NCBI RefSeq assembly: GCF_030384885.1
Contig: NZ_CP128613.1
Source: Escherichia coli
GTDB taxonomy: Bacteria; Pseudomonadota; Gammaproteobacteria; Enterobacterales; Enterobacteriaceae
Length of the DNA: 64,000 nucleotides
Reading direction: 5' to 3' (one strand)
Shown in pieces: positions 1 through 64,000 of the stretch. How positions within the stretch are numbered: the first letter of the stretch is position 1; each line of letters opens with the position of its first letter. The notes below the pieces were generated by a model. The model saw only the letters and a list, made by a program, of their open reading frames with translations. It was not told where the DNA came from and ran no database searches. Position numbers and translations under genes: made by a program.

Positions 1-1
1 T

Positions 2-406
2 GCGCTCTCCAGCGCCGCCAGCGAACTTGGCAACCAAAACAGCACGACACAAGAAGGCGGTTGGTCGCTCGCTTCATTAACTAGCTTGCTTAGCAGCGGG
101 AACCAGGCCTTAAGCGCAGATAACATGAACAATGCCGCAGGCATACTGCAATACTGCGCGAAGCAGAAGTTGGCTTCGGTAACCGATGCCGAAAACATCA
201 AGAACCAGGTGCTGGAAAAGCTGGGCCTGAACAGTGAAGAGCAAAAAGAAGACACCAACTATCTGGATGGCATTCAGGGTTTGCTGAAAACCAAAGATGG
301 TCAGCAACTCAATCTGGATAACATCGGAACGACTCCGCTGGCAGAAAAGGTGAAAACCAAAGCCTGCGATCTGGTGTTAAAGCAGGGGCTAAACTTCATT
401 TCCTGA
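2..406 (+). CDS. yjjA: YjjA (DUF2501 family), C-terminal part; 5-prime end lies outside the window
   Basis: Frame is open from the window edge to TGA at 404-406; translation (...SSGNQALSADNMNNAAGILQYCAKQK...) recognised as YjjA; sits immediately upstream of opgB as in E. coli. Confidence 0.8.
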   Translation, partial: ALSSAASELGNQNSTTQEGGWSLASLTSLLSSGNQALSADNMNNAAGILQYCAKQKLASVTDAENIKNQVLEKLGLNSEEQKEDTNYLDGIQGLLKTKDGQQLNLDNIGTTPLAEKVKTKACDLVLKQGLNFIS

Positions 407-659
407 TCCGCGAAACGCCGCGTTTTAGCTGTTACCCGGCTGACGCGGCTCTCTCCTGCCCTTTTCCCTGCTCCTGGACGGTTTTCCCCCTGTTACACGG
501 GAAGCGACCGTAATCAAAAAAGTCTGTTTATAAACTAATTCCTAACAACATCGCATTTTTTTGACACTAGAATTGCAGCAATATGGCGACGCCATTACAT
601 TGTGCTTCTCAAAAAGCTTAAACGTTGGCTAAACGGCCCGGTTTAGTGAGGATCGCCCG

Positions 660-2951
660 TTGTCAGAACTACTCTCTTTCGCCCTTTTTCTCGCCTCTGT
701 GCTCATTTACGCATGGAAAGCGGGACGTAACACCTGGTGGTTTGCAGCCACGTTAACGGTGCTGGGGCTATTTGTCGTTTTAAATATCACCCTGTTTGCC
801 AGCGACTATTTTACTGGTGATGGTATTAACGACGCGGTTCTCTATACCTTAACCAACAGCCTGACCGGTGCTGGCGTCAGCAAATACATCCTGCCGGGTA
901 TCGGCATTGTGCTGGGGCTGACGGCGGTGTTCGGTGCGCTGGGCTGGATCCTGCGCCGTCGTCGTCATCATCCGCACCATTTTGGTTACAGCCTGCTGGC
1001 ACTCTTACTGGCGCTGGGTTCAGTGGATGCCAGCCCGGCATTTCGTCAGATAACGGAACTGGTGAAATCCCAGTCACGCGACGGCGACCCGGACTTTGCG
1101 GCTTATTATAAAGAGCCGTCGAAAACTATCCCTGACCCGAAACTCAACCTGGTTTATATCTACGGCGAAAGTCTCGAGCGAACCTATTTTGATAACGAAG
1201 CTTTCCCGGATCTCACGCCTGAACTGGGCGCGTTGAAAAATGAAGGCCTGGATTTCAGCCACACGCAGCAGCTGCCAGGAACGGATTACACGATTGCGGG
1301 CATGGTGGCTTCTCAGTGCGGCATACCGCTGTTTGCCCCCTTTGAAGGCAACGCCTCCGCCTCTGTCTCCAGCTTCTTCCCGCAGAACATCTGTCTGGGC
1401 GATATCCTGAAAAACTCGGGTTATCAGAACTATTTCGTGCAGGGCGCGAATCTGCGTTTTGCCGGTAAAGATGTTTTCCTGAAGTCGCACGGCTTCGACC
1501 ATTTATATGGCTCAGAAGAGCTGAAAAGCGTGGTGGCAGACCCACACTATCGCAACGACTGGGGATTCTACGACGATACCGTGCTGGATGAAGCGTGGAA
1601 AAAGTTTGAAGAGCTTTCCCGCTCTGGCCAGCGATTCTCACTGTTTACCCTGACGGTCGATACCCATCACCCGGATGGTTTTATCTCGCGCACCTGTAAC
1701 CGCAAAAAATATGATTTTGACGGTAAGCCAAATCAGTCATTCAGTGCGGTAAGTTGCAGCCAGGAGAACATCGCAACGTTTATCAACAAAATCAAAGCAT
1801 CACCGTGGTTTAAGGATACCGTTATCGTCGTCTCGTCTGACCATTTAGCGATGAACAACACGGCGTGGAAATACCTCAATAAGCAAGATCGCAATAATCT
1901 GTTTTTCGTCATTCGTGGCGACAAGCCGCAGCAAGAGACGCTGGCGGTGAAGCGTAACACGATGGATAACGGCGCGACGGTGCTGGACATTCTCGGTGGC
2001 GATAACTATCTCGGACTTGGTCGTAGCAGTTTATCCGGGCAGTCAATGTCGGAAATCTTCCTCAATATCAAAGAGAAAACATTGGCGTGGAAGCCAGATA
2101 TCATCCGCCTGTGGAAATTCCCTAAAGAGATGAAAGAGTTCACCATCGACCAGCAGAAAAACATGATTGCCTTCTCGGGTAGCCATTTCCGTTTGCCGCT
2201 GCTGTTGCGGGTTTCAGACAAGCGCGTGGAACCGCTGCCGGAAAGTGAATACTCAGCACCACTGCGTTTCCAGTTGGCCGATTTTGCTCCACGCGACAAT
2301 TTCGTCTGGGTTGACCGTTGCTATAAGATGGCACAACTCTGGGCTCCGGAACTGGCACTTTCCACCGACTGGTGTGTCTCGCAAGGGCAGCTTGGCGGTC
2401 AGCAAATTGTCCAGCATGTTGATAAAACAACATGGAAGGGCAAAACGGCATTTAAAGATACGGTCATCGACATGGCGCGTTACAAAGGCAATGTCGATTC
2501 GCTGAAGATTGTTGATAACGATATTCGCTACAAAGCCGACAGCTTCATTTTTAACGTCGCCGGTGCGCCGGAAGAGGTGAAACAATTTAGTGGGATTTCC
2601 CGTCCGGAGTCGTGGGGCCGCTGGTCCAACGCGCAGTTGGGCGATGAAGTCAAAATCGAGTACAAGCATCCGCTGCCGAAGAAATTTGACCTGGTGATTA
2701 CCGCCAAAGCATACGGCAATAACGCCAGCCGTCCTATTCCGGTACGCGTAGGCAATGAAGAACAAACCCTTGTGCTGGGCAATGAAGTAACCACCACCAC
2801 GCTGCATTTCGATAACCCAACCGATGCTGACACGCTGGTGATTGTGCCACCTGAACCCGTCTCAACCAATGAAGGGAATATCCTCGGACACTCGCCGCGT
2901 AAGCTTGGTATCGGCATGGTGGAAATTAAAGTGGTGGAACGTGAAGGGTAA
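660..2951 (+). CDS. opgB: Phosphoglycerol transferase I (osmoregulated periplasmic glucan biosynthesis)
   Basis: 763-aa ORF with TTG start; N-terminal transmembrane helices followed by a sulfatase-like domain; recognised as OpgB/MdoB. Confidence 0.9.
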
Positions 2952-2964
2952 TTCCTGACTGATT

Positions 2965-2991
2965 TGTAGGTCGCATAAGGTGCGACCTACA
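2965..2991. terminator. Perfect 11-bp inverted repeat (TGTAGGTCGCA-N5-TGCGACCTACA) just after the opgB stop; REP-like hairpin
   Basis: Read directly from sequence; lies between convergent opgB and lgoD. Confidence 0.5.
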
Positions 2992-3085
2992 CACCTTCTC
3001 CGGCTCACAACACATTATTAAGAAACAAAAAAAACAGCGCCCAACACTTCCCCGGACGCTGCATGGCAACTTTAATAATCTCGCC

Positions 3086-4108
3086 TTATAAGAAAGTAAT
3101 TACACCCTTAATCAACTCACGGTTGTTAATCACATCGCGCTCATAGGTTTCTGCCAGCGTGGCGAACGGATAGCGATGGGTTAACATCATGTCGGCAGTG
3201 ATTTTTCCTTCCGCCATCAGTCGACCGACTTTAGCGAAATCTTCCGGCGTGGCGTTGCGGCTGCCCATCATCGTCGTTTCTTTTTTATGGAATTCCGGAT
3301 CGGAGAACTGCAACTCACCTTTAAACAGACCGACAAATACCACCGTGCCGCCGTGACGAATCAGATTTACGGTGTTATTCATCGCATGTTGATTACCTGT
3401 CGCGTCGATCACTTTCTGCGCCAGCGAACCACCAAACTGCGCCCGCAGCTGCGCGTCAAAATCTTCGGCTGACGGGTCCAGCACGGGCAACTCCAGACGC
3501 GTTGCCACATGTTCTCGGCGTGCCGGACTGGTATCCGCCACCACCACCTGTGCGCCATCAGCTTTAGCGATTGCCGCCGCGCCCAGACCGATTGGCCCCG
3601 CCCCGACCACCAGCACCTGCTCGCCGGGAGCAATGGCTGCACGACGCACCGCATGTGCGCTAATAGCGAAAGGTTCAATCAATGCTGCCGCCTGCGGGTC
3701 AATACCGTCTGCGGGCAAAATGTTCGCCACCGGCACGCTCAAATACTCACTAAAACCACCATCCTGATGCACACCAATGACTGAAATTTTTTCACAGCAA
3801 TTGGTTCGACCGCTTTTACATGCCGGGCATTGCTGACAGGCAACATAAGGGATCACAGCAACTTGCTGACCATTTTTAAGATCAGCAATATTTTTACCCA
3901 GCCCAACAATCTCCCCACATATTTCATGGCCTAAAACGCGTGGATAACTAAAAAATGGTTGATTTCCACCCCAGGCATGAATATCGGTACCGCAAATCCC
4001 GACAGACTTAATTTTTATTAATGCTTCATTGTCACCCGGAATAGGTATCTCACGTTGTTTCCAGACTAATTCTTTCGGCTGCTGGCAAATTAAAACATTC
4101 ATCGTAGA
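3086..4108 (-). CDS. lgoD: L-galactonate 5-dehydrogenase (zinc-dependent medium-chain dehydrogenase)
   Basis: 346-aa ORF; start placed at MSTMNVLICQQ (340 aa); zinc-ADH motifs (GHEICGEIV, GICGTDIH); recognised as LgoD/YjjN. Confidence 0.9.
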   Translation of the reverse strand, partial: STMNVLICQQPKELVWKQREIPIPGDNEALIKIKSVGICGTDIHAWGGNQPFFSYPRVLGHEICGEIVGLGKNIADLKNGQQVAVIPYVACQQCPACKSGRTNCCEKISVIGVHQDGGFSEYLSVPVANILPADGIDPQAAALIEPFAISAHAVRRAAIAPGEQVLVVGAGPIGLGAAAIAKADGAQVVVADTSPARREHVATRLELPVLDPSAEDFDAQLRAQFGGSLAQKVIDATGNQHAMNNTVNLIRHGGTVVFVGLFKGELQFSDPEFHKKETTMMGSRNATPEDFAKVGRLMAEGKITADMMLTHRYPFATLAETYERDVINNRELIKGVITFL

Positions 4109-4249
4109 CATGATTCGGCTCTCCATTTTTTGTTGCCTTAGATATCAATGAAAATGAAAAATGGCAGCGGAACGGAAAATCTGTTTTGTGAAAACACACG
4201 CATAAAAATGTTTTAAATCGGGTTTTAATGGACTCACAAGGAGGAAAAT

Positions 4250-5164
4250 ATGAGTCGCTCACAAAATTTACGCCACAATGTGATTAACCAGGTCATTGAT
4301 GATATGGCGCGGGGTCACATCCCTTCCCCACTTCCATCGCAAAGTGCGCTGGCGGAAATGTACAACATCAGCCGCACCACAGTGCGCCATATTCTCAGCC
4401 ACTTACGCGAATGCGGCGTCTTGACGCAGGTTGGAAACGACTATGTTATTGCGCGTAAACCTGACCATGATGACGGTTTCGCCTGTACTACCGCTTCAAT
4501 GAGTGAACAAAACAAAGTGTTTGAGCAGGCTTTTTTCACGATGATAAACCAGCGCCAGTTACGCCCAGGGGAAACTTTTTCTGAACTGCAACTGGCTCGG
4601 GCCGCGGGTGTCAGCCCGGTTGTAGTAAGAGAATATCTTTTAAAATTCGGTCGTTATAATCTTATTCAGAGCGAAAAGCGCGGCCAGTGGAGCATGAAGC
4701 AATTCGATCAATCCTACGCCGAGCAGCTGTTTGAGCTACGCGAAATGCTCGAAACTCATTCACTTCAGCACTTTCTCAACCTACCTGATCATGATCCCCG
4801 CTGGCTGCAGGCGAAAACCATGCTCGAACGTCATCGGCTACTGCGTGACAACATCGGCAATAGCTTCCGCATGTTCTCGCAACTTGACAGAGATTTTCAC
4901 TCCTTACTGCTTTCAGCTGCCGATAATATCTTTTTTGATCAATCGCTTGAGATCATCTCAGTCATCTTTCATTTTCACTATCAATGGGACGAAAGCGATC
5001 TTAAACAGCGCAATATCATTGCCGTCGATGAGCATATGACCATTCTCAGCGCTCTGATTTGCCGCAGTGACCTGGATGCCACCCTTGCGCTCCGTAACCA
5101 TTTGAATTCAGCTAAACAATCAATGATTCGATCCATTAATGAGAACACGCGTTATGCTCATTAA
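4250..5164 (+). CDS. lgoR: GntR-family transcriptional regulator of L-galactonate utilisation
   Basis: 304-aa ORF with N-terminal winged-HTH and FCD-type C-terminal domain; divergent from lgoD; recognised as LgoR/YjjM. Confidence 0.9.
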   Translation: MSRSQNLRHNVINQVIDDMARGHIPSPLPSQSALAEMYNISRTTVRHILSHLRECGVLTQVGNDYVIARKPDHDDGFACTTASMSEQNKVFEQAFFTMINQRQLRPGETFSELQLARAAGVSPVVVREYLLKFGRYNLIQSEKRGQWSMKQFDQSYAEQLFELREMLETHSLQHFLNLPDHDPRWLQAKTMLERHRLLRDNIGNSFRMFSQLDRDFHSLLLSAADNIFFDQSLEIISVIFHFHYQWDESDLKQRNIIAVDEHMTILSALICRSDLDATLALRNHLNSAKQSMIRSINENTRYAH

Positions 5165-5378
5165 GTACGGATTAAAAACAGCAAACTATTAGCGGGTGCA
5201 CGGTTTTATCAAAAGATAAATACCGGAAAATTCCCGCTTACCTATGCTCACAATCAGTCGACTAAAAATGTTTTTGTGAGCGGTAGTAAAGTCCTAAAAC
5301 TTTTACCTGCCGTTAATGTCAACCTTGCGTAATGCACAATTACGTAAACAATTAAAATTATAAATACAGGAGTCCGGC

Positions 5379-6740
5379 GTGGAAAAAGAAAATATCACCC
5401 TCGATCCGCGTTCTTCATTTACTCCATCTTCGTCGGCAGATATTCCCGTGCCACCAGATGGATTAGTTCAACGCAGTACCCGAATTAAACGCATTCAAAC
5501 CACCGCCATGTTGTTATTATTTTTTGCGGCGGTAATCAATTATCTCGACCGCAGTTCACTGTCGGTAGCAAATTTAACGATTCGTGAAGAATTGGGATTA
5601 AGTGCCACCGAAATCGGCGCTTTGCTCTCCGTGTTTTCACTCGCTTACGGGATTGCGCAACTTCCTTGCGGCCCACTATTGGATCGTAAAGGCCCGCGCC
5701 TGATGCTGGGACTGGGGATGTTCTTCTGGTCACTGTTCCAGGCAATGTCTGGCATGGTGCACAGCTTTACGCAGTTCGTGTTGGTGCGTATAGGTATGGG
5801 GATTGGTGAAGCGCCGATGAACCCATGCGGTGTAAAAGTCATTAACGACTGGTTCAACATCAAAGAGCGCGGACGCCCGATGGGCTTCTTCAACGCAGCT
5901 TCTACCATTGGCGTTGCCGTAAGCCCACCGATTCTGGCGGCGATGATGCTGGTGATGGGCTGGCGCGGGATGTTTATTACCATTGGTGTGTTGGGTATTT
6001 TTCTCGCCATCGGTTGGTATATGCTCTATCGCAACCGCGAGCACGTAGAACTGACTGCCGTTGAACAAGCCTATCTCAATGCCGGTAGCGTCAATGCCCG
6101 CCGTGATCCACTCAGTTTTGCTGAATGGCGCAGCCTGTTCCGTAACCGCACAATGTGGGGAATGATGCTCGGATTCAGTGGCATCAATTACACTGCGTGG
6201 CTGTATCTGGCCTGGCTTCCTGGTTACCTGCAAACAGCCTATAATCTGGATTTAAAAAGCACAGGATTGATGGCGGCTATCCCTTTCCTGTTTGGGGCTG
6301 CCGGGATGCTGGTCAACGGTTACGTTACCGACTGGCTGGTCAAAGGGGGAATGGCTCCGATTAAAAGCCGTAAGATCTGCATTATTGCCGGGATGTTCTG
6401 TTCTGCCGCCTTTACGCTGGTCGTACCGCAAGCGACAACATCCATGACGGCGGTTCTGCTGATTGGCATGGCACTGTTCTGCATTCACTTTGCTGGAACA
6501 TCCTGCTGGGGATTGATCCATGTCGCTGTCGCTTCTCGCATGACTGCATCGGTGGGCAGTATCCAGAACTTTGCCAGCTTCATCTGCGCTTCTTTCGCGC
6601 CGATCATTACTGGTTTTATTGTCGATACCACCCACTCATTCCGTCTGGCGCTAATCATCTGCGGTTGCGTCACCGCGGCGGGTGCACTGGCATACATCTT
6701 CCTGGTTCGTCAGCCGATCAACGACCCACGTAAAGATTAA
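5379..6740 (+). CDS. lgoT: L-galactonate:H+ symporter (MFS, anion:cation symporter family)
   Basis: 453-aa ORF with GTG start; 12-TM MFS pattern; recognised as LgoT/YjjL. Confidence 0.9.
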   Translation: MEKENITLDPRSSFTPSSSADIPVPPDGLVQRSTRIKRIQTTAMLLLFFAAVINYLDRSSLSVANLTIREELGLSATEIGALLSVFSLAYGIAQLPCGPLLDRKGPRLMLGLGMFFWSLFQAMSGMVHSFTQFVLVRIGMGIGEAPMNPCGVKVINDWFNIKERGRPMGFFNAASTIGVAVSPPILAAMMLVMGWRGMFITIGVLGIFLAIGWYMLYRNREHVELTAVEQAYLNAGSVNARRDPLSFAEWRSLFRNRTMWGMMLGFSGINYTAWLYLAWLPGYLQTAYNLDLKSTGLMAAIPFLFGAAGMLVNGYVTDWLVKGGMAPIKSRKICIIAGMFCSAAFTLVVPQATTSMTAVLLIGMALFCIHFAGTSCWGLIHVAVASRMTASVGSIQNFASFICASFAPIITGFIVDTTHSFRLALIICGCVTAAGALAYIFLVRQPINDPRKD

Positions 6741-6749
6741 TTTCCCTAT

Positions 6750-6780
6750 GCCCGATAACATTTTGCTTATCGGGCATTTT
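6750..6780. terminator. Bidirectional rho-independent hairpin between convergent lgoT and tsr
   Basis: GCCCGATAA-N8-TTATCGGGC followed by a T-run. Confidence 0.6.
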
Positions 6781-6787
6781 ATGGCGA

Positions 6788-8443
6788 TTAAAACGTTTCC
6801 CAGTTCTCTCCGCTATCTGCCACGGCCATTTTACGCGGCGCAGCTGGCGTCACGGTTTTTACCACAGCCGATGTTTCACGCTGCTGTTGCTGAATCCGGA
6901 ACACTGCCACAGCTTCGGTCAGGCGACTGGCCTGCTCTTCCAGCGCGGCGGCGGCAGCGGCAGATTCTTCCACCAGCGCAGCGTTCTGTTGAGTTACCCG
7001 GTCCATCTCAGCAACCGCTAAGCCAACCTGATCGATACCACGGCTCTGCTCATCAGAAGCCGAAGCAATTTCGCCCATAATGTCCGTCACGCGGGTCACA
7101 GCGCTGACAATCTCTGCCATGGTTTCCCCGGCGCTTTCGACCAGCGTAGAGCCAACATCCACTTTGCCCACCGAGTCTTCAATCAGGCTTTTAATTTCGC
7201 GAGCCGCCTGAGCGCTACGCTGGGCCAGATTACGCACTTCTCCCGCAACCACCGCAAAACCGCGCCCTTGCTCACCCGCACGCGCTGCTTCAACCGCCGC
7301 GTTCAAAGCCAGAATATTGGTCTGGAAGGCAATGCCGTCAATTACGCTGATAATATCGGCGATTTTCTGCGAGCTGGTGGAGATATCGCGCATGGTCTGC
7401 ACCACGTTATCCACCACTTTGCCGCCACGTTGCGCCGTTTCGGAAGCACTTAACGCCAGGTGGCTGGCCTGACGCGCATTTTCGGCGTTCTGCTTCACCG
7501 TTGCGGTCAGTTGCTCCATGCTGGCTGCCGTCTCTTCCAGCGAAGCGGCCTGTTGCTCGGTGCGCGAAGAAAGATCGTTATTGCCGGTGGCGATTTCGCT
7601 GGCACCGCTATAGATAGCATTGGCCCCGTTGCGCACATCACCGACGGTACGCATCAGCTCTCCCTGCATATGGCGCAAACTCTCTGCCAGTTGCCCCATC
7701 TCATTAGAACCATCCACCTCAATCGGTTTCACCAGATCGCCACCTGCAATATGACGAATGCTGTCAATCAGGCGATTCATTGGCGCTACCAACGAGGCTT
7801 TAATACCGAACCAGACGGCGAAGATGACTGCCAGTACGACGATCATCACGCCCACCAGAATCCACATCGCCTGGCTGTAGGAGGCATTGTTATCGCTGAC
7901 AGCGATATCATAGAGCCGATCGTTTTGCTCCATGTAAGCCACATACTGCTTCTCGAAACCGTCCTGATATCCCTGAGTCGGCTGATCAAAGAATTCGTTG
8001 ATTTTGCCTGCACCTAACAGTTGGATCAGTTCCGCCAGCGCATTGTGATAAATATCGTAATTACGTTTGATCTCTGCCGCTGCGGCGGTGCTCTGACGCG
8101 GGTCACGCGGCAATGCTTCGTAATCCGCCCAGTTTTTTTCCGCCTGTTTCAGCGAAATACTGGCACTCTGCATCAGCTCGGCAACGGTTGAACCGCTACC
8201 AATATTGTTCTGATCCATCATGTAGCGGATACCTGCGCGGTTGAGGGTGTTACGCGTCTGCAACAACGCGACCCAGCTGCCATTCAGCGTGGATTGCTGT
8301 TGGCGAATGGTTTGTAAAACAGTGAAATTTTCTTTGTCATTCTTTAAGGCATTAAAGAACAGACCGCCTGATGTCAGTTGTAAAAGGCCAAAAACGGCCA
8401 AAACCAGCAGTAAGCTGGTCACGATCTTGATACGTTTTAACAT
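6788..8443 (-). CDS. tsr: Serine chemoreceptor Tsr (methyl-accepting chemotaxis protein I)
   Basis: 551 aa from ATG ([12 protein letters not shown]...); HAMP and MCP signalling domains; C-terminal NWETF pentapeptide; the ORF track extends 5 codons further to a GTG. Confidence 0.95.
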
Positions 8444-8474
8444 GGTTTCTCTTTCCACTAGACAGATACACTGG

Positions 8475-8501
8475 TTGTCGGCCTGGTGGTGGAAAACTTT
8501 A
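8475..8501 (-). promoter_or_regulatory. Sigma-28 (FliA) class-III flagellar promoter for tsr
   Basis: Minus strand reads TAAAGTTT-N11-GCCGACAA, matching the sigma-28 consensus TAAAGTTT-N11-GCCGATAA, about 30 nt upstream of the tsr ATG. Confidence 0.7.
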
Positions 8502-8582
8502 TGCTGTGGAAAAGCGTCGGCACTGCTTTTGTTGCAGCAAACTTGCGTTTTTTGTGAGGGTCACACTCTATAGCGGCAGTTT

Positions 8583-9488
8583 ATGGTACAAAGTATCAAT
8601 CTTCTTCGAACCAGTGATACTCCTATGGCTTATAGCATCGATATCATCTCCTGCATTACCGAACGATTTATGGCGTTAACAGCCACTGAAAAGCGTATCG
8701 CACAATTTATTCTTGATGATGTCCCCGCCGCGGTGGAACTGCCAATTGCTGAGCTGGCACGGTTAACGCAAACCAGTCAGGCGTCGGTGACGCGTTTTGC
8801 CCGTGCTCTGGGGTGTAAAGATGTCCGCGAGCTGAAAGTCAAACTGGCGCAGTCACTGGCTATCGGGCAGCGGTTTATTCTCGATGTACCGGATCTTGAC
8901 GGTGTTCAGGGGATCTACGAAGCGATTATTAGCGTGCTGGAAACGCATCGTCGTTCGCTGGATATGAATGCCATCAGCCAGGCGGTAAGCTGGTTAAGTC
9001 AGGCGCGGCAAATTCTTGCATTGGGAACTGGCGGCGGTTCCACCATCTGTTCACAGGAGATTCAGTACCGTTTATTCCGTCTGGGGCTACCTGTGGTTAG
9101 TCAGAATGATGCCCTGATGATGAGAATGATGTGCTCGGCAGTGATGCCGCAGGATGTGGTGATTGTGCTGTCGCTGGGCGGTTATACACCGGAAATCATC
9201 GAAAGTGCGGCAATCGCCCGTCAGTATGGCGCGCGTGTTATTGCCATTACGCCAGCACAAACACCGCTGGCGGAACAGGTGGATCTGGTATTGCCGTTAC
9301 TGGTTCAGGAAAGTGATTACATCTTTAAGCCCACCCCTTCCCGCTACGCGGTGTTAGCCATGGTCGATGTACTGGCAACAGAACTGGCAATGGCAAATAA
9401 AGCGCAGGCGAAAGATCGCCTGCGGCGGATAAAACTGGTGTTAGACAGCCACCGTGGGGGCGCTAACCGCCAGCCACTTGGCGATTAG
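8583..9488 (+). CDS. RpiR/MurR-family transcriptional regulator (HTH_6 plus SIS sugar-phosphate-binding domain)
   Basis: 301-aa ORF; N-terminal region typical of RpiR-type HTH (TATEKRIAQFILDD...) and C-terminal SIS-like region; start uncertain (ATG at 8583 or 8625); not part of the K-12 tsr-btsT junction as I recall it. Confidence 0.75.
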   Translation: MVQSINLLRTSDTPMAYSIDIISCITERFMALTATEKRIAQFILDDVPAAVELPIAELARLTQTSQASVTRFARALGCKDVRELKVKLAQSLAIGQRFILDVPDLDGVQGIYEAIISVLETHRRSLDMNAISQAVSWLSQARQILALGTGGGSTICSQEIQYRLFRLGLPVVSQNDALMMRMMCSAVMPQDVVIVLSLGGYTPEIIESAAIARQYGARVIAITPAQTPLAEQVDLVLPLLVQESDYIFKPTPSRYAVLAMVDVLATELAMANKAQAKDRLRRIKLVLDSHRGGANRQPLGD

Positions 9489-9497
9489 CATTGTCGG

Positions 9498-10967
9498 TTA
9501 TGCTTCTTCAGGTTTGGTGATCACGACACTCTGGTTTTCACGCTCATTGGTGATAATAGCCAGAGCTTCTTCCCGGCTGACCTGACTTGCTGGCGTTACC
9601 AGCGTCACCACTACGCCAGCGAACAGGCTGCCCAGCACTGACGGAATACACGGGTTACCCCAGTAAGCCAGCCAGTCGGCATTCATCAGCACCACAATGG
9701 ACATCACCATACCGCTCACTAACGCCGCCAGCGCGCCCTGCCAGTTAAAGCGTAGCCAGAAGCGACCGAGAATCGAGCAGATAAACAGCCCGGACATCAG
9801 CATCGAAATCATTTTGGTAATGTAGCTGATGATGTCATTAGAGGTCAGAGCAAAGACCAGCGCCAGGCCAATAACAAAGGTCAACATACAGCGTGAGTAA
9901 GTAATGGCCTTGTCCTCCGGCGGCATTCTGCCGGTAATCATGGTGTAGACGTCGCGCATCATAATCGCCACCGCCGCGATGGCATCGGAGCTGGCGGAAG
10001 ACATGGTGGCTGAAAGCCCGGCAATCAGCACCACCAGCCCAAGAATGGCAGGTAAGAAACTGGTCGCGAACAAGAAGGCGTAGTTGCTGTTTTCCAGATT
10101 TGGGTTCATGGTGAACGCCGCCATGCCGATAATGGCAGGCAGAATCGAGAAGAACAGATACAACACGCCAGTAATAACAAATGAACGCCGTACAGAGGGA
10201 ACGTCTTTTCCCGAGTAAATACGCTGGCGATAAGATGGTGTGGCCAGTACGCCGACACCAATAACCAGCGCCAGCGAAAGCGCAGGCAGCACGCCCATTT
10301 TATCAATCGCAAACAGGCTCATCGCTTTTGGGTCCATCGCCTGTTCAATCGCACTCCAGCCACCAACGTGAACAACGGCAAGAATAGCCATTAATATAAA
10401 GCCAAAGAACAGAATTAGGGCCTGAATAGTATCTGTCCACACTACCGCCGAATAACCGCCGATAATAACGTAAATCGCAAAAGCTAAGGCAATAATTAAT
10501 TTTGCCACCGTAAGATCAATACCTGTTGCCCAGGCAAGATACATACTTCCACCTAATATATGCGCCCCCAGCCAGCCAATAGAGGCAATAAATATCATCA
10601 GGCCGACAATATTTTTAATTAAATGGCTGCCGCCAGTATAATAAGATATTTCTTCACTCATGGTCATAAAACGTAATTTACGTACCGGTGCAAACAGCCA
10701 CGCCACCAGTAATATACCTACGGCCCCACCGACGCCATAAAGCATTCCGGCCCAGCCATTGCTGTAGCCAAAGCCCACTGCGCCCATACTGGAACCCGTG
10801 CCAACCATCGTGGCAACGGTTGACCCCAGCGTCAGAAACAGCGGCAGCGAACGCCCGCCCAGCAGAAAATCTTCTCCGCTTTTCTGATTACGAGAAACAA
10901 ACCAACCAAGCCAAATCATGGCGATGGCATAAATAATAAAGCCGACTAAAAAGATATGACTGTTCAT
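9498..10967 (-). CDS. Sodium:solute symporter (SSS) family transporter
   Basis: 489-aa polytopic membrane protein with SSS-type N-terminal pattern (LLGGRSLPLFLTLGSTVAT...). Confidence 0.8.
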   Translation of the reverse strand: MNSHIFLVGFIIYAIAMIWLGWFVSRNQKSGEDFLLGGRSLPLFLTLGSTVATMVGTGSSMGAVGFGYSNGWAGMLYGVGGAVGILLVAWLFAPVRKLRFMTMSEEISYYTGGSHLIKNIVGLMIFIASIGWLGAHILGGSMYLAWATGIDLTVAKLIIALAFAIYVIIGGYSAVVWTDTIQALILFFGFILMAILAVVHVGGWSAIEQAMDPKAMSLFAIDKMGVLPALSLALVIGVGVLATPSYRQRIYSGKDVPSVRRSFVITGVLYLFFSILPAIIGMAAFTMNPNLENSNYAFLFATSFLPAILGLVVLIAGLSATMSSASSDAIAAVAIMMRDVYTMITGRMPPEDKAITYSRCMLTFVIGLALVFALTSNDIISYITKMISMLMSGLFICSILGRFWLRFNWQGALAALVSGMVMSIVVLMNADWLAYWGNPCIPSVLGSLFAGVVVTLVTPASQVSREEALAIITNERENQSVVITKPEEA

Positions 10968-11069
10968 AATTCACATCCTGCCAGTAGAGAGAGAATAATG
11001 TAAGAGTTCCCGGAGTGCTGAATGTATTCAGCACTCAATTGCGGTCTGTTTTTTTAATTCTTAAATTTA

Positions 11070-11459
11070 TTAGCGGGTCGCGTTATAACAGGTCACATCG
11101 ACTTCGACTTTACAATCGACAACCAGATCAGCCACACAACAAATACGTGCAGGCGGATTCTCGCCAAAAAATTCTCTGAATACTTTATTAAATGACTGGA
11201 AATAGCGGGCGTCGGTCAGGATCACTTTCACGTGAACCACATCCGCCAGGCTATAACCGGTTTCAGTCATGATGTCGACACAGTTTTGGATCGCCAGTCG
11301 TGACTGTTCAACGATTCCGCCTTCTATCACTTCACCGTTTTTCATGGGTGTTTGCCCGGAGACGTACAGCCAGCCGCCCGCCTCAACCGCCCTGGCAAAA
11401 GGCAAATGCTGCCCGCCAGTGCCTGTTCCACCTTCCGTACCGTAACGTTTAATGCTCAT
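11070..11459 (-). CDS. RidA/YjgF-family reactive enamine/imine deaminase
   Basis: About 129 aa from the ATG preceded by AAGGAG; RidA-like fold signature; 10 nt downstream of the deacylase stop. Confidence 0.8.
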   Translation of the reverse strand: MSIKRYGTEGGTGTGGQHLPFARAVEAGGWLYVSGQTPMKNGEVIEGGIVEQSRLAIQNCVDIMTETGYSLADVVHVKVILTDARYFQSFNKVFREFFGENPPARICCVADLVVDCKVEVDVTCYNATR

Positions 11460-11468
11460 ATTCACTCC

Positions 11469-12911
11469 TTAATGTGAGGTCTGCCGGCGCAGGAAGCGTC
11501 CCGCACGGCCTGTAATATGTTTATCGCGACCATAGCTCATAACGCCGTTCACCATCACCGCCTCAATGCCATCTGCCGGGCGTTTGGGATCAGAAAAGCT
11601 GGCAACATCACGAATGGTTTGTGGATCGAACAACACCAGGTCCGCAAAATAGCCAACTTTCACCAGTCCACGCTGGGGCAGGCGAAAACGGCTGGCAGAA
11701 AGCCCGGTCATTTTGTGGATAGCCGTGGTCAGTGGGAATAAGCCTTCATCACGGCAATAGTGGCCCAGCACACGAGGGAAGGCGCCCCATAAACGTGGAT
11801 GCGGCATGGGATCATTGGGCAGGCCGTCAGAGCCAATCATACTGACCGGATAACTCAACACTCGGCGGACGTCGCGCTCGTCCATGTTGTAATAGATAGC
11901 CCCGGCAGGCATTAGCAGCTTCGCGGCCTCCAGCATACTCATCTGCCAGTCGATGGCGATTTGCGCCAGTGTTTTTCCGGCCTGCTGCGGATGTGTTTGT
12001 GACCAGGTGATCACAATATCGAATTCGTCGGTGACTTGTTTGAGATCCAGCGTTGATGAACTGGCTGAGTAAGGGTAGACATCGCAGCCAATTTCCTGGT
12101 GTTGACGCATTTGGTCAAAAAAAGCCAACGTTTCTTTTGTCCGCCCCCAGTTTTTCGCCCCGGCGCATTTATGGTGGGAAACCACGACAGGCACTTTGCC
12201 ATGACGCCCAATACGAAACGCCTCATCCAGGGCATCGAGAATCGGTTCAAATTCAGAACGCAGATGGGTGGTATAAACGCCCTTCTCACCGGCTAATTCT
12301 TCCGCCAGCGCCATGACTTCTTCGGTAGTCGCCTGAAATGCTGTGGCATAGGCCAGCCCGGAACTTAACCCCAGCGCCCCCTGACTCAACGCCAGACGTA
12401 AGTCGGCACGCATAGCGGCAATTTCATCCACCGTCGCCGGGCGAAACAGGTCGTCCATATGGTTATTACGCAGCGCCGTATGACCAATCAGCGTGCCAAC
12501 GTTCAGTGACGGCCTGGCTGCTTCCACTGCCTGGGCATAGCTTTCAACGGTAGGATAAATAAAGTGCTCTGCTTCCCCCAGCAGATTCATCGGGTCAGGA
12601 ACTTCGCCTTTCATTTTCGCCGACGCCGCACTGATCCCGCAGTTACCGACAATCACCGTGGTGATCCCCTGGCTGATCTTTGGCAGATATTCCGGGATGC
12701 GAATAACGTTGATATCGTCATGGGTATGAACGTCGATAAACCCTGGTGCCAGCACCCGCCCTTCCCCGTCAATGACCTGCTGCGCCGTAACGTTAAGCGC
12801 AGGGGCAATATCGACAATCCGATCACCTGTTATTGCCACGTCACCGCGAAATTCAGGGCCGCCGCTACCGTCGATAACGGTCACATTTTTGATTAACCAG
12901 TCAACCTGCAT
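11469..12911 (-). CDS. N-acyl-D-amino-acid deacylase (D-aminoacylase; metal-dependent amidohydrolase)
   Basis: About 480 aa; N-terminus (VDWLIKNVTVIDGSGG...GFIDVHTHDD) typical of D-aminoacylases; start placed at the ATG with a GGAG upstream, while the track extends to a GTG 3 codons further. Confidence 0.8.
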   Translation of the reverse strand: MQVDWLIKNVTVIDGSGGPEFRGDVAITGDRIVDIAPALNVTAQQVIDGEGRVLAPGFIDVHTHDDINVIRIPEYLPKISQGITTVIVGNCGISAASAKMKGEVPDPMNLLGEAEHFIYPTVESYAQAVEAARPSLNVGTLIGHTALRNNHMDDLFRPATVDEIAAMRADLRLALSQGALGLSSGLAYATAFQATTEEVMALAEELAGEKGVYTTHLRSEFEPILDALDEAFRIGRHGKVPVVVSHHKCAGAKNWGRTKETLAFFDQMRQHQEIGCDVYPYSASSSTLDLKQVTDEFDIVITWSQTHPQQAGKTLAQIAIDWQMSMLEAAKLLMPAGAIYYNMDERDVRRVLSYPVSMIGSDGLPNDPMPHPRLWGAFPRVLGHYCRDEGLFPLTTAIHKMTGLSASRFRLPQRGLVKVGYFADLVLFDPQTIRDVASFSDPKRPADGIEAVMVNGVMSYGRDKHITGRAGRFLRRQTSH

Positions 12912-13111
12912 GTTCGTCACTCCATTTCTGCAATGGTGACAAGTTAACCATTTACAAGGACGAAAAACAGTGGAAAACTACGCAAAACCCAGATGATTTT
13001 CTGATACTTTTATTCATAAATCATAAGATAAATAAACTAAATATTTATATTTCATTTAGTTACAAATGATACTCATATCCGATACGGTGAAAAACTTAAA
13101 AGGTGAATGTT

Positions 13112-14332
13112 ATGAAATACCACTCTGAACCTCTGGTTCCCCATAAATCTGCCCTGATGCAAATGCCCGCAAATCTCCTTGCCGAAGATGTCTGTTTACC
13201 TGCCGCGATCATTAAAAAGCAGGCCCTGGAGAACAACATTACGTGGATGCAGCGTTATGCTGACGCGCGCGGCGTTTCACTGGCACCGCACGGTAAAACG
13301 ACCATGACGCCGTGGATTTTTCAGGCGCAGCAGGCCGCAGGTGCCTGGGCAATAGGTGTCGGTAGCGCATGGCAGGCTGGTGCGGCAATGGCGAGCGGTA
13401 TTCAGCGAGTGCTGATGGTTAACCAGTTGGTCGGCAAGGCGAATATGCAGTTGATTGCCCAGTTGCAACGGCATTACCCGACGGTCGATTTTATCTGCTG
13501 TATCGACAGCATTGAGAACGCCCGCGCTTTGTCTGCCTTTTTTGCCAGTCAGCAACAGACACTGAACGTGATGATTGAGTTGGGTGTTCCCGGCGGACGC
13601 TGTGGTTGCCGCTCAACGGATGCCGCACTGGCACTGGCTAAACAGGCGGCCCAATTACCAGGGCTACGTCTGCGCGGGCTTGAGTTATATGAAGGTGTTT
13701 TACACGGTGACGATCCACAACCGCAGGTAGAAGCACTGCTGCGGGATGCCGCACAACTGGCCTGTGATATGGCAAGTCTGGTTGATGGCGAGTTTATTCT
13801 CACCGGAGCAGGCACTGTCTGGTATGACGTGGTGTGCAATATCTGGCTGGCGGCAGAAAAGCCTGATAACTGCCGCATTGTTATTCGCCCTGGCTGCTAC
13901 ATCACTCACGACACCGGGATCTACGACGCGGCACAACAACAGTTGCTTGCCCGCGATCCTGTGGCCTGCGATCTGGCAGGCGATCTCACATCTGCGCTGG
14001 AACTGGTCGCCATGGTGCAATCGGTGCCGGAAGCTGATCGTGCGGTGGTAAATTTTGGTAAGCGTGATTGCGCCTTCGACGCCGGACTGCCGCAACCAGT
14101 CGCCCACTATCGCAACGGCAAATCACTGGCATTTGATCCACAGGCGATTCGCAGTACAGGCATTATGGATCAGCACTGCATGTTGCAACTGTCAGCTAAT
14201 AGCGACGTGCAAGTGGGGGATATTCTGGTGTTTGGCACATCGCATCCGTGCCTGACCTTCGACAAATGGAAAACGTTGTTATTGGCTGATGACGACTACA
14301 ACGTACTGGCGGAATTAGACACTCTCTTCTAA
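13112..14332 (+). CDS. DSD1-family PLP enzyme (alanine-racemase-N-like; D-serine / D-threo-3-hydroxyaspartate dehydratase or D-threonine aldolase type)
   Basis: About 406 aa; PLP-lysine motif APHGKT near the N-terminus; start ATG 13112 preceded by AGGTGA; divergent from the deacylase operon. Confidence 0.7.
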   Translation: MKYHSEPLVPHKSALMQMPANLLAEDVCLPAAIIKKQALENNITWMQRYADARGVSLAPHGKTTMTPWIFQAQQAAGAWAIGVGSAWQAGAAMASGIQRVLMVNQLVGKANMQLIAQLQRHYPTVDFICCIDSIENARALSAFFASQQQTLNVMIELGVPGGRCGCRSTDAALALAKQAAQLPGLRLRGLELYEGVLHGDDPQPQVEALLRDAAQLACDMASLVDGEFILTGAGTVWYDVVCNIWLAAEKPDNCRIVIRPGCYITHDTGIYDAAQQQLLARDPVACDLAGDLTSALELVAMVQSVPEADRAVVNFGKRDCAFDAGLPQPVAHYRNGKSLAFDPQAIRSTGIMDQHCMLQLSANSDVQVGDILVFGTSHPCLTFDKWKTLLLADDDYNVLAELDTLF

Positions 14333-14337
14333 GAATA

Positions 14338-14370
14338 CCCCTTCGGTTAATTATCGAAGGGGCATTTTTA
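14338..14370 (+). terminator. Rho-independent terminator after the DSD1-family gene
   Basis: CCCCTTCG-N9-CGAAGGGG followed by a T-run. Confidence 0.6.
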
Positions 14371-14415
14371 TTGTGATCTCAATCACATATCCACCCGACG
14401 AATAATTCTTGCCCA

Positions 14416-14444
14416 ACCGCTTACCGCCATTCCTGACCGCTTAC
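14416..14444. promoter_or_regulatory. Direct repeat ACCGCTTAC-N11-ACCGCTTAC upstream of btsT; candidate BtsR (YehT) response-regulator operator
   Basis: Two identical 9-mers about 160-185 bp upstream of the btsT start; resembles the ACC(G/A)CT(C/T)A direct-repeat site described for YehT at the yjiY promoter. Confidence 0.6.
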
Positions 14445-14599
14445 GTCCCTAAAATAACCACTCAGTTATTTACCTTACTTTACGCGCGCGTAACTCTGGC
14501 AACATCACTGCAGGATAGCGGTCAATTTACCTCCTCAAACGCAACGCAAACCTAGAACGGCTTCGGCCAACTATTAATCAATACATGCCAGGTTTTACT

Positions 14600-16750
14600 A
14601 TGGATACTAAAAAGATATTCAAGCACATACCCTGGGTGATTCTCGGAATCATCGGTGCATTCTGCCTCGCGGTAGTTGCATTACGTCGGGGGGAGCACGT
14701 CAGTGCCCTGTGGATCGTGGTCGCCTCTGTGTCGGTGTATCTGGTGGCTTATCGCTACTACAGTCTGTACATCGCCCAGAAAGTGATGAAACTCGACCCC
14801 ACGCGCGCGACGCCTGCGGTTATTAACAATGACGGTCTGAACTATGTTCCGACCAACCGTTACGTGTTGTTTGGTCACCACTTCGCCGCTATCGCCGGTG
14901 CGGGTCCGCTGGTTGGTCCGGTTCTCGCCGCGCAGATGGGCTACCTGCCTGGCACTCTGTGGCTGCTGGCGGGGGTAGTGCTGGCCGGTGCGGTACAGGA
15001 CTTTATGGTGCTGTTTATCTCCTCTCGCCGTAACGGTGCATCTCTCGGTGAGATGATCAAAGAAGAGATGGGGCCAGTGCCGGGGACTATCGCGCTGTTT
15101 GGCTGTTTCTTAATCATGATCATCATCCTCGCCGTTCTGGCGCTGATTGTGGTTAAAGCCCTGGCCGAAAGTCCGTGGGGTGTCTTCACCGTTTGCTCAA
15201 CCGTACCAATTGCGCTGTTTATGGGTATCTACATGCGCTTTATCCGTCCGGGACGTGTAGGTGAAGTCTCTGTTATTGGTATCGTGCTGCTGGTTGCCTC
15301 TATCTACTTCGGTGGCGTAATTGCTCACGATCCGTACTGGGGTCCGGCACTGACCTTTAAAGACACCACCATTACCTTCGCGCTGATTGGCTATGCGTTT
15401 GTTTCCGCACTGCTGCCGGTGTGGCTGATCCTCGCACCGCGCGACTATCTGGCAACCTTCCTGAAAATCGGCGTTATCGTCGGCCTGGCGCTGGGTATCG
15501 TGGTGTTGAACCCGGAACTGAAAATGCCTGCGATGACGCAGTACATTGACGGTACTGGCCCGCTGTGGAAAGGCGCTCTGTTCCCGTTCCTGTTCATCAC
15601 CATCGCCTGTGGTGCGGTATCTGGCTTCCACGCGCTGATCTCTTCCGGTACGACGCCGAAACTGCTGGCTAACGAAACCGACGCGCGTTTCATTGGCTAC
15701 GGCGCAATGCTGATGGAGTCCTTCGTGGCGATTATGGCGCTGGTTGCTGCATCCATCATCGAACCGGGTCTTTACTTCGCGATGAATACCCCGCCTGCGG
15801 GCCTTGGCATCACCATGCCTAACCTGCATGAAATGGGTGGCGAGAACGCGCCGATCATCATGGCGCAGCTGAAAGACGTTACCGCACACGCGGCAGCGAC
15901 TGTCAGCTCCTGGGGCTTCGTGATTTCGCCAGAGCAGATCCTGCAAACCGCGAAAGACATTGGTGAGCCTTCTGTCCTGAACCGTGCAGGTGGTGCGCCG
16001 ACGCTGGCGGTAGGTATCGCTCACGTGTTCCACAAAGTGCTGCCGATGGCTGACATGGGCTTCTGGTATCACTTCGGTATTCTGTTCGAAGCCCTGTTCA
16101 TCCTGACCGCGCTGGATGCGGGTACCCGTTCTGGCCGCTTTATGCTGCAAGACCTGCTGGGTAACTTCATCCCGTTCCTGAAAAAAACCGATTCTCTGGT
16201 TGCCGGTATCATCGGTACTGCGGGCTGTGTGGGTCTGTGGGGCTACCTGCTGTATCAGGGCGTGGTCGATCCGCTGGGCGGCGTTAAGAGCCTGTGGCCG
16301 CTGTTCGGTATCTCCAACCAGATGCTGGCAGCCGTAGCGCTGGTACTGGGCACCGTTGTGCTGATTAAGATGAAGCGCACCCAATACATCTGGGTGACTG
16401 TTGTTCCGGCTGTATGGCTGCTTATCTGCACCACCTGGGCGCTGGGCCTGAAACTGTTCAGCACCAACCCGCAGATGGAAGGCTTCTTCTATATGGCAAG
16501 CCAGTACAAAGAGAAGATTGCTAACGGTACTGACCTGACGGCACAGCAGATTGCCAACATGAACCACATCGTTGTGAACAACTACACCAACGCGGGCCTG
16601 AGTATTCTGTTCCTGATTGTGGTGTACAGCATCATCTTCTACGGTTTCAAAACCTGGTTGAAGGTGCGTAACAGCGACAAACGTACTGACAAAGAAACAC
16701 CGTACGTTCCAATCCCGGAAGGCGGCGTGAAGATCTCTTCGCACCACTAA
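14600..16750 (+). CDS. btsT: Pyruvate/H+ symporter BtsT (CstA family)
   Basis: 716 aa from ATG (MDTKKIFKHIPWVILG...); large polytopic CstA-family transporter; recognised as BtsT/YjiY. Confidence 0.92.
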   Translation: MDTKKIFKHIPWVILGIIGAFCLAVVALRRGEHVSALWIVVASVSVYLVAYRYYSLYIAQKVMKLDPTRATPAVINNDGLNYVPTNRYVLFGHHFAAIAGAGPLVGPVLAAQMGYLPGTLWLLAGVVLAGAVQDFMVLFISSRRNGASLGEMIKEEMGPVPGTIALFGCFLIMIIILAVLALIVVKALAESPWGVFTVCSTVPIALFMGIYMRFIRPGRVGEVSVIGIVLLVASIYFGGVIAHDPYWGPALTFKDTTITFALIGYAFVSALLPVWLILAPRDYLATFLKIGVIVGLALGIVVLNPELKMPAMTQYIDGTGPLWKGALFPFLFITIACGAVSGFHALISSGTTPKLLANETDARFIGYGAMLMESFVAIMALVAASIIEPGLYFAMNTPPAGLGITMPNLHEMGGENAPIIMAQLKDVTAHAAATVSSWGFVISPEQILQTAKDIGEPSVLNRAGGAPTLAVGIAHVFHKVLPMADMGFWYHFGILFEALFILTALDAGTRSGRFMLQDLLGNFIPFLKKTDSLVAGIIGTAGCVGLWGYLLYQGVVDPLGGVKSLWPLFGISNQMLAAVALVLGTVVLIKMKRTQYIWVTVVPAVWLLICTTWALGLKLFSTNPQMEGFFYMASQYKEKIANGTDLTAQQIANMNHIVVNNYTNAGLSILFLIVVYSIIFYGFKTWLKVRNSDKRTDKETPYVPIPEGGVKISSHH

Positions 16751-16758
16751 CCGTGTTT

Positions 16759-16784
16759 AGCCCCGCTTCGGCGGGGCTTTGTTC
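16759..16784 (+). terminator. GC-rich hairpin (AGCCCCGC-TTCG-GCGGGGCT) after btsT; terminator or attenuator before yjiX
   Basis: Stem-loop with GNRA-like loop followed by a T-rich stretch. Confidence 0.5.
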
Positions 16785-16799
16785 TTATCAGAGTGAACT

Positions 16800-17003
16800 A
16801 TGTTTGGTAACTTAGGACAGGCAAAAAAATATCTCGGCCAGGCGGCAAAGATGTTGATTGGCATTCCAGACTACGACAACTACGTCGAGCATATGAAGAC
16901 CAACCATCCCGACAAGCCGTACATGAGCTATGAAGAATTCTTCCGCGAACGCCAGAACGCGCGCTACGGCGGCGATGGTAAAGGCGGTATGCGCTGTTGT
17001 TAA
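16800..17003 (+). CDS. yjiX: Small protein YjiX (DUF466)
   Basis: 67-aa ORF ([21 protein letters not shown]...) recognised as YjiX; conserved position after btsT. Confidence 0.85.
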
Positions 17004-17013
17004 TGGAGAGAGC

Positions 17014-17970
17014 ATGAACCCGATTGCAGTTACCCTACTCACCGGTTTTTTAGGCGCAGGCAAAACCACCCTGCTGCGCCATATTCTTAATGAACAGCAC
17101 GGCTACAAAATTGCCGTGATTGAAAACGAATTCGGCGAAGTCTCCGTTGATGATCAACTGATTGGCGACCGCGCCACGCAGATCAAAACGCTGACCAACG
17201 GCTGCATCTGTTGTTCGCGCTCCAACGAGCTGGAGGACGCGCTACTCGACCTGCTGGATAATCTCGACAAGGGCAATATTCAGTTCGACCGTCTGGTCAT
17301 TGAATGCACAGGCATGGCCGATCCCGGCCCGATTATTCAGACCTTTTTCTCCCATGAGATTTTATGCCAGCGTTACCTGCTGGACGGCGTGATTGCGCTG
17401 GTGGATGCGGTACATGCCGATGAGCAGATGAACCAGTTCACCATCGCCCAGTCACAGGTTGGCTACGCCGACCGCATTCTGCTGACCAAAACCGACGTCG
17501 CAGGCGAAGCAGAAAAACTGCGTGAACGCCTGGCGCGCATCAACGCCCGCGCACCGGTCTACACCGTCACCCACGGCGACATCGATCTGGGCCTGCTGTT
17601 CAACACCAACGGTTTTATGCTGGAAGAAAACGTCGTCAGCACCAAACCACGTTTCCACTTTATCGCGGATAAACAAAACGATATTTCGTCGATTGTGGTG
17701 GAACTGGATTACCCGGTAGATATCAGCGAAGTTTCCCGCGTGATGGAAAACCTGCTGCTGGAGTCGGCGGATAAACTGCTACGTTACAAAGGGATGCTGT
17801 GGATTGACGGCGAACCTAATCGCCTGTTGTTCCAGGGCGTCCAGCGCCTCTACAGCGCCGACTGGGACCGCCCGTGGGGCGATGAAAAACCGCATAGCAC
17901 TATGGTGTTTATCGGGATTCAGCTGCCGGAGGATGAGATTCGGGCAGCGTTTGCGGGGTTGAGGAAGTAA
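17014..17970 (+). CDS. yjiA: GTPase YjiA (COG0523 / CobW-like G3E metallochaperone family)
   Basis: 318 aa from ATG preceded by GGAGAG; P-loop GFLGAGKTT and GCICCS metal-binding motif; the track ORF starts further upstream and overlaps yjiX. Confidence 0.92.
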   Translation: MNPIAVTLLTGFLGAGKTTLLRHILNEQHGYKIAVIENEFGEVSVDDQLIGDRATQIKTLTNGCICCSRSNELEDALLDLLDNLDKGNIQFDRLVIECTGMADPGPIIQTFFSHEILCQRYLLDGVIALVDAVHADEQMNQFTIAQSQVGYADRILLTKTDVAGEAEKLRERLARINARAPVYTVTHGDIDLGLLFNTNGFMLEENVVSTKPRFHFIADKQNDISSIVVELDYPVDISEVSRVMENLLLESADKLLRYKGMLWIDGEPNRLLFQGVQRLYSADWDRPWGDEKPHSTMVFIGIQLPEDEIRAAFAGLRK

Positions 17971-17978
17971 GGGGTTAT

Positions 17979-18009
17979 GGGCCGGATAAGGCGCAGCCGC
18001 ATCCGGCCT
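17979..18009. repeat. REP element between yjiA and mrr
   Basis: GCCGGATAAGGCGCAGCCGCATCCGGC, a typical E. coli REP palindrome. Confidence 0.6.
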
Positions 18010-18015
18010 GATATT

Positions 18016-18930
18016 TCACTCAAAATAGTCCATATCCAGTTTCGGCACCTTCAACAAACGTGAAGAAACCCCTACTTCGTTTTCGATCATTAAGTGCACC
18101 AGGCGTTCCCCATCAACCAACACCATACCCTCGACGGATTGGGCAAAGTCACGCGCCTGAGAAGTAAATCCAGAAGTGGTAATAAACACCCCACGTTTCG
18201 CTTTTTGCCCAGCCAGTGCGCCGTAAAATGCCTGTAATTCTGGCCTGCCTACAGTATTCTGCCAACGTTTTGCCTGAACATAAACTTTCTCCAGGCCAAG
18301 TTTATCAAGCGATATCACACCATCGATGCCACCATCTCCAGTACCGCCAACACGCTGCAAATCATCACGGTGGCCGCCATACCCCAGGCGATGCAAAACA
18401 TCCAGAACAATGACTTCAAAGCGCGAAGGAGAAACCTGCAATAAGTTTTCCAGAACCTCATCAGCCACCGCATCACGAAGCTCTTTTAGCGCCTGATCTA
18501 ACCGATCGTCCGGGCTGCTCTTTGCAAGTTCTTCATGATCGGGAGAGTCGGCTTTCGGATCTAAATCGACGGCATCCGGCCGTGACTTAAGTTTGACATT
18601 CACAAAAGCGAAGGCCAGATGGTTCGTCTCCTGCTCCGTCATTGGCTGGGGATGAGACGCAACCCAGTCAAAACCCGCAGGAGTCAGGCACCATTTGCCA
18701 CGCGACAAACTTTGCGACAACCCGGCACGTTTTAAACGGTCATGCGCCCAGCCTGCACGATTTTTATAAACAAGTTGTCCGCTGGTAATGACTTTCGCTC
18801 GCTGGCTGTCATCCAGTCCTAATGCATCCGCGGCAGCCTCATGAACATCACGCGCGGCTGCACCTTCCGGTTTTGTTGCCAGATAACGCAGAACAGGTTC
18901 AATAAATTTGTCATAGGTAGGAACCGTCAT
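18016..18930 (-). CDS. mrr: Mrr modification-dependent restriction endonuclease
   Basis: 304-aa ORF recognised as Mrr (MTVPTYDKFIEPVLRYL...); N-terminal winged helix and C-terminal Mrr nuclease domain. Confidence 0.92.
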   Translation of the reverse strand: MTVPTYDKFIEPVLRYLATKPEGAAARDVHEAAADALGLDDSQRAKVITSGQLVYKNRAGWAHDRLKRAGLSQSLSRGKWCLTPAGFDWVASHPQPMTEQETNHLAFAFVNVKLKSRPDAVDLDPKADSPDHEELAKSSPDDRLDQALKELRDAVADEVLENLLQVSPSRFEVIVLDVLHRLGYGGHRDDLQRVGGTGDGGIDGVISLDKLGLEKVYVQAKRWQNTVGRPELQAFYGALAGQKAKRGVFITTSGFTSQARDFAQSVEGMVLVDGERLVHLMIENEVGVSSRLLKVPKLDMDYFE

Positions 18931-19117
18931 AGTACATCCTTGCAGAATCAGGTAGATGTTTTTCGGCTACTATAACACTACCAAAATAGACGAACACGTT
19001 AGAAATGAGTCAGTTGCTGTGACCGTGGTCATTGCCCGGAAAGGTACAGAAAGCTAAGATGAGATGTTATGGGCCTTAAATATTTGGACAGGCCCGCACA
19101 GCAATGGATTAATAACA

Positions 19118-22100
19118 ATGATGAATAAATCCAATTTTGAATTCCTGAAGGGCGTCAACGACTTCACTTATGCCATCGCCTGTGCGGCGGAAAATAACTA
19201 CCCGGATGATCCCAACACGACGCTGATTAAAATGCGTATGTTTGGCGAAGCCACAGCGAAACATCTTGGTCTGTTACTCAACATCCCCCCTTGTGAGAAT
19301 CAACACGATCTCCTGCGCGAACTCGGCAAAATCGCCTTCGTTGATGACAACATCCTCTCTGTATTTCACAAATTACGCCGCATTGGTAACCAGGCGGTGC
19401 ACGAATATCATAACGATCTCGACGATGCCCAGATGTGCCTGCGGCTCGGGTTCCGCCTGGCTGTCTGGTACTACCGTCTGGTCACCAAAGATTATGACTT
19501 CCCGGTGCCGGTGTTTGTGTTGCCGGAACGTGGTGAAAACCTCTATCACCAGGAAGTGCTGACGCTAAAACAACAGCTTGAACAGCAGGCGCGAGAAAAA
19601 GCGCAGACTCAGGCGGAAGTGGAAGCGCAACAGCAGAAGCTGGTTGCCCTGAACGGCTATATCGCCATTCTGGAAGGCAAGCAGCAGGAAACCGAAGCGC
19701 AAACCCTGGCTCGCCTTGCGGCACTGGAAGCACAGCTCGCCGAGAAGAACGCGGAACTGGCAAAACAGACCGAACAGGAACGTAAGGCTTACCACAAAGA
19801 AATTACCGATCAGGCCATCAAGCGCACACTCAACCTTAGCGAAGAAGAGAGTCGCTTCCTGATTGACGCGCAACTGCGTAAAGCAGGCTGGCAGGCCGAC
19901 AGCAAAACCCTGCGCTTCTCCAAAGGCGCACGCCCTGAACCCGGCGTCAATAAAGCCATTGCTGAATGGCCGACCGGCAAAGATGAAACGGGTAATCAGG
20001 GCTTTGCGGATTATGTGCTGTTTGTCGGCCTCAAACCCATCGCGGTGGTAGAGGCGAAACGTAAAAATATCGACGTTCCCGGCAAGCTCAATGAGTCTTA
20101 TCGCTACAGCAAATGCTTCGATAATGGCTTCCTGCGGGAAACCTTGCTTGAGCACTACTCACCGGATGAAGTGCATGAAGCGGTGCCGGAGTATGAAACC
20201 AGCTGGCAGGACACCAGCGGCCAACAACGGTTTAAAATCCCCTTCTGCTACTCGACCAACGGGCGCGAATACCGCGCAGCAATGAAAACTAAAAGCGGCA
20301 TCTGGTATCGCGACGTGCGTGATACCCGTAATATGTCGAAAGCCTTACCCGAGTGGCATCGCCCGGAAGAGCTGCTGGAAATGCTCGGCAGTGAACCGCA
20401 AAAACAGAATCAGTGGTTTGCCGATAACCCTGGCATGAGCGAGCTGGGCCTGCGTTATTATCAGGAAGATGCCGTCCGCGCGGTTGAAAAGGCAATCGTC
20501 AAGGGTCAACAAGAGATCCTGCTGGCGATGGCGACCGGTACCGGTAAAACCCGTACGGCAATCGCCATGATGTTCCGCCTGATCCAGTCCCAACGTTTTA
20601 AACGCATTCTCTTCCTTGTGGATCGCCGTTCTCTTGGCGAGCAGGCGCTGGGGGCGTTTGAAGATACGCGTATTAACGGCGACACCTTCAACAGCATTTT
20701 CGACATTAAAGGTCTGACGGATAAATTCCCGGAAGACAGCACCAAAATTCACGTTGCCACCGTACAGTCGCTGGTGAAACGCACCCTGCAATCAGATGAA
20801 CCAATGCCGGTGGCCCGTTACGACTGTATCGTCGTTGACGAAGCGCATCGCGGCTATATTCTCGATAAAGAGCAGACCGAAGGCGAGCTGCAGTTCCGCA
20901 GCCAGCTGGATTACGTCTCTGCCTACCGTCGCATTCTCGATCACTTCGATGCGGTAAAAATCGCCCTCACCGCCACCCCGGCGCTGCATACGGTGCAGAT
21001 TTTCGGCGAGCCGGTTTACCGTTATACCTACCGTACCGCGGTTATCGACGGTTTTCTGATCGACCAGGATCCGCCGATCCAAATCACCACCCGCAACGCC
21101 CAGGAGGGAGTTTATCTCGCCAAAGGCGAGCAGGTTGAGCGCATCAGCCCGCAGGGGGAAGTGATCAACGACACCCTGGAAGACGATCAGGATTTTGAGG
21201 TCGCCGACTTTAACCGTGGCCTGGTGATCCCGGCGTTTAACCGCGCCGTCTGTAACGAACTCACCAACTACCTTGACCCGACCGGGTTACAAAAAACGCT
21301 GGTCTTCTGCGTCACTAATGCTCATGCCGATATGGTGGTGGAAGAGCTGCGTGCCGCGTTCAAGAAAAAGTATCCGCAACTGGAGCACGACGCGATCATC
21401 AAGATCACTGGTGATGCCGATAAAGACGCGCGCAAAGTGCAGACCATGATCACCCGCTTCAATAAAGAGCGGCTGCCCAATATCGTGGTAACCGTCGACC
21501 TGCTGACGACCGGCGTCGATATTCCGTCGATCTGTAATATCGTGTTCCTGCGTAAAGTACGCAGCCGCATTCTGTACGAACAGATGAAAGGCCGCGCCAC
21601 GCGCTTATGCCCGGAGGTGAATAAAACCAGCTTTAAGATTTTTGACTGTGTCGATATCTACAGCACGCTGGAGAGCGTCGACACCATGCGTCCGGTGGTG
21701 GTGCGTCCGAAGGTGGAACTGCAAACGCTGGTCAACGAAATTACCGATTCAGAAACCTATAAAATCACCGAAGCGGATGGCCGCAGTTTTGCCGAGCACA
21801 GCCATGAACAACTGGTGGCGAAGCTCCAGCGCATCATCGGCCTGGCCACGTTTAACCGTGACCGCAGCGAAACGATAGATAAACAGGTGCGTCGTCTGGA
21901 TGAGCTATGCCAGGACGCGGCGGGCGTGAACTTTAACGGCTTCGCCTCGCGCCTGCGTGAAAAAGGGCCGCACTGGAGCGCCGAAGTCTTTAACAAACTG
22001 CCTGGCTTTATCGCCCGTCTGGAAAAGCTGAAAACGGACATCAACAACCTGAATGATGCGCCGATCTTCCTCGATATCGACGATGAAGTGGTGAGTGTAA

Positions 22101-22630
22101 AATCGCTGTACGGTGATTACGACACGCCGCAGGATTTCCTCGAAGCCTTTGACTCGCTGGTGCAACGTTCCCCGAACGCGCAACCGGCATTGCAGGCAGT
22201 TATTAATCGCCCGCGCGATCTCACCCGTAAAGGGCTGGTCGAGCTACAGGAGTGGTTTGACCGCCAGCACTTTGAGGAATCTTCCCTGCGCAAAGCATGG
22301 AAAGAGACGCGCAATGAAGATATCGCCGCCCGGCTGATTGGTCATATTCGCCGCGCTGCGGTGGGCGATGCGCTGAAACCGTTTGAGGAACGTGTCGATC
22401 ACGCGCTGACGCGTATCAAGGGCGAAAACGACTGGAGCAGCGAGCAATTAAGCTGGCTCGATCGTTTAGCGCAGGCGCTGAAAGAGAAAGTGGTGCTCGA
22501 CGACGATGTCTTCAAAACCGGCAATTTCCACCGTCGCGGCGGGAAGGCGATGCTGCAAAGAACCTTTGACGATAATCTCGACAGCCTGCTCGATAAATTC
22601 AGCGATTATATCTGGGACGAACTGGCCTGA
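19118..22630 (+). CDS. hsdR: Type I restriction enzyme R subunit (EcoKI-family, type IA)
   Basis: 1170 aa from ATG-ATG (MMNKSNFEFLKG...); SF2 helicase motifs (GTGKT, DEAH); the track ORF extends 18 codons upstream to ATG 19064. Confidence 0.9.
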   Translation: MMNKSNFEFLKGVNDFTYAIACAAENNYPDDPNTTLIKMRMFGEATAKHLGLLLNIPPCENQHDLLRELGKIAFVDDNILSVFHKLRRIGNQAVHEYHNDLDDAQMCLRLGFRLAVWYYRLVTKDYDFPVPVFVLPERGENLYHQEVLTLKQQLEQQAREKAQTQAEVEAQQQKLVALNGYIAILEGKQQETEAQTLARLAALEAQLAEKNAELAKQTEQERKAYHKEITDQAIKRTLNLSEEESRFLIDAQLRKAGWQADSKTLRFSKGARPEPGVNKAIAEWPTGKDETGNQGFADYVLFVGLKPIAVVEAKRKNIDVPGKLNESYRYSKCFDNGFLRETLLEHYSPDEVHEAVPEYETSWQDTSGQQRFKIPFCYSTNGREYRAAMKTKSGIWYRDVRDTRNMSKALPEWHRPEELLEMLGSEPQKQNQWFADNPGMSELGLRYYQEDAVRAVEKAIVKGQQEILLAMATGTGKTRTAIAMMFRLIQSQRFKRILFLVDRRSLGEQALGAFEDTRINGDTFNSIFDIKGLTDKFPEDSTKIHVATVQSLVKRTLQSDEPMPVARYDCIVVDEAHRGYILDKEQTEGELQFRSQLDYVSAYRRILDHFDAVKIALTATPALHTVQIFGEPVYRYTYRTAVIDGFLIDQDPPIQITTRNAQEGVYLAKGEQVERISPQGEVINDTLEDDQDFEVADFNRGLVIPAFNRAVCNELTNYLDPTGLQKTLVFCVTNAHADMVVEELRAAFKKKYPQLEHDAIIKITGDADKDARKVQTMITRFNKERLPNIVVTVDLLTTGVDIPSICNIVFLRKVRSRILYEQMKGRATRLCPEVNKTSFKIFDCVDIYSTLESVDTMRPVVVRPKVELQTLVNEITDSETYKITEADGRSFAEHSHEQLVAKLQRIIGLATFNRDRSETIDKQVRRLDELCQDAAGVNFNGFASRLREKGPHWSAEVFNKLPGFIARLEKLKTDINNLNDAPIFLDIDDEVVSVKSLYGDYDTPQDFLEAFDSLVQRSPNAQPALQAVINRPRDLTRKGLVELQEWFDRQHFEESSLRKAWKETRNEDIAARLIGHIRRAAVGDALKPFEERVDHALTRIKGENDWSSEQLSWLDRLAQALKEKVVLDDDVFKTGNFHRRGGKAMLQRTFDDNLDSLLDKFSDYIWDELA

Positions 22631-22830
22631 CACGTATACACTTCATCCTTCAGGCTGCCTCTGCGTTGGCTGCGCTCGTTCACCCCGGTCACGTACTTCT
22701 GTACGCTCCCGGGGATTCACTCACTTGCCGCCTTGATGCAACCTGAATGATTTTGTGTATATTACCCTCGGCAATTTCTTCTTCTGCGGCCCGATGAATT
22801 TGGGCCGCTGCTTAATTTACGGAACTCACA

Positions 22831-24420
22831 ATGAACAATAACGATCTGGTCGCGAAGCTGTGGAAGCTGTGCGACAACCTGCGCGATGGCGGCGTTTCCT
22901 ATCAAAACTACGTCAATGAACTCGCCTCGCTGCTGTTTTTGAAAATGTGTAAAGAAACCGGACAGGAAGCGGAATACCTGCCGGAAGGCTACCGCTGGGA
23001 TGACCTGAAATCCCGTATCGGCCAGGAGCAGTTGCAGTTCTACCGTAACCTGCTGGTACATCTGGGCGCCGACAATCAAAAGCTGGTGCAGGCAGTGTTC
23101 CAGAACGTCAACACCACCATTACCCAGCCGAAACAGTTGACCGAGCTGGTCAGCAATATGGATTCACTGGACTGGTACAACGGCGCGCACGGTAAGTCGC
23201 GCGATGACTTCGGCGATATGTACGAAGGGCTGTTGCAGAAGAACGCGAATGAAACCAAGTCTGGCGCGGGCCAGTACTTCACCCCGCGTCCGCTGATTAA
23301 AACCATTATTCATCTGCTGAAACCGCAGCCGCGTGAAGTGGTGCAGGACCCGGCGGCAGGTACGGCGGGCTTTTTGATTGAAGCCGACCGCTATGTTAAG
23401 TCGCAAACTAATGATCTGGACGACCTTGATGGCGACACGCAGGATTTCCAGATCCACCGCGCGTTTATCGGCCTCGAACTGGTGCCCGGCACCCGTCGTC
23501 TGGCACTGATGAACTGCCTGCTGCACGATATTGAAGGCAACCTCGACCACGGCGGCGCAATCCGTCTGGGCAACACCCTGGGCAGCGACGGTGAAAACCT
23601 GCCGAAAGCGCATATTGTCGCCACTAACCCGCCGTTTGGCAGCGCCGCAGGCACCAACATTACCCGCACCTTTGTTCACCCGACCAGCAACAAACAGTTG
23701 TGCTTTATGCAGCATATTATCGAAACGCTGCATCCCGGCGGTCGTGCGGCGGTCGTGGTGCCGGATAACGTACTGTTTGAAGGCGGCAAAGGCACCGACA
23801 TCCGTCGTGACCTGATGGATAAGTGTCATCTGCACACCATTCTGCGTCTGCCGACCGGTATTTTTTACGCGCAGGGCGTGAAAACCAACGTGCTGTTCTT
23901 TACCAAAGGGACGGTGGCGAATCCGAATCAGGATAAGAACTGTACCGACGACGTGTGGGTGTACGACCTGCGTACCAATATGCCGAGCTTCGGCAAGCGC
24001 ACGCCGTTTACCGACGAGCATTTGCAGCCGTTTGAGCGCGTGTATGGCGAAGACCCGCACGGTTTAAGCCCGCGCACTGAAGGGGAATGGAGTTTTAACG
24101 CCGAAGAGACGGAAGTTGCCGACAGCGAAGAGAACAAAAACACCGATCAGCATCTGGCCACCAGCCGCTGGCGCAAGTTCAGCCGCGAGTGGATCCGCAC
24201 CGTGAAATCCGATTCGCTGGATATCTCCTGGCTGAAAGATAAAGACAGCATCGACGCCGACAGCCTGCCGGAGCCGGATGTGTTAGCGGCAGAAGCGATG
24301 GGTGAACTGGTACAGGCATTGGGTGAACTGGATGCGCTGATGCGTGAACTGGGGGCGAGCGATGAGGCGGATGCACAGCGTCAGTTGCTGGAAGAAGCGT
24401 TTGGTGGGGTGAAAGAATGA
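22831..24420 (+). CDS. hsdM: Type I restriction-modification N6-adenine DNA methyltransferase M subunit
   Basis: 529-aa ORF (MNNNDLVAKLWKLCDNLRDGG...) with the NPPF catalytic motif; recognised as EcoKI-type HsdM. Confidence 0.93.
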   Translation: MNNNDLVAKLWKLCDNLRDGGVSYQNYVNELASLLFLKMCKETGQEAEYLPEGYRWDDLKSRIGQEQLQFYRNLLVHLGADNQKLVQAVFQNVNTTITQPKQLTELVSNMDSLDWYNGAHGKSRDDFGDMYEGLLQKNANETKSGAGQYFTPRPLIKTIIHLLKPQPREVVQDPAAGTAGFLIEADRYVKSQTNDLDDLDGDTQDFQIHRAFIGLELVPGTRRLALMNCLLHDIEGNLDHGGAIRLGNTLGSDGENLPKAHIVATNPPFGSAAGTNITRTFVHPTSNKQLCFMQHIIETLHPGGRAAVVVPDNVLFEGGKGTDIRRDLMDKCHLHTILRLPTGIFYAQGVKTNVLFFTKGTVANPNQDKNCTDDVWVYDLRTNMPSFGKRTPFTDEHLQPFERVYGEDPHGLSPRTEGEWSFNAEETEVADSEENKNTDQHLATSRWRKFSREWIRTVKSDSLDISWLKDKDSIDADSLPEPDVLAAEAMGELVQALGELDALMRELGASDEADAQRQLLEEAFGGVKE

Positions 24421-25805
24421 GTTTCAACTCAACATCAAAAGAATTAATTGAGCAAAATATCAATGGGTTACTTTCAAGCCATGAGAGCTGGTTACGTATT
24501 CCAATGGATTCCGTAGCAAACATCACAAACGGTTTTGCTTTTAAGTCGGCAGAATTTAATAATCGTAAAGATGGTGTACCATTAATTAGAATTCGTGATG
24601 TTCTTAAAGGTAGTACATCGACTTATTACTCGGGGCAAATTCCTGAGGGATATTGGGTATATCCCGAAGACTTAATCGTGGGAATGGATGGTGATTTTAA
24701 TACAACTATATGGCGCTCGGAGCCCGCTCTGTTAAATCAACGAGTATGTAAAATCGAAGTTCAGGAAGACAAATACAATAAAAGATTTTTCTATCATGCC
24801 TTACCAGGATATTTATCCGCAATCAATGCAAATACGTCCTCGGTTACTGTAAAGCATCTTTCTTCCAGGACACTTCAAGATACCCTACTTCCGTTGCCAC
24901 CACTTGCCGAACAAAAAATCATCGCTGAAAAACTCGATACGCTGCTGGCGCAGGTAAACAGCACCAAAGCACGTCTTGAGCAAATCCCACAAAACCTGAA
25001 ACGTTTTCGTCAGGCGGTGCTTCATGTTGCAGTGAGCGGGAAATTAACTGAAAAATGGCGATTAGAAAATGCAACTTTAGAAAACTCATACGAATGGAAG
25101 GTGCAATCTTTATCTGATCTTGGTGTTTTAGCTCGAGGTAAATCTAAACATCGACCTAGAAACGATCCTCGCCTATTTGGGGATAAGTATCCATTTATTC
25201 AAACAGGTGAAGTTGCCAATAGTTCAGGAAGAATTAAAAGAGCAAATAAATTTTATAGTGAGTTTGGTTTATCACAAAGCAAGCTATTTCCAAAAGATAC
25301 CTTATGTATAACTATTGCTGCCAACATTGCGGATACAGCCATATTAGAGATTGAGGCATGTTTCCCGGACAGTGTCGTTGGTTTCATTTCTGATAAAGAT
25401 AAATCTCATGTATCCTTTGTGAAGTATCTAATTGATGTTAACAAAGATAATCTTGAAGCATTTGCACCAGCTACAGCACAAAAAAATATTAACTTAAAGG
25501 TTTTAAACGAACTTAAACTTCCTATTCCTGATATTAAAGAACAAGCCGAAATCGTTCGCCGCGTCGAGCAACTCTTCGCCTACGCCGACACCATAGAAAA
25601 ACAGGTCAACAACGCCCTGGCCCGCGTCAACAACCTGACGCAATCCATCCTGGCAAAAGCGTTCCGTGGTGAACTCACCGCCCAGTGGCGGGCCGAAAAC
25701 CCGGATTTGATCAGCGGAGAAAACAGCGCCGCCGCGTTGCTGGAAAAAATCAAAGCTGAACGCGCAGCCAGCGGGGGTAAAAAAGCCTCACGTAAAAAAT
25801 CCTGA
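24417..25805 (+). CDS. hsdS: Type I restriction-modification specificity subunit; EcoKI-family scaffold with non-K-12 target-recognition domains
   Basis: 462-aa ORF; ATG overlaps the hsdM stop (ATGA); central and C-terminal conserved regions (LPPLAEQKIIAEKLDTLLAQV..., EQAEIVRRVEQLFAYADTIEKQ...) match the EcoKI family as I recall it, but the two variable regions do not, and they are AT-rich. Confidence 0.9.
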   Translation: MSFNSTSKELIEQNINGLLSSHESWLRIPMDSVANITNGFAFKSAEFNNRKDGVPLIRIRDVLKGSTSTYYSGQIPEGYWVYPEDLIVGMDGDFNTTIWRSEPALLNQRVCKIEVQEDKYNKRFFYHALPGYLSAINANTSSVTVKHLSSRTLQDTLLPLPPLAEQKIIAEKLDTLLAQVNSTKARLEQIPQNLKRFRQAVLHVAVSGKLTEKWRLENATLENSYEWKVQSLSDLGVLARGKSKHRPRNDPRLFGDKYPFIQTGEVANSSGRIKRANKFYSEFGLSQSKLFPKDTLCITIAANIADTAILEIEACFPDSVVGFISDKDKSHVSFVKYLIDVNKDNLEAFAPATAQKNINLKVLNELKLPIPDIKEQAEIVRRVEQLFAYADTIEKQVNNALARVNNLTQSILAKAFRGELTAQWRAENPDLISGENSAAALLEKIKAERAASGGKKASRKKS

Positions 25806-25818
25806 ACATTATTTTCTG

Positions 25819-25842
25819 GCGCACCTTTCCGGTGCGCTTTTT
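25819..25842 (+). terminator. Rho-independent terminator of the hsdMS operon
   Basis: GCGCACC-TTTCC-GGTGCGC followed by TTTTT. Confidence 0.65.
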
Positions 25843-25939
25843 ATTATTTCACGCCAATCATAACCCACATAAATATATTTAAATCATTCCAGAAATTGCC
25901 CATTTTATTCTATTTTTAGCTGGACTTTCCCCATATTTA

Positions 25940-25955
25940 CTGATGATATATCCAG
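25940..25955. promoter_or_regulatory. Candidate LexA (SOS) box upstream of symE
   Basis: CTGATGATATATCCAG fits CTG-N10-CAG with an AT-rich centre; symE is known to be SOS-induced. Confidence 0.55.
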
Positions 25956-25959
25956 GTAT

Positions 25960-26045
25960 TTAGCGCGGTGCGGATGTGCGCCAACACACCCGCACCGCTA
26001 ATCACAATCCCTATTTCTAAGGAATAGTAATCATGACTGACACGC
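25960..26045 (-). ncRNA. symR: Approximate position of SymR antisense sRNA (overlaps symE 5-prime UTR and start codon)
   Basis: Placed from established knowledge of the symE/symR locus, not from a sequence signal I can delimit exactly. Confidence 0.35.
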
Positions 26046-26374
26046 ATTCTATTGCACAACCGTTCGAAGCAGAAGTCTCCCCGGCAAATAACCGTCAATT
26101 AACCGTGAGTTATGCGAGTCGCTACCCGGATTACAGCCGTATTCCCGCCATCACCCTGAAAGGTCAGTGGCTGGAAGCCGCCGGTTTTGCCACCGGCACG
26201 GCGGTAGATGTCAAAGTGATGGAAGGCTGTATTGTCCTCACCGCCCAACCACCCGCCCCCGAAGAGAGCGAACTGATGCAGTCACTGCGCCAGGTGTGCA
26301 AACTGTCAGCGCGTAAACAAAAGCAGGTGAAGGAGTTTATTGGGGTGATTGCCGGTAAACAGAAAGTCGCGTAA
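26033..26374 (+). CDS. symE: SymE, SOS-induced toxin-like protein (AbrB-fold, type I TA-like module)
   Basis: 113-aa ORF ([38 protein letters not shown]...) recognised as SymE. Confidence 0.92.
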
Positions 26375-26535
26375 CAGCGTTTACTCCCGGTTAACCACCG
26401 GGAGCCTTCCACTGACTCAATAGAAACTTTCCCCCTCAGTAAATATTTACCAGTCTGATTTTGCAGTAAAAATCTATTGTTTCAGTACGTTGCGAAAGCG
26501 ATAATAGAGGCTTAGCAATGAGGAAGGCATATCTT

Positions 26536-27915
26536 ATGGAATCTATTCAACCCTGGATTGAAAAATTTATTAAGCAAGCACAGCAACAACGTTCGCAATC
26601 CACTAAAGATTATCCAACGTCTTACCGTAACCTGCGAGTAAAATTGAGTTTCGGTTATGGTAATTTTACGTCTATTCCCTGGTTTGCATTTCTTGGAGAA
26701 GGTCAGGAAGCTTCTAACGGTATATATCCCGTTATTCTCTATTATAAAGATTTTGATGAGTTGGTTTTGGCTTATGGTATAAGCGACACGAATGAACCAC
26801 ATGCCCAATGGCAGTTCTCTTCAGACATACCTAAAACAATCGCAGAGTATTTCCAGGCAACTTCAGGTGTATATCCTAAAAAATACGGACAGTCCTATTA
26901 CGCCTGTTCCCAAAAAGTCTCACAGGGTCTTGATTATACCCGGTTTGCCTCCATGCTGGACAACATAATCAACGACTATAAATTAATATTTAATTCTGGC
27001 AAGAGTGTTATTCCACCTATGTCAAAAACTGAATCATACTGTCTGGAAGATGCGTTAAATGATTTGTTTATCCCTGAAACCACGATAGAGACGATACTCA
27101 AACGATTAACCATCAAAAAAAATATTATCCTCCAGGGGCCGCCCGGCGTTGGAAAAACCTTTGTTGCACGCCGTCTGGCTTACTTGCTGACAGGGGAAAA
27201 GGCTCCGCAACGCGTCAATATGGTTCAGTTCCATCAATCTTATAGCTATGAGGATTTTATACAGGGCTATCGTCCGAATGGTGTCGGCTTCCGACGTAAA
27301 GACGGTATATTTTACAATTTTTGTCAGCAAGCTAAAGAGCAGCCAGAGAAAAAGTATGTTTTTATTATAGATGAAATCAATCGTGCCAATCTCAGTAAAG
27401 TATTTGGCGAAGTGATGATGTTAATGGAACATGATAAACGAGGTGAAAACTGGTCTGTTCCCTTAACCTACTCCGAAAACGATGAAGAACGATTCTATGT
27501 TCCGGAGAATGTTTATATTATCGGTTTAATGAATACTGCCGATCGCTCTCTGGCCGTTGTTGATTATGCCCTGCGCAGACGATTTTCTTTCATAGATATT
27601 GAGCCAGGTTTTGATACGCCACAGTTCCGGAATTTTTTACTGAATAAAAAAGCAGAACCTTCATTTGTTGAATCTTTATGCCAAACAATGAACGAGTTAA
27701 ACCAGGAAATCAGCAAAGAGGCCACTATCCTTGGGAAAGGATTCCGCATTGGGCATAGTTACTTCTGCTCCGGGTTGGAAGATGGCACATCTCCTGATAC
27801 GCAATGGCTTAAGGAAATTGTGATGACGGATATCGCCCCTTTACTCGAAGAATATTTCTTTGATGATCCCTATAAACAACAGATATGGACCGACAAATTA
27901 TTAGGTGACTCATAG
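26536..27915 (+). CDS. mcrB: McrB, GTPase (AAA+) subunit of the 5-methylcytosine-dependent restriction enzyme McrBC
   Basis: 459 aa from ATG with AGGAAGG upstream (MESIQPWIEKF...); P-loop GPPGVGKT; AT-rich composition. Confidence 0.93.
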   Translation: MESIQPWIEKFIKQAQQQRSQSTKDYPTSYRNLRVKLSFGYGNFTSIPWFAFLGEGQEASNGIYPVILYYKDFDELVLAYGISDTNEPHAQWQFSSDIPKTIAEYFQATSGVYPKKYGQSYYACSQKVSQGLDYTRFASMLDNIINDYKLIFNSGKSVIPPMSKTESYCLEDALNDLFIPETTIETILKRLTIKKNIILQGPPGVGKTFVARRLAYLLTGEKAPQRVNMVQFHQSYSYEDFIQGYRPNGVGFRRKDGIFYNFCQQAKEQPEKKYVFIIDEINRANLSKVFGEVMMLMEHDKRGENWSVPLTYSENDEERFYVPENVYIIGLMNTADRSLAVVDYALRRRFSFIDIEPGFDTPQFRNFLLNKKAEPSFVESLCQTMNELNQEISKEATILGKGFRIGHSYFCSGLEDGTSPDTQWLKEIVMTDIAPLLEEYFFDDPYKQQIWTDKLLGDS

Positions 27916-28961
27916 TGGAACAGCCCGTGATACCTGTCCGTAATATCTATTACATGCTTACCTATGCATGGGGTTATTTACAGGAAATTAAGCAGGCCGA
28001 CCTTGAAGCCATTCCCGGTAACAATCTTCTTGATATCCTGGGGTATGTATTAAATAAAGGGGTTTTACAGCTTTCACGCCGAGGGCTTGAGCTTGATTAC
28101 AATCCTAATACAGAAATCATTCCTGGCATCAAAGGGCGAATAGAGTTTGCTAAAACAATACGCGGCTTCCATCTTAATCATGGGAAAACCGTCAGTACGT
28201 TTGATATGCTTAATGAAGACACGCTGGCTAACCGAATTATAAAAAGCACATTAGCCATGTTAATTAAGCATGAAAAGTTAAACTCAGCCATCAGAGATGA
28301 AGCTCGTTCACTTTATAGAAAATTACCGGGCATTAGCACTCTTCATTTAACTCCACAGCATTTCAGCTATCTGAATGGCGGAAAAAATACGCGTTATTAT
28401 AAATTCGTTATAAGTGTCTGCAAGTTCATCGTCAATAATTCTATTCCAGGTCAAAACAAAGGACACTACCGTTTCTATGATTTTGAAAGAAACGAAAAAG
28501 AGATGTCATTACTTTATCAAAAGTTTCTTTATGAATTTTGCCGCCGTGAATTAACGTCTGCAAACACAACCCGCTCTTATTTAAAATGGGATGCATCGAG
28601 CATATCGGATCAGTCACTTAATTTGTTACCTCGAATGGAAACTGACATCACCATTCGCTCATCAGAAAAAATACTTATCGTTGACGCCAAATACTATAAG
28701 AGCATTTTTTCACGACGAATGGGCTCAGAAAAATTTCATTCTCAAAATCTTTATCAACTGATGAATTACTTATGGTCGTTAAAGCCTGAAAATGGCGAAA
28801 ACATAGGGGGCTTATTAATATACCCCCACGTAGATACCGCAGTGAAACATCGTTATAAAATTAATGGCTTCGATATTGGCTTGTGTACCGTCAATTTAGG
28901 TCAGGAATGGCCGTGTATACATCAAGAATTACTCGACATTTTCGGTGAATATCTCAAATAA
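27915..28961 (+). CDS. mcrC: McrC, nuclease subunit of McrBC
   Basis: 348-aa ORF with GTG start overlapping the mcrB stop (MEQPVIPVRNIYYMLTY...); recognised as McrC. Confidence 0.93.
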   Translation: MEQPVIPVRNIYYMLTYAWGYLQEIKQADLEAIPGNNLLDILGYVLNKGVLQLSRRGLELDYNPNTEIIPGIKGRIEFAKTIRGFHLNHGKTVSTFDMLNEDTLANRIIKSTLAMLIKHEKLNSAIRDEARSLYRKLPGISTLHLTPQHFSYLNGGKNTRYYKFVISVCKFIVNNSIPGQNKGHYRFYDFERNEKEMSLLYQKFLYEFCRRELTSANTTRSYLKWDASSISDQSLNLLPRMETDITIRSSEKILIVDAKYYKSIFSRRMGSEKFHSQNLYQLMNYLWSLKPENGENIGGLLIYPHVDTAVKHRYKINGFDIGLCTVNLGQEWPCIHQELLDIFGEYLK

Positions 28962-28983
28962 GCGGTAAGTTTTATAGAAAATA

Positions 28984-29010
28984 CCGCTCCCGACACCACA
29001 TCGGGAGCGG
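28984..29010 (-). terminator. Hairpin between convergent mcrC and the downstream minus-strand ORF pair
   Basis: CCGCTCCCGA-N7-TCGGGAGCGG; the T-rich flank is on the minus-strand side. Confidence 0.6.
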
Positions 29011-29017
29011 CTCATCA

Positions 29018-29353
29018 TCAGGAGGCGATCACCTCCACCAGCACATCCGTTGCCCAGCTCTCTTCACTGTTGACCACATTCCCTTCCTGACAAGCTTGAT
29101 CCATTTTGACTAACTGGAAAGAAACGTCATCGCGGAAATCAAAGTAATGCCATTGCGATGAAAAGTTGATGCGCCAGTAGCCCATCCCCTGATCGAAGCG
29201 GATCTTCAATACCTGACCATCCTCAAAAGTCACCGTCAGTTTACGATGGTGAGGGATATCGCGCGGCGAGTCGAACACCGTCAGTTCTACCGGCCTGCCC
29301 AGCGCAGCAGCAAACCACTGATCAGCGAAATCCTGAAAATCCGCTATGCTCAT
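29018..29353 (-). CDS. Hypothetical protein (111 aa), translationally coupled to the upstream 277-aa ORF
   Basis: ORF-track frame; its ATG overlaps the stop of the upstream ORF (ATGA); no family recognised by eye; may be a remnant of the yjiT/yjiV-type gene found at this position in K-12. Confidence 0.5.
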
Positions 29354-30183
29354 CCAGTCATGGAAAGGCCGGTTAGCAGTCCATTCAAAAAATGCGTTCC
29401 TGTTTCATCATCTAACGGTATTGGAAACTCGCTTCGCCAGGTAGGGTGAACCTTATCAAGCTGTTGTACTGGTTCTTTGTGATTTATTAGGTTGTGAGTA
29501 AGTACTAAGGAATTGAGGTTATCAGCCATATGACTGATAAGTTCTACAGAGGTATCTTCGCTAAAAACAGTAGGCAGCGCTGATTTTTCTATGACAGCTC
29601 TTGCCAGCGAAAGGGCTGAAAAACCTGACTGCTTTGCTTGCTCATATTGTCCAAGGATCCTGGAGAAAACAGCCAGAAAGCGACTGTCTGATTCTTTGAG
29701 TAGCCGGAAAGGTAAACCACCTTCACTGAATAATGTTCCGAGAAAATTGCGTCGTTCAGATTCATAAAATCGAATTGGGCGCAGCCAGTAATCTTCCATC
29801 CCTTTCGGTACGATAGTACCAAGCTCTGTGGCGGTGAATGAAATCCCTATTTTTTTATATATAGGGTCCCACGTCCATCCGCATTGCCGTTCATAATCCC
29901 TGCGGTACCACTCAGAGCAAAAAAGAACAAAACAGGCAGCAAAGTCCCTATTACATATATTAGATTGTGATTGACCGACTGCACGGAGTAGCTGCGTTAA
30001 TTGGGTATATTCATCATTGGTTGCATGATATTCATAAAGAGGACGGCCATCCGGTTGTCTCAACCCTCTAAGATTCACAAAGTTACTTAGCCAGGAAGTA
30101 CATTTTACCCATGAAATGTATTCTGATTGACCCAAAGCAAGCTCCTTAGAGATAAAAGATACAAAAACAAAACCCCACAACAT
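29350..30183 (-). CDS. Hypothetical protein (277 aa) in the mcrC-yjiS variable slot
   Basis: ORF-track frame; AT-rich relative to flanking core genes; no obvious Shine-Dalgarno; no family recognised by eye. Confidence 0.5.
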
Positions 30184-30633
30184 TTCTAATTTGAAAGAAA
30201 ACCTTTCAGAATATTGTATAGTTACTCAGGCGGCAACAACTATTTTTTCAGGTCGATACTATAAATCAATTTTAGATAAAAATGATATCAACCATCTATT
30301 AATCACAACTCATTTATCACCTGATTTTATAATTTCAAATGAAAATAAATCTCAAACAATCAAAAAGTATTCAGTAGCTGACATTTAACTTTCCAGGATA
30401 TAAAACAATTAGAGAAACTGCACAATAGCGAATAATGAGAGTTGTAAAGTCAGTCAAAAAACACAAGTAATCACTGTGCGTTTTTTGACCGTTATCGACA
30501 TGAGTTTAAAGAGGTTAGTGAAGAAGATATTCCTGTACACTCCATACCTATTGATGAATTGTCTCGGGAAAATTTTTATAACTTAATATAAAAACATAAA
30601 AACGTTTTATTATATATAAATCTATATCCCCCC

Positions 30634-30798
30634 TCACTCCACATCCTCCCTGCGTAACCCGATATCCCTCAACCGCTCATCACTCATCTGCTGTAACACG
30701 CGTCGGGTCTGCATTTGCCGCCGCCAACGCCTCACCGCCTGCCAGAGTTGCACAAGGCCGATAAACGGCGCTTTAGCTCTGTTTTCGTGAAATTCCAT
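30634..30798 (-). CDS. yjiS: YjiS (DUF1127) small protein
   Basis: 54 aa read from the minus strand (MEFHENRAKAPFIGLVQLWQAVRRWRRQMQTRRVLQQMSDERLRDIGLRREDVE); not in the supplied ORF track because it is under 60 aa. Confidence 0.8.
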   Translation of the reverse strand: MEFHENRAKAPFIGLVQLWQAVRRWRRQMQTRRVLQQMSDERLRDIGLRREDVE

Positions 30799-30974
30799 CT
30801 GCTGCCTCCTCATCTTTCAGAGGCTTCATCATCCGCCTTCTGGCAGTTCACAATACAGATGCAAATATTAGTTTTATTTAACATACAGACAGGTTAAAAC
30901 AACATCTGCATCCGGTTTTTTAGCCTCATCTGTACCGGTTTTTCTCTCTGTATGGTCCAAATAAGGAGTACAGC

Positions 30975-43661: not shown

Positions 43662-43871
43662 TTGATTTAATGAATTTAACTTTTCAGTACAGCACGTAAA
43701 ATAACTAAAACACACTTGTTCTTTGGAGGTGCTCAGCCACCGCCACTATTATTCATGGTTTAGCAAATTTACGGCTAATTCATTATTTCTGGTCATATTA
43801 TAGTCAGGATCGTTTTATACCTCCGTGCTAGAAAAAACACGTTTAATTCTGTTTTTTCACGGAAGGTCACT

Positions 43872-46800
43872 ATGGCTTCGACAAATGCGCAGCAAATAAA
43901 AAATAATGATCAAAACTCTTTATGCGGTCTGGGTGACAAAATACGCCGCCTGGCCGCCGGAGTTTGTTTATTCACACAATTTTTTTTCCCCGTCATCGCG
44001 ACGGCACAAAATGTGGTACACGCTAACCCGCAGTGAAGGTGTTCAGGATATCACTCTGTCTGACTGGACAGATAACGGGGATGGTAGCTACACACAGATG
44101 CTGACTGCAGGAACGACTTCAGGTTCAGTAACACTGACACCGCAACTTAACGGTGAGAGTGCGGTAAAAGAATCCATCGTCGTTAATATCGTCCCTGTTG
44201 TCTCATCCCGCGACCATTCTTCAATATCCATAGATAACATATTGTATTATGCCGGAGACGACATCAAAGTCAGGGTAGAACTGAAAGACGACAACAATAA
44301 ACCGGTTGAATATCAAGAAGACGCGTTGGTAAAAGCCGTCACTGTCGAGAACAGCAAACCAGGCGCCACGGTTGTCTGGCACGAAGAGCATCCGGGCGTT
44401 TATGCAGCGAATTATCCGGCCCATAAGCAAGGAGCAGCCCTGAGGGCACAACTTAGCCTTCACAACTGGAATACTCCTCTGCAATCGCATATTTATAATA
44501 TCGAAGCAAACCAGAATAAGGCTCACGTCGCCACATTATCCGCAACGAATAATGACGTTTACGCCGATAAAAAGACGTTTAATACCATCACTATTAACGT
44601 CACTGATGAGAGTGATAATCCCCTGAGAAATCATCAGGTCACCTTTAAGAATGAGAAAGGAAGCGCGGAATTTGTAGAACCGACGCAGCAAAATACTGAT
44701 GCACATGGTGTTGCCACAATCAACATGATAAGTCAGGTTGCGGAAGAAAATACGATTAGCGCTACGCTGCCAAATGGTTCTACTCAACGGGTAACTGCGA
44801 AATTTGTTAGCGATTCGAATACGCCAAAACTCAAACAACTGGTTGCCGCGCCAGATACCATTAGTGCTGGTAATAGCCAGGGTAGTACCCTGACCGCCAC
44901 CGTCACAGACTTTCATAACAACCCGTTAAAAGATATGAAAGTGAATTTTGTGGCACCAACTGACTCGCAACTGGACAACACGACCGCCACAACTGACCAG
45001 TCCGGGATTGCGCGGGTGCACCTGACCAGTTCAAAAGCAGGTAACTATACCGTCGATGCCTCGCTTGAGGCGGATAAAAATATTCACCAGTCGGTTACGG
45101 TTACCGTGGTCCCAAACAGGGAACAATCGGTAATTATTTTGAATGCCGGATCGGGCAGTACGATTGCTAACAATACAGATACCGTTACCCTGACTGCCAG
45201 TGTGAAAGATGTTTATGGACACTCACTACCGGATGAGGATGTGAAATTTACCTTGCCAGCATCTATGACAGGAAACTTCACGCTAAGTAGTGACACCGCT
45301 CGCACCGATTCAAACGGCAATGCCGTGGTCACATTGCGAGGCACAAAAGCGGGTGAGTTTACAGTGACGGCGACACTGAGCAGAAATAATACCAGTGCTA
45401 ATCAGCTAGTCTATTTTATTGGGGATACAAGCAGCGCGCAGCTCCAGCCGCTGACTGCCTCATTAAATACCATAGTTGCTGGCAACAGTACGGGGAGTAC
45501 CCTGACAGCAACGATCCTGGACGCTTACCAAAATCCGCTTAAAGACCAACAGGTCACTTTCCAGAGTAACGATGTCACACTAAGCGGAACCGAAGTCACC
45601 ACCAATACGCAGGGTCAAGCGACGGTAATAATGACCAGCAATATTGCCGGACAACATAACGTCGTGGTGAGCCGGAAAGCGCAATCATCCGATAATAAAA
45701 CGTTTAGTTTATCAGTGCTCCCGGATGAAAGTTCGGCGAAGATAATAAGTATAACCGGAGCCGAAAAAACGATAATGGTTGGCGAAAACATCACGCTACG
45801 AATACACGTACAGGATGCGTTTAATAACGTCATAGCCGGTCAACGCGTCAGATTAAGTGCGCTGCCAACCGCTAACATTACGATAGACGATACGGCTTAC
45901 ACCGATAATAACGGCTATGCGTACGTTAACCTTATCAGCACCCAGCCTGGGGTCTATCAGGTGACAGCAACGCTGGACAATAACAGTAGTCGTAAAGTTG
46001 ACGTGAGTGTGGCAAAGGGCAAACTCGAGTTAACATCATCGAAGCCAGAAACCACGGTCCATAACAGTGAAGGTATTACACTGACCGCAACGGCAAGAAA
46101 TATTCAGGGTGAATTGATGCCGGGGCAAATTATCACCTTTAGCGTAACACCTGATGGGGCAACGCTAAGCAATACAGGGGAAATCCTGACTGATCAGTCA
46201 GGTCAGGCCAAAGTGACGCTGACCAGTGACAAAGTCAATGTATATACCGTTACGGCCACAATGGGCAAAGACGTTCCCGTTCAGAGCCAGGTGACGGTTG
46301 CGGTTAAGGCTGATGCTACAACGGCACATGTTGTGAGTGTCGTGGCTTCTCCTGACACCATAATCGCCGACGGGGTTGATAGCAGCACCATCACTTCACG
46401 AGTAGAAGATGATTATGGATTCCCGGTTGAAGGTGTCGACGTTAGTTACAGCTTAGACACCAAAGGCAGCCCGGTGATTAATAATCCAACTACGCGTACC
46501 GATCAGTCCGGGCAAGTCACGGCGACAATAACAGGTACATTGGCAGAAGCTCTAATTGTCAATGTTCAGGTCCCTGGCACAGTCCACAAATCCGCAGCCA
46601 TTACATTGATTCCTGGTACGGCAGATGAAAGTAAATCAACATTGAAATCTAGCGTTAGCTCTTTTATGGCTGACTTCCAGGAGAGCGCGACACTTACGTT
46701 AATATTGCAAGACAAGTACGGTAACCCGATAGTGACGTCTGATCATCTGGAATTTGTCCAGTCAGGTGCCTACGTGAACCTCCTGAAGTTGAGCAATATT

Positions 46801-47538
46801 GATTACAGCCAAAGAAATTATGGCGAGTACACCGTCACTGTCACTGGCGGCGTAGAGGGCAGAGCGACTCTCATTCCTATGCTGAACGGTGTTCATCAAG
46901 CAAACTTAAGCATATCACTGGATCTTGTCCGCTCAATAAAAGACATGCACGGTCATGTAACAGTCAACAACCATACCTTCACAACGGCTACATTCCCCAG
47001 TGAAGGTTTTATAGGGGCGTACTACACACTTAATGATGACAACTTTGAAGCGGGTAAAACCGTTAGTGATTATATGTTCACAAGTTCACAGAGTTGGGTG
47101 TCTGTCGATGCTTCAGGTAAAGTTTCTTTCACAAATACCGGCGACCAAACTTCAGTCGTAATAAGCGCTGTTCCCAGACAAGGAGGTACAACCTACCAGA
47201 CATTAATTAAGCTGAAAGGCTGGTGGGTGAATCATGGGAATCAAACCAATATCTGGCTAACTGCCAATGCGTTCTGCAACGCGAAAAGTGATGGATATAA
47301 TCTTCCTGGCGTCGCACATTTAACGTCTGGCGAAAACAAACGCACGTTGGGATCGCTATATGGTGAGTGGGGGAACGTTGGGGAGTTTTCCAGTGATTCG
47401 CAATTTACCGCGGGTGCTTACTGGACCAATCAACAGGATGATTACAATAGACACGTCTATGTGCAGATGCTGACGGGCAGGATTGGAAGCGACGCAGATT
47501 CCAGCGCTCAACTAACTGCCTGCCGTAAATCACTTTAA
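43872..47538 (+). pseudogene. Inverse-autotransporter (intimin/invasin, YeeJ-like) adhesin remnant: leader fragment plus Big_1-repeat passenger with lectin-like C-terminus; translocator barrel missing
   Basis: A 54-codon frame from ATG 43872 encodes a YeeJ-like leader (MASTNAQQIKNNDQNSLCGLGDKIRRLAAGVCLF...) and stops at about 44034; a different frame (track ORF 43906-47538, 1210 aa) encodes repeated bacterial Ig-like domains; only about 245 bp separates yjiJ from this ORF, leaving no room for a LysM/beta-barrel domain. Confidence 0.55.
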
Positions 47539-47555
47539 TTTCTGAAGTAGTTATT

Positions 47556-47585
47556 AAAGGATACCCTTTTGCGAGGGTATCCTTT
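47556..47585. terminator. 12-bp-stem hairpin between the convergent invasin-like gene and kptA
   Basis: AAAGGATACCCT-N6-AGGGTATCCTTT. Confidence 0.55.
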
Positions 47586-47609
47586 CAGACTCATGACAAA
47601 AGCCAAATT

Positions 47610-47639
47610 GCCTGATGCGCTACGCTTATCAGGCTTACA
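47610..47639. repeat. REP-like palindrome
   Basis: GCCTGATGCGCTACGCTTATCAGGCTTAC. Confidence 0.5.
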
Positions 47640-47718
47640 CTATCTCTCTAATATATTGAATTTTTATGCTTTTGTAGGGAGCGCAAGGCGTTTATGCCGC
47701 ATCTGGCACGAGCAAACA

Positions 47719-48291
47719 TTAATCAGCTCTTTTCTTCGGGCACTCAAGAAACTCAACAGCAACCGTTGATGTCAGCCAGACCCCGTTTTCCGCTTGCCAG
47801 AAAGGGATGCCTCGTTTCGCCATTTCCTGTGCTTTGACGGTTAAAATAACCGGCAATCCGTGTCTTGCTCCCACTTTGCGTGCCGTTGCTTCATCAGCAG
47901 AGAGATGCACGTAATGACGCTCTCCTGGAATCAGCCCTTGTTTTTTTATCTCGTCAAGAAAGCGGCTTGCCGTACCGTGGTAGAGAAACTGTGGCGGTGT
48001 TTTTTCGGCAAAGGCAATGGCGACCTGCGAAGTCGAATGCCCCTGAACCGCGCGAATGCACCTACCATCACTGGAATAACTAAAACGCTTTTTATCGCTG
48101 GTGGCGACAACGGTATCCAGCAATGCACGGGTTAACCGCTTACCTGCTTTTTGTGCACAAAGTATGAGCTTATCAATATCCGCCCATCCTTCACGGTCAA
48201 GTACGATACCAATCGCCTCCGGTTTATGTCGGAGAATAAAACTTAAAAACTTGCTTGTATCCGCCAGCTCTTTTTCGTTGTACTTTGCCAT
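47719..48291 (-). CDS. kptA: RNA 2-prime-phosphotransferase KptA (Tpt1 family)
   Basis: 190-aa ORF from ATG ([28 protein letters not shown]...); recognised as KptA. Confidence 0.88.
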
Positions 48292-48540
48292 CGCGTTTTC
48301 GTCCCTGGATTTTCCGTTTTTATTTACTCACGTCATTGTCACTGAATTTATGAATTTTCTGCAACGAAATCCTTCGCAGCATCTTGTTCAAACAGCGTAA
48401 TTTTTCCGCTATGCAAAAAACGCATAGCCAGAAACATACTTGCATTTTCCCCATACCCATATGGCTGATAAGGTTTTTCAGCTCCAGGAATTTTCCTGGC
48501 TCAAGCAACACACAAACACAAAAAAACAATGGGGATTGTT

Positions 48541-49224
48541 ATGACACAACAAGGGGATGCTGTAGCCGGGGAGCTGGCGACAGAAAAAGTGGGCATTAAA
48601 GGGTATCTGGCTTTTTTTCTCACCATAATCTTTTTTTCCGGTGTTTTTTCCGGGACAGACAGCTGGTGGCGCGTTTTTGATTTTTCCGTTCTGAACGGAT
48701 CGTTTGGGCAACTGCCTGGTGCGAACGGAACCACCACCTCGTTTCGCGGAGCGGGTGGCGCGGGGGCTAAAGATGGCTTTCTCTTTGCGCTGGAGCTGGC
48801 ACCATCAGTCATTCTCTCTCTGGGGATTATTTCAATTACCGATGGTCTTGGTGGATTACGCGCCGCGCAGCAGTTAATGACACCTGTGCTAAAACCATTG
48901 TTGGGCATTCCAGGAATCTGCTCGCTGGCGCTGATCGCTAACTTGCAAAACACTGATGCCGCCGCCGGTATGACCAAAGAGCTGGCGCAGGAAGGTGAAA
49001 TTACCGAACGCGATAAAGTGATTTTCGCCGCATATCAAACCAGCGGTAGCGCCATCATCACCAACTACTTCTCTTCCGGCGTCGCGGTGTTTGCCTTTCT
49101 GGGGACGTCCGTAATCGTACCTTTAGCCGTCATCCTGGTATTTAAATTTGTCGGTGCCAATATTTTGCGCGTCTGGCTTAACTTTGAAGAACGTCGCAAC
49201 CCAACGCAAGGAGCGCAAGCATGA
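48541..49224 (+). CDS. yjiH: YjiH, nucleoside-recognition-domain inner-membrane protein
   Basis: 227 aa from the second ATG (MTQQGDAVAGELATEK...); start uncertain by 4 codons. Confidence 0.85.
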   Translation: MTQQGDAVAGELATEKVGIKGYLAFFLTIIFFSGVFSGTDSWWRVFDFSVLNGSFGQLPGANGTTTSFRGAGGAGAKDGFLFALELAPSVILSLGIISITDGLGGLRAAQQLMTPVLKPLLGIPGICSLALIANLQNTDAAAGMTKELAQEGEITERDKVIFAAYQTSGSAIITNYFSSGVAVFAFLGTSVIVPLAVILVFKFVGANILRVWLNFEERRNPTQGAQA

Positions 49225-49682
49225 CAACTCAGGTCCGCAAAAACGTCATGGATATGTTTATTGATGGCGCGCGCCGTGGCTTTACTATCGCCACCACCAA
49301 CCTGCTGCCCAACGTGGTGATGGCATTTGTCATCATTCAGGCACTGAAAATTACTGGCCTGCTCGACTGGGTGGGGCATATCTGTGAACCCGTAATGGCG
49401 CTGTGGGGATTGCCAGGTGAAGCGGCAACCGTCCTTTTAGCCGCATTAATGAGTATGGGCGGCGCAGTCGGTGTTGCCGCCAGTCTGGCAACCGCCGGCG
49501 CATTAACCGGCCACGATGTCACTGTTTTACTGCCTGCAATGTATTTAATGGGCAACCCGGTGCAAAATGTCGGTCGCTGCCTGGGGACAGCCGAAGTGAA
49601 TGCCAAATATTACCCGCACATCATTACGGTCTGCGTCATTAACGCATTGCTGTCGATCTGGGTTATGCAGCTTATTGTTTAA
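49221..49682 (+). CDS. yjiG: YjiG (SpmB-like) inner-membrane protein
   Basis: 153-aa ORF; ATG overlaps the yjiH stop; AAGGAG upstream. Confidence 0.88.
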   Translation: MTTQVRKNVMDMFIDGARRGFTIATTNLLPNVVMAFVIIQALKITGLLDWVGHICEPVMALWGLPGEAATVLLAALMSMGGAVGVAASLATAGALTGHDVTVLLPAMYLMGNPVQNVGRCLGTAEVNAKYYPHIITVCVINALLSIWVMQLIV

Positions 49683-49694
49683 CAAGGAGTTATC

Positions 49695-50867
49695 ATGATT
49701 GATTATTCCGCAGCCGGTTTTACCCTGCTGCAGGGAGCGCATTTGTATGCGCCGGAAGATCGGGGAATTTGCGATGTCCTCGTCGCTAACGGCAAAATTA
49801 TCGCCGTTGCCAGCAATATCCCTTCTGACATCGTACCTGACTGCATGGTCGTCGATCTCCGCGGGCAGATCCTCTGCCCAGGTTTTATTGATCAACACGT
49901 CCATTTGATTGGCGGTGGCGGAGAAGCTGGTCCCACTACGCGTACGCCGGAAGTGGCGTTAAGTCGTCTGACAGAAGCGGGCGTCACGTCAGTGGTTGGA
50001 CTGCTAGGCACCGACTCTGTCTCTCGCCACCCGGAATCCCTGCTCGCCAAGACCCGTGCGCTCAATGAGGAAGGCATCAGCGCCTGGATGCTGACCGGCG
50101 CTTATCATGTACCTTCCCGCACCATTACAGGTTCCGTGGAAAAAGACGTGGCAATTATCGATCGCGTGATTGGCGTGAAATGCGCTATCTCTGATCACCG
50201 CTCTGCCGCACCGGACATTTATCACCTGGCCAATATGGCGGCGGAATCCCGCGTTGGCGGTTTGCTCGGCGGTAAGCCTGGCGTCACTGTGTTCCACATG
50301 GGCGACAGCAAAAAGGCATTGCAGCCTATCTATGACCTGCTGGAAAACTGCGATGTTCCCATCAATAAGTTGCTGCCGACCCACGTTAACCGCAACGTAC
50401 CGTTGTTTGAGCAGGCGCTGGAGTTTGCGCGCAAAGGCGGTACCATTGACATCACCAGCAGCATCGATGAACCGGTCGCCCCTGCCGAAGGTATTGCCCG
50501 CGCCGTTCAGGCCGGTATTCCGCTGACACGCGTCACCCTCAGCTCCGATGGTAACGGTAGTCAGCCGTTCTTCGACGACGAAGGGAATTTAACCCATATC
50601 GGCGTTGCGGGATTTGAAACGTTGCTGGAAACCGTACAGATGCTGGTCAAAGACTACGATTTCAGCATCAGCGATGCCCTGCGCCCACTCACCAGTAGCG
50701 TGGCCGGTTTCCTTAACCTGACCGGGAAAGGCGAAATTCTGCCAGGCAATGACGCAGATTTGCTGGTCATGACGCCAGAACTGCGCATTGAACAGGTATA
50801 CGCCCGCGGCAAACTGATGGTTAAAGACGGCAAAGCCTGCGTGAAAGGAACGTTTGAAACGGCATAA
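49695..50867 (+). CDS. iadA: Isoaspartyl dipeptidase IadA
   Basis: 390-aa ORF; AAGGAG upstream; amidohydrolase metal-binding motif (GFIDQHVHLIGGGGE); recognised as IadA. Confidence 0.92.
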   Translation: MIDYSAAGFTLLQGAHLYAPEDRGICDVLVANGKIIAVASNIPSDIVPDCMVVDLRGQILCPGFIDQHVHLIGGGGEAGPTTRTPEVALSRLTEAGVTSVVGLLGTDSVSRHPESLLAKTRALNEEGISAWMLTGAYHVPSRTITGSVEKDVAIIDRVIGVKCAISDHRSAAPDIYHLANMAAESRVGGLLGGKPGVTVFHMGDSKKALQPIYDLLENCDVPINKLLPTHVNRNVPLFEQALEFARKGGTIDITSSIDEPVAPAEGIARAVQAGIPLTRVTLSSDGNGSQPFFDDEGNLTHIGVAGFETLLETVQMLVKDYDFSISDALRPLTSSVAGFLNLTGKGEILPGNDADLLVMTPELRIEQVYARGKLMVKDGKACVKGTFETA

Positions 50868-50873
50868 ACGGTT

Positions 50874-50918
50874 GTCAGCCGCCCGAATGGACGTAGAATG
50901 CCCGCAAGGGCGGCTGAC
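50874..50918. terminator. Long-loop inverted repeat after iadA (GTCAGCCGCCC-N23-GGGCGGCTGAC)
   Basis: 11-bp perfect arms; terminator or REP-like structure. Confidence 0.4.
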
Positions 50919-50931
50919 AGAGTAAAACGTA

Positions 50932-51843
50932 ATGGATGACTGTGGTGCAGTTTTGCATAATATTGAAACAAAATGGCTTTATGATTTTCTGACCCTGGAA
51001 AAATGCCGCAACTTTTCCCAGGCGGCAGTCAGTCGCAACGTCTCACAACCCGCATTTAGCCGTCGCATCCGCGCGCTGGAACAGGCAATTGGCGTTGAAT
51101 TGTTTAACCGCCAGGTGACACCTCTGCAACTCTCGGAACAAGGGAAAATCTTCCATTCGCAGATCCGCCATCTGCTGCAACAGTTAGAGAGCAACCTTGC
51201 AGAACTGCGTGGCGGCAGCGATTACGCGCAACGTAAAATCAAGATAGCCGCTGCACACTCTCTTTCTCTCGGTCTTTTACCGTCAATTATCAGCCAGATG
51301 CCGCCGCTCTTTACCTGGGCGATTGAAGCCATTGATGTTGATGAAGCGGTCGATAAACTTCGTGAAGGGCAAAGCGACTGTATTTTTTCCTTTCATGACG
51401 AAGATTTGCTGGAAGCACCGTTTGACCACATTCGCTTATTTGAATCTCAATTGTTCCCCGTCTGCGCCAGTGACGAACACGGAGAAGCGCTTTTTAACCT
51501 CGCACAGCCACACTTTCCGTTACTGAATTACAGCCGTAACTCCTACATGGGGCGATTGATTAACCGTACCCTGACGCGCCACAGTGAGTTAAGTTTCAGC
51601 ACCTTTTTTGTCTCGTCGATGAGCGAGCTTTTAAAGCAGGTTGCCCTCGACGGCTGTGGGATTGCCTGGCTGCCGGAGTACGCCATCCAACAAGAAATTC
51701 GCAGCGGGAAGCTTATCGTTCTGAATCGGGACGAACTGGTGATCCCGATTCAGGCCTATGCATACCGGATGAATACCCGTATGAATCCCGTGGCCGAACG
51801 CTTCTGGCGCGAACTGCGCGAGCTGGAGATTGTGCTTAGCTGA
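50932..51843 (+). CDS. hypT: LysR-family regulator HypT (hypochlorite-responsive; formerly YjiE)
   Basis: 303-aa ORF with N-terminal LysR HTH ([29 protein letters not shown]); recognised as YjiE/HypT. Confidence 0.9.
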
Positions 51844-52228
51844 CATTCTCCAGCGTCGCACTACACCAACCGCCACTATCCCAGACCAGATCATACGTTA
51901 GCGGTTCATCGTCGTGGTGCAGCATTATCTCAAGGCTGATCGCCAGCGTGTGGCTGTACGCTTCTTTCAAATTGACCTGCAACGCCGCAATCCGAGGCTC
52001 ATGAAATAAAAGTGCAGAACGTAGTTGACGGCAATACCAGCTCTGGAGATGTTTGTCGCTCTGGTTATGCACTTGCCACTCAGGCATACCTGAAACAAGT
52101 AATGAAGGTAATGCCGAATGAGGAGAATTAAAAAGAGTGAGGAGATCGCTGCATACCGATTTACGCAGTGATAACGTTTTATTGCCTGATATTTCAGGTG
52201 AAACAGCCTGAAGTGATTGGCGCATCAT
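51836..52228 (-). CDS. iraD: Anti-adaptor protein IraD (inhibitor of RssB-mediated RpoS degradation)
   Basis: 130 aa from [15 protein letters not shown]...; 3-prime end overlaps hypT convergently; start set from the track protein by codon arithmetic. Confidence 0.88.
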
Positions 52229-52901
52229 TTTGCGCACTCCTGACGTTTAGCAACATATGTGGCTTGCCCTGAATACCGGGCACCACTGTATTGATGCTCA
52301 TTTTCCATAGCCATTCCCTTTTGTTCATTACATCCATGTCAGTCTGAGACAGGCCTGAATCCTGTCAGCAAAGTATAAAACCTTACTTGCCTATGAATAT
52401 CTACTGACTTTTCAGGAAAAAAGTCATGATTTGATAAAAATCATCAAACTCAAAAAAAAACTGCTAGTATATTCTGAATATTCCGAATAGTTACGTAGAT
52501 GAAAATACTTGTCACCGCCGCTACTTAATCCCGGCGGGAGATTATTTATTTTCGTATAATCAACCATGTATTATTTGAAACAATTAGTTTGTAAATAATA
52601 TAAATTGATAACATATCAAATACATCAAAAACACCATTCACAGGCATTATTAATATAGACATCAATATAACAACATCAAATTCCAATTAGTAATAAGATA
52701 TGCTTTTAAATTGCATGCAAATAATTTTAAATGAGCGTTTTTTGATACTTTAGAGTGTTTCCCACCCTTTAATATCACTGTGTAGAGTTGATATCACTAC
52801 AACAGAAACATGCATGTCATTTGTTTACTTCTCTTTTTACTACAGAAAAATTTATCTATTTTTCTAAAACATCAGTGAAATACTCATAAAAGGTTATTAA
52901 T

Positions 52902-53723
52902 ATGTCTATGCCAATAAGCAATGCCGCTAACAACAAAATTTTTACAGATAATCATTTCGCTCATCATCCAAATGCCGATAAAGAATTAGCAGACAGTATG
53001 CCCTCGCATCTTAACTCGGAAAACATCTATGTCAGACCTCTTGTTCGTGGAAATAACCATAACTATGATGGGGGAAGTGTTGTCGAAATTAGACAGCTTG
53101 AAATTGGTAAACAAGGGTATTGGCCATTCAATTACGTAACAGCCGCATGTAAAGAATCCGATGGTATTTCAATCACAGGAAACATACGCTGTGGTACCTG
53201 GAAGGCCAGCTCAGTATTAGACGGAATATACGGTGGAGTATGTAAAAAGGCGCATGTTTCCGCAGCGTTAGAAGCTGGTCTACGGTTTAACCTAACTATG
53301 GATTCTAAAATTCCAAACACGATACATGAAATAACCCTAGGCCCTGGTTGCAATGTTCCAGGCTATGCGGGAACCACGATAGGATACCTGGCAACACTCC
53401 CCCTTGAAAAGGTTGAAAATTGGCAAGATACAACACTGCCAAGAATTGATATCTATATTGATCAGATAATGACTGTGTCAGGGGTAGCAAATTCTTCCGG
53501 ATTCGCCCTTGCTGCATTACTTAATGCTAATATTGGAATGGGAAATGACCCAATAATTGGTATAGAAGCCTATCCTGGTACCGCTGAGATCCACGCTAAG
53601 ATTGGATATAAAGTTATCCCCGGGGATGAAAATGCACATGTCAAACGTATGACTCTGCAACCGTCATCTCTCCCAGAACTGTTTGAATTAAAAAATGGTG
53701 AATGGAATTATATTGGTAAATAA
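52902..53723 (+). CDS. yjiC: YjiC, uncharacterised protein
   Basis: 273-aa ORF after a roughly 670-bp AT-rich intergenic region; AT-rich codon usage; recognised as YjiC by position and sequence. Confidence 0.8.
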   Translation: MSMPISNAANNKIFTDNHFAHHPNADKELADSMPSHLNSENIYVRPLVRGNNHNYDGGSVVEIRQLEIGKQGYWPFNYVTAACKESDGISITGNIRCGTWKASSVLDGIYGGVCKKAHVSAALEAGLRFNLTMDSKIPNTIHEITLGPGCNVPGYAGTTIGYLATLPLEKVENWQDTTLPRIDIYIDQIMTVSGVANSSGFALAALLNANIGMGNDPIIGIEAYPGTAEIHAKIGYKVIPGDENAHVKRMTLQPSSLPELFELKNGEWNYIGK

Positions 53724-53863
53724 CCACTGGGAAGAATGAGTACTAACATTCAGGTTATACAGATATTTAAACAATACCCTGCAATTTATAAAGTAATACT
53801 CATTGCGACTTCTTAATTTAAGAAAGCGCAAGGAACGTTTACCCTTGCGCTTATCATAATAAG

Positions 53864-54637
53864 TCAGGCGTCGACTTTATCCAGCGGCCATGAATCAAAT
53901 AGATAGCCATCAAAATAAATATCGTCAACGTTCGAGAATTCAAGCAGACGTTGCTTCACGTTTTCCAGATGCTGCCACATTGCCAGCTTCGCCGCTCGGG
54001 CGTCTTTTTTGATTAACGCGGCGAGGATCTGTTTGTGATCGCCCAACCACTCTTTGCGATACAGGCTGTCATCCAGATGGCTGTGCAACTGGATCCACAT
54101 CGGATTGTTTTCCCGCCACTGCCAGGACTGACGGAATAGCTCCACCAGCATGCTGTTATGCGTCGCTTCGGCAATGGCGAGATGGAACTGCATGTCACCG
54201 CTTTCGCTGCTGCCCGGTGCGCTGGAAGCCAGCTCACGCTCTTCCAGTTGCAATGCCTGACGCATTTTGACGATATCTTCGCGGGTAGCCTGCAGGGCGG
54301 CAAATTCCGCGATGTTACTTTCCAGTAACTGACGCGCCTGTAACAGCTCAAAAGGACCGGCATCATTGCAGACGTTGGCATCCGGACTGTCTGTGTTGTG
54401 GCTGCCTGAGCTATCAAGAACATATATACCGGCACCCCGGCGCACTTCCACCAGCCCTTTGATCTCCAGCATGATCAGCGCTTCACGTACCACCGTCCGC
54501 GTGACATCAAGCATTTCTGCAATTTCACGCTCCGGCGGCAGCCGCTCGCCAGGATTGTACGGCGTCTTTATGATCAGATCGCGGATCATCGCCCCGACTT
54601 CCTGGTAAGGTCTTTGCGCAGAGGTGGCAGATTTCAT
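53864..54637 (-). CDS. uxuR: GntR/FadR-family repressor of hexuronate genes, UxuR
   Basis: 257-aa ORF recognised as UxuR. Confidence 0.92.
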   Translation of the reverse strand: MKSATSAQRPYQEVGAMIRDLIIKTPYNPGERLPPEREIAEMLDVTRTVVREALIMLEIKGLVEVRRGAGIYVLDSSGSHNTDSPDANVCNDAGPFELLQARQLLESNIAEFAALQATREDIVKMRQALQLEERELASSAPGSSESGDMQFHLAIAEATHNSMLVELFRQSWQWRENNPMWIQLHSHLDDSLYRKEWLGDHKQILAALIKKDARAAKLAMWQHLENVKQRLLEFSNVDDIYFDGYLFDSWPLDKVDA

Positions 54638-54674
54638 GGTGTTGTGTCCGTTAGGTGCAGTTAATCAAATTTTT

Positions 54675-54708
54675 GCCGGATGCGTCGTGCACGCCTTATC
54701 CGGCCTAC
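54675..54708. repeat. REP element between uxuR and uxuB
   Basis: GCCGGATGCGTCGTGCACGCCTTATCCGGCCTAC. Confidence 0.6.
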
Positions 54709-54850
54709 AACGGGCGATTTTACGGCACCCGTCAATCTCAAACTATACCATTAGCACTGGAAGTTGGCACGTACAGGTGGGTAAAAAACGAAAACTGGTC
54801 AACCAAATATGCGTTTGATTGACCAGTAAGTCTGTAGGGTAATCAGTTAG

Positions 54851-64000: not shown

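Follow-up and report, generated by a model that had tools for sequence, protein, structure and literature searches.

A putative ong-type module for N-acetylhexosaminate use between tsr and btsT in Escherichia coli

A pathway for the use of N-acetyl-D-glucosaminate (GlcNAc1A), an oxidised chitin monomer, has been worked out in Pseudoalteromonas, where it proceeds through D-glucosaminate to 2-keto-3-deoxygluconate; every enzymatic step, transport and repression have been demonstrated for Pseudoalteromonas only (PMC9537276). In P. prydzensis, OngR is a GlcNAc1A-responsive repressor; OngIT is assigned by the authors, who compared growth of ongIT deletion and complementation strains on GlcNAc1A, to transport of that compound across the inner membrane; OngC converts D-glucosaminate to KDG and NH3; and OngD is needed genetically for growth on GlcNAc1A, its biochemical role being unproven (PMC9537276). 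The ligand contacts of the deacetylase OngB have been defined by its GlcNAc1A complex (PMC12017989). The authors call the pathway "akin to D-amino acid catabolism", and the ong clusters of E. coli are not new: they are already tabulated in Supplementary Data 3 of Jiang et al. 2022 (PMC9537276).

Judged by homology, E. coli has its copy of this "ong" pathway in five genes lying between tsr and btsT. Jiang et al. define an ong cluster by at least four co-located homologues, each of more than 30% identity; with five full-length homologues at 43–82%, the E. coli locus exceeds that mark. The locus is quite likely to be the core of an ong-type module for 2-acetamido-2-deoxy-D-hexonate (GlcNAc1A and/or its C4 epimer), ancestral in enterobacteria and kept in a minority of E. 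coli.

The locus and its genes

The window (the whole 64,000-nucleotide stretch of contig NZ_CP128613.1 that was analysed) matches E. coli Z142-3 (NZ_CP159694.1) at 100% identity. Among the open reading frames of the whole window, those at 8583-9488(+), 9498-10967(-), 11070-11465(-), 11469-12920(-) and 13103-14332(+) fill the tsr–btsT spacer with five intact genes: an RpiR regulator, an operon for deacylase, RidA and Na+/solute symporter, and a divergent fold-type-III PLP enzyme. RefSeq annotates the same five on Z142-3, with the slightly shorter starts used below. The five-gene block that an earlier note on this DNA had described is thus real.

6788..8443, minus strand: tsr, core gene of the left flank (NCBIfam NF011615, 1214 bits, above cutoff; RefSeq annotation)
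8584..8598: candidate OngR operator, palindrome TGGTAC-AAA-GTATCA, 27 bp upstream of the ongR start codon
8625..9488, plus strand: ongR-like gene for a MurR/RpiR (HexR-like) repressor, 43% identical over its full length to P. prydzensis OngR
9498..10967, minus strand: ongIT-like sodium:solute symporter gene, last of the minus-strand operon, 57% identity over 475 aa to OngIT (SSS superfamily TIGR00813)
11070..11459, minus strand: ongD-like gene for a Rid-family protein, 82% identical to OngD (Rid family TIGR00004)
11469..12911, minus strand: ongB-like gene for a metal-dependent de-N-acetylase (D-aminoacylase fold), first of the operon, 54% identical to PpOngB (PDB 9KB1)
12912..13111: divergent ongB/ongC control region, AT-rich (GC about 0.43)
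13112..14332, plus strand: ongC-like gene for a fold-type-III PLP deaminase/dehydratase (DSD1-like), 45% identity over 399 aa to PpOngC
14338..14362, plus strand: intrinsic-terminator-like hairpin and T-run after ongC (10-bp stem, 6 GC pairs, then CATTTTTATT), at the segment's right edge
14600..16750, plus strand: btsT, core gene of the right flank (RefSeq annotation; CstA-family match)

The note's statement that tsr and btsT adjoin in K-12 is borne out in a K-12-like genome (strain 4A), in which the five genes are not present and the spacing is 377 bp, as against 6156 bp here. The breakpoints relative to K-12 fall near 8503 and 14432, with similarity weaker from about 14390. The segment is carried by 193 of 5426 complete E. 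coli genomes (3.6%), and is chromosomal in every case.

Each of the five ORFs can be aligned with a characterised homologue over its whole length, with no frameshift. The families proposed in the note stand: RpiR/HexR-like regulator (the top NCBIfam match is the HexR subfamily, at 198 bits, under its cutoff), SSS symporter, Rid family, D-aminoacylase-fold amidohydrolase and DSD1-like PLP enzyme (PF01168+PF14031). The OngD-like protein keeps the PAR arginine motif. The OngC-like protein, whose best solved relative is 3GWQ, has in common with PpOngC the PLP-lysine motif PHGK (K62) and the metal motif SHPC (H378, C380). Four of the five proteins are only moderately identical (43-57%) to the characterised enzymes.

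Two stretches may matter for control. Each of the 11 enterobacterial loci examined has, directly upstream of ongR, a palindrome of the form TGGTAC-N3-GTA(C/T)CA with at most one mismatch, and at that stringency it occurs once in the 64-kb window; we infer that it is a candidate OngR operator. Within the ongB/ongC intergenic region, a putative promoter and operator region, four blocks are kept across 11 enterobacterial genera: 12941-12958, 12963-12987, 13002-13016 (TGATACTTTTATTCA) and 13067-13072. Its TGATACT word also flanks the ongR palindrome.

By analogy, the E. coli proteins would carry out the Pseudoalteromonas-type steps. The free sugar acid would pass the outer membrane via porins and be imported by the Na+/solute symporter; the mononuclear-metal amidohydrolase (the OngB homologue) would strip the acetyl group, yielding 2-amino-2-deoxy-hexonate and acetate; the PLP/metal enzyme (the OngC homologue) would eliminate the C3 hydroxyl and the amino group; and the Rid protein (the OngD homologue) would probably accelerate hydrolysis of the enamine/imine to 2-keto-3-deoxy-hexonate and NH3. 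Kinase/aldolase pairs encoded elsewhere in the core genome (kdgK/eda or dgoK/dgoA) would then deliver pyruvate and glyceraldehyde-3-phosphate. As long as neither substrate nor a pathway intermediate is present, the OngR homologue would keep the divergent ongB and ongC promoters repressed, and probably its own promoter as well. Of the full pathway, the window lacks the TonB receptor, kinase, GH20 hexosaminidase and LPMO; with no LPMO, GH20 OngA or TonB receptor at its locus, E. coli would therefore scavenge monomer that other organisms, or chemical or enzymatic oxidation, set free. What supplies the monomer in E. coli habitats is conjectural.

Which substrate?

The earlier note held that the substrate is not identifiable from sequence. 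That is too pessimistic: because of the homology to OngR, OngIT, OngD, OngB and OngC, and because the deacylase keeps the specificity residues of OngB and has no hydrophobic D-aminoacylase pocket, the predicted substrate is a 2-acetamido-2-deoxy-aldonate. Such a compound is formally an N-acetyl-D-alpha-amino acid, yet it is a sugar acid and not a D-amino acid of the proteinogenic type. Fourteen of the 15 substrate-contact or cavity residues of PpOngB are identical in E. coli, the sole exception being G348, which is N342: L110, Y188, E220, K248, Y279, S284, S285, S286, Q292, D362, L364 and R373 match GlcNAc1A contacts, and the cavity residues A187 and A250 are likewise identical. The D-aminoacylase of A. 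faecalis differs at 6 of the same 15 positions, with F, M, G, T and M at the discriminating ones. Gene neighbourhoods point the same way: Vibrio, Andreprevotia, Klebsiella, Leclercia and other relatives have the same genes beside keto-deoxy-sugar-acid kinases and aldolases, and in Pseudomonas, OngB and OngR homologues are paired with a GntP aldonate permease.

Which hexonate? The true substrate may be the galacto epimer, because in enterobacterial relatives DgoK and a KDPGal-type aldolase replace the marine KdgK and Eda, and Asn replaces Gly or Cys in the OngB cavity. It is plausible, if short of probable, that the enterobacterial and E. coli form acts on N-acetyl-D-galactosaminate (oxidised GalNAc), the product 2-keto-3-deoxy-D-galactonate passing to DgoK and DgoA, which are operon-encoded in Klebsiella, Leclercia and others and would come from the core dgo operon in E. 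coli. The arguments are these: 1) The relatives Leclercia, Cedecea, Rahnella, Buttiauxella, Klebsiella and Raoultella encode, directly beside the symporter gene or overlapping it, a DGOK-family kinase (Pfam E = 4e-90) and an aldolase of the KDPGal subfamily NF006600 (293-302 bits; cutoff 207), while marine clusters carry a PfkB KdgK (NF052444) and Eda (NF004325) instead. 2) OngB position 348 covaries with these enzymes, N going with DGOK/DgoA and G or C with KdgK, and the N-type sequences are non-monophyletic in a neighbour-joining tree. 3) An enzymatic route to GalNAc1A exists, since N-acyl-D-hexosamine oxidase acts on GalNAc at 98-99% of its rate on GlcNAc, and the substrate panels of both enzymology papers lack GalNAc1A. 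Against this, the support is entirely comparative; the E. coli cluster itself lacks the kinase and aldolase; one residue difference need not set epimer specificity; and a literature search found nothing on galactosaminate catabolism. Paraburkholderia lends weak support, because its DGOK/DgoA genes belong to a neighbouring operon that has an IclR regulator of its own and an ABC sugar transporter.

The gluco alternative, under which GlcNAc1A is used as in Pseudoalteromonas, 2-keto-3-deoxy-D-gluconate goes to core KdgK and Eda, and E. coli cross-feeds on monomer from LPMO-oxidised chitin, is a tentative possibility. GlcNAc1A is the sole experimentally established substrate of the family; E220, S284, S286 and Q292, by which PpOngB forms its hydrogen bonds to the C3-C6 hydroxyls of GlcNAc1A, are all kept; and Jiang et al. 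class both the E. coli and the Klebsiella clusters as ong. On the other side, at least 10 enterobacterial genera have DgoK (PF05035) and a DgoA-subfamily aldolase in the orthologous operon, not KdgK and Eda; Asn occupies cavity position 348 in the enterobacterial lineage, where every cluster with KdgK has Gly or Cys; Asn342 touches a bound polyol beside Glu220 in the Klebsiella structure; and the E. coli locus has no chitin-oxidising machinery.

Generic salvage of N-acyl-D-amino acids or D-amino acids (D-Ser, D-Thr, D-hydroxyaspartate), the view of the earlier note, is very improbable: where true D-aminoacylases have hydrophobic pocket residues, the E. coli enzyme has Ala, Ala, Ser, Gln and Asn; the regulator is a SIS protein of the sugar-phosphate/sugar-acid type; and in relatives the genes share an operon with kinases and aldolases for keto-deoxy sugar acids, enzymes for which D-amino-acid catabolism has no use. 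What speaks for it is that the K. pneumoniae orthologue KleDacyl (PDB 9G5M), at 84% identity the characterised enzyme nearest to the E. coli deacylase, accepts D-forms alone and cleaves N-acetyl-D-Met, -Phe, -Trp and -aminobutyrate, that PpOngC also deaminates D-Ser and D-Thr, and that PGAP applies the labels "D-aminoacylase" and "amino acid deaminase". The KleDacyl activities are weak, however (kcat/Km 1.5-2.8 min-1 mM-1, about 30-fold under PpOngB on GlcNAc1A). PpOngB, unlike KleDacyl, does not hydrolyse N-acetyl-D-Met, -Phe or -Trp, so the marine and enterobacterial pockets are not quite the same. The note's reaction logic was right (uptake, deacylation, PLP-dependent beta-elimination/deamination, RidA acting on the enamine/imine) and matches the characterised ong pathway.

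Ancestral locus or insertion?

The segment is probably an ancestral enterobacterial locus that has been deleted in K-12, rather than a recent insertion, because of its synteny, its flank-equal divergence, its lack of mobility signatures and the nested deletion states among E. coli; the "inserted island" of the earlier note does not survive these comparisons. In Leclercia, ongR abuts tsr-lgoT-lgoR-lgoD, and in Klebsiella, opgB (87% identity) lies 1 kb upstream: the same chromosomal neighbourhood. The proteins are 75-95% identical to those of Leclercia and Klebsiella, a range that takes in the values for core genes of the flanks (Tsr 87%, LgoT 90.5%, OpgB 87%), and between E. coli strains the segment's genes are 97.1-99.1% identical and the flanks 97.1-98.6%. 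GC content is typical (51.5%), and no junction repeat of 8 bp or more, tRNA, integrase or IS was found at the segment. ETEC O6:H16 has a Klebsiella-like ong+hyp arrangement between tsr and btsT, and HH45 retains a frameshifted remnant, with a deletion endpoint independent of that in K-12-like strains. Horizontal acquisition by a subset of E. coli is unlikely, although the distribution is patchy (the 3.6% noted above), protein identity drops from 98% (E. coli) to 84% (Klebsiella) with no intermediates among the matches listed, and all 35 carriers of the hyp cluster agree in it at 99.5% identity or more, which is compatible with recent spread of the long form. One can think of the ancestral locus as an ordinary accessory nutrient module, lost by most E. 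coli, K-12 included.

Relation to known systems

The ong cluster of P. prydzensis ACAM 620 (PMC9537276) has the same five protein families, as full-length homologues, and a like overall chemistry. The E. coli locus differs in lacking the TonB receptor OngOT, KdgK, GH20 OngA and LPMO; in gene order (ongCRBD and ongIT-kdgK-ongA in Pseudoalteromonas, ongR / ongB-ongD-ongIT / ongC in E. coli); in having Asn instead of Gly at OngB residue 348; and in that its close enterobacterial relatives add DgoK/DgoA, not KdgK/Eda as in marine clusters.

Nearer at hand is the seven-gene cluster of Klebsiella, Raoultella and Leclercia, source of KleDacyl (PMC12149444), whose genes are orthologues 75-95% identical to those of E. 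coli and keep their order and orientation in the same chromosomal neighbourhood; the ongR-upstream palindrome and the blocks of the divergent promoter are also in common. Between ongR and the symporter gene it has two further operonic genes, which encode a DGOK-family kinase and a KDPGal-type aldolase and which the clusters of E. coli, Franconibacter and Shimwellia lack. KleDacyl was published as a D-acylase, from a substrate panel without hexosaminates (PMC12149444).

The E. coli deacylase resembles true D-aminoacylases in its fold, in its metal ligands (HxH, Cys, His, His), in having the catalytic Asp, and in how the alpha-carboxylate and the acetamido group are anchored. The side-chain pockets diverge: F191/M254/T290/L298/M346 (R295 in the D-Glu enzyme) in true D-aminoacylases, A187/A250/S286/Q292/N342 in E. 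coli.

The dga system of Salmonella comprises a D-glucosaminate PTS permease, the ammonia-lyase DgaE and the aldolase DgaF. Its proteins are unrelated to those of ong (a PTS, another PLP family, sigma-54 control); it has no deacetylase, and the substrate is phosphorylated before it is deaminated. Like ong, it takes an amino-aldonate (D-glucosaminate) to a keto-deoxy sugar-acid phosphate (PWY-7310). In E. coli, a dga-type pathway marks STc95 and lies at a different locus from the ong segment.

The five genes between tsr and btsT

The window matches the chromosome of E. coli Z142-3 at 100% identity. Five genes separate tsr from btsT:

6788-8443, minus: tsr, the left flank
8625-9488, plus: MurR/RpiR regulator (ongR-like), intact
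9498-10967, minus: sodium:solute symporter (ongIT-like), intact, in the minus-strand operon
11070-11459, minus: Rid-family protein (ongD-like), intact, in the minus-strand operon
11469-12911, minus: amidohydrolase (ongB-like), intact, in the minus-strand operon
13112-14332, plus: fold-type-III PLP enzyme (ongC-like), intact, divergent from the operon
14600-16750, plus: btsT, the right flank

The earlier note's report of five genes at this junction is borne out, and the feature is real and correctly delimited; its reading frames exist as maximal ORFs, but the RefSeq starts are 3-14 codons shorter. The tsr-btsT spacing is 6156 bp, as against 377 bp in a K-12-like genome: homology to the K-12 spacer ends at about 8503 and returns at high identity at 14433. 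The segment is carried by 193 of 5426 complete E. coli genomes, chromosomally in every case, including SMS-3-5 (phylogroup F), avian-pathogenic O78:H4 and ETEC O6:H16. Chicken, poultry or wild birds are the source of 18 genomes in an evenly spaced sample of 60 listed carriers; this share may be a simple lineage effect (APEC O78:H4 and similar). In some carriers flanking genes have become pseudogenes: an internal stop interrupts lgoT in APEC E14033 (comparison locus L089, 2770-4131), and btsT is frameshifted in ETEC M9682-C1 (comparison locus L091, 10468-12617). Elsewhere in the window (29018-38665, minus) a gene for a 2114-aa DEAD/DEAH-box helicase comes after yjiT, which is intact (1096 aa), and the pair adjoins the mcrBC-symE-hsdSMR-mrr "immigration control" region; both genes are presumably fragmentary in K-12.

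What might these genes do? Solved structures gave the lead that decided their identification as an ong cluster: the amidohydrolase is 84% identical to KleDacyl, its Klebsiella pneumoniae orthologue (PDB 9G5M), and 54% identical to PpOngB of Pseudoalteromonas prydzensis (PDB 9KB1, annotated "carbohydrate de-N-acetylated protein"), and it resembles the classical D-aminoacylases 1M7J and 3GIP less closely. The P. prydzensis ong cluster catabolises 2-acetamido-2-deoxy-D-gluconate (GlcNAc1A), the monomer from LPMO-oxidised chitin: OngIT, an SSS protein, is the importer of the inner membrane; OngB removes the acetyl group of GlcNAc1A, leaving D-glucosaminate; OngC, a fold-type-III PLP enzyme, converts this to 2-keto-3-deoxygluconate (KDG) and NH3; OngD, a Rid protein, is genetically essential; OngR is an RpiR repressor, whose repression GlcNAc1A relieves; KDG is phosphorylated by KdgK (PMC9537276). 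GlcNAc1A deacetylation, KDG formation and GlcNAc1A-inducible expression have been shown in Pseudoalteromonas only.

Jiang et al. (2022) define an ong cluster by at least four co-located homologues of OngB, OngC, OngD, OngR and OngIT at E < 1e-5 and > 30% identity. The E. coli segment has five of the five within 5.7 kb, all full length and 43-82% identical (to the P. prydzensis set, over approximately the full length: OngR 43%, OngIT 57%, OngD 82%, OngB 54%, OngC 45%). The full oxidative-chitin accessory set (KdgK, the GH20 protein OngA, the TonB receptor OngOT, LPMO) is not found with it; homologues of PpKdgK and PpOngA are absent from the whole 64-kb window by tblastn, and Supplementary Data 3 of Jiang et al. 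gives E. coli as negative for lpmo, kdgK and ongA (PMC9537276). By this definition the segment is a core-only member of the ong family, and, judged from its genes, it is predicted to work like the ong pathway. Recognition of the E. coli cluster is not new, because it is already tabulated: Supplementary Data 3 has "ong cluster +" entries, with ongC/R/B/D/IT, for 14 E. coli strains, for E. fergusonii ECD227 and for an Escherichia sp., and the main-text discussion leaves them out (PMC9537276).

The PLP enzyme has the domains, PLP-binding Lys and C-terminal H-x-C/D metal site of the DSD1-like fold-type-III family: PF01168 (Ala_racemase_N) and PF14031 (D-ser_dehydrat) on its 98%-identical cluster representative, K62 in PHGK, and H378/C380 in SHPC, both motifs being common to the E. 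coli protein and PpOngC. Against the BhcC equivalog it scores 106, far under the cutoff of 690, and it is therefore not a BhcC. The Rid protein falls in the YjgF/RidA family (TIGR00004, 79 bits, under the RidA-subfamily cutoff of 106) and has a "PPARIC" arginine motif identical to that of OngD; its Arg is presumably catalytic, as in RidA. The regulator combines an N-terminal HTH_6 with a C-terminal SIS domain in the MurR/RpiR manner, with full-length matches to the HexR, MurR/RpiR and AlsR models; PF01418 and PF01380 are recorded for its Klebsiella orthologue.

Deacetylase pocket, substrate class and epimer

The PpOngB-GlcNAc1A complex defines the ligand contacts, and mutagenesis has identified Ser292 and Gln298 of PpOngB as discriminating sugar-acid from amino-acid substrates (PMC12017989). 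Pockets were compared at 15 contact or cavity positions in a MAFFT alignment.

Pocket signatures at the 15 positions
PpOngB: LAYEKAYSSSQGDLR
E. coli and Klebsiella OngB: LAYEKAYSSSQNDLR
A. faecalis D-aminoacylase (AfDam): LFYEKMYGSTRMDLR

The marks of OngB specificity (in PpOngB numbering: Ser292, Gln298, and small or polar residues at 193, 256 and 348) all have counterparts in the E. coli enzyme (S286, Q292, A187, A250 and N342), position 348 being polar, but Asn instead of Gly. The metal ligands and catalytic Asp (H62, H64, C91, H216, H246, D362) are invariant in the E. coli/Klebsiella/PpOngB alignment, their roles in the subtype-V amidohydrolase site being those assigned in PMC12017989 and PMC12149444. 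The hydrophobic or charge-matched residues of a true D-aminoacylase pocket (F191, M254, T290, L298 and M346 in AfDam; R295 in BbDam) are not those of the E. coli enzyme (LAYEKAYSSSQNDLR versus LFYEKMYGSTRMDLR for AfDam, with structural equivalences taken from the literature).

Two 2025 papers bear on this enzyme family: one presents KleDacyl as a D-acylase (PMC12149444), the other PpOngB as a GlcNAc1A-specific deacetylase (PMC12017989). The two proteins are 54% identical and have the same pocket residues, and neither paper cites or assays the other's substrates; the KleDacyl panel contained no hexosaminates (PMC12149444). KleDacyl acts weakly on N-acyl-D-amino acids, with kcat/Km of 1.5-2.8 min-1 mM-1 (2.8 for N-acetyl-D-Met; PMC12149444); the value for PpOngB on GlcNAc1A is 1.6 s-1 mM-1 (PMC12017989). 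N-acetyl-D-Met, -Phe and -Trp elicit weak activity from KleDacyl and none from PpOngB (PMC12149444, PMC12017989). In the Klebsiella crystal, glycerol occupies the side-chain pocket at Glu220, Lys248, Asn342 and Gln292 (PMC12149444). The "D-acylase" label of the Klebsiella orthologue, like the PGAP names "D-aminoacylase" and "amino acid deaminase", probably misstates the physiological substrate.

The segment probably encodes a hexosaminate pathway, the epimer being left general. The pathway logic of the earlier note was right, in that the chemistry parallels that of the characterised ong pathway; the substrate, which it took to be not identifiable within a D-amino-acid scheme, can be identified as to class from homology to the ong set and from the OngB pocket residues, and the class is a different one. 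In the proposed mechanism the symporter would take up the substrate and the OngB homologue would deacetylate it; PLP- and metal-assisted loss of the C3 hydroxyl would be followed by deamination, with the Rid protein probably aiding enamine/imine hydrolysis; and the resulting 2-keto-3-deoxy-hexonate would enter core metabolism through kinase and aldolase pairs encoded elsewhere in E. coli, of which kdgK/eda and dgoK/dgoA are core genes. The OngR homologue would repress the segment. Having no LPMO, OngA or TonB receptor, E. coli would scavenge free monomer.

Which hexosaminate? The Pseudoalteromonas, Vibrio and Andreprevotia clusters contain a PfkB-type KdgK, accompanied in Vibrio by an Eda-type aldolase. 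Orthologues of the E. coli genes, 73-95% identical and in the same order, are found in Klebsiella, Raoultella, Leclercia, Cedecea, Rahnella, Buttiauxella and others, and there the interval between the symporter gene and ongR holds a DGOK-family 2-keto-3-deoxygalactonokinase (Pfam E = 4e-90) and an aldolase scoring above the curated KDPGal-aldolase subfamily cutoff, each gene overlapping or abutting the one upstream. OngB position 348 covaries with this: Asn goes with DGOK/DgoA, Gly or Cys with KdgK, the other 14 positions being invariant; in a rough NJ tree the sequences with Asn do not form a single clade. The kinase/aldolase split and the covarying Asn together suggest 2-keto-3-deoxygalactonate (KDGal) as the product, and hence GalNAc1A (N-acetyl-D-galactosaminate, the C4 epimer) as the substrate, for the enterobacterial branch. 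We tentatively put first, at somewhat less than even chances, the proposition that this branch, E. coli segment included, is an undescribed GalNAc1A pathway; GlcNAc1A as the substrate is a possibility that we rank only slightly below it. With GalNAc1A, deacetylation would be followed by dehydration/deamination to 2-keto-3-deoxy-D-galactonate, destined for DgoK/DgoA; an epimer switch would include OngB Asn342, where gluco-type enzymes have Gly/Cys348; and the substrate would come from, for example, oxidised mucin O-glycans or microbial hexosamine oxidases. Such a biological source is plausible because N-acyl-D-hexosamine oxidase oxidises GalNAc as fast as GlcNAc.

Certain facts go against a galacto-configured substrate: E. 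coli, Franconibacter and Shimwellia have no in-cluster kinase and aldolase, and the Paraburkholderia DGOK/DgoA genes are part of a separate operon next to the cluster, which has an IclR regulator and a sugar ABC transporter to itself. On account of that placement Paraburkholderia, at first counted as independent support for the link between Asn348 and DgoK, was downgraded. GalNAc1A was not on the substrate panels of the two enzymology papers (KleDacyl, PpOngB), and the literature searched yielded nothing relevant on galactosaminate or GalNAc1A catabolism, or on the ong cluster in E. coli phylogroup work; the "D-glucosaminate degradation" of an ExPEC study is the unrelated Salmonella-type dga pathway.

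Pseudomonas vancouverensis (comparison locus L015, 7667-11458) and about 50 other Pseudomonas loci have a module consisting of a GntP-family aldonate permease, an OngR-like regulator and an OngB-like deacetylase (63% identical, its residue 348 being Gly). Genes for OngC, a Rid protein or an SSS transporter do not occur within 10 kb of it, and the later steps must therefore be encoded elsewhere or be different.

History and control of the locus

The idea that the segment is an inserted island is not favoured: synteny is conserved, divergence is like that of the flanks, and signatures of mobility are wanting. The usual marks of a genomic island (mobility genes, a tRNA or att site, direct repeats, aberrant composition, discordance with the flanks) were sought and not found: the segment has no mobility genes, tRNA, Rfam matches or junction repeats of at least 8 bp; its GC content is 0.515, against 0.494 for the window; and between-strain identity is 97.1-99.1% for its genes as against 97.1-98.6% for flanking genes. 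With ongR directly adjoining tsr-lgoT-lgoR-lgoD, Leclercia has precisely the E. coli arrangement. In Klebsiella and Raoultella the gene found about 1 kb upstream of ongR is opgB, which shares 87% identity with opgB of the window, and ongC is followed by a cluster of hydroxyproline type. ETEC O6:H16 has this same long arrangement, tsr-ong5-hyp9-btsT (five ong genes, then nine of hydroxyproline type).

The 10-kb hydroxyproline-type cluster, found in 35 of the 5426 E. coli genomes and at least 99.5% identical in all of them, lies between ongC and btsT (comparison loci L088, 11792-17714, and L091, 12994-23024, E. coli O6:H16 M9682-C1; L085/L086, 11270-21221). It encodes an Ldh-family oxidoreductase, an APC permease, an aldehyde dehydrogenase, a DHDPS-family enzyme, an AraC regulator, a 4-hydroxyproline epimerase, two FAD oxidoreductases and a 2Fe-2S protein.

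In E. coli HH45 (comparison locus L090, 5989-8282) the segment has decayed: nothing is left between tsr and btsT but a frameshifted ongC and a truncated ongB, also frameshifted, and on the left the deletion ends at another point than in K-12-like strains. For a K-12-specific stretch of about 75-150 bp in mid-spacer, no counterpart was detectable in Leclercia, in Klebsiella, in the long ETEC form or in the island. The simplest account is that of an ancestral enterobacterial locus that has undergone repeated partial or complete loss in E. coli, the segment probably being retained rather than inserted. Recombination may have spread it between lineages.

Two candidate control elements border the segment's genes:

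8584-8598, just upstream of ongR: candidate 15-bp palindrome, TGGTAC-AAA-GTA(C/T)CA
14338-14362, after ongC: terminator-like hairpin

The palindrome is present upstream of ongR in 11 of 11 enterobacterial loci and is unique in the window; at up to 2 mismatches it is absent from the ongB/ongC spacer and from the marine clusters. Four blocks of that spacer are conserved across genera. The inverted repeat AACTAAAT-N11-ATTTAGTT (13029-13062, in the same spacer) was dropped as an operator because it is not conserved in other genera. The heptamer TGATACT occurs nine times in the window, where 4.5 copies would be expected. Four of the nine fall in the two regulatory spacers (window 8592-8621 and 13002-13073): two around the start region of ongR, inverted with respect to each other, and two between ongB and ongC, in direct orientation. 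The heptamer may belong to the sequence that OngR recognises. In the promoter/terminator scan, counts were not above those of shuffled sequence, and of its results only the hairpin after ongC was used; Rfam and tRNA scans of the region gave no match.

Place among known pathways

If functional, the segment would let a minority of E. coli lineages draw carbon and nitrogen from a source of their own, C1-oxidised N-acetyl amino sugars, and would be one more case of strain-level nutrient-niche partitioning. It would widen the range of a pathway described in marine chitin degraders to include gut enterobacteria that are themselves unable to oxidise chitin, and this implies that the oxidised amino sugars come from cross-feeding or from sources other than LPMOs; the association with DgoK/DgoA predicts a possibly new galacto-configured variant. 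Set against the literature searched, the following appear to be new: 1) the exchange of KdgK/Eda for DgoK/DgoA, with its covarying Asn, in the enterobacterial branch; 2) the likelihood that "D-acylase" is the wrong label for the Klebsiella enzyme; 3) the history of ancestral loss at the tsr-btsT junction. In other respects the segment is an accessory catabolic cluster of the ordinary sort, its kind being known and already tabulated.

Follow-up and report, generated by a model that had tools for sequence, protein, structure and literature searches.

Immigration control region of an Escherichia coli chromosome with a hybrid hsdS gene and a Druantia III remnant

Gene content of the locus

Positions 18016-28961 of the window, i.e. 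the whole 64,000-nt stretch of E. coli DNA analysed here, carry mrr, hsdR-hsdM-hsdS (type IA), symR/symE and mcrB-mcrC, in the gene order of the E. coli immigration control region (ICR) and in the orientation opposite to K-12. Gene identities are based on PADLOC, Pfam, NCBIfam and Rfam profile searches and on the RefSeq annotation. The reading frames of mrr, hsdRMS, symE and mcrBC are all intact, with K-12 counterparts that are near-identical or clear equivalogs. PADLOC profiles gave no match to SymE or McrC in the window, which reflects a gap in the profile library, as both are identified by NCBIfam and Pfam. The interval is colinear with the K-12 ICR (mrr-hsdRMS(EcoKI)-symE/symR-mcrBC-yjiV-yjiT), with matching gene order, orientations and intergenic elements and, leaving aside the variable parts of hsdS, ~98% nucleotide identity. 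With the annotated RefSeq genome of E. coli 2013C-4282, the identity is 100%. An earlier note on this DNA had described the genes as contiguous and the locus as well described, and both points hold; the ICR is also covered by two reviews (PMC12707154, PMC3874165). The same note counted four restriction systems, but the interval has three (Mrr, the type I HsdRMS and McrBC) plus SymE/SymR.

According to PMC12707154, the enterobacterial ICR, or hotspot 36, is the yjiA-yjiN interval with its variable defence content. In the window, the conserved anchor yjiA lies at 17014-17970, with variable defence content beyond it toward the yjiN side. A DUF445 protein is encoded at 35204-36616, preceded by an MFS-transporter ORF; their position in the K-12 layout suggests that they are yjiN and mdtM, respectively. 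We put the probability at about 90% that the interval represents the ICR of E. coli, a defence island on the chromosome whose mosaic structure arose through recombination between conserved flanks. As a textbook defence island with a copy in RefSeq, the locus is not new. Among 5426 complete E. coli genomes, mrr is carried by 951, hsdRM by 938, symE by 2872 and mcrBC by 596. Past bookkeeping, the locus has little significance, being ordinary save for a rare recombinant hsdS and the wrecked Druantia operon adjoining it.

The mrr gene (18016-18930, minus strand) is intact and encodes EcoKMrr, a type IV modification-dependent endonuclease of 304 aa. Both the Mrr_N winged-helix and the Mrr_cat PD-(D/E)xK domains of Pfam are found in the product, placing it among the Mrr proteins, and it gives a full-length match to PADLOC mREase_IV (E = 3.5e-175), in agreement with the RefSeq annotation. 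As described for the K-12 protein, Mrr cleaves DNA with foreign adenine or cytosine methylation. At the nucleotide level, mrr is 100% identical to that of K-12, as part of a 1028-nt identical tract (17947-18974) that takes in 24 nt at the end of yjiA, the intergenic spacer, the whole of mrr and 44 nt beyond. With a background divergence of 2.2%, finding 0 differences in 1028 nt has a Poisson P of ~1.5e-10. Nucleotide diversity over six genomes is 0.006 in the tract, fourfold lower than the 0.025 seen in both flanks. One mrr allele may have spread recently by recombination.

The restriction subunit HsdR (1170 aa; 19118-22630, plus strand, longest ORF start at 19064) scores 1740 bits against NCBIfam NF008521 (cut-off 729) and is matched by PADLOC REase_I over 1-1170/1170; 13 of its 1170 residues differ from EcoKI HsdR and the gene contains no stops. 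HsdM, the N6-adenine methyltransferase subunit (529 aa; 22831-24420, plus strand), carries the Pfam domains N6_Mtase (E = 1.5e-94) and HsdM_N, differs from EcoKI HsdM at 13/529 residues, and has a stop codon that overlaps the hsdS start. By sequence, HsdR and HsdM both belong to type IA (EcoKI-family), a family defined by HsdR and HsdM subunits that closely resemble those of EcoKI and can be exchanged with them. As described for the K-12 proteins, an enzyme of this kind (HsdR2M2S1) adds methyl groups at its own bipartite site, and DNA lacking the modification is cut following ATP-driven translocation.

The gene symE (26033-26374, plus strand) encodes SymE, a type I toxin that is SOS-induced in K-12, as a 113-aa protein with the Pfam SymE_toxin domain and 228.5 bits against NCBIfam NF010128 (cut-off 132); it differs from K-12 SymE by 6 amino acids. 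The cis-antisense RNA antitoxin gene symR (25962-26038, minus strand) overlaps the symE start codon and matches Rfam RF01809 over its full length (1-77; 93.1 bits, gathering score 61, E = 1.7e-17). An ORF with a cis antisense RNA over its 5' end is the arrangement of a SymE/SymR type I toxin-antitoxin pair, which these genes form. In K-12, symE is under LexA control (PMC1891008), and the toxin is described as being restrained by LexA, the antisense RNA SymR and Lon. No site of the strict LexA consensus CTGT-N8-ACAG was found near symE, while the looser pattern CTG-N10-CAG finds a K-12-type box upstream of it. This candidate LexA-type operator (TACTGATGATATATCCAGGT; 25938-25957, plus strand) lies at the K-12 position and is one base off the K-12 site (...ATACAGGT), with A changed to C beside the CAG half-site; the same CCAG variant occurs in E. 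coli B. Because of this difference, SOS control of symE is extrapolated here from K-12.

Base composition and the mcrBC cassette

Against a background GC of 0.50, GC content is 0.506 in mrr, 0.541 in hsdR, 0.562 in hsdM, 0.412 in hsdS, 0.541 in symE and 0.393 in mcrBC. Within hsdS, it is 0.38 in TRD1, 0.48 in the central region, 0.34 in TRD2 and 0.56 in the 3' conserved region. Third-position GC (GC3; background 0.57) ranges from 0.692 in hsdM and 0.643 in hsdR over 0.459 in mrr to 0.37-0.39 in mcrBC and 0.35 in hsdS, and the low-GC3 genes (0.35-0.39) differ from the 37 other genes of the window (median 0.573; Mann-Whitney p = 5e-4). The codon adaptation index and a parallel, window-internal codon index gave broadly the same ranking. 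The compositional mosaicism proposed in the earlier note is borne out quantitatively by GC, GC3 and codon indices, and uniform composition, looked for in the same analysis, is not what was found. That note had set AT-rich mcrBC and hsdS variable regions against hsdR/hsdM and mrr: the low GC of the former stands, but mrr, with its GC3, does not group with hsdR/hsdM. Its suggestion of separate acquisition or exchange is supported independently of composition by the hybrid hsdS and by the mcrBC insertion/deletion.

McrB (459 aa; 26536-27915, plus strand), the GTPase and 5-methylcytosine-binding subunit, scores 1103 bits against NF008457 (cut-off 637) and carries the Pfam domains AAA_5 and MrcB_N. 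Its motifs GPPGVGKT (residue 201) and NTAD (333) are intact, and an internal McrB-S start (ATG) lies at 27019. The nuclease subunit McrC (348 aa; 27915-28961, plus strand, GTG start) contains the Pfam McrBC domain, scores 450 bits against NF007277 (cut-off 338) and shows 5 amino-acid differences from K-12 McrC. The two genes overlap by one base and have the features of a McrBC type IV system, which, according to work on K-12, needs GTP and cleaves DNA between two RmC sites. A text search of the literature for a statement on the G+C content of mcrBC returned nothing usable. Its low G+C was probably already remarked upon around 1990.

Strain HKUOPY1 lacks a unit of 2614 bp (26371-28984, GC 0.394) that contains mcrBC; there, symE abuts druE with a single, clean, shared terminator. 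In the window, the unit is bracketed by two similar hairpins, CTCCCGG-N7-CCGGGAG (26386-26406) and CGCTCCCGA-N7-TCGGGAGCG (28986-29010), and its sharp ends coincide with the drop in GC. Flanked by the terminators of symE and druE, mcrBC is a low-GC cassette of 2.6 kb that is present or absent as a unit. No mcrBC is seen where a type IA hsdRMS adjoins intact druE/druH in Enterobacter and a genome titled Serratia. The cassette would have been inserted between symE and druE.

Alternatively, mcrBC could be the ancestral occupant of this position and have been lost repeatedly. This would fit the chromosomal location of all 596 copies, the placement of mcrBC directly downstream of symE in all loci examined (window, K-12, 2013C-4282 and REL606), the demonstrably frequent deletions in the region, and a divergence of mcrBC from K-12 (2.1%) that equals the background. 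Speaking against an ancestral occupant are a GC of 0.39 and a GC3 of 0.37-0.39 against backgrounds of 0.50 and 0.57, the presence of mcrBC in 11% of the E. coli genomes (596/5426) compared to 53% (2872) for symE, its absence from the type IA loci retrieved from Enterobacter, Serratia and Citrobacter, and the single terminator of the strain without it. Repeated loss is considered less likely, and insertion of the cassette is the tentatively preferred reading.

The hybrid hsdS gene

The specificity subunit gene hsdS (24417-25805, plus strand) encodes 462 aa with two Pfam Methylase_S domains in the layout TRD1-CR1-TRD2-CR2. TRD1 (24417-24902) is of EcoBI type and TRD2 (25023-25547) of HKUOPY1 type; the 120-nt central conserved region between them (24903-25022) and the C-terminal conserved region (25548-25805) have near-identical counterparts in EcoKI and EcoBI. 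Positions 24423-25019 share 96.8% nucleotide identity with E. coli B and positions 24900-25535 share 96.9% with HKUOPY1, while the full TRD1+TRD2 pair occurs in only 4 of 5426 genomes. These alignments show hsdS to be a natural hybrid, in which a crossover within the central conserved region has joined an EcoBI-type TRD1 to the rare TRD2 of another allele.

The enzyme in the window is not EcoKI itself (specificity AAC N6 GTGC). In the comparison to K-12, neither TRD has any nucleotide similarity to K-12 hsdS, both recognition domains are unlike those of EcoKI, and the protein reaches 377 bits with the EcoKI HsdS equivalog NF007278, under the cut-off of 662. Its N-terminal recognition domain and the first part of its central region are near-identical to those of EcoBI, the type IA enzyme of E. 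coli B (TGA N8 TGCT). The C-terminal recognition domains (175 aa in the window, 187 aa in EcoBI) are unrelated, so the TGCT half-site is not expected. About 7 residues of TRD1 differ from EcoBI in the protein alignment, which makes the TGA half-site, too, a prediction. The predicted target of the hybrid enzyme is TGA-(N)-X, in which X is the other half-site. That the hybrid has an uncharacterised type IA target (the TGA of EcoBI plus a new second half-site) and, more broadly, that TRDs could form a never-ameliorated gene pool shared across bacteria, in view of the strongly synonymous AT bias of hsdS variable regions described below, is a joint proposal that we favour slightly.

Hybrid type I specificities formed through crossing-over within the central conserved region go back to Nagaraja 1985 and Gann 1987, as cited in PMC12707154 and PMC3874165. 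StySQ and other hybrids have the same event architecture, with TRDs from two parents joined in a conserved spacer. StySQ-type hybrids are laboratory recombinants, whereas the hybrid in the window occurs naturally, in four sequenced genomes, and its specificity is a predicted one. It would exemplify, in nature, how domain reassortment changes specificity.

The GC of hsdS was compared with that of hsdM in other type I loci. The sample consisted of at least 120 loci from a public genome scan, in which the motif QSILAKAFRGEL from the C-terminal part of HsdS was matched in degenerate form; among the matches listed, it turned out to be pan-bacterial. The matches listed for QSILAKAFRGEL include no Salmonella locus; four other enterobacterial loci and PMC12707154 were used for comparison. 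Without its C-terminal conserved region, hsdS has a GC below that of the adjacent hsdM in 51/51 diverse type I loci among the matches listed, with a locus GC from 33% to 65% in the respective hosts. The deficit is nearly all synonymous (a mean of 22 points in GC3 versus 2.8 points in GC1+2). In all four type IA alleles compared, the TRDs are AT-rich regardless of specificity. Since low GC of the hsdS variable regions is family-wide, composition alone is no proof of local acquisition and cannot date events in this lineage, and it is unfit as the sole marker of recent acquisition.

These two regularities could also mean that the AT-rich segments are intrinsic, owing to the amino-acid needs of DNA recognition or to weak codon selection at low expression, and that the locus has been inherited vertically. 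A deficit that is almost wholly synonymous argues against this, and a large difference in expression between hsdS and hsdM is unlikely, because hsdS overlaps the hsdM stop and is co-oriented with it. Moreover, the hybrid hsdS allele and the presence/absence polymorphism of mcrBC show exchange directly, the two-parent structure of hsdS in the window being one case of incongruence between TRD and hsdM. Purely vertical inheritance is thus improbable, and a mosaic built by recombination is retained.

Remnant of a Druantia III operon

Beyond mcrC lie two ORFs, left as an unclassified pair in the earlier note, which can be classified by DruE3 and DruH3 profile matches as a remnant of Druantia type III (druH-druE). 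The druE 3' remnant (29018-29375, minus strand) retains the last ~118 of 2114 codons of the helicase-nuclease gene, contains a 111-aa ORF (29018-29353) and matches positions 1955-2053/2055 of the PADLOC DruE3 profile (E = 1.2e-21). The druH (yjiT) 5' remnant (29376-30135, minus strand) retains the first ~253 of 1096 codons, matching positions 3-257/1100 of DruH3 (E = 7e-139) and 1-237/1090 of NCBIfam YjiT_fam; its reading frame continues past the junction and stops at 29350, and the longest ORF is 29350-30183. According to PMC13192584, the YjiT family is linked to DruH.

The druE remnant is identical to 2013C-4282 up to 29375. At the junction (29374-29375), 8530 bp are lost relative to this strain (positions 1438-9967 of its retrieved locus, L003), with a 2-bp TA microhomology. 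The neighbouring druH-druE operon has, as far as can be read from the alignment, been destroyed by this 8.5-kb deletion. The junction occurs in 0/5426 complete genomes, and a deletion seen in the window alone may be an assembly error. Full-length DruH (~1100 aa) and DruE (~2050-2100 aa) are not encoded here; as ~23% of druH and ~6% of druE are left, the Druantia system cannot be functional, and the remnant is presumably inactive. In 2013C-4282 and an Enterobacter locus (L085), the pair is intact and sits at this site; the locus titled Serratia (L093) has druE only, within the span retrieved.

That the 111-aa and 277-aa ORFs form a functional small two-gene module, as their ATGA overlap (29350-29353), resembling translational coupling, might suggest, is hardly credible and was rejected, given that they align solely to the extreme ends of the far longer DruE and DruH, that intact genes for 2114 and 1096 aa stand in the same place in 2013C-4282, otherwise identical over 17 kb, and that the 277-aa ORF ends with 8 out-of-frame codons made by the deletion junction. 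K-12 also argues against such a module, as its druH-druE remnant has two smaller deletions instead of the single 8530-bp one, pointing to independent decay. Decay of Druantia III is the best reading of the ORFs after mcrC and of K-12 yjiT and yjiV.

Gene content of the immigration control region

The locus was correctly recognised by the earlier note as a well-described one, and no new kind of system is present. The 10.9-kb interval (18016-28961) is 100% identical to the corresponding region of E. coli 2013C-4282 (NZ_CP027579.1). In reversed orientation it is also colinear with the immigration control region of K-12 (~98% identity). The present analysis adds a corrected count of restriction systems, a hybrid hsdS, a delimited mcrBC indel, an mrr identity tract, a Druantia III remnant and a family-wide AT bias in hsdS variable regions.

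ORF listing, Pfam, NCBIfam, PADLOC and the RefSeq annotation of the identical genome agree on mrr (18016-18930, minus strand) and, on the plus strand, hsdR (19118-22630), hsdM (22831-24420), hsdS (24417-25805), symE (26033-26374), mcrB (26536-27915) and mcrC (27915-28961). The SymR antisense RNA (25962-26038, minus strand) scores 93.1 bits in Rfam (gathering score 61), and its overlap with symE includes the symE start codon. Therefore, the interval contains three restriction systems plus SymE/SymR, and the four restriction systems proposed earlier were a miscount. All genes have the K-12 length without internal stops, the GTPase motifs of McrB are intact, and the amino-acid changes relative to K-12 number 0 in Mrr, 13 in HsdR, 13 in HsdM, 6 in SymE, 7 in McrB and 5 in McrC.

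Upstream of symE lies a LexA-type site, TACTGATGATATATCCAGGT (25938-25957). The K-12 site ends in ACAGGT, unlike this one, while E. coli B has the same variant as the window. For K-12 symE, LexA control, repression by SymR and degradation by Lon were demonstrated (PMC1891008), and by analogy the same would be expected for this allele.

The hsdR-hsdM spacer carries a structured, repeat-like element of ~124 nt (22639-22762, minus strand), which matches Rfam V_AS5 (Vibrio RNA AS5) with 44.9 bits, under the gathering score of 96. Its core, GTGAATCCCCGGGAG...GTGACCGGGGTGAACGAGCG, presumably resembles the ERIC/IRU intergenic repeat. The element is kept in K-12, with a spacer divergence of 0.5%.

Mosaicism of the locus

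The mosaicism is real, both compositional and phylogenetic. As the earlier note had supposed, composition is not uniform: GC3 is 0.643 in hsdR and 0.692 in hsdM versus 0.352 in hsdS, 0.388 in mcrB and 0.370 in mcrC. Together with the druH fragment after mcrC (0.353), the latter three differ from the 37 other window genes (median 0.573; Mann-Whitney p = 5e-4). The grouping of mrr with hsdR/hsdM does not hold, its GC3 being intermediate (0.459). Two codon indices were used, one with Sharp-Li weights and one derived from the window's own genes, and both place hsdR and hsdM near the top of 38 genes. By the window-internal index, hsdS, mcrB, mcrC and the druH fragment are all among the lowest seven; by the Sharp-Li index, mcrC and the druH fragment are at the bottom, with hsdS 8th and mcrB 12th from it.

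GC varies along hsdS, from 0.38 in TRD1 (the N-terminal target recognition domain) and 0.34 in TRD2 (its C-terminal counterpart) to 0.48 in the central and 0.56 in the C-terminal conserved region. For comparison, a public genome scan supplied at least 120 loci, picked by a motif in the hsdS C-terminal conserved region, i.e. the region left out of the GC comparison; in 51, hsdM is followed by hsdS. Among the matches listed, hsdS had a lower GC than hsdM in 51/51 loci, by 9.2 points on average (Wilcoxon p = 5e-10). The gap for these loci averaged 22 points at GC3 (seen in 50 of the 51) and 2.8 points at GC1+2, so that the deficit is mostly synonymous. AT-richness of the TRDs thus characterises the family as a whole; it is compatible with a circulating TRD pool but dates no event in this lineage.

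Direct evidence for exchange outranks composition, and it is present at this locus. The exchange suggested earlier for hsdS is borne out by a hybrid allele: 24423-25019 matches E. coli B (EcoBI) at 96.8% identity and 24900-25535 matches strain HKUOPY1 at 96.9%, with the central conserved region shared by both matches. This pair occurs in only 4 of 5426 complete genomes, and the EcoKI HsdS equivalog model scores under its cut-off. Domain reassortment is a known mechanism in type I enzymes, matching this hybrid (PMC3874165, PMC12707154).

The separate history proposed for mcrBC is likewise supported. HKUOPY1 lacks mcrBC and has druE directly after symE, delimiting a presence/absence unit of 2614 bp (26371-28984, GC 0.394) whose ends match the GC drop. 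Terminator-like hairpins with a CTCCCG/CGGGAG stem flank it (26386-26406 and 28986-29010), and HKUOPY1 has one such hairpin only; the pair could mark a recombination site or be a chance resemblance. Module frequencies are unequal across the 5426 genomes, with symE/symR in 2872, mrr in 951, type IA hsdRM in 938, mcrBC in 596 and the whole interval (coverage ≥80%) in 581.

Divergence from K-12 is also uneven, at 4.5% in hsdM and 4.1% in symE against a background of 2.2%. A tract of 1028 nt containing all of mrr (17947-18974) has no differences from K-12 (Poisson P ~1.5e-10). Across six genomes, picked to cover low as well as high mrr identities, the tract has a nucleotide diversity of 0.006 and each flank one of 0.025.

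Druantia III remnant and related loci

The ORF pair noted after mcrC does exist, but it can be classified, as end fragments of DruE3 and DruH3. Of PADLOC DruE3, the 111-aa ORF (29018-29353, minus strand) covers no more than the final ~100 positions; of the 1100 positions of DruH3/YjiT, the 277-aa ORF (29350-30183, minus strand) covers just the initial ~257. At the same site, 2013C-4282 has yjiT intact (1096 aa), together with a 2114-aa DEAD/DEAH helicase; relative to this genome, 8530 bp are missing from the window, with the junction at 29374-29375 (TA microhomology). This junction was found in no complete genome of the collection (5426). K-12 has two deletions in the same operon, different from the one here, and only 232 of the 672 genomes carrying this druH-druE keep ≥80% of it. 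According to a 2026 preprint (PMC13192584), DruH is a member of the immigration control region's YjiT family; a 2025 review of the region makes no mention of Druantia. The druH-yjiS intergenic region including the druH start (30000-30600) has the lowest GC of the profiled 14000-34000 (0.29-0.32) and is nearly identical to K-12 (0.4% divergence).

In Enterobacter quasihormaechei and a genome titled Serratia sp. Ag1, type IA hsdRMS adjoins druE without mcrBC, with druH additionally seen in the former; two Citrobacter loci have hsdS-symE, also without mcrBC. Since HsdM and HsdR (92-96%) and DruE (89-90%) of the Enterobacter and Serratia loci are highly identical in protein sequence to the E. coli copies, these loci suggest that the hsdRMS-Druantia III block moves between genera as a unit.

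Other segments of the window

Between tsr and btsT, a ~5.9-kb segment (8503-14433) has no K-12 counterpart and no PADLOC defence matches; in 2013C-4282 its annotated genes include those for a protein of the N-acyl-D-amino-acid deacylase family and for an amino acid deaminase, along with their neighbours. An intact 318-aa Rpn/YhgA-like (Transposase_31) gene (32629-33585, minus strand) occupies the site of the K-12 rpnD pseudogene, and this stretch shows the greatest divergence from K-12 in the aligned region (~7% overall, with as many as 58 differences in 300 nt). A 693-aa ORF with pentapeptide repeats (39231-41312, plus strand) has no PADLOC match. It lies between an SdiA-regulated-family gene and a BadF/BadG/BcrA/BcrD ATPase-domain ORF (37887-38660), which to judge by its position is probably yjiL. 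Very AT-rich (GC 0.347, GC3 0.300), the 693-aa ORF has the most aberrant composition anywhere in the window outside 18016-28961.

Follow-up and report, generated by a model that had tools for sequence, protein, structure and literature searches.

The hsd locus

The stretch of E. coli DNA analysed here (the window, 64,000 nucleotides) carries the gene order yjiA-mrr-hsdR-hsdM-hsdS-symE-mcrB-mcrC, so that a complete hsdR-hsdM-hsdS system of the EcoKI family (type IA) lies at the usual immigration control region of E. coli (Table 1). In a profile search, HsdR matched the EcoKI-type equivalog NF008521 over residues 2-1169 with 1740 bits (cut-off 729), and the PADLOC model for REase_I spans residues 1-1170 of 1170. 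The open frame of hsdR continues upstream as far as an ATG at 19064. Strain 2013C-4282 has this gene in its RefSeq annotation, with one difference from the window, at position 21830 (Arg905 here, Cys905 there). HsdM and the EcoKI M protein (2y7c_B/2ar0_A) share ~98% of their residues from end to end (1205 bits, residues 1-529 aligned with 1-529), and the PADLOC MTase_I model gives HsdM 765 bits. The EcoAI-family model NF046051 scored 273.8, under its cut-off of 550. The assignment of HsdR and HsdM to the EcoKI type, made in the initial annotation, is borne out by these scores.

Table 1. Features of the hsd locus and subdivision of hsdS (positions in the window)
Feature	Position	Strand	Basis or remark
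hsdR, restriction/translocase subunit, 1170 aa	19118..22630	+	ORF list, NF008521, PADLOC REase_I PDLC03042
hsdM, methyltransferase subunit, 529 aa	22831..24420	+	EcoKI M match, PADLOC MTase_I PDLC03026
hsdS, specificity subunit, 462 aa	24417..25805	+	ORF, two PF01420 domains, EcoKI S match
TRD1, N-terminal target recognition domain, EcoBI type	24417..24895	+	nucleotide identity profile; predicted half-site TGA
Central conserved region, first dimerisation helix, recombination joint	24896..25040	+	invariant P162-T211
TRD2, C-terminal target recognition domain, rare in E. coli	25041..25535	+	TTGG as predicted half-site (complement CCAA)
C-terminal conserved region with second dimerisation helix and tail	25536..25805	+	matches EcoKI
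Terminator-like hairpin with T-run	25818..25848	+	consensus scan only; 13 nt past the hsdS stop

The hsdS frame opens with ATG and runs without frameshift or internal stop, so that the gene is not disabled by a frameshift, an outcome that the initial annotation had named as fatal to its proposal. The product contains two Pfam Methylase_S domains (PF01420) at residues 28-191 (E 1.1e-18) and 226-401 (E 1.4e-20). The TGA stop of hsdM and the ATG of hsdS overlap as ATGA at 24417-24420, where the sequence contains GAATGAGT; the same overlap is described for EcoKI (PMC3510504). The hairpin downstream of hsdS is weak evidence of a terminator, as the total of terminator-like matches in the region does not exceed the shuffle expectation.

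Judging from the reading frames, the type IA system is apparently functional. One might suppose instead that it is intact but silent or restriction-deficient in the window strain, the allele then having no phenotype; in favour of this could be cited the Arg/Cys difference at HsdR residue 905 and a consensus promoter scan of the + strand that found nothing convincing upstream of hsdM. We regard this as most unlikely: all three reading frames are full-length with near-complete profile coverage, the ATGA coupling of hsdM and hsdS is kept, and K-12 and UTI89 carry constitutively active type IA systems at the same locus. In addition, hsdS is 100% conserved in four genomes the flanks of which differ by ~1%, which argues for purifying selection.

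Mosaic structure of HsdS

In the PDB, HsdS finds its best sequence match in EcoKI S (2y7c_A, E 1.1e-84), to which it is nearly identical at residues ~162-214 and ~371-462 and only weakly similar outside these regions. In a four-way alignment of the window, EcoKI, EcoBI and HKUOPY1 proteins, the blocks P162-T211 and E375-K461 are invariant, and E375-S462 is the EcoKI sequence, position 377 excepted. The family's central and C-terminal regions are thus retained, as had been claimed. The two variable regions, originally placed at 24417-24880 and 25050-25520 and described as AT-rich and unlike K-12, are set by the nucleotide identity profile at about 24417-24895 and 25041-25535, close to the first estimate; their low similarity to 2y7c_A and their GC contents (0.378 in TRD1 and 0.337 in TRD2, against 0.51-0.56 in the conserved parts of hsdS and 0.54-0.56 in hsdR and hsdM) agree with that description.

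Comparison with the nearest known systems shows where the two domains differ. The window system resembles EcoKI, the type IA prototype of E. coli K-12 (AAC N6 GTGC), in HsdM, HsdR, the central and C-terminal regions of HsdS and the ATGA overlap, but both TRDs differ and the overall identity of the HsdS proteins is 45%. Hence the allele is not classed as isospecific with EcoKI, and the score of HsdS with the EcoKI HsdS equivalog NF007278 (376.6 bits) falls under the cut-off of 662, as is expected of a protein with a different specificity. EcoBI of E. coli B, likewise type IA, is alike in family, locus, gene order, conserved HsdS framework and TRD1, whereas its TRD2 is unlike that of the window (33-48% nucleotide identity in a three-way alignment, with the proteins aligning poorly). 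Accordingly, TRD1 matches that of EcoBI (95.7% identity) and TRD2 does not; the allele is not classed as isospecific with EcoBI, and the EcoBI 3' half-site TGCT cannot be assumed. The uncharacterised hsdS allele of strains HKUOPY1 and A30 shows the reverse pattern: it has TRD2 and all downstream sequence in common with the window (96.7-96.8% nucleotide identity) but carries another TRD1, of the MSAEKLPEGW... type, and therefore should have a different 5' half-site.

The hsdS gene is thus a mosaic, the N-terminal part of which follows EcoBI and the C-terminal part the HKUOPY1/A30 allele, with the stretch at ~24900-25000 highly identical to both. This pattern shows that TRDs were exchanged, as the initial annotation had proposed, and HsdS is a natural recombinant that joins an EcoBI TRD1 to a TRD2 rare in E. 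coli, with the joint in the conserved central helix. Formation of hybrid specificities by recombination in this helix of hsdS has been a known mechanism since the 1980s. The allele is a routine new combination of TRDs produced by domain shuffling. TRD1 and TRD2 jointly match no characterised allele, the other outcome that the initial annotation had named as fatal to its proposal, and it can be stated with good confidence that this hybrid type IA HsdS has a specificity differing from those of EcoKI and EcoBI.

The 5' half-site

TRD1 is 95.7% identical to that of EcoBI at the amino-acid level over residues 1-185 and 96.8% identical at the nucleotide level, with seven amino-acid differences from the HsdS of E. 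coli B REL606 (residues 21, 23, 29, 45, 68, 108 and 112). Since EcoBI recognizes TGA(N8)TGCT (PMC2490747 Table 2; PMC3874165 Table 1), and since the N-terminal TRD reads the 5' half-site, as shown by the StySP/SB/SQ/SJ hybrids (PMC3874165), the 5' half-site of the window enzyme is very probably TGA. To this extent the initial statement that the recognition sequence is unknown has to be amended: TRD1 is not novel, and its half-site is predictable from EcoBI; what stands is that no experimentally reported site was found in what could be searched.

Plain TGA might no longer describe the 5' half-site if the seven substitutions alter or relax its reading, given that small changes in a TRD can shift its degeneracy, as illustrated by GTGC in EcoKI versus GTRC in StySPI (PMC3874165 Table 1). 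This seems very improbable, however, with the identity so high and the substitutions mostly conservative (S/I, E/D, P/S, A/S, S/N, T/A, R/C). The EcoBI-type TRD1, found in a nucleotide search in 113 of the 5,426 complete E. coli genomes, belongs to a variant family for which at least three distinct TRD2 partners are seen in this species. Moreover, the EcoBI TRD1 is 30% identical to the C-terminal TRD of the EcoAI-type HsdS of CFT073, which reads GTCA, that is, TGAC on the opposite strand; this suggests that the reading of TGA is robust to a much larger divergence.

The 3' half-site

TRD2 is rare in E. coli: even with a sensitive blastn search included, it was found in 6 of 5,426 complete genomes, HKUOPY1 and A30 being the only ones besides the carriers of the full allele. 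Its nearest relatives outside E. coli, in Pseudomonas, Vreelandella/Halomonas, Aliivibrio, Buttiauxella and Methylovulum, are 67-76% identical; no closer donor (>76% identity) was found among the GTDB species representatives, and plasmids gave at most 56%. The uncharacterised HsdS proteins of Buttiauxella massiliensis and Pseudomonas fulva combine EcoKI-like central and C-terminal regions with a TRD2 at 68-69% identity to that of the window and with N-terminal TRDs that differ from its TRD1, from which it follows that TRD2 circulates in type IA frameworks of other Gammaproteobacteria. A partial protein labelled 'E. coli' (P0019, 58% identity to TRD2) was dropped, as none of the complete E. coli genomes has a match to its 746-nt contig. 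As a whole, the TRD2 family (2,423 proteins at E<=1e-10) is widespread and highly conserved, with long motifs common to members across phyla, among them RGKSKHRPRND, PFIQTG, CITIAANIA, CFPDS.VGF and AQKNINL.

In the searches done, the sole member of this family linked to a methylome is the S subunit encoded on plasmid pSYSX of Synechocystis PCC 6803 (M.Ssp6803V), the C-terminal TRD of which is 47% identical to TRD2 (E 6e-39). The M.Ssp6803V system methylates GGA(N7)TTGG, as established by knockout and SMRT sequencing. The homologous domain occupies the C-terminal TRD position in both proteins, but M.Ssp6803V comes from another type I family: its conserved helices are different, its N-terminal TRD is of the GGA type, its methylation interval is 7 bp and it is encoded on a cyanobacterial plasmid. 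Its two half-sites can be allotted through E. coli 536, the HsdS of which has an N-terminal TRD 40% identical (E 1e-30) to that of the Synechocystis subunit and is reported to be 99% identical to S.EcoAO83I, with the site GGA(N8)ATGC; the ATGC half was assigned to TRD2 via 72% identity to EcoEI TRD2. Therefore, GGA would belong to the N-terminal TRD, leaving TTGG for the C-terminal one. On one characterised homologue at 47% identity, with the Synechocystis half assigned by elimination, we put the balance slightly in favour of TTGG as the 3' half-site of the window enzyme. Half-sites CCAA/TTGG recur among type I motifs of many phyla, Pseudomonas included, as would fit a widespread TRD2 family; CCAA/TTGG motifs are also known for C. 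chauvoei (CCH01_22110, CCAA N7 TTC), Flexibacter litoralis (S.Fli6794I, GAT N8 TTGG), Leptolyngbya PCC 6406 (S.Lsp6406ORFNP, CAAY N8 TTGG) and P. aeruginosa LYSZa2 (M.PaeZa2I, CCAA N7 CTC). In connection with this assignment, it may be noted that specificity may change even at identities above 47%.

Two other readings of TRD2 have to be weighed. The architecture may be as described, with a half-site that has diverged from that of the Synechocystis homologue and is not TTGG, giving TGA(N7-8)XXXX. The sole characterised relative is only 47% identical, so large a family could include several specificities, and no relative outside E. coli exceeds 76% identity; nevertheless, the unusual conservation of the family between phyla, with its long common motifs, makes such a divergence rather unlikely, and a precedent is provided by the GGA-type TRD, which has kept its specificity in E. 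coli 536 and Synechocystis although the two domains are 40% identical. The other reading concerns the orientation of the Synechocystis motif: if it were CCAA(N7)TCC relative to the S subunit, then TRD2 would read TCC (GGA on the opposite strand) and the site would be TGA(N8)TCC. The orientation of SMRT-derived motifs is indeed arbitrary (PMC3874165), the pneumococcal SpnIV pairs a C-terminal TRD iii reading TCC with an N-terminal TRD reading TGA (TGA N7 TCC), and an HsdS of Streptococcus mitis combines a C-terminal TRD of the TRD2 family with an N-terminal TRD distantly related to EcoBI TRD1. Yet the homology of the Synechocystis N-terminal TRD to the GGA-reading N-terminal TRD of the Eco377I/EcoAO83I isoschizomer in E. 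coli 536 points the other way, as does the fact that BLASTP gave no match whatsoever between the window TRD2 and the E. coli 536 HsdS; and the best 120 matches of the S. mitis HsdS included no S. pneumoniae protein, so that no link to TRD iii of the tvr locus could be drawn. We therefore consider the TCC reading improbable.

Further attempts to tie TRD2 to a methylated motif gave the following. A protein search with the Synechocystis C-terminal TRD brought up no named characterised organism among its matches, where only short proteins were listed; the species with TRD2 homologues did not overlap with the motif organisms in the supplements of Blow et al.; and the main text of PMC12418389 gives no motifs for the plasmid-encoded S subunits of lactococci that carry a domain of the TRD2 family (p3107E, pUCCL631C, pLLWG2D). 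When the TRDs of UTI89 (CCA/CTTC) and CFT073 (GAG/GTCA) were compared with those of the window, TRD2 matched neither protein, the sole match being that of TRD1 to the CFT073 C-terminal TRD.

The predicted recognition site

Our tentative prediction, with TTGG retained as the 3' half, is the site 5'-TGA(N8)TTGG-3' / 5'-CCAA(N8)TCA-3', a reading which we hold at close to, though short of, even confidence. In the Synechocystis methylome, the methylated A of CCAA is the fourth base, and the type IA enzymes listed by Loenen et al. all have 8 bp between the methylated bases (PMC3874165 Table 1); if the half-sites are right, this interval, which is the premise of the prediction and is taken from type IA enzymes, therefore leads to a spacer of N8. 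In the cell, as with type I enzymes in general, M2S1 would methylate, and R2M2S1 would restrict, a bipartite site with TRD1 reading the 5' half and TRD2 the 3' half; such methylation and restriction in vivo may be presumed from the intact genes.

In the window, TGA(N8)TTGG occurs 4 times versus ~7.5-10 expected, but this is no different from the 3-10 sites counted at other spacer lengths, and under-representation was therefore rejected as support for the site. Neither TGA(N8)TTGG nor its complement is printed in any paper found in a literature search with several spellings (including TGANNNNNNN, NNNNNNNTCA, TGAN7/8 and CCAANNNNNN), which returned EcoBI and unrelated motifs only. A search for published methylomes of the carriers, by the protein accession WP_072004068 and the strains 2013C-4282 and 2020CK-00188, found only phylogenomic papers; REBASE may hold a PacBio-derived motif for the near-identical strain 2013C-4282, the assembly of which (CP027579) is from PacBio reads.

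Distribution and implications

Four of the 5,426 complete E. coli genomes encode exactly this HsdS protein (100% identity); the carriers include Z142-3, R32_14_1F, 2020CK-00188 and 2013C-4282, the last an example of the stx1-positive cryptic clade I isolates among them. It is possible, although we would not count on it, that TGA(N8)TTGG, or another TGA-containing site, is new among characterised enzymes, with the full allele limited, among complete genomes, to a small number of strains close to Escherichia cryptic clade I, where it could hinder DNA exchange with E. coli sensu stricto in a lineage-specific manner.

Knowledge of the site would be of modest practical value, indicating a motif to be avoided or pre-methylated when DNA is transformed or conjugated into carrier strains. 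With this allele, the known set of type IA specificities made by TRD shuffling gains a further combination; conceptually, the allele only illustrates an established mechanism and raises no new question. The exact HsdS protein is also present, under a generic name, on 273 public contigs.

The hsd locus and its family

The hsdS gene lies in the canonical immigration control region of E. coli (see the table), and the RefSeq annotation of the near-identical record CP027579 gives the same gene set. The reading frame starts with ATG and is uninterrupted, and the coordinates proposed in the initial annotation are exact. Its start overlaps the TGA stop of hsdM as ATGA, an arrangement shared with EcoKI, whose hsdM and hsdS are described as translationally coupled (PMC3510504).

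Coordinates of the hsd locus, its neighbors and the segments of hsdS
Feature	Position	Strand	Remarks
yjiA	16930-17970		
mrr	18016-18930	-	
hsdR	19118-22630	+	
hsdM	22831-24420	+	529 codons
hsdS	24417-25805	+	462 codons
TRD1 (N-terminal target recognition domain)	about 24417-24895	+	alignment and identity profile
central conserved region	about 24896-25040	+	alignment and identity profile
TRD2 (C-terminal target recognition domain)	about 25041-25535	+	alignment and identity profile
C-terminal conserved region	25536-25805	+	alignment and identity profile
symE	26033-26374		
mcrB and mcrC	about 26518-28961		
helicase and yjiT remnants	29018-29353, 29350-30183	-	last 111 helicase codons; 277-codon N-terminal yjiT piece

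Over its full length, HsdM shares about 98% identity with the M protein of EcoKI. HsdR reaches 1740 bits against NF008521, the equivalog for EcoKI-type HsdR (cut-off, 729 bits), and stays below threshold on the EcoAI-family model, and the PADLOC type I models cover HsdR, HsdM and HsdS end to end. HsdS contains two Methylase_S domains; of the PDB entries it aligns best with the S protein of EcoKI (E 1.1e-84), to which it is identical at about residues 162-214 and 371-462 and weakly similar elsewhere. Since all three subunits match the EcoKI-type family with end-to-end PADLOC coverage, the locus is, as judged from sequence, a complete type IA system. Thus, both the initial assignment to the EcoKI family and the proposed retention of the central and C-terminal family regions in HsdS are borne out.

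The hsdR frame is open for 18 codons further upstream, to an ATG at 19064 (MLWALNIWTGPHSNGLIT-MMNKSNF..., extension 19064-19117), and RefSeq and the family models place the start at 19118. A GC-rich hairpin followed by a T-run (GGCGCACC...GGTGCGC; 25818-25848), 13 nt past the hsdS stop, may serve as the operon terminator; another terminator-like hairpin is found immediately upstream of hsdM (22786-22818).

Mosaic structure of hsdS

The segments of hsdS were defined by a four-way protein alignment of the window with REL606 (E. coli B, EcoBI), HKUOPY1 and K-12, together with the nucleotide identity profile. This comparison upholds the earlier description of two variable, AT-rich regions unlike those of K-12: TRD1 has a GC content of 0.378 and TRD2 one of 0.337, as against 0.51-0.56 in the conserved parts of hsdS and 0.54-0.56 in hsdR and hsdM. 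The target site had also been called unknown; TRD2 is rare, but the identity of TRD1 had been overlooked. At 95.7% amino-acid identity to EcoBI (residues 1-185; 96.8% nucleotide identity), with seven amino-acid differences inside the domain, TRD1 is the EcoBI TRD1 and no new domain. Among 5,426 complete E. coli genomes, an EcoBI-type TRD1 is present in 113, mostly in genuine EcoBI alleles, and TRD2 in only six, even by sensitive blastn. Four of these six (2013C-4282, 2020CK-00188, Z142-3 and R32_14_1F) carry the identical full-length allele; in the other two, HKUOPY1 and A30, TRD2 (96.7% identity) is fused to another TRD1. Because its TRD1 is that of EcoBI and its TRD2 the one common to HKUOPY1 and A30, the gene is, by this alignment, a mosaic, EcoBI-like until the central conserved helix and HKUOPY1-like beyond. 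The hybrid specificities StySQ and StySJ originated by the same kind of recombination (PMC3874165).

The window hsdS is, then, another product of well-known TRD shuffling, and the general interest of the allele is low. The exact protein occurs on 273 public contigs, named only 'restriction endonuclease subunit S'. None of the papers searched gives the protein accession, a methylome of the carrier strains or the motif predicted below; a motif for the PacBio-assembled 2013C-4282 may be on record in REBASE.

Predicted recognition site

In type I enzymes, the 5' half-site is read by the N-terminal TRD and the 3' half-site by the C-terminal one, and the EcoBI site is TGA(N8)TGCT (PMC3874165). Given its identity to the EcoBI domain, TRD1 very probably reads TGA.

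The one member of the TRD2 family that could be linked to an experimental motif is the C-terminal TRD (residues 198-349 of 394) of the S subunit whose gene neighbors slr6095 on plasmid pSYSX of Synechocystis PCC 6803 (47% identity, E 6e-39). Knockout of slr6095 abolishes GGA(N7)TTGG / CCAA(N7)TCC methylation (PMC6105098). Either strand of this motif could correspond to the domain order of the S subunit, so that TRD2 could a priori read TTGG or TCC. The TCC reading is attractive at first, inasmuch as pneumococcal SpnIV pairs a TGA-reading N-terminal TRD with a TCC-reading C-terminal one, and a Streptococcus mitis HsdS couples a TRD2-family domain with a distant relative of the EcoBI TRD1; however, no pneumococcal relative of the S. 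mitis protein was found among the best 120 matches, and a comparison with E. coli 536 speaks against it. The type IB HsdS of strain 536 reportedly shares 99% identity with S.EcoAO83I, which is an isoschizomer of Eco377I and recognizes GGA(N8)ATGC. There, TRD2 was matched to ATGC because it is 72% identical to the EcoEI TRD2 (PMC2481252), so that GGA is left for TRD1. The N-terminal TRD of the 536 protein matches that of Synechocystis (40% identity, E 1e-30), whereas neither the window TRD2 nor the Synechocystis C-terminal TRD matches the 536 HsdS; hence, the Synechocystis N-terminal TRD would read GGA and its C-terminal TRD TTGG. The main rival is that TRD2 reads some half-site other than TTGG, 47% identity being a long distance; we nevertheless lean, with modest confidence, towards TTGG.

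In the list of Loenen et al., the methylated bases of every type IA enzyme lie 8 bp apart (PMC3874165), and CCAA is methylated at its fourth base (PMC6105098). Here, methylation would fall on the A of TGA and, opposite the first T of TTGG, on its complement, and this interval, combined with these positions, implies an N8 spacer. For the motif as a whole we tentatively propose 5'-TGA(N8)TTGG-3' / 5'-CCAA(N8)TCA-3'. The 64-kb window contains four such sites, and site-avoidance statistics within these 64 kb are uninformative.

Type I motifs with a CCAA/TTGG half-site are frequent across many phyla (Clostridium chauvoei, Flexibacter litoralis, Leptolyngbya PCC 6406, Methylophilus, Desulforegula, Archangium and Pseudomonas aeruginosa), a spread that would suit a widespread conserved TRD. 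CCAA(N6)TCC is among the Desulforegula motifs.

TRD1 also matches, at 30% identity (E 3e-14), the C-terminal TRD region of an EcoAI-type HsdS, that of E. coli CFT073 (30382-32151 of its locus), the 3' half-site of which, GTCA, is TGAC on the opposite strand, the half-site predicted for TRD1 being TGA. The two TRDs seem to be related across families and in inverted positions, as has been described for StySKI and EcoR124I.

Relatives of TRD2

Among GTDB species representatives other than E. coli, TRD2 has its nearest relatives, at 67-76% identity, in Pseudomonas fulva, P. zanjanensis, Vreelandella/Halomonas, Aliivibrio, Buttiauxella, one Methylovulum MAG and one Caedibacter MAG; several, e.g. 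those of Buttiauxella and P. fulva, reside within HsdS proteins with EcoKI-like conserved helices. With relatives at no more than 76% identity, a recent donor was not found among these representatives. The family is very large (2,423 proteins in the database searched, at E<=1e-10), with long near-invariant motifs common to Proteobacteria, Firmicutes, Cyanobacteria and Bacteroidota. The HsdS of Aliivibrio finisterrensis (3467-4780 of its locus) has an N-terminal TRD 41% identical to the GGA-type N-terminal domain of the Synechocystis HsdS (gene at 2910-4091 of the pSYSX locus) and a C-terminal TRD 70% identical to the window TRD2; a marine vibrio and a cyanobacterial plasmid thus share this pairing of TRD families. 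The TRD2-family domain is the C-terminal TRD in 20 of 20 chromosomal and plasmid HsdS with a complete ORF recovered. On the Citrobacter freundii plasmid p6_A (HsdS at 3471-4895 of its locus), it occupies the N-terminal position (about residues 11-160).

Lineage and flanking region

Over 14000-38409, the part compared, the window is almost the same as in E. coli 2013C-4282, the closest complete genome. This strain carries stx1 and has been placed in Escherichia cryptic clade I (PMC10100065). Only two SNPs, at 21830 and 38399, separate them in about 23 kb aligned; the former changes hsdR codon 905 (Arg905 in the window, Cys905 in 2013C-4282). The three other genomes with the identical hsdS match the window at 98.7-99.2% over the 22-kb flank, where ordinary E. 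coli reaches about 97.1%; the allele may therefore be restricted, for the most part, to a single lineage.

Missing from the window are 8,528 bp that 2013C-4282 and all other top-matching genomes have, comprising most of a 2,114-aa DEAD/DEAH helicase (6.3-kb gene) and most of YjiT; the junction (29374-29375) shows 2 nt of microhomology. We take the remnant to resemble the yjiT/yjiV pseudogene situation of K-12.

Follow-up and report, generated by a model that had tools for sequence, protein, structure and literature searches.

Druantia type III has been described in four preprints of May 2026 and in a study of a mycobacterial system (PMC13192584; 10.64898/2026.05.12.722862; 10.64898/2026.05.13.724758, among other sources). 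Both druH and druE are essential for defence (10.64898/2026.05.13.724758). DruH was placed in the YjiT family, of which the Escherichia coli representative is found in the immigration control region (PMC13192584), and consists of an N-terminal region followed by Ig-like domains from residue 257 and an ATP/ssDNA-binding C-terminal domain (PMC13192584; 10.64898/2026.05.12.722862). [quoted passage not shown] Defence was abolished by loss of the DruH N-terminal domain, of the remaining DruH, or of the PD subdomain of DruE (10.64898/2026.05.12.722862). SOS-dependent (mitomycin) toxicity has been reported for Druantia III (10.64898/2026.05.13.724758).

In E. coli strains SW070910 and 2013C-4282 the slot between yjiS and mcrC is occupied by yjiT, i.e., druH (1096 aa), and by the DEAD/DEAH helicase gene druE (2114 aa). 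The proteins of both strains span the DruH3 and DruE3 models of PADLOC end to end (DruE model positions 1-2053). The intact locus of 2013C-4282, here termed L007, was used as the reference on which the alleles were mapped. Here we describe the corresponding slot in a 64,000 nucleotide stretch of E. coli DNA (the window), where only two short ORFs are found. The two ORFs are very probably a pseudogenised Druantia type III operon (druH-druE, historically yjiT-yjiV) of the immigration control region, left behind by a deletion.

Two ORFs Related to Druantia III Between mcrC and yjiS

The immigration control region of the window contains, in order, hsdS, symE, mcrB and mcrC on the plus strand, the two ORFs on the minus strand, and then yjiS, yjiR, an rpn gene and mdtM (ORF listing; Table 1). 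The original prediction described two minus-strand ORFs (277 and 111 aa) that overlap by ATGA and end at a hairpin facing mcrC, and this was confirmed by the ORF listing and the hairpin coordinates. The overlap is 4 nt (29350-29353), and the hairpin is located 7 nt past the ORF2 stop and 22 nt past the convergent mcrC stop (28961). It is the native terminator of druE, positioned between the convergent druE and mcrC genes. The slot varies between strains, as had also been proposed, and in K-12 it is filled by yjiT/yjiV in the form of a 4.4-kb remnant.

The cassette had further been called AT-rich. This applies to ORF1 (42.4% GC) but not to ORF2 (51.5% GC against 49.4% for the whole window), and the truly AT-rich segment is the 450-bp spacer upstream of druH, which is 100% identical to that of the intact-locus strain 2013C-4282. 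A promoter scan upstream of druH gave no match to the strict sigma-70 consensus, and the promoter is presumed to lie in this spacer. A 65-aa ORF at 30191-30388 on its plus strand, opposite to druH, is probably a chance ORF in AT-rich DNA (29% GC). An Rfam scan of positions 28700-30900 returned only sub-threshold chance matches (archaeal snoRNA families and an L20 leader) and no RNA element. Further along, on the minus strand at 32629-33585, the window carries an Rpn-family recombination-promoting nuclease gene (equivalent to rpnD/yjiP-yjiQ) as an uninterrupted ORF of 318 aa, 3.3 kb from the deletion junction; the K-12 copy of rpnD/yjiP-yjiQ is annotated with an internal stop.

TABLE 1. Features of the remnant locus in window coordinates, and ends of the deletions at the recurrent druE endpoint in L007 coordinates.
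Feature or allele	Window position	Strand	Left end (L007)	Right end (L007)	Remark
Intrinsic terminator of druE	28983-29011	-			13-bp stem, 8 GC pairs, T-run
ORF2	29018-29353	-			111 aa as called (ORF listing)
'druE ('yjiV) 3' fragment	29018-29353	-			DruE residues 2004-2114 to the native stop; part of the second C-terminal PLD-like domain (10.64898/2026.05.12.722862)
ORF1	29350-30183	-			277 aa as called (ORF listing)
ORF1 out-of-frame tail	29350-29375	-			7 codons (TGLSMTG) and TGA; druE DNA in the wrong frame (three-frame translation)
Deletion junction	29374-29375	.			TA common to both parental sequences (2-nt overlap of alignments)
druH' (yjiT')	29376-30135	-			Codons 1-254 of the 1096-codon druH
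yjiS-druH spacer	30184-30633	-			28.7% GC; presumed druH-druE promoter region; outside the deletion
L016			4437	5061	
L012, L015			4437	5426	
XJ6-3, L026, L029			4445	5971	12-bp homology GTTACCGGRGCG
L031			4438	10999	
TB06053			4437	12430	
L013			4441	12579	
L018			4437	12714	
Window type			4437	12966	
HS-01			4437	13465	
L014, L017, L019			4437	into mdtM	

ORF1 was found to match the NCBIfam model NF038336, YjiT_fam ("STY4851/ECs_5259 family protein"; cutoff 150 bits), at 2.3e-101 over profile positions 1-237 of 1090 only, and DruH3 of PADLOC at 7e-139 over positions 3-257 of 1100. It aligned to DruH in the PDB (9tud_A) over residues 12-248 (E 1.3e-19), and a product identical to that of ORF1 carries Pfam YjiT_N and YjiT_2nd. 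By blastp, residues 17-275 of ORF1 align with DruH 1-259, and residues 17-270 correspond to DruH 1-254. The biological start of ORF1 is most likely the TTG at 30135, which gives a product of 261 aa and not 277 aa; the Shine-Dalgarno sequence AAGGAG is located ahead of it at 30142-30147, and the same TTG is the RefSeq start of intact yjiT. The fragment covers the N-terminal globular/alpha-helical domain and stops just short of the first Ig-like domain. Because the break at residue 254 falls almost exactly at the domain boundary at 257, a folded DruH N-terminal domain could be made, and it might conceivably have some residual or new activity. At most, a DruH N-terminal fragment of 261 aa would be expressed, from the native promoter.

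ORF2 is 100% identical to DruE residues 2004-2114 of 2013C-4282 and matched DruE3 of PADLOC at 1.2e-21 over profile positions 1955-2053 of 2055, i.e., the last ~100. It had no match in NCBIfam, and ORF2 alone found nothing among the PDB sequences, where 9tu7 was reached only with intact DruE as the query. The druE-derived DNA extends to position 29375, so that the last 118 druE codons remain, with the ORF being called from the internal codon Met2004 through which the intact gene is read. On reading the sequence no Shine-Dalgarno was seen before this ATG. The exact 261-aa and 111-aa proteins have been deposited from E. coli among the hypothetical proteins as CAD6047753.1 and CAD6047769.1, the latter under the name "putative DEAD-box helicase-like protein".

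Compared to the intact operon of 2013C-4282/SW070910, the window has the same slot, gene order and strand, the upstream region and the terminator are kept, and everything retained is 100% identical to 2013C-4282 at the nucleotide level. It lacks DruH 255-1096 and DruE from residue 1 to ~1996, i.e., DruH from codon 255 on and DruE up to codon Gly1996, which amounts to 77% of DruH and 95% of DruE. Missing are thereby the helicase, the MZB/zinc modules, the cap, the PD subdomain, the Ig-like domains and the DruH C-terminal domain. Both ORFs are homologous to the Druantia III proteins and are adjacent on one strand in the order druH to druE, whereas neither a full-length DruE (~2,000 aa with the SF2 DEAD/DEAH core and the MZB/DUF1998 zinc module) nor a full-length DruH (~1,100 aa with all three domain parts) is encoded, and of the latter residues 1-254 of 1096 are left. 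The Druantia III-A system of EDL933/ATCC 8739 (O-island 172; PDB 9tud for DruH and 9tu7 for DruE) is likewise built from two proteins, which belong to these families. The alignment of intact DruE of the immigration control region to 9tu7 runs over residues 5-2082, and that of ORF1 to 9tud over 12-248. That system, however, is found in another chromosomal island, is distant in sequence, and is intact and active, while the window holds a fragment.

A Single 8,528-bp Deletion Created the Remnant

Window positions 24939-29375 are 100% identical to L007 1-4437, and positions 29374-33409 are 100% identical to L007 12966-17001. The left flank is thus 4,437 bp long and the right flank 4,036 bp, with no mismatches to 2013C-4282 in 8.4 kb. 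Between them 8,528 bp (L007 4438-12965) are missing in the window. The locus originated by a single deletion of these 8,528 bp at TA. At this microhomology, codon Leu254 of druH became fused to the final base of codon Gly1996 in druE. Since there are no substitutions in the 8.4 kb of flanks compared to the intact-operon strain, the deletion is very young, and since an intact sister strain with such flanks exists it can be reconstructed exactly.

The ATGA overlap arose by chance from the frame in which the junction is read and is not a designed coupling signal, as the shifted druH frame meets a TGA that overlaps Met2004 of DruE. The same ATGA overlap with the 111-aa ORF was found in every allele broken at this point, whatever fragment lies upstream. 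The translational coupling named in the original prediction is therefore a by-product, the overlap being made by the frame at the deletion junction.

The identical junction was found in at least nine independent samples, among them one NCBI assembly (GCA_904842275.1, contig of 684 kb), one from ENA and seven from Logan that were built from separate sequencing runs. One of these has a different background, with flanks 98.9-99.7% identical to the reference flanks. The exact junction was not present in one piece in any of the 5,426 complete RefSeq genomes of E. coli. The two-ORF arrangement was seen only with near-identical flanks.

The locus is in kind already known: it is a degraded Druantia III, equivalent to yjiT/yjiV. 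The suggestion that an internal deletion had reduced one formerly larger gene to its two ends was right with respect to the deletion, but what remains is the 5' end of druH and the 3' end of druE, not the ends of one protein. A colinear alignment, which the original prediction had named as a refuting condition, was obtained, with ORF1 as the DruH N-terminus and ORF2 as the DruE C-terminus, but to two proteins of one operon and not to a single longer one. The guess that the module is defence-related was historically correct, since it derives from a former Druantia III system. CAD6047753.1 and CAD6047769.1 should be annotated as fragments of pseudogenes (druH' and 'druE) and counted neither as a defence system nor as orphan genes, and the same correction of annotation applies to K-12 yjiT/yjiV.

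Activity of the Remnant and Alternative Readings

Judged from the published genetics, the remnant almost certainly cannot provide Druantia defence and is inactive, because DruE has lost its helicase, zinc-binding, cap and dimerisation parts, and DruH its Ig-like domains together with the C-terminal domain that binds ssDNA and ATP. The assignment of essential parts is transferred here by homology, since the resident Druantia III is only distantly related to the versions tested (PDB DruH, E 1e-19). Given the SOS-dependent toxicity reported, the system may have been costly enough for its loss to be favoured. The locus is a clean natural example of the fast loss of a costly defence system.

We considered whether the two ORFs could instead be a functional accessory or defence module that is compact and translationally coupled, such as a pair resembling a toxin-antitoxin system, in line with the compact uncharacterised accessory module of the original prediction. 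In favour of such a module are the ATGA overlap, the shared terminator, the intact upstream region, the location in a defence island and the presence of the arrangement in at least nine samples. It is nevertheless extremely unlikely. Each ORF is a piece of a known and much larger protein, and the only PADLOC matches are to DruH and DruE, with YjiT_fam as the only significant NCBIfam match; neither ORF matched a toxin-antitoxin or other small-module family in NCBIfam or PADLOC. The last seven codons of ORF1 and the ATGA exist only through the frame at the junction, the identical ATGA is found in all other alleles broken here, and the ATG of ORF2 has no Shine-Dalgarno. As the flanks are identical to those of an intact strain, selection has had no time to shape a new module. 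The likeness to toxin-antitoxin-type ATGA-coupled operons is limited to a 4-nt stop/start overlap which in the window comes from a frameshifted junction; the products are not full-length members of small families, and the overlap is not conserved as a designed feature.

A related reading is that a fragment was kept as useful on its own, either the DruH N-terminus as a decoy or regulator, or the C-terminal 111 aa of DruE as an RpnS-like internal small protein. We consider this very unlikely. The break in DruH does lie at a domain boundary (254 compared to 257; PMC13192584), many independent alleles retain exactly the 111-aa C-terminal ORF, and gene-internal small antitoxins exist in the neighbouring rpn family (PMC10400941). 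However, selection for ORF2 cannot fix the nucleotide of the break, as breaks a few bases away give the same ORF, and the operon is broken elsewhere in K-12, BL21, LR-64-2 and others. Furthermore, DruE can do without its catalytically degenerate C-terminal PLD-like domains (10.64898/2026.05.12.722862), and Met2004, although present in intact DruE, is not preceded by a Shine-Dalgarno. That the junction is an assembly or sequencing artefact from a collapsed contig would agree with its absence from all 5,426 complete RefSeq genomes, but the same junction was recovered from NCBI, ENA and seven Logan assemblies of different runs, once in a different background (flanks 98.9-99.7% identical), and there is no collapsible repeat at the junction, only a 2-nt overlap. 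The probability of an artefact is next to negligible.

Decay of the Operon in Other E. coli Strains

Some part of the operon was found in 675 of 5,426 complete E. coli genomes, with at least 80% of it in one place in only 224. In strains K-12, BL21, TB06053, HS-01, LR-64-2, XJ6-3, GmM062, NCTC9038 and ZYB62 the operon is broken by other deletions or by IS insertions. At least a dozen independent decay paths of this operon coexist in E. coli.

K-12 yjiT/yjiV is an independently eroded version of the same operon. The yjiT'/yjiV' remnant is located at the same locus and derives from the same ancestral operon, and the DNA shared with the window is 99.5% identical on the druH side and 97.9% on the druE side. 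K-12 is missing two internal blocks (9847-12025 and 14179-17195 in coordinates of the locus L006), each at ~5 bp of microhomology, and retains ~4.4 kb comprising 503 druH codons and ~980 druE codons, whereas in the window a single larger block is absent and 1.1 kb is left.

In B and C strains (BL21, locus L001, and E. coli C) druE is truncated by IS1 at L007 ~7433. The DNA beyond the IS1 belongs to a different chromosomal region (mqo, yojI, alkB), which implies a large IS1-associated rearrangement. Strain LR-64-2 carries a 921-aa CDS (L004 11997-14762), annotated as an intact "STY4851/ECs_5259 family protein", that spans a deletion junction (L007 5554 to 12433). This CDS appears to be an in-frame fusion of the DruH N-terminal part to the DruE C-terminal part, and the annotation is misleading.

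TB06053, LR-64-2 and NCTC9038 are without mcrBC, and in these strains symE is joined directly to the position corresponding to window 28973/28974. This position, 44 bp past the druE stop and beside the terminator hairpin, marks the right-hand boundary of the mcrBC cassette, so that two recombination-active points bracket the 402-bp tail of druE.

A Recurrent Deletion Endpoint in druE

The druE-side end of the deletion, window position 29375 or L007 4437, is located on the plus strand between GGCCGGTTA and CCGG, within the context ...CATGGAAAGGCCGGTTA/CCGGGGCG..., where the slash denotes the break. At least ten different deletions were found to share the nucleotide end L007 4437 while their far ends differ, and they are mostly joined through TA. 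The alleles at this endpoint (L002, L005, L008, L012-L019, L026, L029 and L031) have far ends located 0.6 to 9 kb away inside the operon, or outside the operon (Table 1). Several backgrounds are involved, as the identity of the left flanks to L007 ranges from 95 to 100%, and the flanks fall into at least 4-5 distinct haplotypes. A nested series of alleles derived from a single ancestral deletion was rejected for the same reason, and also because the flanks of the window are those of the intact strain, so that the window did not inherit an older junction.

Most of the additional alleles were found through the 111-aa ORF, which introduces a bias toward breaks no more than a few tens of bases upstream of Met2004. 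This ascertainment cannot give a coincidence at a single nucleotide: a frameshift at ~4470 and an IS insertion at 4454-4461 were recovered in the same way, and the sampling window is at least 30-60 nt.

The endpoint is an 11-bp palindrome inside druE codons 1995-1998, CCGGT-T-ACCGG (CCGGTTACCGG), with the break at the 3' edge of the TTA loop of its small hairpin. The breaks at 7731 and 12966 are at the equivalent position in other small hairpins. With the exception of the hairpin at 12966, these hairpins are not unusually stable compared to shuffled sequence. With the 4437 site excluded, GGT(T)A was found at the junction in four of eight internal deletions, against 8% expected from a microhomology-matched random model (P ~0.002). 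Sites of the GGT(T)A type are L007 7731, 10015, 12218 and 12583 together with partner sites. Other ends were also reused, 12430/12433 with two partners and 12579-12584 with three.

It is possible, though rather doubtful, that the endpoint is a true site-specific breakage or recombination hot spot, at which an undescribed sequence- or structure-directed process repeatedly inactivates the resident Druantia III. Candidates would be a site cleaved by a nuclease or topoisomerase, an enzyme acting on single-stranded DNA that is directed by the hairpin, or template switching during replication. If the mechanism at the endpoint is specific, it would be relevant to an old question, namely how the immigration control region exchanges and loses its cassettes without obvious recombinases. 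In the literature on yjiT/yjiV we found only their use as neutral integration sites and no prior description of a hot spot.

Several known processes were considered as the cause of the break. The Chi sequence near the break, at ~29035, is reverse-oriented (CCACCAGC) and has the wrong polarity for RecBCD entering from the deleted side. A BstEII-type enzyme (GGTNACC, cut as G^GTNACC) was rejected as the sole cause, since fill-in gives GGTTAC and not GGTTA, and since none of the six further GGTNACC sites in the locus is a comparable hot spot. An IS-mediated adjacent deletion does not fit, as no IS is left at any junction and the one IS30-family insertion is 17-24 bp away. An integron-type G/TT crossover is inconsistent with the junctions, as the first T must come from the left parent. 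The Rpn nuclease has no sequence specificity in published data (PMC5350276), and to name the product of rpnD, encoded 3.3 kb away, as the agent is speculation.

Lesions other than deletions were also observed close to the endpoint. L032 (AP027474.1) carries the IS30-family element at L007 4454-4461, 17-24 bp from the proposed hot spot, and the alignments flanking it overlap by 8 bp. In L030 (ENA ERZ27275915) a 1-nt deletion at L007 ~4470, changing AGCGTATCCAGC to AGCGTACCAGC, interrupts an otherwise apparently complete druE and splits it into ORFs of 2003 and 111 aa with the same ATGA overlap.

What the first reader, a model, noticed from the sequence alone, without database searches (positions are those of the whole stretch)
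30184..30633. 450-bp AT-rich non-coding tract between the hypothetical ORF pair and yjiS
The tract is very AT-rich, contains runs such as TTTTATTATATATAAATCTATAT, and has only a 65-aa ORF with no ribosome-binding site. It may be the promoter/leader of the minus-strand ORF pair, an H-NS-bound silencing region, or the scar of a deleted element.
Basis: seen in the sequence. Interest (0 to 1): 0.25.

Follow-up and report, generated by a model that had tools for sequence, protein, structure and literature searches.

The report
Promoter region of a broken Druantia operon
The AT-rich gap is the ordinary non-coding control region (promoter, leader and ribosome-binding site) of the E. coli yjiT/druH phage-defence operon, which in this strain has lost most of its coding sequence, so the tract is real but not surprising.

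Summary
The gene-free gap is really 498 bp (30136-30633), because yjiT starts at TTG 30135 behind AAGGAG. Its GC content is 0.29, in the lowest 0.4% of this window.

- **Neighbouring ORF pair:** these are remnants of Druantia type III, DruH (YjiT, first 254 codons) and the C-terminus of DruE. An 8.5-kb deletion joins them at 29374/29375, so the deletion scar lies there and not in the tract.
- **Origin of the tract:** it is the last segment of the variable immigration-control-region cassette. It occurs in 631 of 5426 complete E. coli genomes, and homology with all other strains breaks exactly at the yjiS stop codon.
- **Coding potential:** none is conserved. The 65-aa ORF is broken in 4 of the 8 other E. 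coli alleles compared and in E. whittamii.
- **Conserved promoter:** alignment of druH upstream regions from 12 enterobacterial lineages shows a sigma-70 promoter at -35 TTGCCG (30236-30231), a 17-bp spacer and -10 TATTCT (30213-30208). The key bases are invariant while the spacer drifts. An A-rich flank lies upstream. The inferred 5' UTR is about 67 nt.
- **Published K-12 data:** RpoD holoenzyme and H-NS both bind this spacer in vitro. A Term-seq 3' end falls inside the -35 hexamer and remains unexplained.
- **Hairpin:** a stable A6/U6 hairpin (30491-30451) may end yjiS transcripts.

This is an ordinary regulatory region of low novelty.

The parts
30136..30633 (-). Whole non-coding tract between the yjiS stop and the yjiT/druH start. 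It is the terminal segment of the variable ICR cassette that carries druHE.
   Evidence: GC 0.293. Unannotated in NC_000913.3 and in nearly all RefSeq genomes. Present in 631/5426 genomes, single copy and chromosomal. Homology of the other strains breaks at 30629-30634.
30231..30236 (-). -35 hexamer TTGCCG of the conserved druHE promoter
   Evidence: T, T invariant 12/12 and G 11/12 in the 12-lineage alignment. No variable position among 9 E. coli alleles.
30208..30213 (-). -10 hexamer TATTCT, 17 bp after the -35
   Evidence: T1, A2 and T6 invariant 12/12, while positions 3-4 vary freely and position 5 is C in 10 of 12. It is the best PWM site of the whole tract. E. coli alleles vary only at positions 3 and 5.
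30239..30248 (-). A-rich flank AAAAAATAGT just upstream of the -35, either UP-element-like or the site of an unknown factor
   Evidence: Column majorities 0.67-1.0, with A30247 and G30240 invariant. The resemblance to the proximal UP subsite AAAAAARNR rests on my own knowledge.
30200..30203 (-). Predicted transcription start (inferred, not mapped), equivalent to K-12 NC_000913.3 about 4572346-4572349
   Evidence: Lies 5-8 nt after the -10. G30202 is 92% conserved. Coordinate mapping.
30136..30202 (-). Inferred 5' UTR of druH (about 67 nt), including the Shine-Dalgarno AAGGAG at 30142-30147. The start codon TTG is at 30133-30135.
   Evidence: Last 30 nt have column majorities 0.78-0.90. The SD and TTG/GTG start are conserved in 18 loci. 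The UTR is predicted to be unstructured (z +1.96).
30451..30491 (-). 18-bp hairpin with A6 and U6 arms (GGTCAAAAAACGCAC...GTGTTTTTTGACT). It is a candidate bidirectional terminator or yjiS 3' end, or a protein-binding palindrome.
   Evidence: dG -20.1 kcal/mol, z -5.16, 0/200 shuffles as stable. Kept in all E. coli alleles folded (L002, L007, L010-L012) and in E. whittamii. Against: the core stem alone is only -4.2 kcal/mol, the consensus terminator scan found nothing, and no Term-seq 3' end is listed there.
30385..30450 (-). Best-conserved block between E. coli and E. whittamii; function unknown
   Evidence: 3 mismatches in 66 nt against 14.4% at four-fold sites, P=0.01 before correcting for several blocks tested. 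Partly alignable in C. amalonaticus, Enterobacter, Pantoea and the P0003 locus.
30326..30355 (-). Promoter predicted by Shimada et al. 2014 (TTGAGA-18-TATAAA)
   Evidence: PMC3946193, located by me and scored 4.7. The -35 is not conserved even in E. whittamii, and the -10 lacks the final T.
30235..30235 (-). Published Term-seq RNA 3' end (K-12 4572314 +), inside the -35 hexamer; unexplained
   Evidence: bioRxiv 10.1101/2020.07.18.207399, supplementary files 1 and 3. Mapping checked.
30191..30388 (+). 65-aa ORF, judged not to be a gene
   Evidence: Broken in L007, L009, L010, L011 and E. whittamii. It carries 12 amino-acid changes in L012 and has no SD. PGAP annotated it as a hypothetical protein in a few genomes only.
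30634..30798 (-). yjiS (DUF1127), the conserved framework gene bordering the ICR
   Evidence: Framework role per PMC4498929.
29374..30135 (-). First 254 codons of yjiT = druH (Druantia III), truncated by the deletion
   Evidence: PADLOC DruH3 E=7e-139. Homology to intact yjiT starts at 29374.
29018..29373 (-). C-terminal remnant of druE (the 111-aa ORF is 29018-29353)
   Evidence: PADLOC DruE3 E=1e-21, profile positions 1955-2053 of 2055. 100% identical to the end of the DEAD/DEAH helicase gene of strain 2013C-4282.

Best explanation
The tract is the cis-regulatory and leader region of the Druantia type III operon druH-druE (yjiT-yjiV). It forms the outermost 0.5 kb of the mobile cassette that sits at the yjiS edge of the E. 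coli immigration control region. Transcription of druHE most likely starts near 30202 on the minus strand. The promoter is a moderately strong sigma-70 promoter: an A-rich flank at 30248-30239, -35 TTGCCG at 30236-30231, a 17-bp spacer and -10 TATTCT at 30213-30208. An unstructured leader of about 67 nt follows, ending in AAGGAG and a conserved weak TTG start codon. The surrounding 71% A+T DNA is bound by H-NS, which probably keeps expression low. The yjiS-proximal third carries a stable A6-stem-U6 hairpin that may stop yjiS transcripts, and antisense transcripts, before they reach the promoter. In this strain the promoter now drives only a 254-codon DruH stump, because 8.5 kb of druH-druE have been deleted, so the region is a functional-looking control region in front of a dead operon. 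What is shown: composition, borders, cassette membership, lack of conserved coding, conservation of the promoter and RBS, and the hairpin. What comes from published K-12 data: RpoD and H-NS binding in vitro. What is inferred: the exact start site, silencing in vivo and the terminator function.
For: Identity of the neighbours: PADLOC DruH3 and DruE3 and RefSeq annotation of intact loci. Cassette membership: the tract occurs in 631/5426 genomes, the yjiS flank in 3783, and the break is at 30629-30634; elsewhere symE or other restriction genes abut yjiS. No plasmid or phage copies exist. Non-coding nature: 11.2% variable columns against 3.0% in the yjiT coding sequence. E. coli and E. whittamii differ at 19% of tract positions against 14.4% at four-fold sites. 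The ORFs are not conserved, and there is no Rfam match near any gathering score. Promoter: in 12 lineages with DruH 71-95% identical and four-fold sites 31-51% identical outside Escherichia, TT(G) and TA...T are invariant with a fixed 17-18 bp spacing, while spacer columns sit at 0.42-0.67 majority for all but two columns. The aligned site is the top-scoring sigma-70 PWM hit of the 340-nt upstream region in 8 of 12 lineages and second in 3. It is also the best hit in the window tract. RBS and TTG conservation. Literature: an RpoD-holoenzyme SELEX peak and an H-NS site in the yjiS>yjiT spacer (PMC3946193) and an RpoS-holoenzyme peak about 200 bp into yjiT (PMC5493296). Druantia workers clone the operon with its 'native putative promoter'. 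Hairpin.
Against: I could not obtain a mapped transcription start. Kim et al. 2012 and the SMRT-Cappable-seq supplements held here list nothing at this locus, and the Cappable-seq file is truncated. The tool's strict consensus scan found no promoter or terminator, because it requires at least 9 of 12 matches and this site has 8. Shimada et al. predicted a different promoter in the same SELEX peak. A Term-seq 3' end lies inside the proposed -35, which shows that some transcription comes from further upstream. The promoter is not recognisable in the more distant DruH clade (60-66% identity: Raoultella, Proteus, S. Typhi). The H-NS evidence is in vitro only, and the high-affinity H-NS motif is not enriched in the tract. 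MAFFT alignment of AT-rich DNA can inflate apparent conservation.
Confidence: 0.75

Rival explanations
1. The operon is transcribed mainly from a promoter further upstream in the tract. Candidates are the Shimada-predicted TTGAGA-18-TATAAA (30355-30326), TTGACT-17-TATTCG (30457-30429), or read-through from yjiS. In that case the leader is 180-500 nt long and the conserved TTG-17-TAnnnT is secondary or serves another role.
For: Shimada et al. assigned TTGAGA-18-TATAAA to the SELEX peak. A Term-seq 3' end at 30235 proves that RNA in the druH direction exists upstream of the proposed start. DirectRNA-seq coverage is similar upstream and downstream of that point. TTGACT at 30457 is conserved in 6 of 12 lineages. 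No strong terminator follows yjiS.
Against: The TTGAGA -35 is not conserved in E. whittamii, and its -10 lacks the near-invariant final T. The TATTCG -10 also lacks it in Escherichia and C. amalonaticus. Both sites score 4.7-6.3 against 10.8-11.1 for the conserved site. The hairpin at 30491-30451 lies between yjiS and these sites.
Confidence: 0.15
2. The tract encodes an independent small transcript (a small RNA or cis-acting leader RNA) that ends at 30235 and regulates druHE or something else.
For: An orphan Term-seq 3' end was seen in two growth conditions. The block 30385-30450 is more conserved between E. coli and E. whittamii than four-fold sites. A 75-nt long-range hairpin (30324-30250) can form just before the 3' end.
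Against: The 3' end is of low abundance (scores 950-1313, against about 130,000-170,000 for symR in the same table). It has no terminator-like structure (intrinsic score 1.1) and no Rho dependence, and the authors class such ends as probable processing products. There is no Rfam match. Outside Escherichia, the upstream blocks are not above the four-fold-site baseline.
Confidence: 0.06
3. The tract hides a small protein gene: the 65-aa ORF at 30191-30388 (+), or the 36/28-aa ORF at 30476-30586 (+).
For: PGAP calls the 65-aa ORF a hypothetical protein in a few genomes. The 36-aa ORF is open in all 9 E. coli alleles.
Against: The 65-aa ORF is interrupted in 4 of the 8 other E. coli alleles compared and in E. 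whittamii, and carries 12 replacements in L012. The 36-aa ORF has lost its ATG and gained a stop in E. whittamii. Neither has a Shine-Dalgarno sequence. Substitutions show no sparing of any reading frame.
Confidence: 0.02
4. The tract is the scar or remnant of a deleted or degraded element and has no present function.
For: It is an AT-rich, ORF-free stretch next to pseudogenes, at an island border that is prone to rearrangement. IS1 truncates it in one strain.
Against: It is full length and collinear in strains with intact druHE. It has no similarity to IS elements, phages or plasmids and no repeats elsewhere in E. coli genomes. The conserved promoter and RBS argue for function. The real deletion junction is at 29374/29375.
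Confidence: 0.02

Closest known systems
Sigma-70 promoters with an A-rich proximal UP-like flank (textbook class, e.g. rrnB P1)
   Same: TTGnnn -35, 17-bp spacer, TAnnnT -10, and an A-run at about -47 to -39. The promoter is followed by an unstructured leader and a strong SD.
   Different: No start site has been mapped. The -10 is weak (TATTCT). The flank contains an invariant G and conserved T's, which a pure UP element would not need.
H-NS-silenced promoters of horizontally acquired AT-rich genes in Enterobacteriaceae (xenogeneic silencing, e.g. bgl, proU, pathogenicity islands)
   Same: GC is 20 points below the genome. The DNA belongs to a variable island. RpoD holoenzyme and H-NS bind the same spacer in genomic SELEX.
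   Different: No in-vivo H-NS occupancy or derepression data were seen here. The high-affinity H-NS motif is not enriched.
Druantia type III druHE operon of E. coli (OI-172 of EDL933, ATCC 8739), cloned with its 'native putative promoter'
   Same: The same two-gene operon, with DruH belonging to the YjiT family.
   Different: This copy lies in the immigration control region next to yjiS and belongs to the K-12 YjiT clade. In the window it is destroyed by an 8.5-kb deletion. The promoter architecture found here is not recognisable in the 60-66% identity clade.
Immigration control region border (framework genes yjiPRS / yjiAXY; Raleigh laboratory)
   Same: The variable/conserved junction falls at the end of yjiS, as described for the ICR (PMC4498929).
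   Different: Earlier descriptions are gene-level. Here the break is placed within 5 nt of the yjiS stop codon, and the tract is assigned to the cassette side.
Bidirectional intrinsic terminators (A-tract, hairpin, U-tract)
   Same: A6 and U6 runs flank a stem so that either strand gives a hairpin followed by U's. It lies between convergent or tandem units.
   Different: The core stem is short and GC-poor (-4.2 kcal/mol), and it fails the consensus scan. No Term-seq 3' end is listed at this place in K-12.

Membership tests
Sigma-70 promoter | -35 and -10 hexamers resembling TTGACA / TATAAT with a 16-18 bp spacer, A at -11 and T at -7 | tested here: met
   TTGCCG-17-TATTCT, 8/12 matches with A-11 and T-7 present. 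It is the best PWM hit of the tract. It falls below the tool's 9/12 threshold.
Sigma-70 promoter | Key positions conserved among relatives while the spacer drifts | tested here: met
   In 12 lineages TT is 12/12, G 11/12, and T1, A2 and T6 are 12/12. Spacer majorities are 0.42-0.67 except two columns (0.75, 0.92).
Sigma-70 promoter | RNA polymerase holoenzyme binds | tested here: inconclusive
   Literature only: an RpoD SELEX-chip peak in the yjiS>yjiT spacer, at spacer resolution, which the authors assigned to another hexamer pair (PMC3946193).
Sigma-70 promoter | A primary transcript 5' end 5-9 nt downstream of the -10 | not testable with these tools
   The held supplements of three TSS studies were either empty for this locus or truncated. 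The Thomason et al. data are not held.
H-NS-silenced xenogeneic region | A+T content well above the genome average over hundreds of bp | tested here: met
   71% A+T over 498 bp, in the lowest 0.44% of windows.
H-NS-silenced xenogeneic region | Horizontally acquired, with variable presence | tested here: met
   Present in 631/5426 genomes, with a sharp junction at the yjiS stop. Homologous upstream DNA travels with druH into other genera with different neighbours.
H-NS-silenced xenogeneic region | H-NS occupancy | tested here: inconclusive
   In-vitro SELEX only, cited from PMC3946193. The ChIP supplement is not held.
H-NS-silenced xenogeneic region | Derepression when H-NS is removed | not testable with these tools
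   No expression data could be consulted.
Druantia type III system | Full-length DruH (about 1100 aa) followed by DruE (about 2100 aa) | tested here: not met
   The window keeps only DruH residues 1-254 and about 118 residues of DruE. Intact in strain 2013C-4282.
Intrinsic terminator | GC-rich stem of at least 5 bp followed directly by a U-run, with a mapped 3' end | tested here: inconclusive
   A hairpin plus U6 is present, with z -5.2. The core stem is only -4.2 kcal/mol, the scan was negative, and no Term-seq end is listed.
Small protein gene | An ORF kept open in relatives, with an RBS | tested here: not met
Described RNA family (Rfam 15) | A match reaching the family's gathering score | tested here: not met
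   The best hit scored 20.9 bits against a gathering score of 54, and all hits are eukaryotic or archaeal snoRNA/miRNA noise.

The most novel reading that the evidence does not exclude
The tract could be a dedicated control module for Druantia III expression rather than a plain promoter. It would combine H-NS silencing, a conserved factor-binding site abutting the -35 (invariant G30240 within AAAAATTAGT), and an upstream transcript that stops inside the -35 (Term-seq end at 30235). Together these could make druHE expression respond to infection, for example through phage anti-H-NS proteins or transcriptional interference. The promoter-proximal 120 nt are also hypervariable, which might reflect selection on expression level.
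Probability: 0.08. Interest if true: 0.5.

Novelty: new member of a known kind. Interest (0 to 1): 0.15.

Why it matters
The main value is for annotation.

- It identifies the 'hypothetical ORF pair' as a deleted Druantia III operon.
- It fixes the yjiT start codon.
- It places the immigration-control-region border at the yjiS stop codon.
- It gives a concrete, testable promoter for the K-12-clade druHE operon, which current Druantia papers use only as a 'native putative promoter'.

If expression of this defence system is set by H-NS and by the conserved flank, that would bear on how costly helicase-nuclease defences are kept quiet. Nothing here requires a new mechanism.

Tried and rejected
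- **Rfam scan** at a permissive E-value: only noise.
- **Built-in promoter/terminator consensus scan:** no sites, so I wrote a PWM scan instead.
- **High-affinity H-NS motif TCGATAAATT:** a single 2-mismatch hit in the tract, so uninformative.
- **Coding hypotheses** for the 65-aa, 36-aa, 31-aa and 28-aa ORFs: rejected on conservation.
- **Repeated or mobile element:** rejected. The tract is single copy per genome and absent from phages. The one 'plasmid' hit is a mislabelled 4.9-Mb chromosome.
- **Published start sites:** the Cappable-seq file is truncated; Kim 2012 and SMRT-Cappable-seq list nothing; the Conway 2014 and Kahramanoglou 2011 supplements are not held; Thomason 2015 is not held.
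- **YiaU ChIP-exo:** yjiT is listed as a target, but the held supplements give no coordinates.
- **Sigma-32 ChIP-chip:** the Wade 2006 peak maps to about window 30402 but was not reproduced on reinvestigation, and I found no good sigma-32 motif by eye.
- **Promoter in more distant relatives:** extension to the 60-66% identity DruH clade failed. In Pseudomonas and other genera druH sits 10-130 nt behind another gene with no AT-rich tract, so the tract is a feature of the enterobacterial YjiT clade and not of Druantia III in general.
- **IHF, Lrp, SlyA or LysR-type sites** in the conserved blocks: matched by eye only, none convincing.

Full report
**1. What is in the sequence**

The window is the E. 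coli immigration control region (ICR). mcrB (26518-27915) and mcrC (27915-28961) lie on the + strand. On the minus strand come a 111-aa ORF (29018-29353), a 277-aa ORF (29350-30183), the AT-rich tract and yjiS (30634-30798). yjiR (30975-32387) follows on the + strand.

The tract as described (30184-30633) has GC 0.287 against 0.494 for the window. Only 0.44% of 498-nt windows are as AT-rich. The quoted A/T run is at 30605-30627, and the 65-aa ORF (30191-30388, +, TTG start, no Shine-Dalgarno) is there.

The left border needs correcting. RefSeq starts yjiT at the TTG at 30135, 6 nt behind AAGGAG (30147-30142). The ATG at 30183 is lost in several E. coli alleles and in E. whittamii. All 18 enterobacterial homologues examined begin at the equivalent TTG (15) or GTG (3). 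The true intergenic tract is therefore 30136-30633, 498 bp.

**2. What the neighbours are**

The 277-aa ORF matches PADLOC DruH (Druantia type III) at E=7e-139 over profile positions 3-257 of 1100. The 111-aa ORF matches the last 100 positions of DruE. In strain 2013C-4282, which is 100% identical to the window across the tract, yjiT is 3291 nt and is followed by a 6345-nt DEAD/DEAH helicase gene.

Aligning the window to that genome shows both flanks 100% identical and 8.5 kb missing (record positions 2857437-2865964). The junction is at window 29374/29375, with a 2-nt overlap. The 'hypothetical ORF pair' is therefore a deleted druH-druE operon. The 'scar of a deleted element' exists, but 760 bp to the left of the tract and not in it. 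Recent preprints identify YjiT as DruH and place it in the ICR.

**3. Where the tract belongs**

The tract occurs in 631 of 5426 complete E. coli genomes. It is always chromosomal, essentially single copy, and 94-100% identical. Many of these genomes are K-12 laboratory derivatives.

The yjiS side is found in 3783 genomes, and in those lacking the tract the homology stops at window 30629-30634, which is the yjiS stop codon. In such strains symE or other restriction genes abut yjiS directly. This agrees with the published description of yjiPRS as conserved 'framework' genes flanking a variable ICR (PMC4498929).

The tract is thus the outermost piece of the variable cassette and travels with druHE. 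No phage or true plasmid carries it. The K-12 reference annotates nothing in it (NC_000913.3 4571916-4572413).

**4. Coding or RNA gene?**

Among nine E. coli alleles, 11.2% of tract columns vary, against 3.0% in the adjoining yjiT coding sequence. Against E. whittamii the tract differs at 19% of aligned positions plus indels, while four-fold degenerate sites of druH differ at 14.4%. Overall it evolves like unconstrained DNA.

- The 65-aa ORF is interrupted in four of the eight other E. coli alleles compared and in E. whittamii.
- The 36-aa ORF (30476-30586) is open in E. coli but has lost its ATG and gained a stop in E. whittamii.
- Rfam gives only sub-threshold noise.

I conclude the tract is non-coding and holds no described RNA family.

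**5. The conserved promoter**

I collected druH loci from other species and aligned the 340 nt upstream of the start codon for twelve lineages whose DruH is 71-95% identical to the E. coli protein:

- Escherichia coli and E. whittamii
- Citrobacter amalonaticus
- Pseudenterobacter
- Serratia sp. Ag1
- Enterobacter quasihormaechei
- Cronobacter
- Pantoea
- Kalamiella
- three further loci: one unnamed NCBI assembly (P0003, GCA_017898235.1) and two metagenomic contigs (P0017, P0013)

Outside Escherichia their four-fold sites are only 31-51% identical to E. coli, so neutral DNA should be scrambled. Most of the upstream alignment indeed sits at the four-fold-site baseline. Three blocks stand out:

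- **An A-rich flank plus -35.** AAAAAATAGT is at 30248-30239 and TTGCCG at 30236-30231.
- **A -10, TATTCT, at 30213-30208.**
- **The last 30 nt before the start codon.**

Within the two hexamers, T, T (12/12), G (11/12) and T1, A2, T6 (12/12) are fixed, and the spacing stays at 17-18 bp. Most of the 17 spacer columns show majorities of only 0.42-0.67. Scored with a sigma-70 weight matrix, the aligned site is the best site of the whole upstream region in 8 of 12 lineages and second best in 3. It is also the best site in the window's tract. Among E. coli alleles the -35 is invariant and the -10 varies only at its two least important positions.

This is the classic footprint of a working sigma-70 promoter. 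It predicts a start near 30202 (K-12 about 4572347) and a leader of about 67 nt, which is predicted to be unstructured. The A-rich flank resembles a proximal UP subsite (my knowledge). However, it contains an invariant G, so a protein site cannot be excluded.

The architecture is not recognisable in the 60-66% identity DruH clade. In Pseudomonas and other genera druH follows another gene closely, with no AT-rich tract.

**6. Published experimental data for the 99.6% identical K-12 sequence**

- **RpoD and H-NS.** Genomic SELEX found an RpoD-holoenzyme site and an H-NS site in the yjiS>yjiT spacer. The authors proposed TTGAGA-18-TATAAA as the promoter (PMC3946193). I located that pair at 30355-30326. 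Its -35 is not conserved even in E. whittamii, and its -10 lacks the final T, so I regard it as the less likely site within the same low-resolution peak.
- **RpoS.** An RpoS-holoenzyme SELEX peak lies about 200 bp into yjiT (PMC5493296).
- **Sigma-32.** A ChIP-chip peak reported in 2006 maps to about 30402 but was not reproduced.
- **YiaU.** ChIP-exo lists yjiT as a target without coordinates in the held files.
- **Term-seq.** An 'orphan' RNA 3' end is listed at K-12 4572314 in two conditions. It is of low abundance, not Rho-dependent and not terminator-like. I mapped it to window 30235, the second T of the conserved -35. It shows that some druH-direction RNA arises upstream of the proposed promoter. 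I cannot explain why it ends there.
- **Transcription starts.** I could not find any mapped start.

**7. Other anatomy**

On the minus strand, 30491-30451 folds into an 18-bp hairpin with A6 and U6 arms (-20.1 kcal/mol, z = -5.2, none of 200 shuffles as stable). It is retained in all E. coli alleles folded and in E. whittamii. It lies 143 nt after the yjiS stop, and yjiS has no other terminator-like structure here.

It is a plausible bidirectional terminator that insulates the druHE promoter from yjiS and from antisense transcription. But its core stem is weak (-4.2 kcal/mol), and Term-seq lists no end there, so this remains inference.

The 66 nt after it (30450-30385) are the best-conserved part between E. 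coli and E. whittamii: 3 differences, P about 0.01 before correction. They are partly alignable in four other genera, with no function assigned.

Conversely, 30293-30176, around the promoter, is far more diverged than neutral between the two Escherichia species (34-47%). It also holds half of all variable columns among E. coli alleles. This suggests allele exchange or selection on expression, yet the key promoter bases stay fixed.

**8. Verdict**

The tract is the promoter, leader and ribosome-binding region of the ICR-borne Druantia III operon. It is embedded in H-NS-type AT-rich DNA at the very edge of the variable cassette, and in this strain it stands in front of a deleted operon. The third (scar) applies to the neighbouring ORFs instead.

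This is an ordinary kind of feature. The only new element is a specific, conserved and testable promoter assignment for a defence operon whose promoter has so far been called 'putative'. Interest is low.

Noticed in passing
window 29374-29375: An 8.5-kb deletion removes druH codons 255 onward and all but the last 118 or so codons of druE, relative to strain 2013C-4282 (NZ_CP027579.1 2857437-2865964). Both flanks are 100% identical and there is a 2-nt overlap at the junction. At most five complete genomes in the collection cover 80% or more of a query spanning this junction, and the one examined (TB06053) carries a different deletion.
   Followed up: yes
window 30133-30135 and loci L014-L073: The druH start codon is TTG in 15 and GTG in 3 of 18 enterobacterial loci, never ATG, always behind an AAGGAG-like Shine-Dalgarno sequence. 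A weak start codon seems to be maintained.
   Followed up: partly
window 30235 (minus strand): A published Term-seq RNA 3' end in K-12 (4572314 +) falls on the second base of the conserved -35 hexamer. It is not Rho-dependent and not terminator-like. A roadblock or processing event is possible.
   Followed up: partly
window 30176-30293: The promoter-proximal segment is hypervariable. It has 28 variable columns in 118 nt among 9 E. coli alleles, against 28 in the other 340 nt of the tract. Divergence from E. whittamii is 34-47%, against 14.4% at four-fold sites. The -35 TTG and -10 TA...T are nevertheless unchanged.
   Followed up: partly
L004 and L005, about 8960-9005 (junction with yjiS): In strains without mcrBC-druHE, symE converges on yjiS, and a GC-rich hairpin (CCCCTTCCCC-ACAC-GGGAAGGGG, then AATTTT) sits exactly at the conserved/variable junction. 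The window has the poly-C/AT-rich tract at that point instead.
   Followed up: no
L008 3288-4000 (strain AMSCJX03), equivalent to window about 30339: An IS1 copy truncates the tract at about window 30339. druHE, mcrBC and part of hsdS are gone in that strain.
   Followed up: no
window 30634-30798 (yjiS): yjiS shows 10.9% variable columns among 9 alleles, as many as the non-coding tract and 3.6 times the rate in yjiT. This is consistent with heavy recombination at the ICR border.
   Followed up: no
window 32629-33585: The rpnD (yjiP/yjiQ) gene is an intact 318-aa ORF here, whereas it is a pseudogene with an internal stop in K-12.
   Followed up: no
window about 39041-39830 and about 52341-53070: Two further stretches have 498-nt GC of 0.30 or less, as AT-rich as the tract studied.
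   Followed up: no
L063 4801-5166: In one NCBI assembly (GCA_017898235.1) a 121-aa gene is called between druH and a 1984-aa druE, unlike the directly adjacent druH-druE of the other loci. This may be a split or frameshifted DruE N-terminus.
   Followed up: no

Follow-up and report, generated by a model that had tools for sequence, protein, structure and literature searches.

In the 64,000-nucleotide stretch of Escherichia coli DNA analysed here (the window), the gene between yjiJ and kptA is, as judged by its sequence and its position, iatD, a known E. coli gene for an adhesin of the type Ve (inverse autotransporter) class, and it has very probably been turned into a lineage-specific, loss-of-function pseudogene by one recent internal deletion of 1,574 bp. 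The event is an ordinary one of a known kind, in a gene that was already known. We read the allele as a loss-of-function pseudogene because its leader and its passenger are out of frame with each other, and because any passenger product that might still be made would be without a barrel. The preliminary description of this DNA had proposed an internal deletion that removed the LysM and beta-barrel domains; alignment to an intact allele shows such a deletion and places its breakpoints to the base.

Two overlapping open reading frames lie between yjiJ and kptA, just as first described: one of 54 codons at 43872-44036 and one of 1210 codons at 43906-47538, the long one in the +1 frame relative to the short one (Table 1). 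The long frame reaches upstream of the passenger since the leader's +1 frame happens to be open over 43906-44025, and the translation of this stretch (MIKTLYAVWVTKYAAWPPEF...) has no counterpart in intact IatD. The spacing of about 245 bp that had been given between yjiJ and the passenger is right if it is counted from the yjiJ stop (43661) to the first ATG of the long frame (43906), but the true passenger begins only at 44026. The gene order yjiJ-iatD-kptA is the same in 2013C-4282, O157:H7, LR-58-1 and MB52.

Table 1. Features of the yjiJ-iatD-kptA region in the window.
Feature	Coordinates	Strand	Basis or remark
yjiJ (MFS transporter)	42483..43661	+	Left flank of the iatD locus; coordinates and annotation as in the colinear 2013C-4282 locus
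iatD 5' remnant	43872..44036	+	Identical to nt 1-155 of intact iatD (2013C-4282)
Chance open stretch, +1 frame of the leader, non-native	43906..44025	+	Translation without counterpart in intact IatD
T8 homopolymer in the signal-peptide h-region, codons Phe-Phe-Phe	43980..43987	+	Wild-type state
Deletion junction	44025..44026	+	Two-piece alignment to the 2013C-4282 locus
Retained iatD passenger from codon 577 on: 5'-truncated Ig domain, then Big_1/Invasin_D3 array	44026..46899	+	Pfam
Invasin D4-like domain, C-type-lectin-like cap, stop codon	46957..47538	+	Pfam; PDB 1CWV match
kptA (RNA 2'-phosphotransferase)	47719..48291	-	Conserved right flank; annotation of the colinear locus

The identity of the gene follows from its relatives at the same locus. 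When positions 43600-47700 were compared by megablast with 5,426 complete RefSeq E. coli genomes, 2013C-4282 matched at 99.9% identity in two pieces, which take up 5,675 bp of its genome against the 4,101 bp of the query, and the gene under the match is annotated as 'iatD: inverse autotransporter IatD'. This is the nearest intact allele, a gene of 5,241 bp (1746 aa) that also lies between yjiJ and kptA and that includes the barrel. The window product clusters at 90% with proteins named 'inverse autotransporter IatD', so that the locus, and also the high identity to the named protein wherever the two overlap, are those of an iatD orthologue. Among the NCBIfam models, none specific to IatD matched either the intact protein or the window product, and both proteins scored below the cut-off of the IatC, intimin, Ilp and YrIlm models; the name therefore rests on the RefSeq annotation and on the work of Goh et al. 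2019 (mSphere, PMC6714894; EcSMS35_4876), in which iatD was named and characterised. According to that study, iatD measures 5,241 bp, occupies a conserved locus and was complete in 6% of 126 genomes, and its product consists of a signal sequence, a LysM domain, a beta-barrel and a Big_1 passenger with a predicted C-type lectin cap; full-length IatD expressed in K-12 is surface-exposed and promotes biofilm (PMC6714894). The earlier label of YeeJ-like named the right family, as iatD is a paralogue of YeeJ with a conserved locus of its own, but the gene is neither yeeJ nor fdeC.

For the mapping of the breakpoints, the intact 2013C-4282 locus (L001) was aligned against window positions 42100-49100. 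The alignment consists of two blocks, 42100-44026 corresponding to L001 1-1927 and 44025-49100 to L001 3500-8575, and apart from the gap between them the 7 kb differ by a single SNP, which lies outside iatD at 48460. What has been lost is L001 1928-3501 (CDS nt 156-1729), and with it codons 52/53-576; the lost segment starts just past the signal peptidase site that is predicted for the leader and extends over the first 40 residues of the Ig domain at aa 537-631. The breakpoints share a 2-nt microhomology, 'AA' (L001 1926-1927 and 3500-3501; window 44025-44026), and are situated within an imperfect direct repeat of about 19 nt, CACGCTAAACCCCAGATGA versus CACTGCAAACCCGCAGTGA. Both copies of the repeat contain AAACCC, where a crossover would remove 1,573 bp, while the window is one A shorter. 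As 1,574 bp is two more than a whole number of codons (3 x 524 + 2), the deletion breaks the reading frame; the frame would be lost with either length, and the frame break is thus a direct result of the deletion. The arrangement suggests replication slippage or illegitimate recombination between the imperfect-repeat sites that share the 'AA'.

An insertion sequence could also have been involved. The iatD gene of LR-58-1 carries an IS3-family element with a 3-bp target duplication at L001 3488-3490, only 10-12 bp upstream of the right breakpoint of the window (L001 3500-3502), and two other related strains have insertions in the gene, an IS3-family element near CDS nt 1505-1520 in MB52 and IS2 near CDS nt 3615 in MFDS1019527. 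On this ground the deletion might be put down to imprecise excision of an IS, or to a rearrangement beside one, near the right breakpoint, with the same loss of function. We consider such an origin unlikely. No IS sequence or IS end is left at the junction, and the LR-58-1 allele is 98.3-99.4% identical to L001 across the aligned pieces, compared with 99.9% for the window, which speaks for a separate insertion event. With three insertions in a 5.2-kb gene, the chance that one of them lands no further than about 12 bp from a given point is roughly 1-2%, which is not negligible. Given the lack of an IS remnant and the greater distance of the LR-58-1 allele, the proximity of its insertion to the breakpoint is probably a coincidence or the mark of a local hot spot. 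Whatever its origin, the deletion joins other lesions by which iatD has decayed in E. coli repeatedly and independently, namely these IS insertions and the frameshift of O157:H7 (one base added to a C-tract at CDS nt 178, labelled 'frameshifted' by PGAP). The pattern fits weak or niche-specific selection on IatD.

The segment that has been lost includes the export barrel of the adhesin. In the intact protein, Pfam places IAT_beta at aa 148-423 (E 2e-107) and a weak LysM match at aa 79-99 (E 0.41), both of them inside the deletion, and an Ig domain (Invasin_D3/Big_1) at aa 537-631, which is cut by it; the linker after the barrel and the first 40 residues of this Ig domain are deleted as well. 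The window product, searched in the 1175-aa version that starts at ATG 44011, gave seven strong Big_1 matches (E 2e-17 to 3e-13), further Invasin_D3 matches, the first of which is partial (model positions 46-95 of 98), one Invasin_D4 match (E 0.0017) and a weak Intimin_C match, and the last 312 aa of the long frame match residues 204-462 of Yersinia invasin (1CWV; E 1.1e-14). The Ig-like repeats and the lectin-like C-terminus reported for this gene from the letters alone are thereby borne out. No IAT_beta or LysM domain was found in the window product by Pfam. A barrel-encoding segment is not present elsewhere within the window either: a tblastn search with the deleted 526 aa in all six frames had a best E of 1.3, a chance match. 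Of the parts that make up a large inverse autotransporter, the allele therefore retains the Big_1 passenger with its lectin-like cap and lacks the 12-stranded IAT_beta barrel (PF11924) and the periplasmic LysM domain that the large members (YeeJ, IatC, IatD) typically have, and its Sec signal peptide, present at aa 1-51, is not in frame with the passenger, as the stop comes after 54 codons. The passenger itself is untouched. Residues 577-1746 show no difference from intact 2013C-4282 IatD (0 of 1170 aa), from which it follows that the deletion is recent.

The leader is likewise that of the intact gene. The short frame has the native start, an extended signal peptide of 51 residues (MASTNAQ...NVVHA) and Asn-Pro-Gln across the junction, ending with TGA at 44034-44036; cleavage is predicted after NVVHA51 by the -3/-1 rule. 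The native start is preceded by a Shine-Dalgarno-like GGAAGG (-6.4 kcal/mol, in the top 5% of the local background), while the values for ATG 43906 (+1.1 kcal/mol) and ATG 44011 (-2.1 kcal/mol) are at background level. A search of 43600-44100 for consensus promoters turned up a single match; it falls within the leader frame and is no more than chance would give. Ribosomes that initiate at the native ATG would make only a signal-peptide remnant of 54 residues, and the 1170 passenger codons in the +1 frame would be left without a signal peptide, a good ribosome-binding site at the junction, or a barrel.

Type Ve proteins are exported by threading the passenger through the barrel that the same polypeptide carries. 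Any passenger-only product, whether it arose by reinitiation, from an internal start or through rare slippage at the T tract, would by this mechanism stay inside the cell and form no surface adhesin, and since a type Ve passenger needs the barrel of its own polypeptide, surface display has presumably been lost. The judgement that the product is probably not exported, made earlier from the missing room for a barrel, agrees with what the type Ve mechanism would predict from the loss of the barrel together with the out-of-frame leader.

The passenger frame might nevertheless be imagined to serve a purpose by itself, for example as an intracellular Ig/lectin protein with its start at ATG 44011 or 44098. 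It is intact across 1170 codons, automatic gene calling gives it a product of 1175 aa, and the internal ATG 44098 has a strong Shine-Dalgarno-like sequence (-7.3 kcal/mol), from which a cytoplasmic fragment could be produced. However, intact alleles have the 44098 site just as well, the frame has no signal peptide and begins with a truncated Ig domain, and the deletion allele is confined to one clone. The open frame is also uninformative about selection, since the deletion is very recent: with zero substitutions since the event, selection has had no time to become visible. We regard a functional passenger-only protein as very unlikely.

A run of eight Ts had been pointed out inside the junction, at about 43978-43985, as a site that could mediate frame slippage and yield a phase-variable product. 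The run does exist in the leader, at 43980-43987. As a cause of the frame break it was considered and rejected, because intact alleles have the same eight Ts and the length of the deletion alone accounts for the shift. It is T8 in the window, in the intact 2013C-4282 allele, in the O157:H7 allele (L002) and in five independent deletion-allele contigs, which means that every copy of the deletion allele examined has the same tract, and among the sequences compared there is no variation in tract length that would toggle the frame. A second role has to be considered, in which slippage at the tract, during replication or transcription, would switch on a fusion of leader and passenger. Homopolymer slippage is a known switching mechanism in contingency loci, and a change from T8 to T7 or T10 opens a single frame that runs through from the native ATG to the native stop (1221 or 1222 codons), in which the first 38-39 residues of the leader are joined to the passenger frame. 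Still, a phase-variable gene is highly improbable. T8 is the in-frame, wild-type state of the intact alleles, so the tract has not evolved as a switch for the deletion allele, and an exact look-up among about 15 billion proteins returned none of the T6, T7, T9 and T10 products, a weak negative as it covers exact sequences only. The T7 and T10 fusions would also make poor exported proteins. Their h-region is cut to 12 residues and followed by SPSSRRHK, and the VHA cleavage site is lost; basic residues directly after the hydrophobic core, with no VHA site, would disfavour Sec export, and a fusion that did reach the periplasm would have no barrel for crossing the outer membrane. It is hard to credit a variant of the same idea in which rare loss of a T, from DNA or RNA, would give a 1221-aa fusion that resides in the inner membrane or periplasm and has taken up a new, non-adhesin role, making this a slippage-gated rather than a dead gene.

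A junction query against the 5,426 complete RefSeq E. coli genomes gave no single-piece match, and all 639 of those genomes that carry iatD have sequence between the two halves. By exact-sequence look-up, both the 54-aa product and the 1175-aa product (from ATG 44011) were found on at least 8-11 contigs, the carrier sequences being GCA_036346665.1 (a contig of 594,733 bp) and several unrelated Logan SRA (SRR) runs. The five loci that were retrieved have an identical 229-nt leader and junction, and for two of them the identity to the window is 100% across 6,165 bp. Going by these sequences, the allele is the mark of a single clone. Since the same junction occurs in separate sequencing runs and the breakpoints lie in unique sequence, an assembly artefact is for practical purposes excluded. 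It is true that genes with Ig repeats are prone to misassembly (discussed in PMC6714894), but a collapse of 1,574 bp that are really present is extremely unlikely here. Neither breakpoint lies in near-identical repeats, as the left one is in the part that encodes the signal peptide and the right one in the domain that directly follows barrel and linker; the two have only 2 nt of exact homology in common, and the junction is identical on the contigs named above, which come from independent runs and were assembled by two pipelines (NCBI and Logan).

Set against its relatives, the allele differs in what it has lost. It shares with intact IatD of 2013C-4282 the yjiJ-kptA locus, the start codon, the signal peptide, the Big_1 array and the lectin-like cap; without codons 52/53-576, and with leader and passenger out of frame, it should be unable to perform the surface display and biofilm function of the full-length protein. 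With YeeJ, intimin and Yersinia invasin it has in common the Big_1/Invasin_D3 repeats and the D4/C-type-lectin-like superdomain, but those proteins have an N-terminal IAT_beta barrel in the same polypeptide. A parallel in kind is the iatD pseudogene of O157:H7, the same gene at the same locus and also inactivated early in the coding sequence. That allele, about 91% identical (the window allele is 99.9% identical to 2013C-4282), keeps all domains at the DNA level, its lesion being a single inserted base, whereas the window allele has lost 1.57 kb.

Beyond correct annotation the finding is of little importance. The locus should be annotated as one iatD pseudogene instead of a 54-aa hypothetical protein and a 1175- or 1210-aa 'Ig-like domain protein' or 'adhesin/invasin'. 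Similarly, the clone should be scored as iatD-negative in adhesin or virulence typing, where a PCR on the passenger, or the mapping of reads to it, would score it as positive.

The window carries a second deletion at 29018-30183, its junction at ~29375. Compared with strain 2013C-4282, it lacks 8,528 bp (20846-29373 of the reference locus, L011), and at the junction, which bears a 'TA' microhomology, a DEAD/DEAH-box helicase gene of 6.3 kb, reduced to a 3' remnant, is fused to the 5' part of yjiT. This junction was found as a single piece in no complete RefSeq E. coli genome; two of these genomes have a different, smaller gap. The 8,528-bp deletion is private to the window's lineage, the second such deletion after that in iatD. 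Upstream of it, at 17900-29000, lie mrr, hsdR, hsdM, hsdS, symE, mcrB and mcrC, a gene content taken solely from colinear annotation, by which this "immigration control region" is predicted to be complete and to follow the 2013C-4282 pattern.

The iatD gene has been interrupted in other strains as well. In LR-58-1, an IS3-family element has inserted at a point corresponding to 3488-3490 of the intact 2013C-4282 locus (L001), with a 3-bp target duplication, and the right breakpoint of the window's iatD deletion is only 10-12 bp downstream of this insertion. Such closeness may reflect a hot spot or a coincidence. Two more close alleles (L009 and L010) have IS3-family or IS2 elements elsewhere in the gene. 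The LR-58-1 iatD also appears to be without ~30 bp of barrel-coding sequence relative to 2013C-4282 (L008 ~2050-2058 against L001 2303-2341), as far as overlapping BLAST blocks show.

The iatD pseudogene of E. coli O157:H7 H6437 (L002) has its frameshift in GCCCCCCCCTC, a C8 run at nt ~170-185 of the CDS; the intact allele has CCTCCCCCTC there. The lesion in the O157:H7 lineage is this C8 homopolymer, not the T8 tract of the signal-peptide region. The adjoining kptA of H6437 is annotated as frameshifted as well.

The pentapeptide-repeat protein matches the type III effector models PipB, PipB2 and SopA weakly, and is a putative EspX-type effector. Genomes with the same iatD allele do not agree on its length: the window and L003 encode 693 aa, GCA_036346665.1 encodes 690 aa, a difference that probably arises from the short-repeat region SATSATSATS / KIPxxPG.

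Location of the pentapeptide-repeat gene and of the IS element in LR-58-1 iatD
Feature	Position	Strand	Remark
Pentapeptide-repeat protein, 693 aa	39231-41312	+	weak matches to effector models
IS3-family element in iatD	E. coli LR-58-1, L008 3237-4496		window equivalent ~44015

Follow-up and report, generated by a model that had tools for sequence, protein, structure and literature searches.

We found that the gap between iraD (−) and yjiC (+) in a 64-kb window (the whole stretch of 64,000 nucleotides of Escherichia coli DNA that was analysed) is almost certainly the region, already characterised, that controls iraD and, in the opposite direction, yjiC. No evidence contradicting this explanation was found. 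The promoter and leader biology of the gap is already published in detail, and the idea that the gap holds a small RNA is unsupported. What our analysis adds is evolutionary: the stress-inducible promoter P1 and the small gene ytiC lie in a low-GC block common only to E. coli and E. albertii, and every Escherichia lineage that carries iraD has kept the P2/IdlP/CsrA core. Since IraD stabilises RpoS during DNA damage and stationary-phase entry, its control region integrates ppGpp, DnaA/replication status, SspA and CsrA signals.

The gap extends exactly from 52229 to 52901 (673 bp), with the iraD ATG at 52228 (−) and the yjiC ATG at 52902 (+); its 672-bp counterpart in K-12 was called unusually large in published work. 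The initial annotation had described about 670 bp between the two genes that lacked any ORF of at least 60 aa and was strongly AT-rich. Its coordinates were exact and the ORF list agreed, the longest ORFs inside the gap being 47, 47 and 46 aa. At the 60-aa threshold, 52238–52901 (664 nt) was the biggest ORF-free run in the window, followed by one of 378 nt. The AT-richness was equally evident, as the GC content was 31.6% for the gap and 27.7% for its distal 394 nt compared with 49.4% for the entire window, and the GC minimum of the window in 400-nt segments (25.5%, beginning at 52541) fell within the gap. A lack of long ORFs is to be expected of AT-rich sequence alone; the non-random features of the gap are its length and its composition. 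The picture of a gap without ORFs holds for ORFs of at least 60 aa, but the gap is gene-bearing: idlP, ytiD and ytiC, all of which had been missed, are small CDS that RefSeq places on the same strand as iraD in strain 2013C-4282 and in K-12 (NC_000913.3). Identity across the gap was 100% to strain 2013C-4282 and 97.6% to K-12, the leader of which contains no indel. Of 5426 complete E. coli genomes, 4903 contained the gap DNA and 4905 contained iraD. Across these genomes the gap was nearer to the window than iraD was, being 95–99% identical in 4899 genomes, versus 90–95% for iraD in 4327.

Table 1. Features of the iraD–yjiC region, in window coordinates; distances with a minus sign are relative to the iraD start codon
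Feature	Position	Strand	Description
iraD CDS	51836..52228	-	Anti-adapter protein IraD, 130 aa; ORF and RefSeq annotation in the 100%-identical strain
iraD SD-sequestering hairpin	52206..52244	-	Predicted by single-sequence and 7-sequence consensus folds; described in PMC5574718
idlP (= ORF27)	52225..52308	-	27-aa iraD leader peptide; translation and RefSeq
Fifth GGA	52238-52240	-	-12; iraD SD, inside the SD hairpin; CsrA does not bind according to PMC5574718
DnaA box TTTTCCATA ('box -81')	52301..52309	+	Exact motif; overlaps idlP start codon; function according to 10.1101/2021.05.20.444958
CsrA BS4 GGA	52304-52306	-	-78; at idlP start codon; label assigned by order
CsrA BS3 GGA	52315-52317	-	-89; idlP SD; tied to the text of PMC5574718
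CsrA BS2 GGA	52333-52335	-	-107; label assigned by order
CsrA BS1 GGA	52360-52362	-	-134; 3 nt from P2 5′ end; tied to the text of PMC5574718
iraD P2	52365..52377	-	-10 TATACT 52372-52377; TSS 52365 (-137); weak -35
ytiD (= ORF47, b4721)	52424..52567	-	47-aa small ORF, part of the P1-specific leader; ORF list and RefSeq
ytiC (b4720)	52546..52647	-	33-aa small ORF; RefSeq 38 aa, to 52662, in the present strain
iraD P1	52645..52679	-	-35 TTGATG 52674-52679; 16-nt spacer; -10 TATATT 52652-52657; TSS 52645
Distal AT-rich tract, P1 to yjiC start	52680..52901	.	About 27% GC; none of the mapped features falls here
yjiC CDS	52902..53723	+	DUF2686, 273 aa; Pfam PF10887, E = 2.7e-113; RefSeq
Low-GC lineage-specific block	52508..53863	.	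1356 bp, GC 28-41%; distal intergenic DNA, yjiC and the yjiC-uxuR spacer

The published iraD transcription start sites are P1 at −417 and P2 at −137 (10.1101/2021.05.20.444958). Taking the A of the iraD ATG (52228) as +1, −417 converts to 52645, −137 to 52365 and −81 to 52309. The iraD start sites were reportedly first mapped by Merrikh 2009 (J Bacteriol). Promoter hexamers were assigned by mapping the published K-12 positions onto the window, the experiments having been carried out in K-12, which is another strain. The P1 match was also obtained by an independent consensus scan, and the mapped start site falls 7 nt past its −10 element. The P1 −35 and −10 hexamers and the P2 −10 hexamer are unchanged in K-12. 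The P2 start site is an A located 3 nt ahead of the BS1 GGA, in agreement with Park et al. 2017 (PMC5574718). The initial annotation had placed one or more iraD promoters inside the gap; as it supposed, P1 and P2 both land on matching −10 elements, and sigma-70-type elements fit both mapped start sites. P1 was described as the principal promoter during late log and stationary phase, its activity depending on ppGpp and being induced by AZT and when cells pass into stationary phase, and P2 as active throughout all growth phases and used by sigma-70 or sigma-S (10.1101/2021.05.20.444958). According to the same study, both promoters respond to ppGpp and AZT and both are repressed by DnaA-ATP, partly via the box at −81, and SspA likewise acts on the iraD control region. 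The window sequence of this box, TTTTCCATA, is identical to the published box and fits TTWTNCACA at 8 of 9 positions.

Inspection of the region upstream of P2 revealed several further symmetric sequences. A tandem TATTC[G/A]GAA-TATTC[A/G]GAA is located at 52470–52489, about 105–125 nt upstream of the P2 start site, in which each unit is a TTCNGAA palindrome. The tandem is kept in six of the seven aligned sequences, with a single unit in E. albertii, and could be a candidate transcription-factor site. Closer to P2, a GACTTTT-N6-AAAAGTC dyad at 52406–52425 spans −41 to −60 from the start site and has a shorter CTTTT...AAAAG version in other lineages. Another dyad, TTTGAT-N7-ATCAAA at 52427–52445, contains FNR-like half-sites with a non-canonical spacing; FNR appears as an activator of idlP in one published regulator table.

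IraD of the present strain matched the NCBIfam equivalog NF010726 at 285 bits as well as Pfam GPW_gp25, and it is 94% identical to K-12 IraD. At the other end of the gene, iraD (end 51836) and the convergent hypT (+, end 51843) share 8 bp at their 3′ ends (51836–51843), leaving no space for a terminator of either gene. The iraD leader is 417 nt when transcribed from P1 and 137 nt from P2, and it contains CsrA sites, the DnaA box and translated upstream ORFs; the suggestion that the gap had room for an extended regulatory leader was therefore well founded. The idlP TGA (52225–52227) overlaps the iraD ATG (52226–52228) as ATGA, and the idlP start, its stop and this overlap are invariant in all seven aligned Escherichia lineages. 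Park 2017 (PMC5574718) reports that translational coupling between IdlP and iraD was demonstrated experimentally in K-12, that the iraD leader contains four CsrA sites, and that CsrA binding and repression were established there in K-12 by gel shift, footprinting, toeprinting and reporter fusions. We found five GGA motifs downstream of the P2 start site, the same number as published, and the K-12 sequence is the same across all of them. The BS2 and BS3 GGA motifs are present in seven of seven lineages, and the BS1 GGA is restricted to E. coli. All but one of the pairs in the predicted hairpin that sequesters the iraD SD sequence are unchanged across the seven Escherichia sequences. A compensatory change was found in only 1 of 31 predicted leader pairs in the seven-sequence consensus fold, and the entire P2 leader folds no better than shuffled sequence (z = −0.65). 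Because covariation is nearly absent, the case for the SD hairpin rests on conservation together with published work.

Our IraD genome scan gave five non-coli Escherichia loci in which IraD is 76–79% identical, E. albertii and E. whittamii among them. When the gap was compared across these loci, a conservation profile of the kind that the initial annotation had proposed as a check gave a divided outcome. The proximal 279 bp (52229–52507), containing P2 and the leader, aligned in five of five loci with about 74–82% identity, but the distal 394 bp were found in E. coli and E. albertii only. The segment from −184 to −145 relative to the iraD ATG, which lies upstream of the P2 start site and includes the −10 element, is 95% identical to E. 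albertii. In contrast to this proximal part, the block at 52508–53863 is missing from four of the five non-coli loci, where about 130–155 bp of unmatched sequence replaces it between uxuR and the iraD upstream region. Because the distal 394 bp are confined to E. coli and E. albertii, the low-GC DNA that carries P1, ytiC and the 5′ half of ytiD is lineage-specific. Even in E. albertii, identity over the distal part is no more than 50–57% (54% for 52680–52901), and neither the P1 hexamers nor the ytiD frame is kept. A 63-aa hydrophobic ORF does occur there in the frame and position of ytiC, despite DNA identity of about 55%. The ytiD gene, which straddles the block junction, is absent from the four lineages other than E. 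coli and E. albertii.

From this distribution we infer that the proximal 279 bp would be an older conserved core, whereas the distal block together with yjiC is most simply explained as acquired DNA. Low GC content and published foreign-DNA calls favour gain over loss, in a comparison that covered Escherichia loci, no iraD-carrying outgroup having been found. We tested whether the distal block came from a mobile element and rejected this, as no phage matched it and the plasmid collection gave matches to chromosome-sized E. coli records only; we also found no paralogous copy of the distal tract in E. coli genomes. The promoter of yjiC has to be located within the gap, and the 52680–52901 tract presumably holds it together with the 5′ UTR. 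On the + strand of this tract no sigma-70-like match was detected at the scan threshold, and we found no mapped yjiC start site. YjiC of the present strain and YjiC of K-12 are only 69% identical: the last approximately 90 residues agree at about 95%, and the first two thirds of the protein have strongly diverged. Since the adjoining gap is 97.6% identical, divergence sets in abruptly at the yjiC start codon. In E. coli 2018-18.25PC (locus 4081–5830), two IS1 copies replace the leader beyond about −125 as well as yjiC, such that P1, P2, ytiC and ytiD are lost and idlP-iraD adjoins IS1. The scan also returned a 605-bp contig labelled Bacillus coahuilensis m4-4 with IraD 94% identical to that of E. 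coli, which almost certainly stems from contamination of that assembly with E. coli DNA.

Our model of the gap as a control region combines these elements. Transcription of iraD would start at P1 (52645) and P2 (52365), and DnaA-ATP would repress both, partly via 52301–52309. The P1 transcript would carry a 417-nt leader bearing three translated small ORFs, ytiC, ytiD and idlP. By binding GGA sites that surround the idlP ribosome-binding site, CsrA would block idlP translation; because it acts at this step, CsrA would repress IraD, and RpoS stability through IraD, indirectly. P1, ytiC and the 5′ half of ytiD would belong with yjiC to a low-GC block bound by H-NS, and the AT-richness and unusual length of the gap are proposed to result from the acquisition of this distal block.

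Two other explanations of the distal half assign it a different main role. The ORF called ORF23 by Park is ytiC read from an internal start at Met12. According to that study (PMC5574718), lacZ fusions to ORF23 and ORF47, which lie between P1 and P2, were expressed, and start-to-stop mutations left iraD expression unchanged. VanOrsdel et al. 2018 (PMC6001520) tabulated the 33-aa sORF of this gap, there called ytiB, as one of the small proteins that they newly identified. YtiC matched Pfam PF23685 (YtiC-like) over its full length (1–33; E = 1.8e-25, 88.8 bits versus a gathering cut-off of 27), YtiD matched no Pfam or NCBIfam model, and none of idlP, ytiD and ytiC is represented by a model in NCBIfam. 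The annotated ytiC ATG (52645–52647) overlaps the published P1 start site, which is the G at 52645. As a consequence, an RNA that begins at the mapped P1 start site cannot give the 33-aa form of YtiC. Either the start site is 2 nt further upstream, giving a leaderless mRNA, or another promoter is used, or Met12 is the true start. The distal half could mainly encode YtiC and YtiD as small proteins with roles of their own, with iraD regulation being secondary. The tabulated sORF, the expression of both fusions, the Pfam family of YtiC and the persistence of the hydrophobic ORF in E. albertii all speak for such roles. We nevertheless consider this unlikely, given that the start-to-stop mutations did not affect iraD expression, that the mapped P1 transcript does not accommodate the 33-aa YtiC, and that ytiD has no family model, is in another frame in E. 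albertii and is missing from four lineages; in addition, the present strain and K-12 differ at 5 of the 17 N-terminal residues of YtiD. Less probable still is that the distal AT-rich tract is inert foreign DNA silenced by H-NS and serving for spacing only. Its GC content, its inclusion with yjiC in a lineage-specific block, its low identity in E. albertii and the listing of an H-NS-bound promoter island overlapping predicted foreign genes (PMC3661553) would all suit inert DNA. However, P1 lies within the tract, and reporter fusions show it to be active and subject to regulation (PMC5574718; 10.1101/2021.05.20.444958), which already refutes inertness for 52645–52679. In the AZT RNA-seq data of a PNAS 2024 study, ytiC was the top-induced gene in the genome (260-fold), followed by 33-fold for ytiD, 18-fold for idlP, 14-fold for iraD and 11-fold for yjiC. 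The same study describes ytiC, ytiD, idlP and iraD as jointly induced by AZT and cotranscribed. Moreover, the tract is 95–99% identical in 4760 E. coli genomes, and in most of them it is nearer to the window than iraD is.

The initial annotation had also suggested that the gap is large enough to hold a small RNA, a suggestion that found no support. Such an RNA could have a gene of its own. Alternatively, premature termination or processing ahead of ytiD could release the ytiC-containing 5′ end of the P1 transcript as a short stable RNA. Apart from the sufficient length of the gap, the second form would fit the steep drop in AZT induction along the P1 leader (260-, 33-, 18- and 14-fold for ytiC, ytiD, idlP and iraD), and the difference between ytiC and ytiD is not attributable to P2, which lies downstream of ytiD. 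If true, a short ytiC RNA would account for the 260-fold induction as against the 33-, 18- and 14-fold values, although this gradient may also reflect differing basal read counts. A hairpin followed by GUAUUUUCAU at 52513–52545 (−), within ytiD, could in principle mark the end of such a fragment. We rejected this hairpin as a terminator or attenuator on either strand, as it has an 11-nt loop and a poor U-tract, and its stem is broken in K-12. Its 6-bp GC stem is specific to the present strain, being created by five clustered substitutions in the 5′ part of ytiD; the K-12 sequence contains two mismatches and adopts a different fold. Neither an own promoter with an intrinsic terminator nor a family match, either of which would identify a trans-acting small RNA, was found in the gap. 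No Rfam family matched the gap at gathering score in a search of the 64-kb window, and at E values up to 10 only chance-level matches to snoRNA and CRISPR-repeat models were obtained (E 0.18–4.1, none below 0.1). The terminator scan gave no terminator-like site on either strand of the gap, and the curated K-12 annotation (NC_000913.3) contains no ncRNA there. In the text-format supplementary files of a 3′-end mapping study (PMC7815308), iraD, ytiC, ytiD and idlP are not named, and a literature search combining iraD with RIL-seq, Term-seq, dRNA-seq and CLASH gave no iraD paper among the matches listed. Furthermore, four of the lineages lack the distal half, and in E. albertii its identity is only about 55%. 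We therefore regard a small regulatory RNA of either kind as very improbable. There is likewise only a slim chance that after replication stress most P1 transcripts stop or are cut between ytiC and ytiD, yielding an abundant RNA of about 100–150 nt that is possibly both YtiC-coding and regulatory.

Among known systems, the K-12 iraD promoter and leader region is the same locus, with the five GGA motifs, the DnaA box, the ATGA overlap and the SD hairpin identical to ours. The present strain differs from K-12 in the IdlP substitutions Y12C and T17A, and in an upstream ATG that lengthens the ytiC ORF to 38 aa. The K-12 yjiC(−)/iraD(+) gap is a listed 'promoter island' of 526 bp that interacts with H-NS and overlaps predicted foreign genes (Panyukov and Ozoline 2013, PMC3661553). 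The low GC content and lineage-restricted block found here agree with that class, for which H-NS binding is taken from the literature. The gap contained no excess of promoter-like sites (3 compared with 5.1 ± 1.7 in dinucleotide shuffles), as judged by a simple sigma-70 consensus scan, a criterion that differs from that of the authors of PMC3661553. The leader also resembles the sites that give rise to 5′ UTR-derived small RNAs by premature termination (Adams et al. 2021, PMC7815308), in being long, translated and stress-induced, with induction declining along it. It differs from those sites in having neither an intrinsic terminator nor conserved structure, and its genes are unnamed in the text-format supplements of that study.

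Several minor observations concern the surroundings of the gap. A supplementary table of the 3′-end paper (PMC7815308) lists K-12 position 4555483 (+), which is antisense to yjiC and downstream of uxuR; this entry may represent uxuR read-through ending within yjiC. The sole Rfam family detected at gathering score in the window was the SymR antitoxin RNA (RF01809, 93 bits) at 25962–26038. Further low-GC stretches were observed at 30001–30974, 38661–39940 and 40661–41340, with 400-nt minima of 28.5–30.5%, and these included runs without an ORF of at least 100 aa of 791 nt (30184–30974) and 570 nt (38661–39230).
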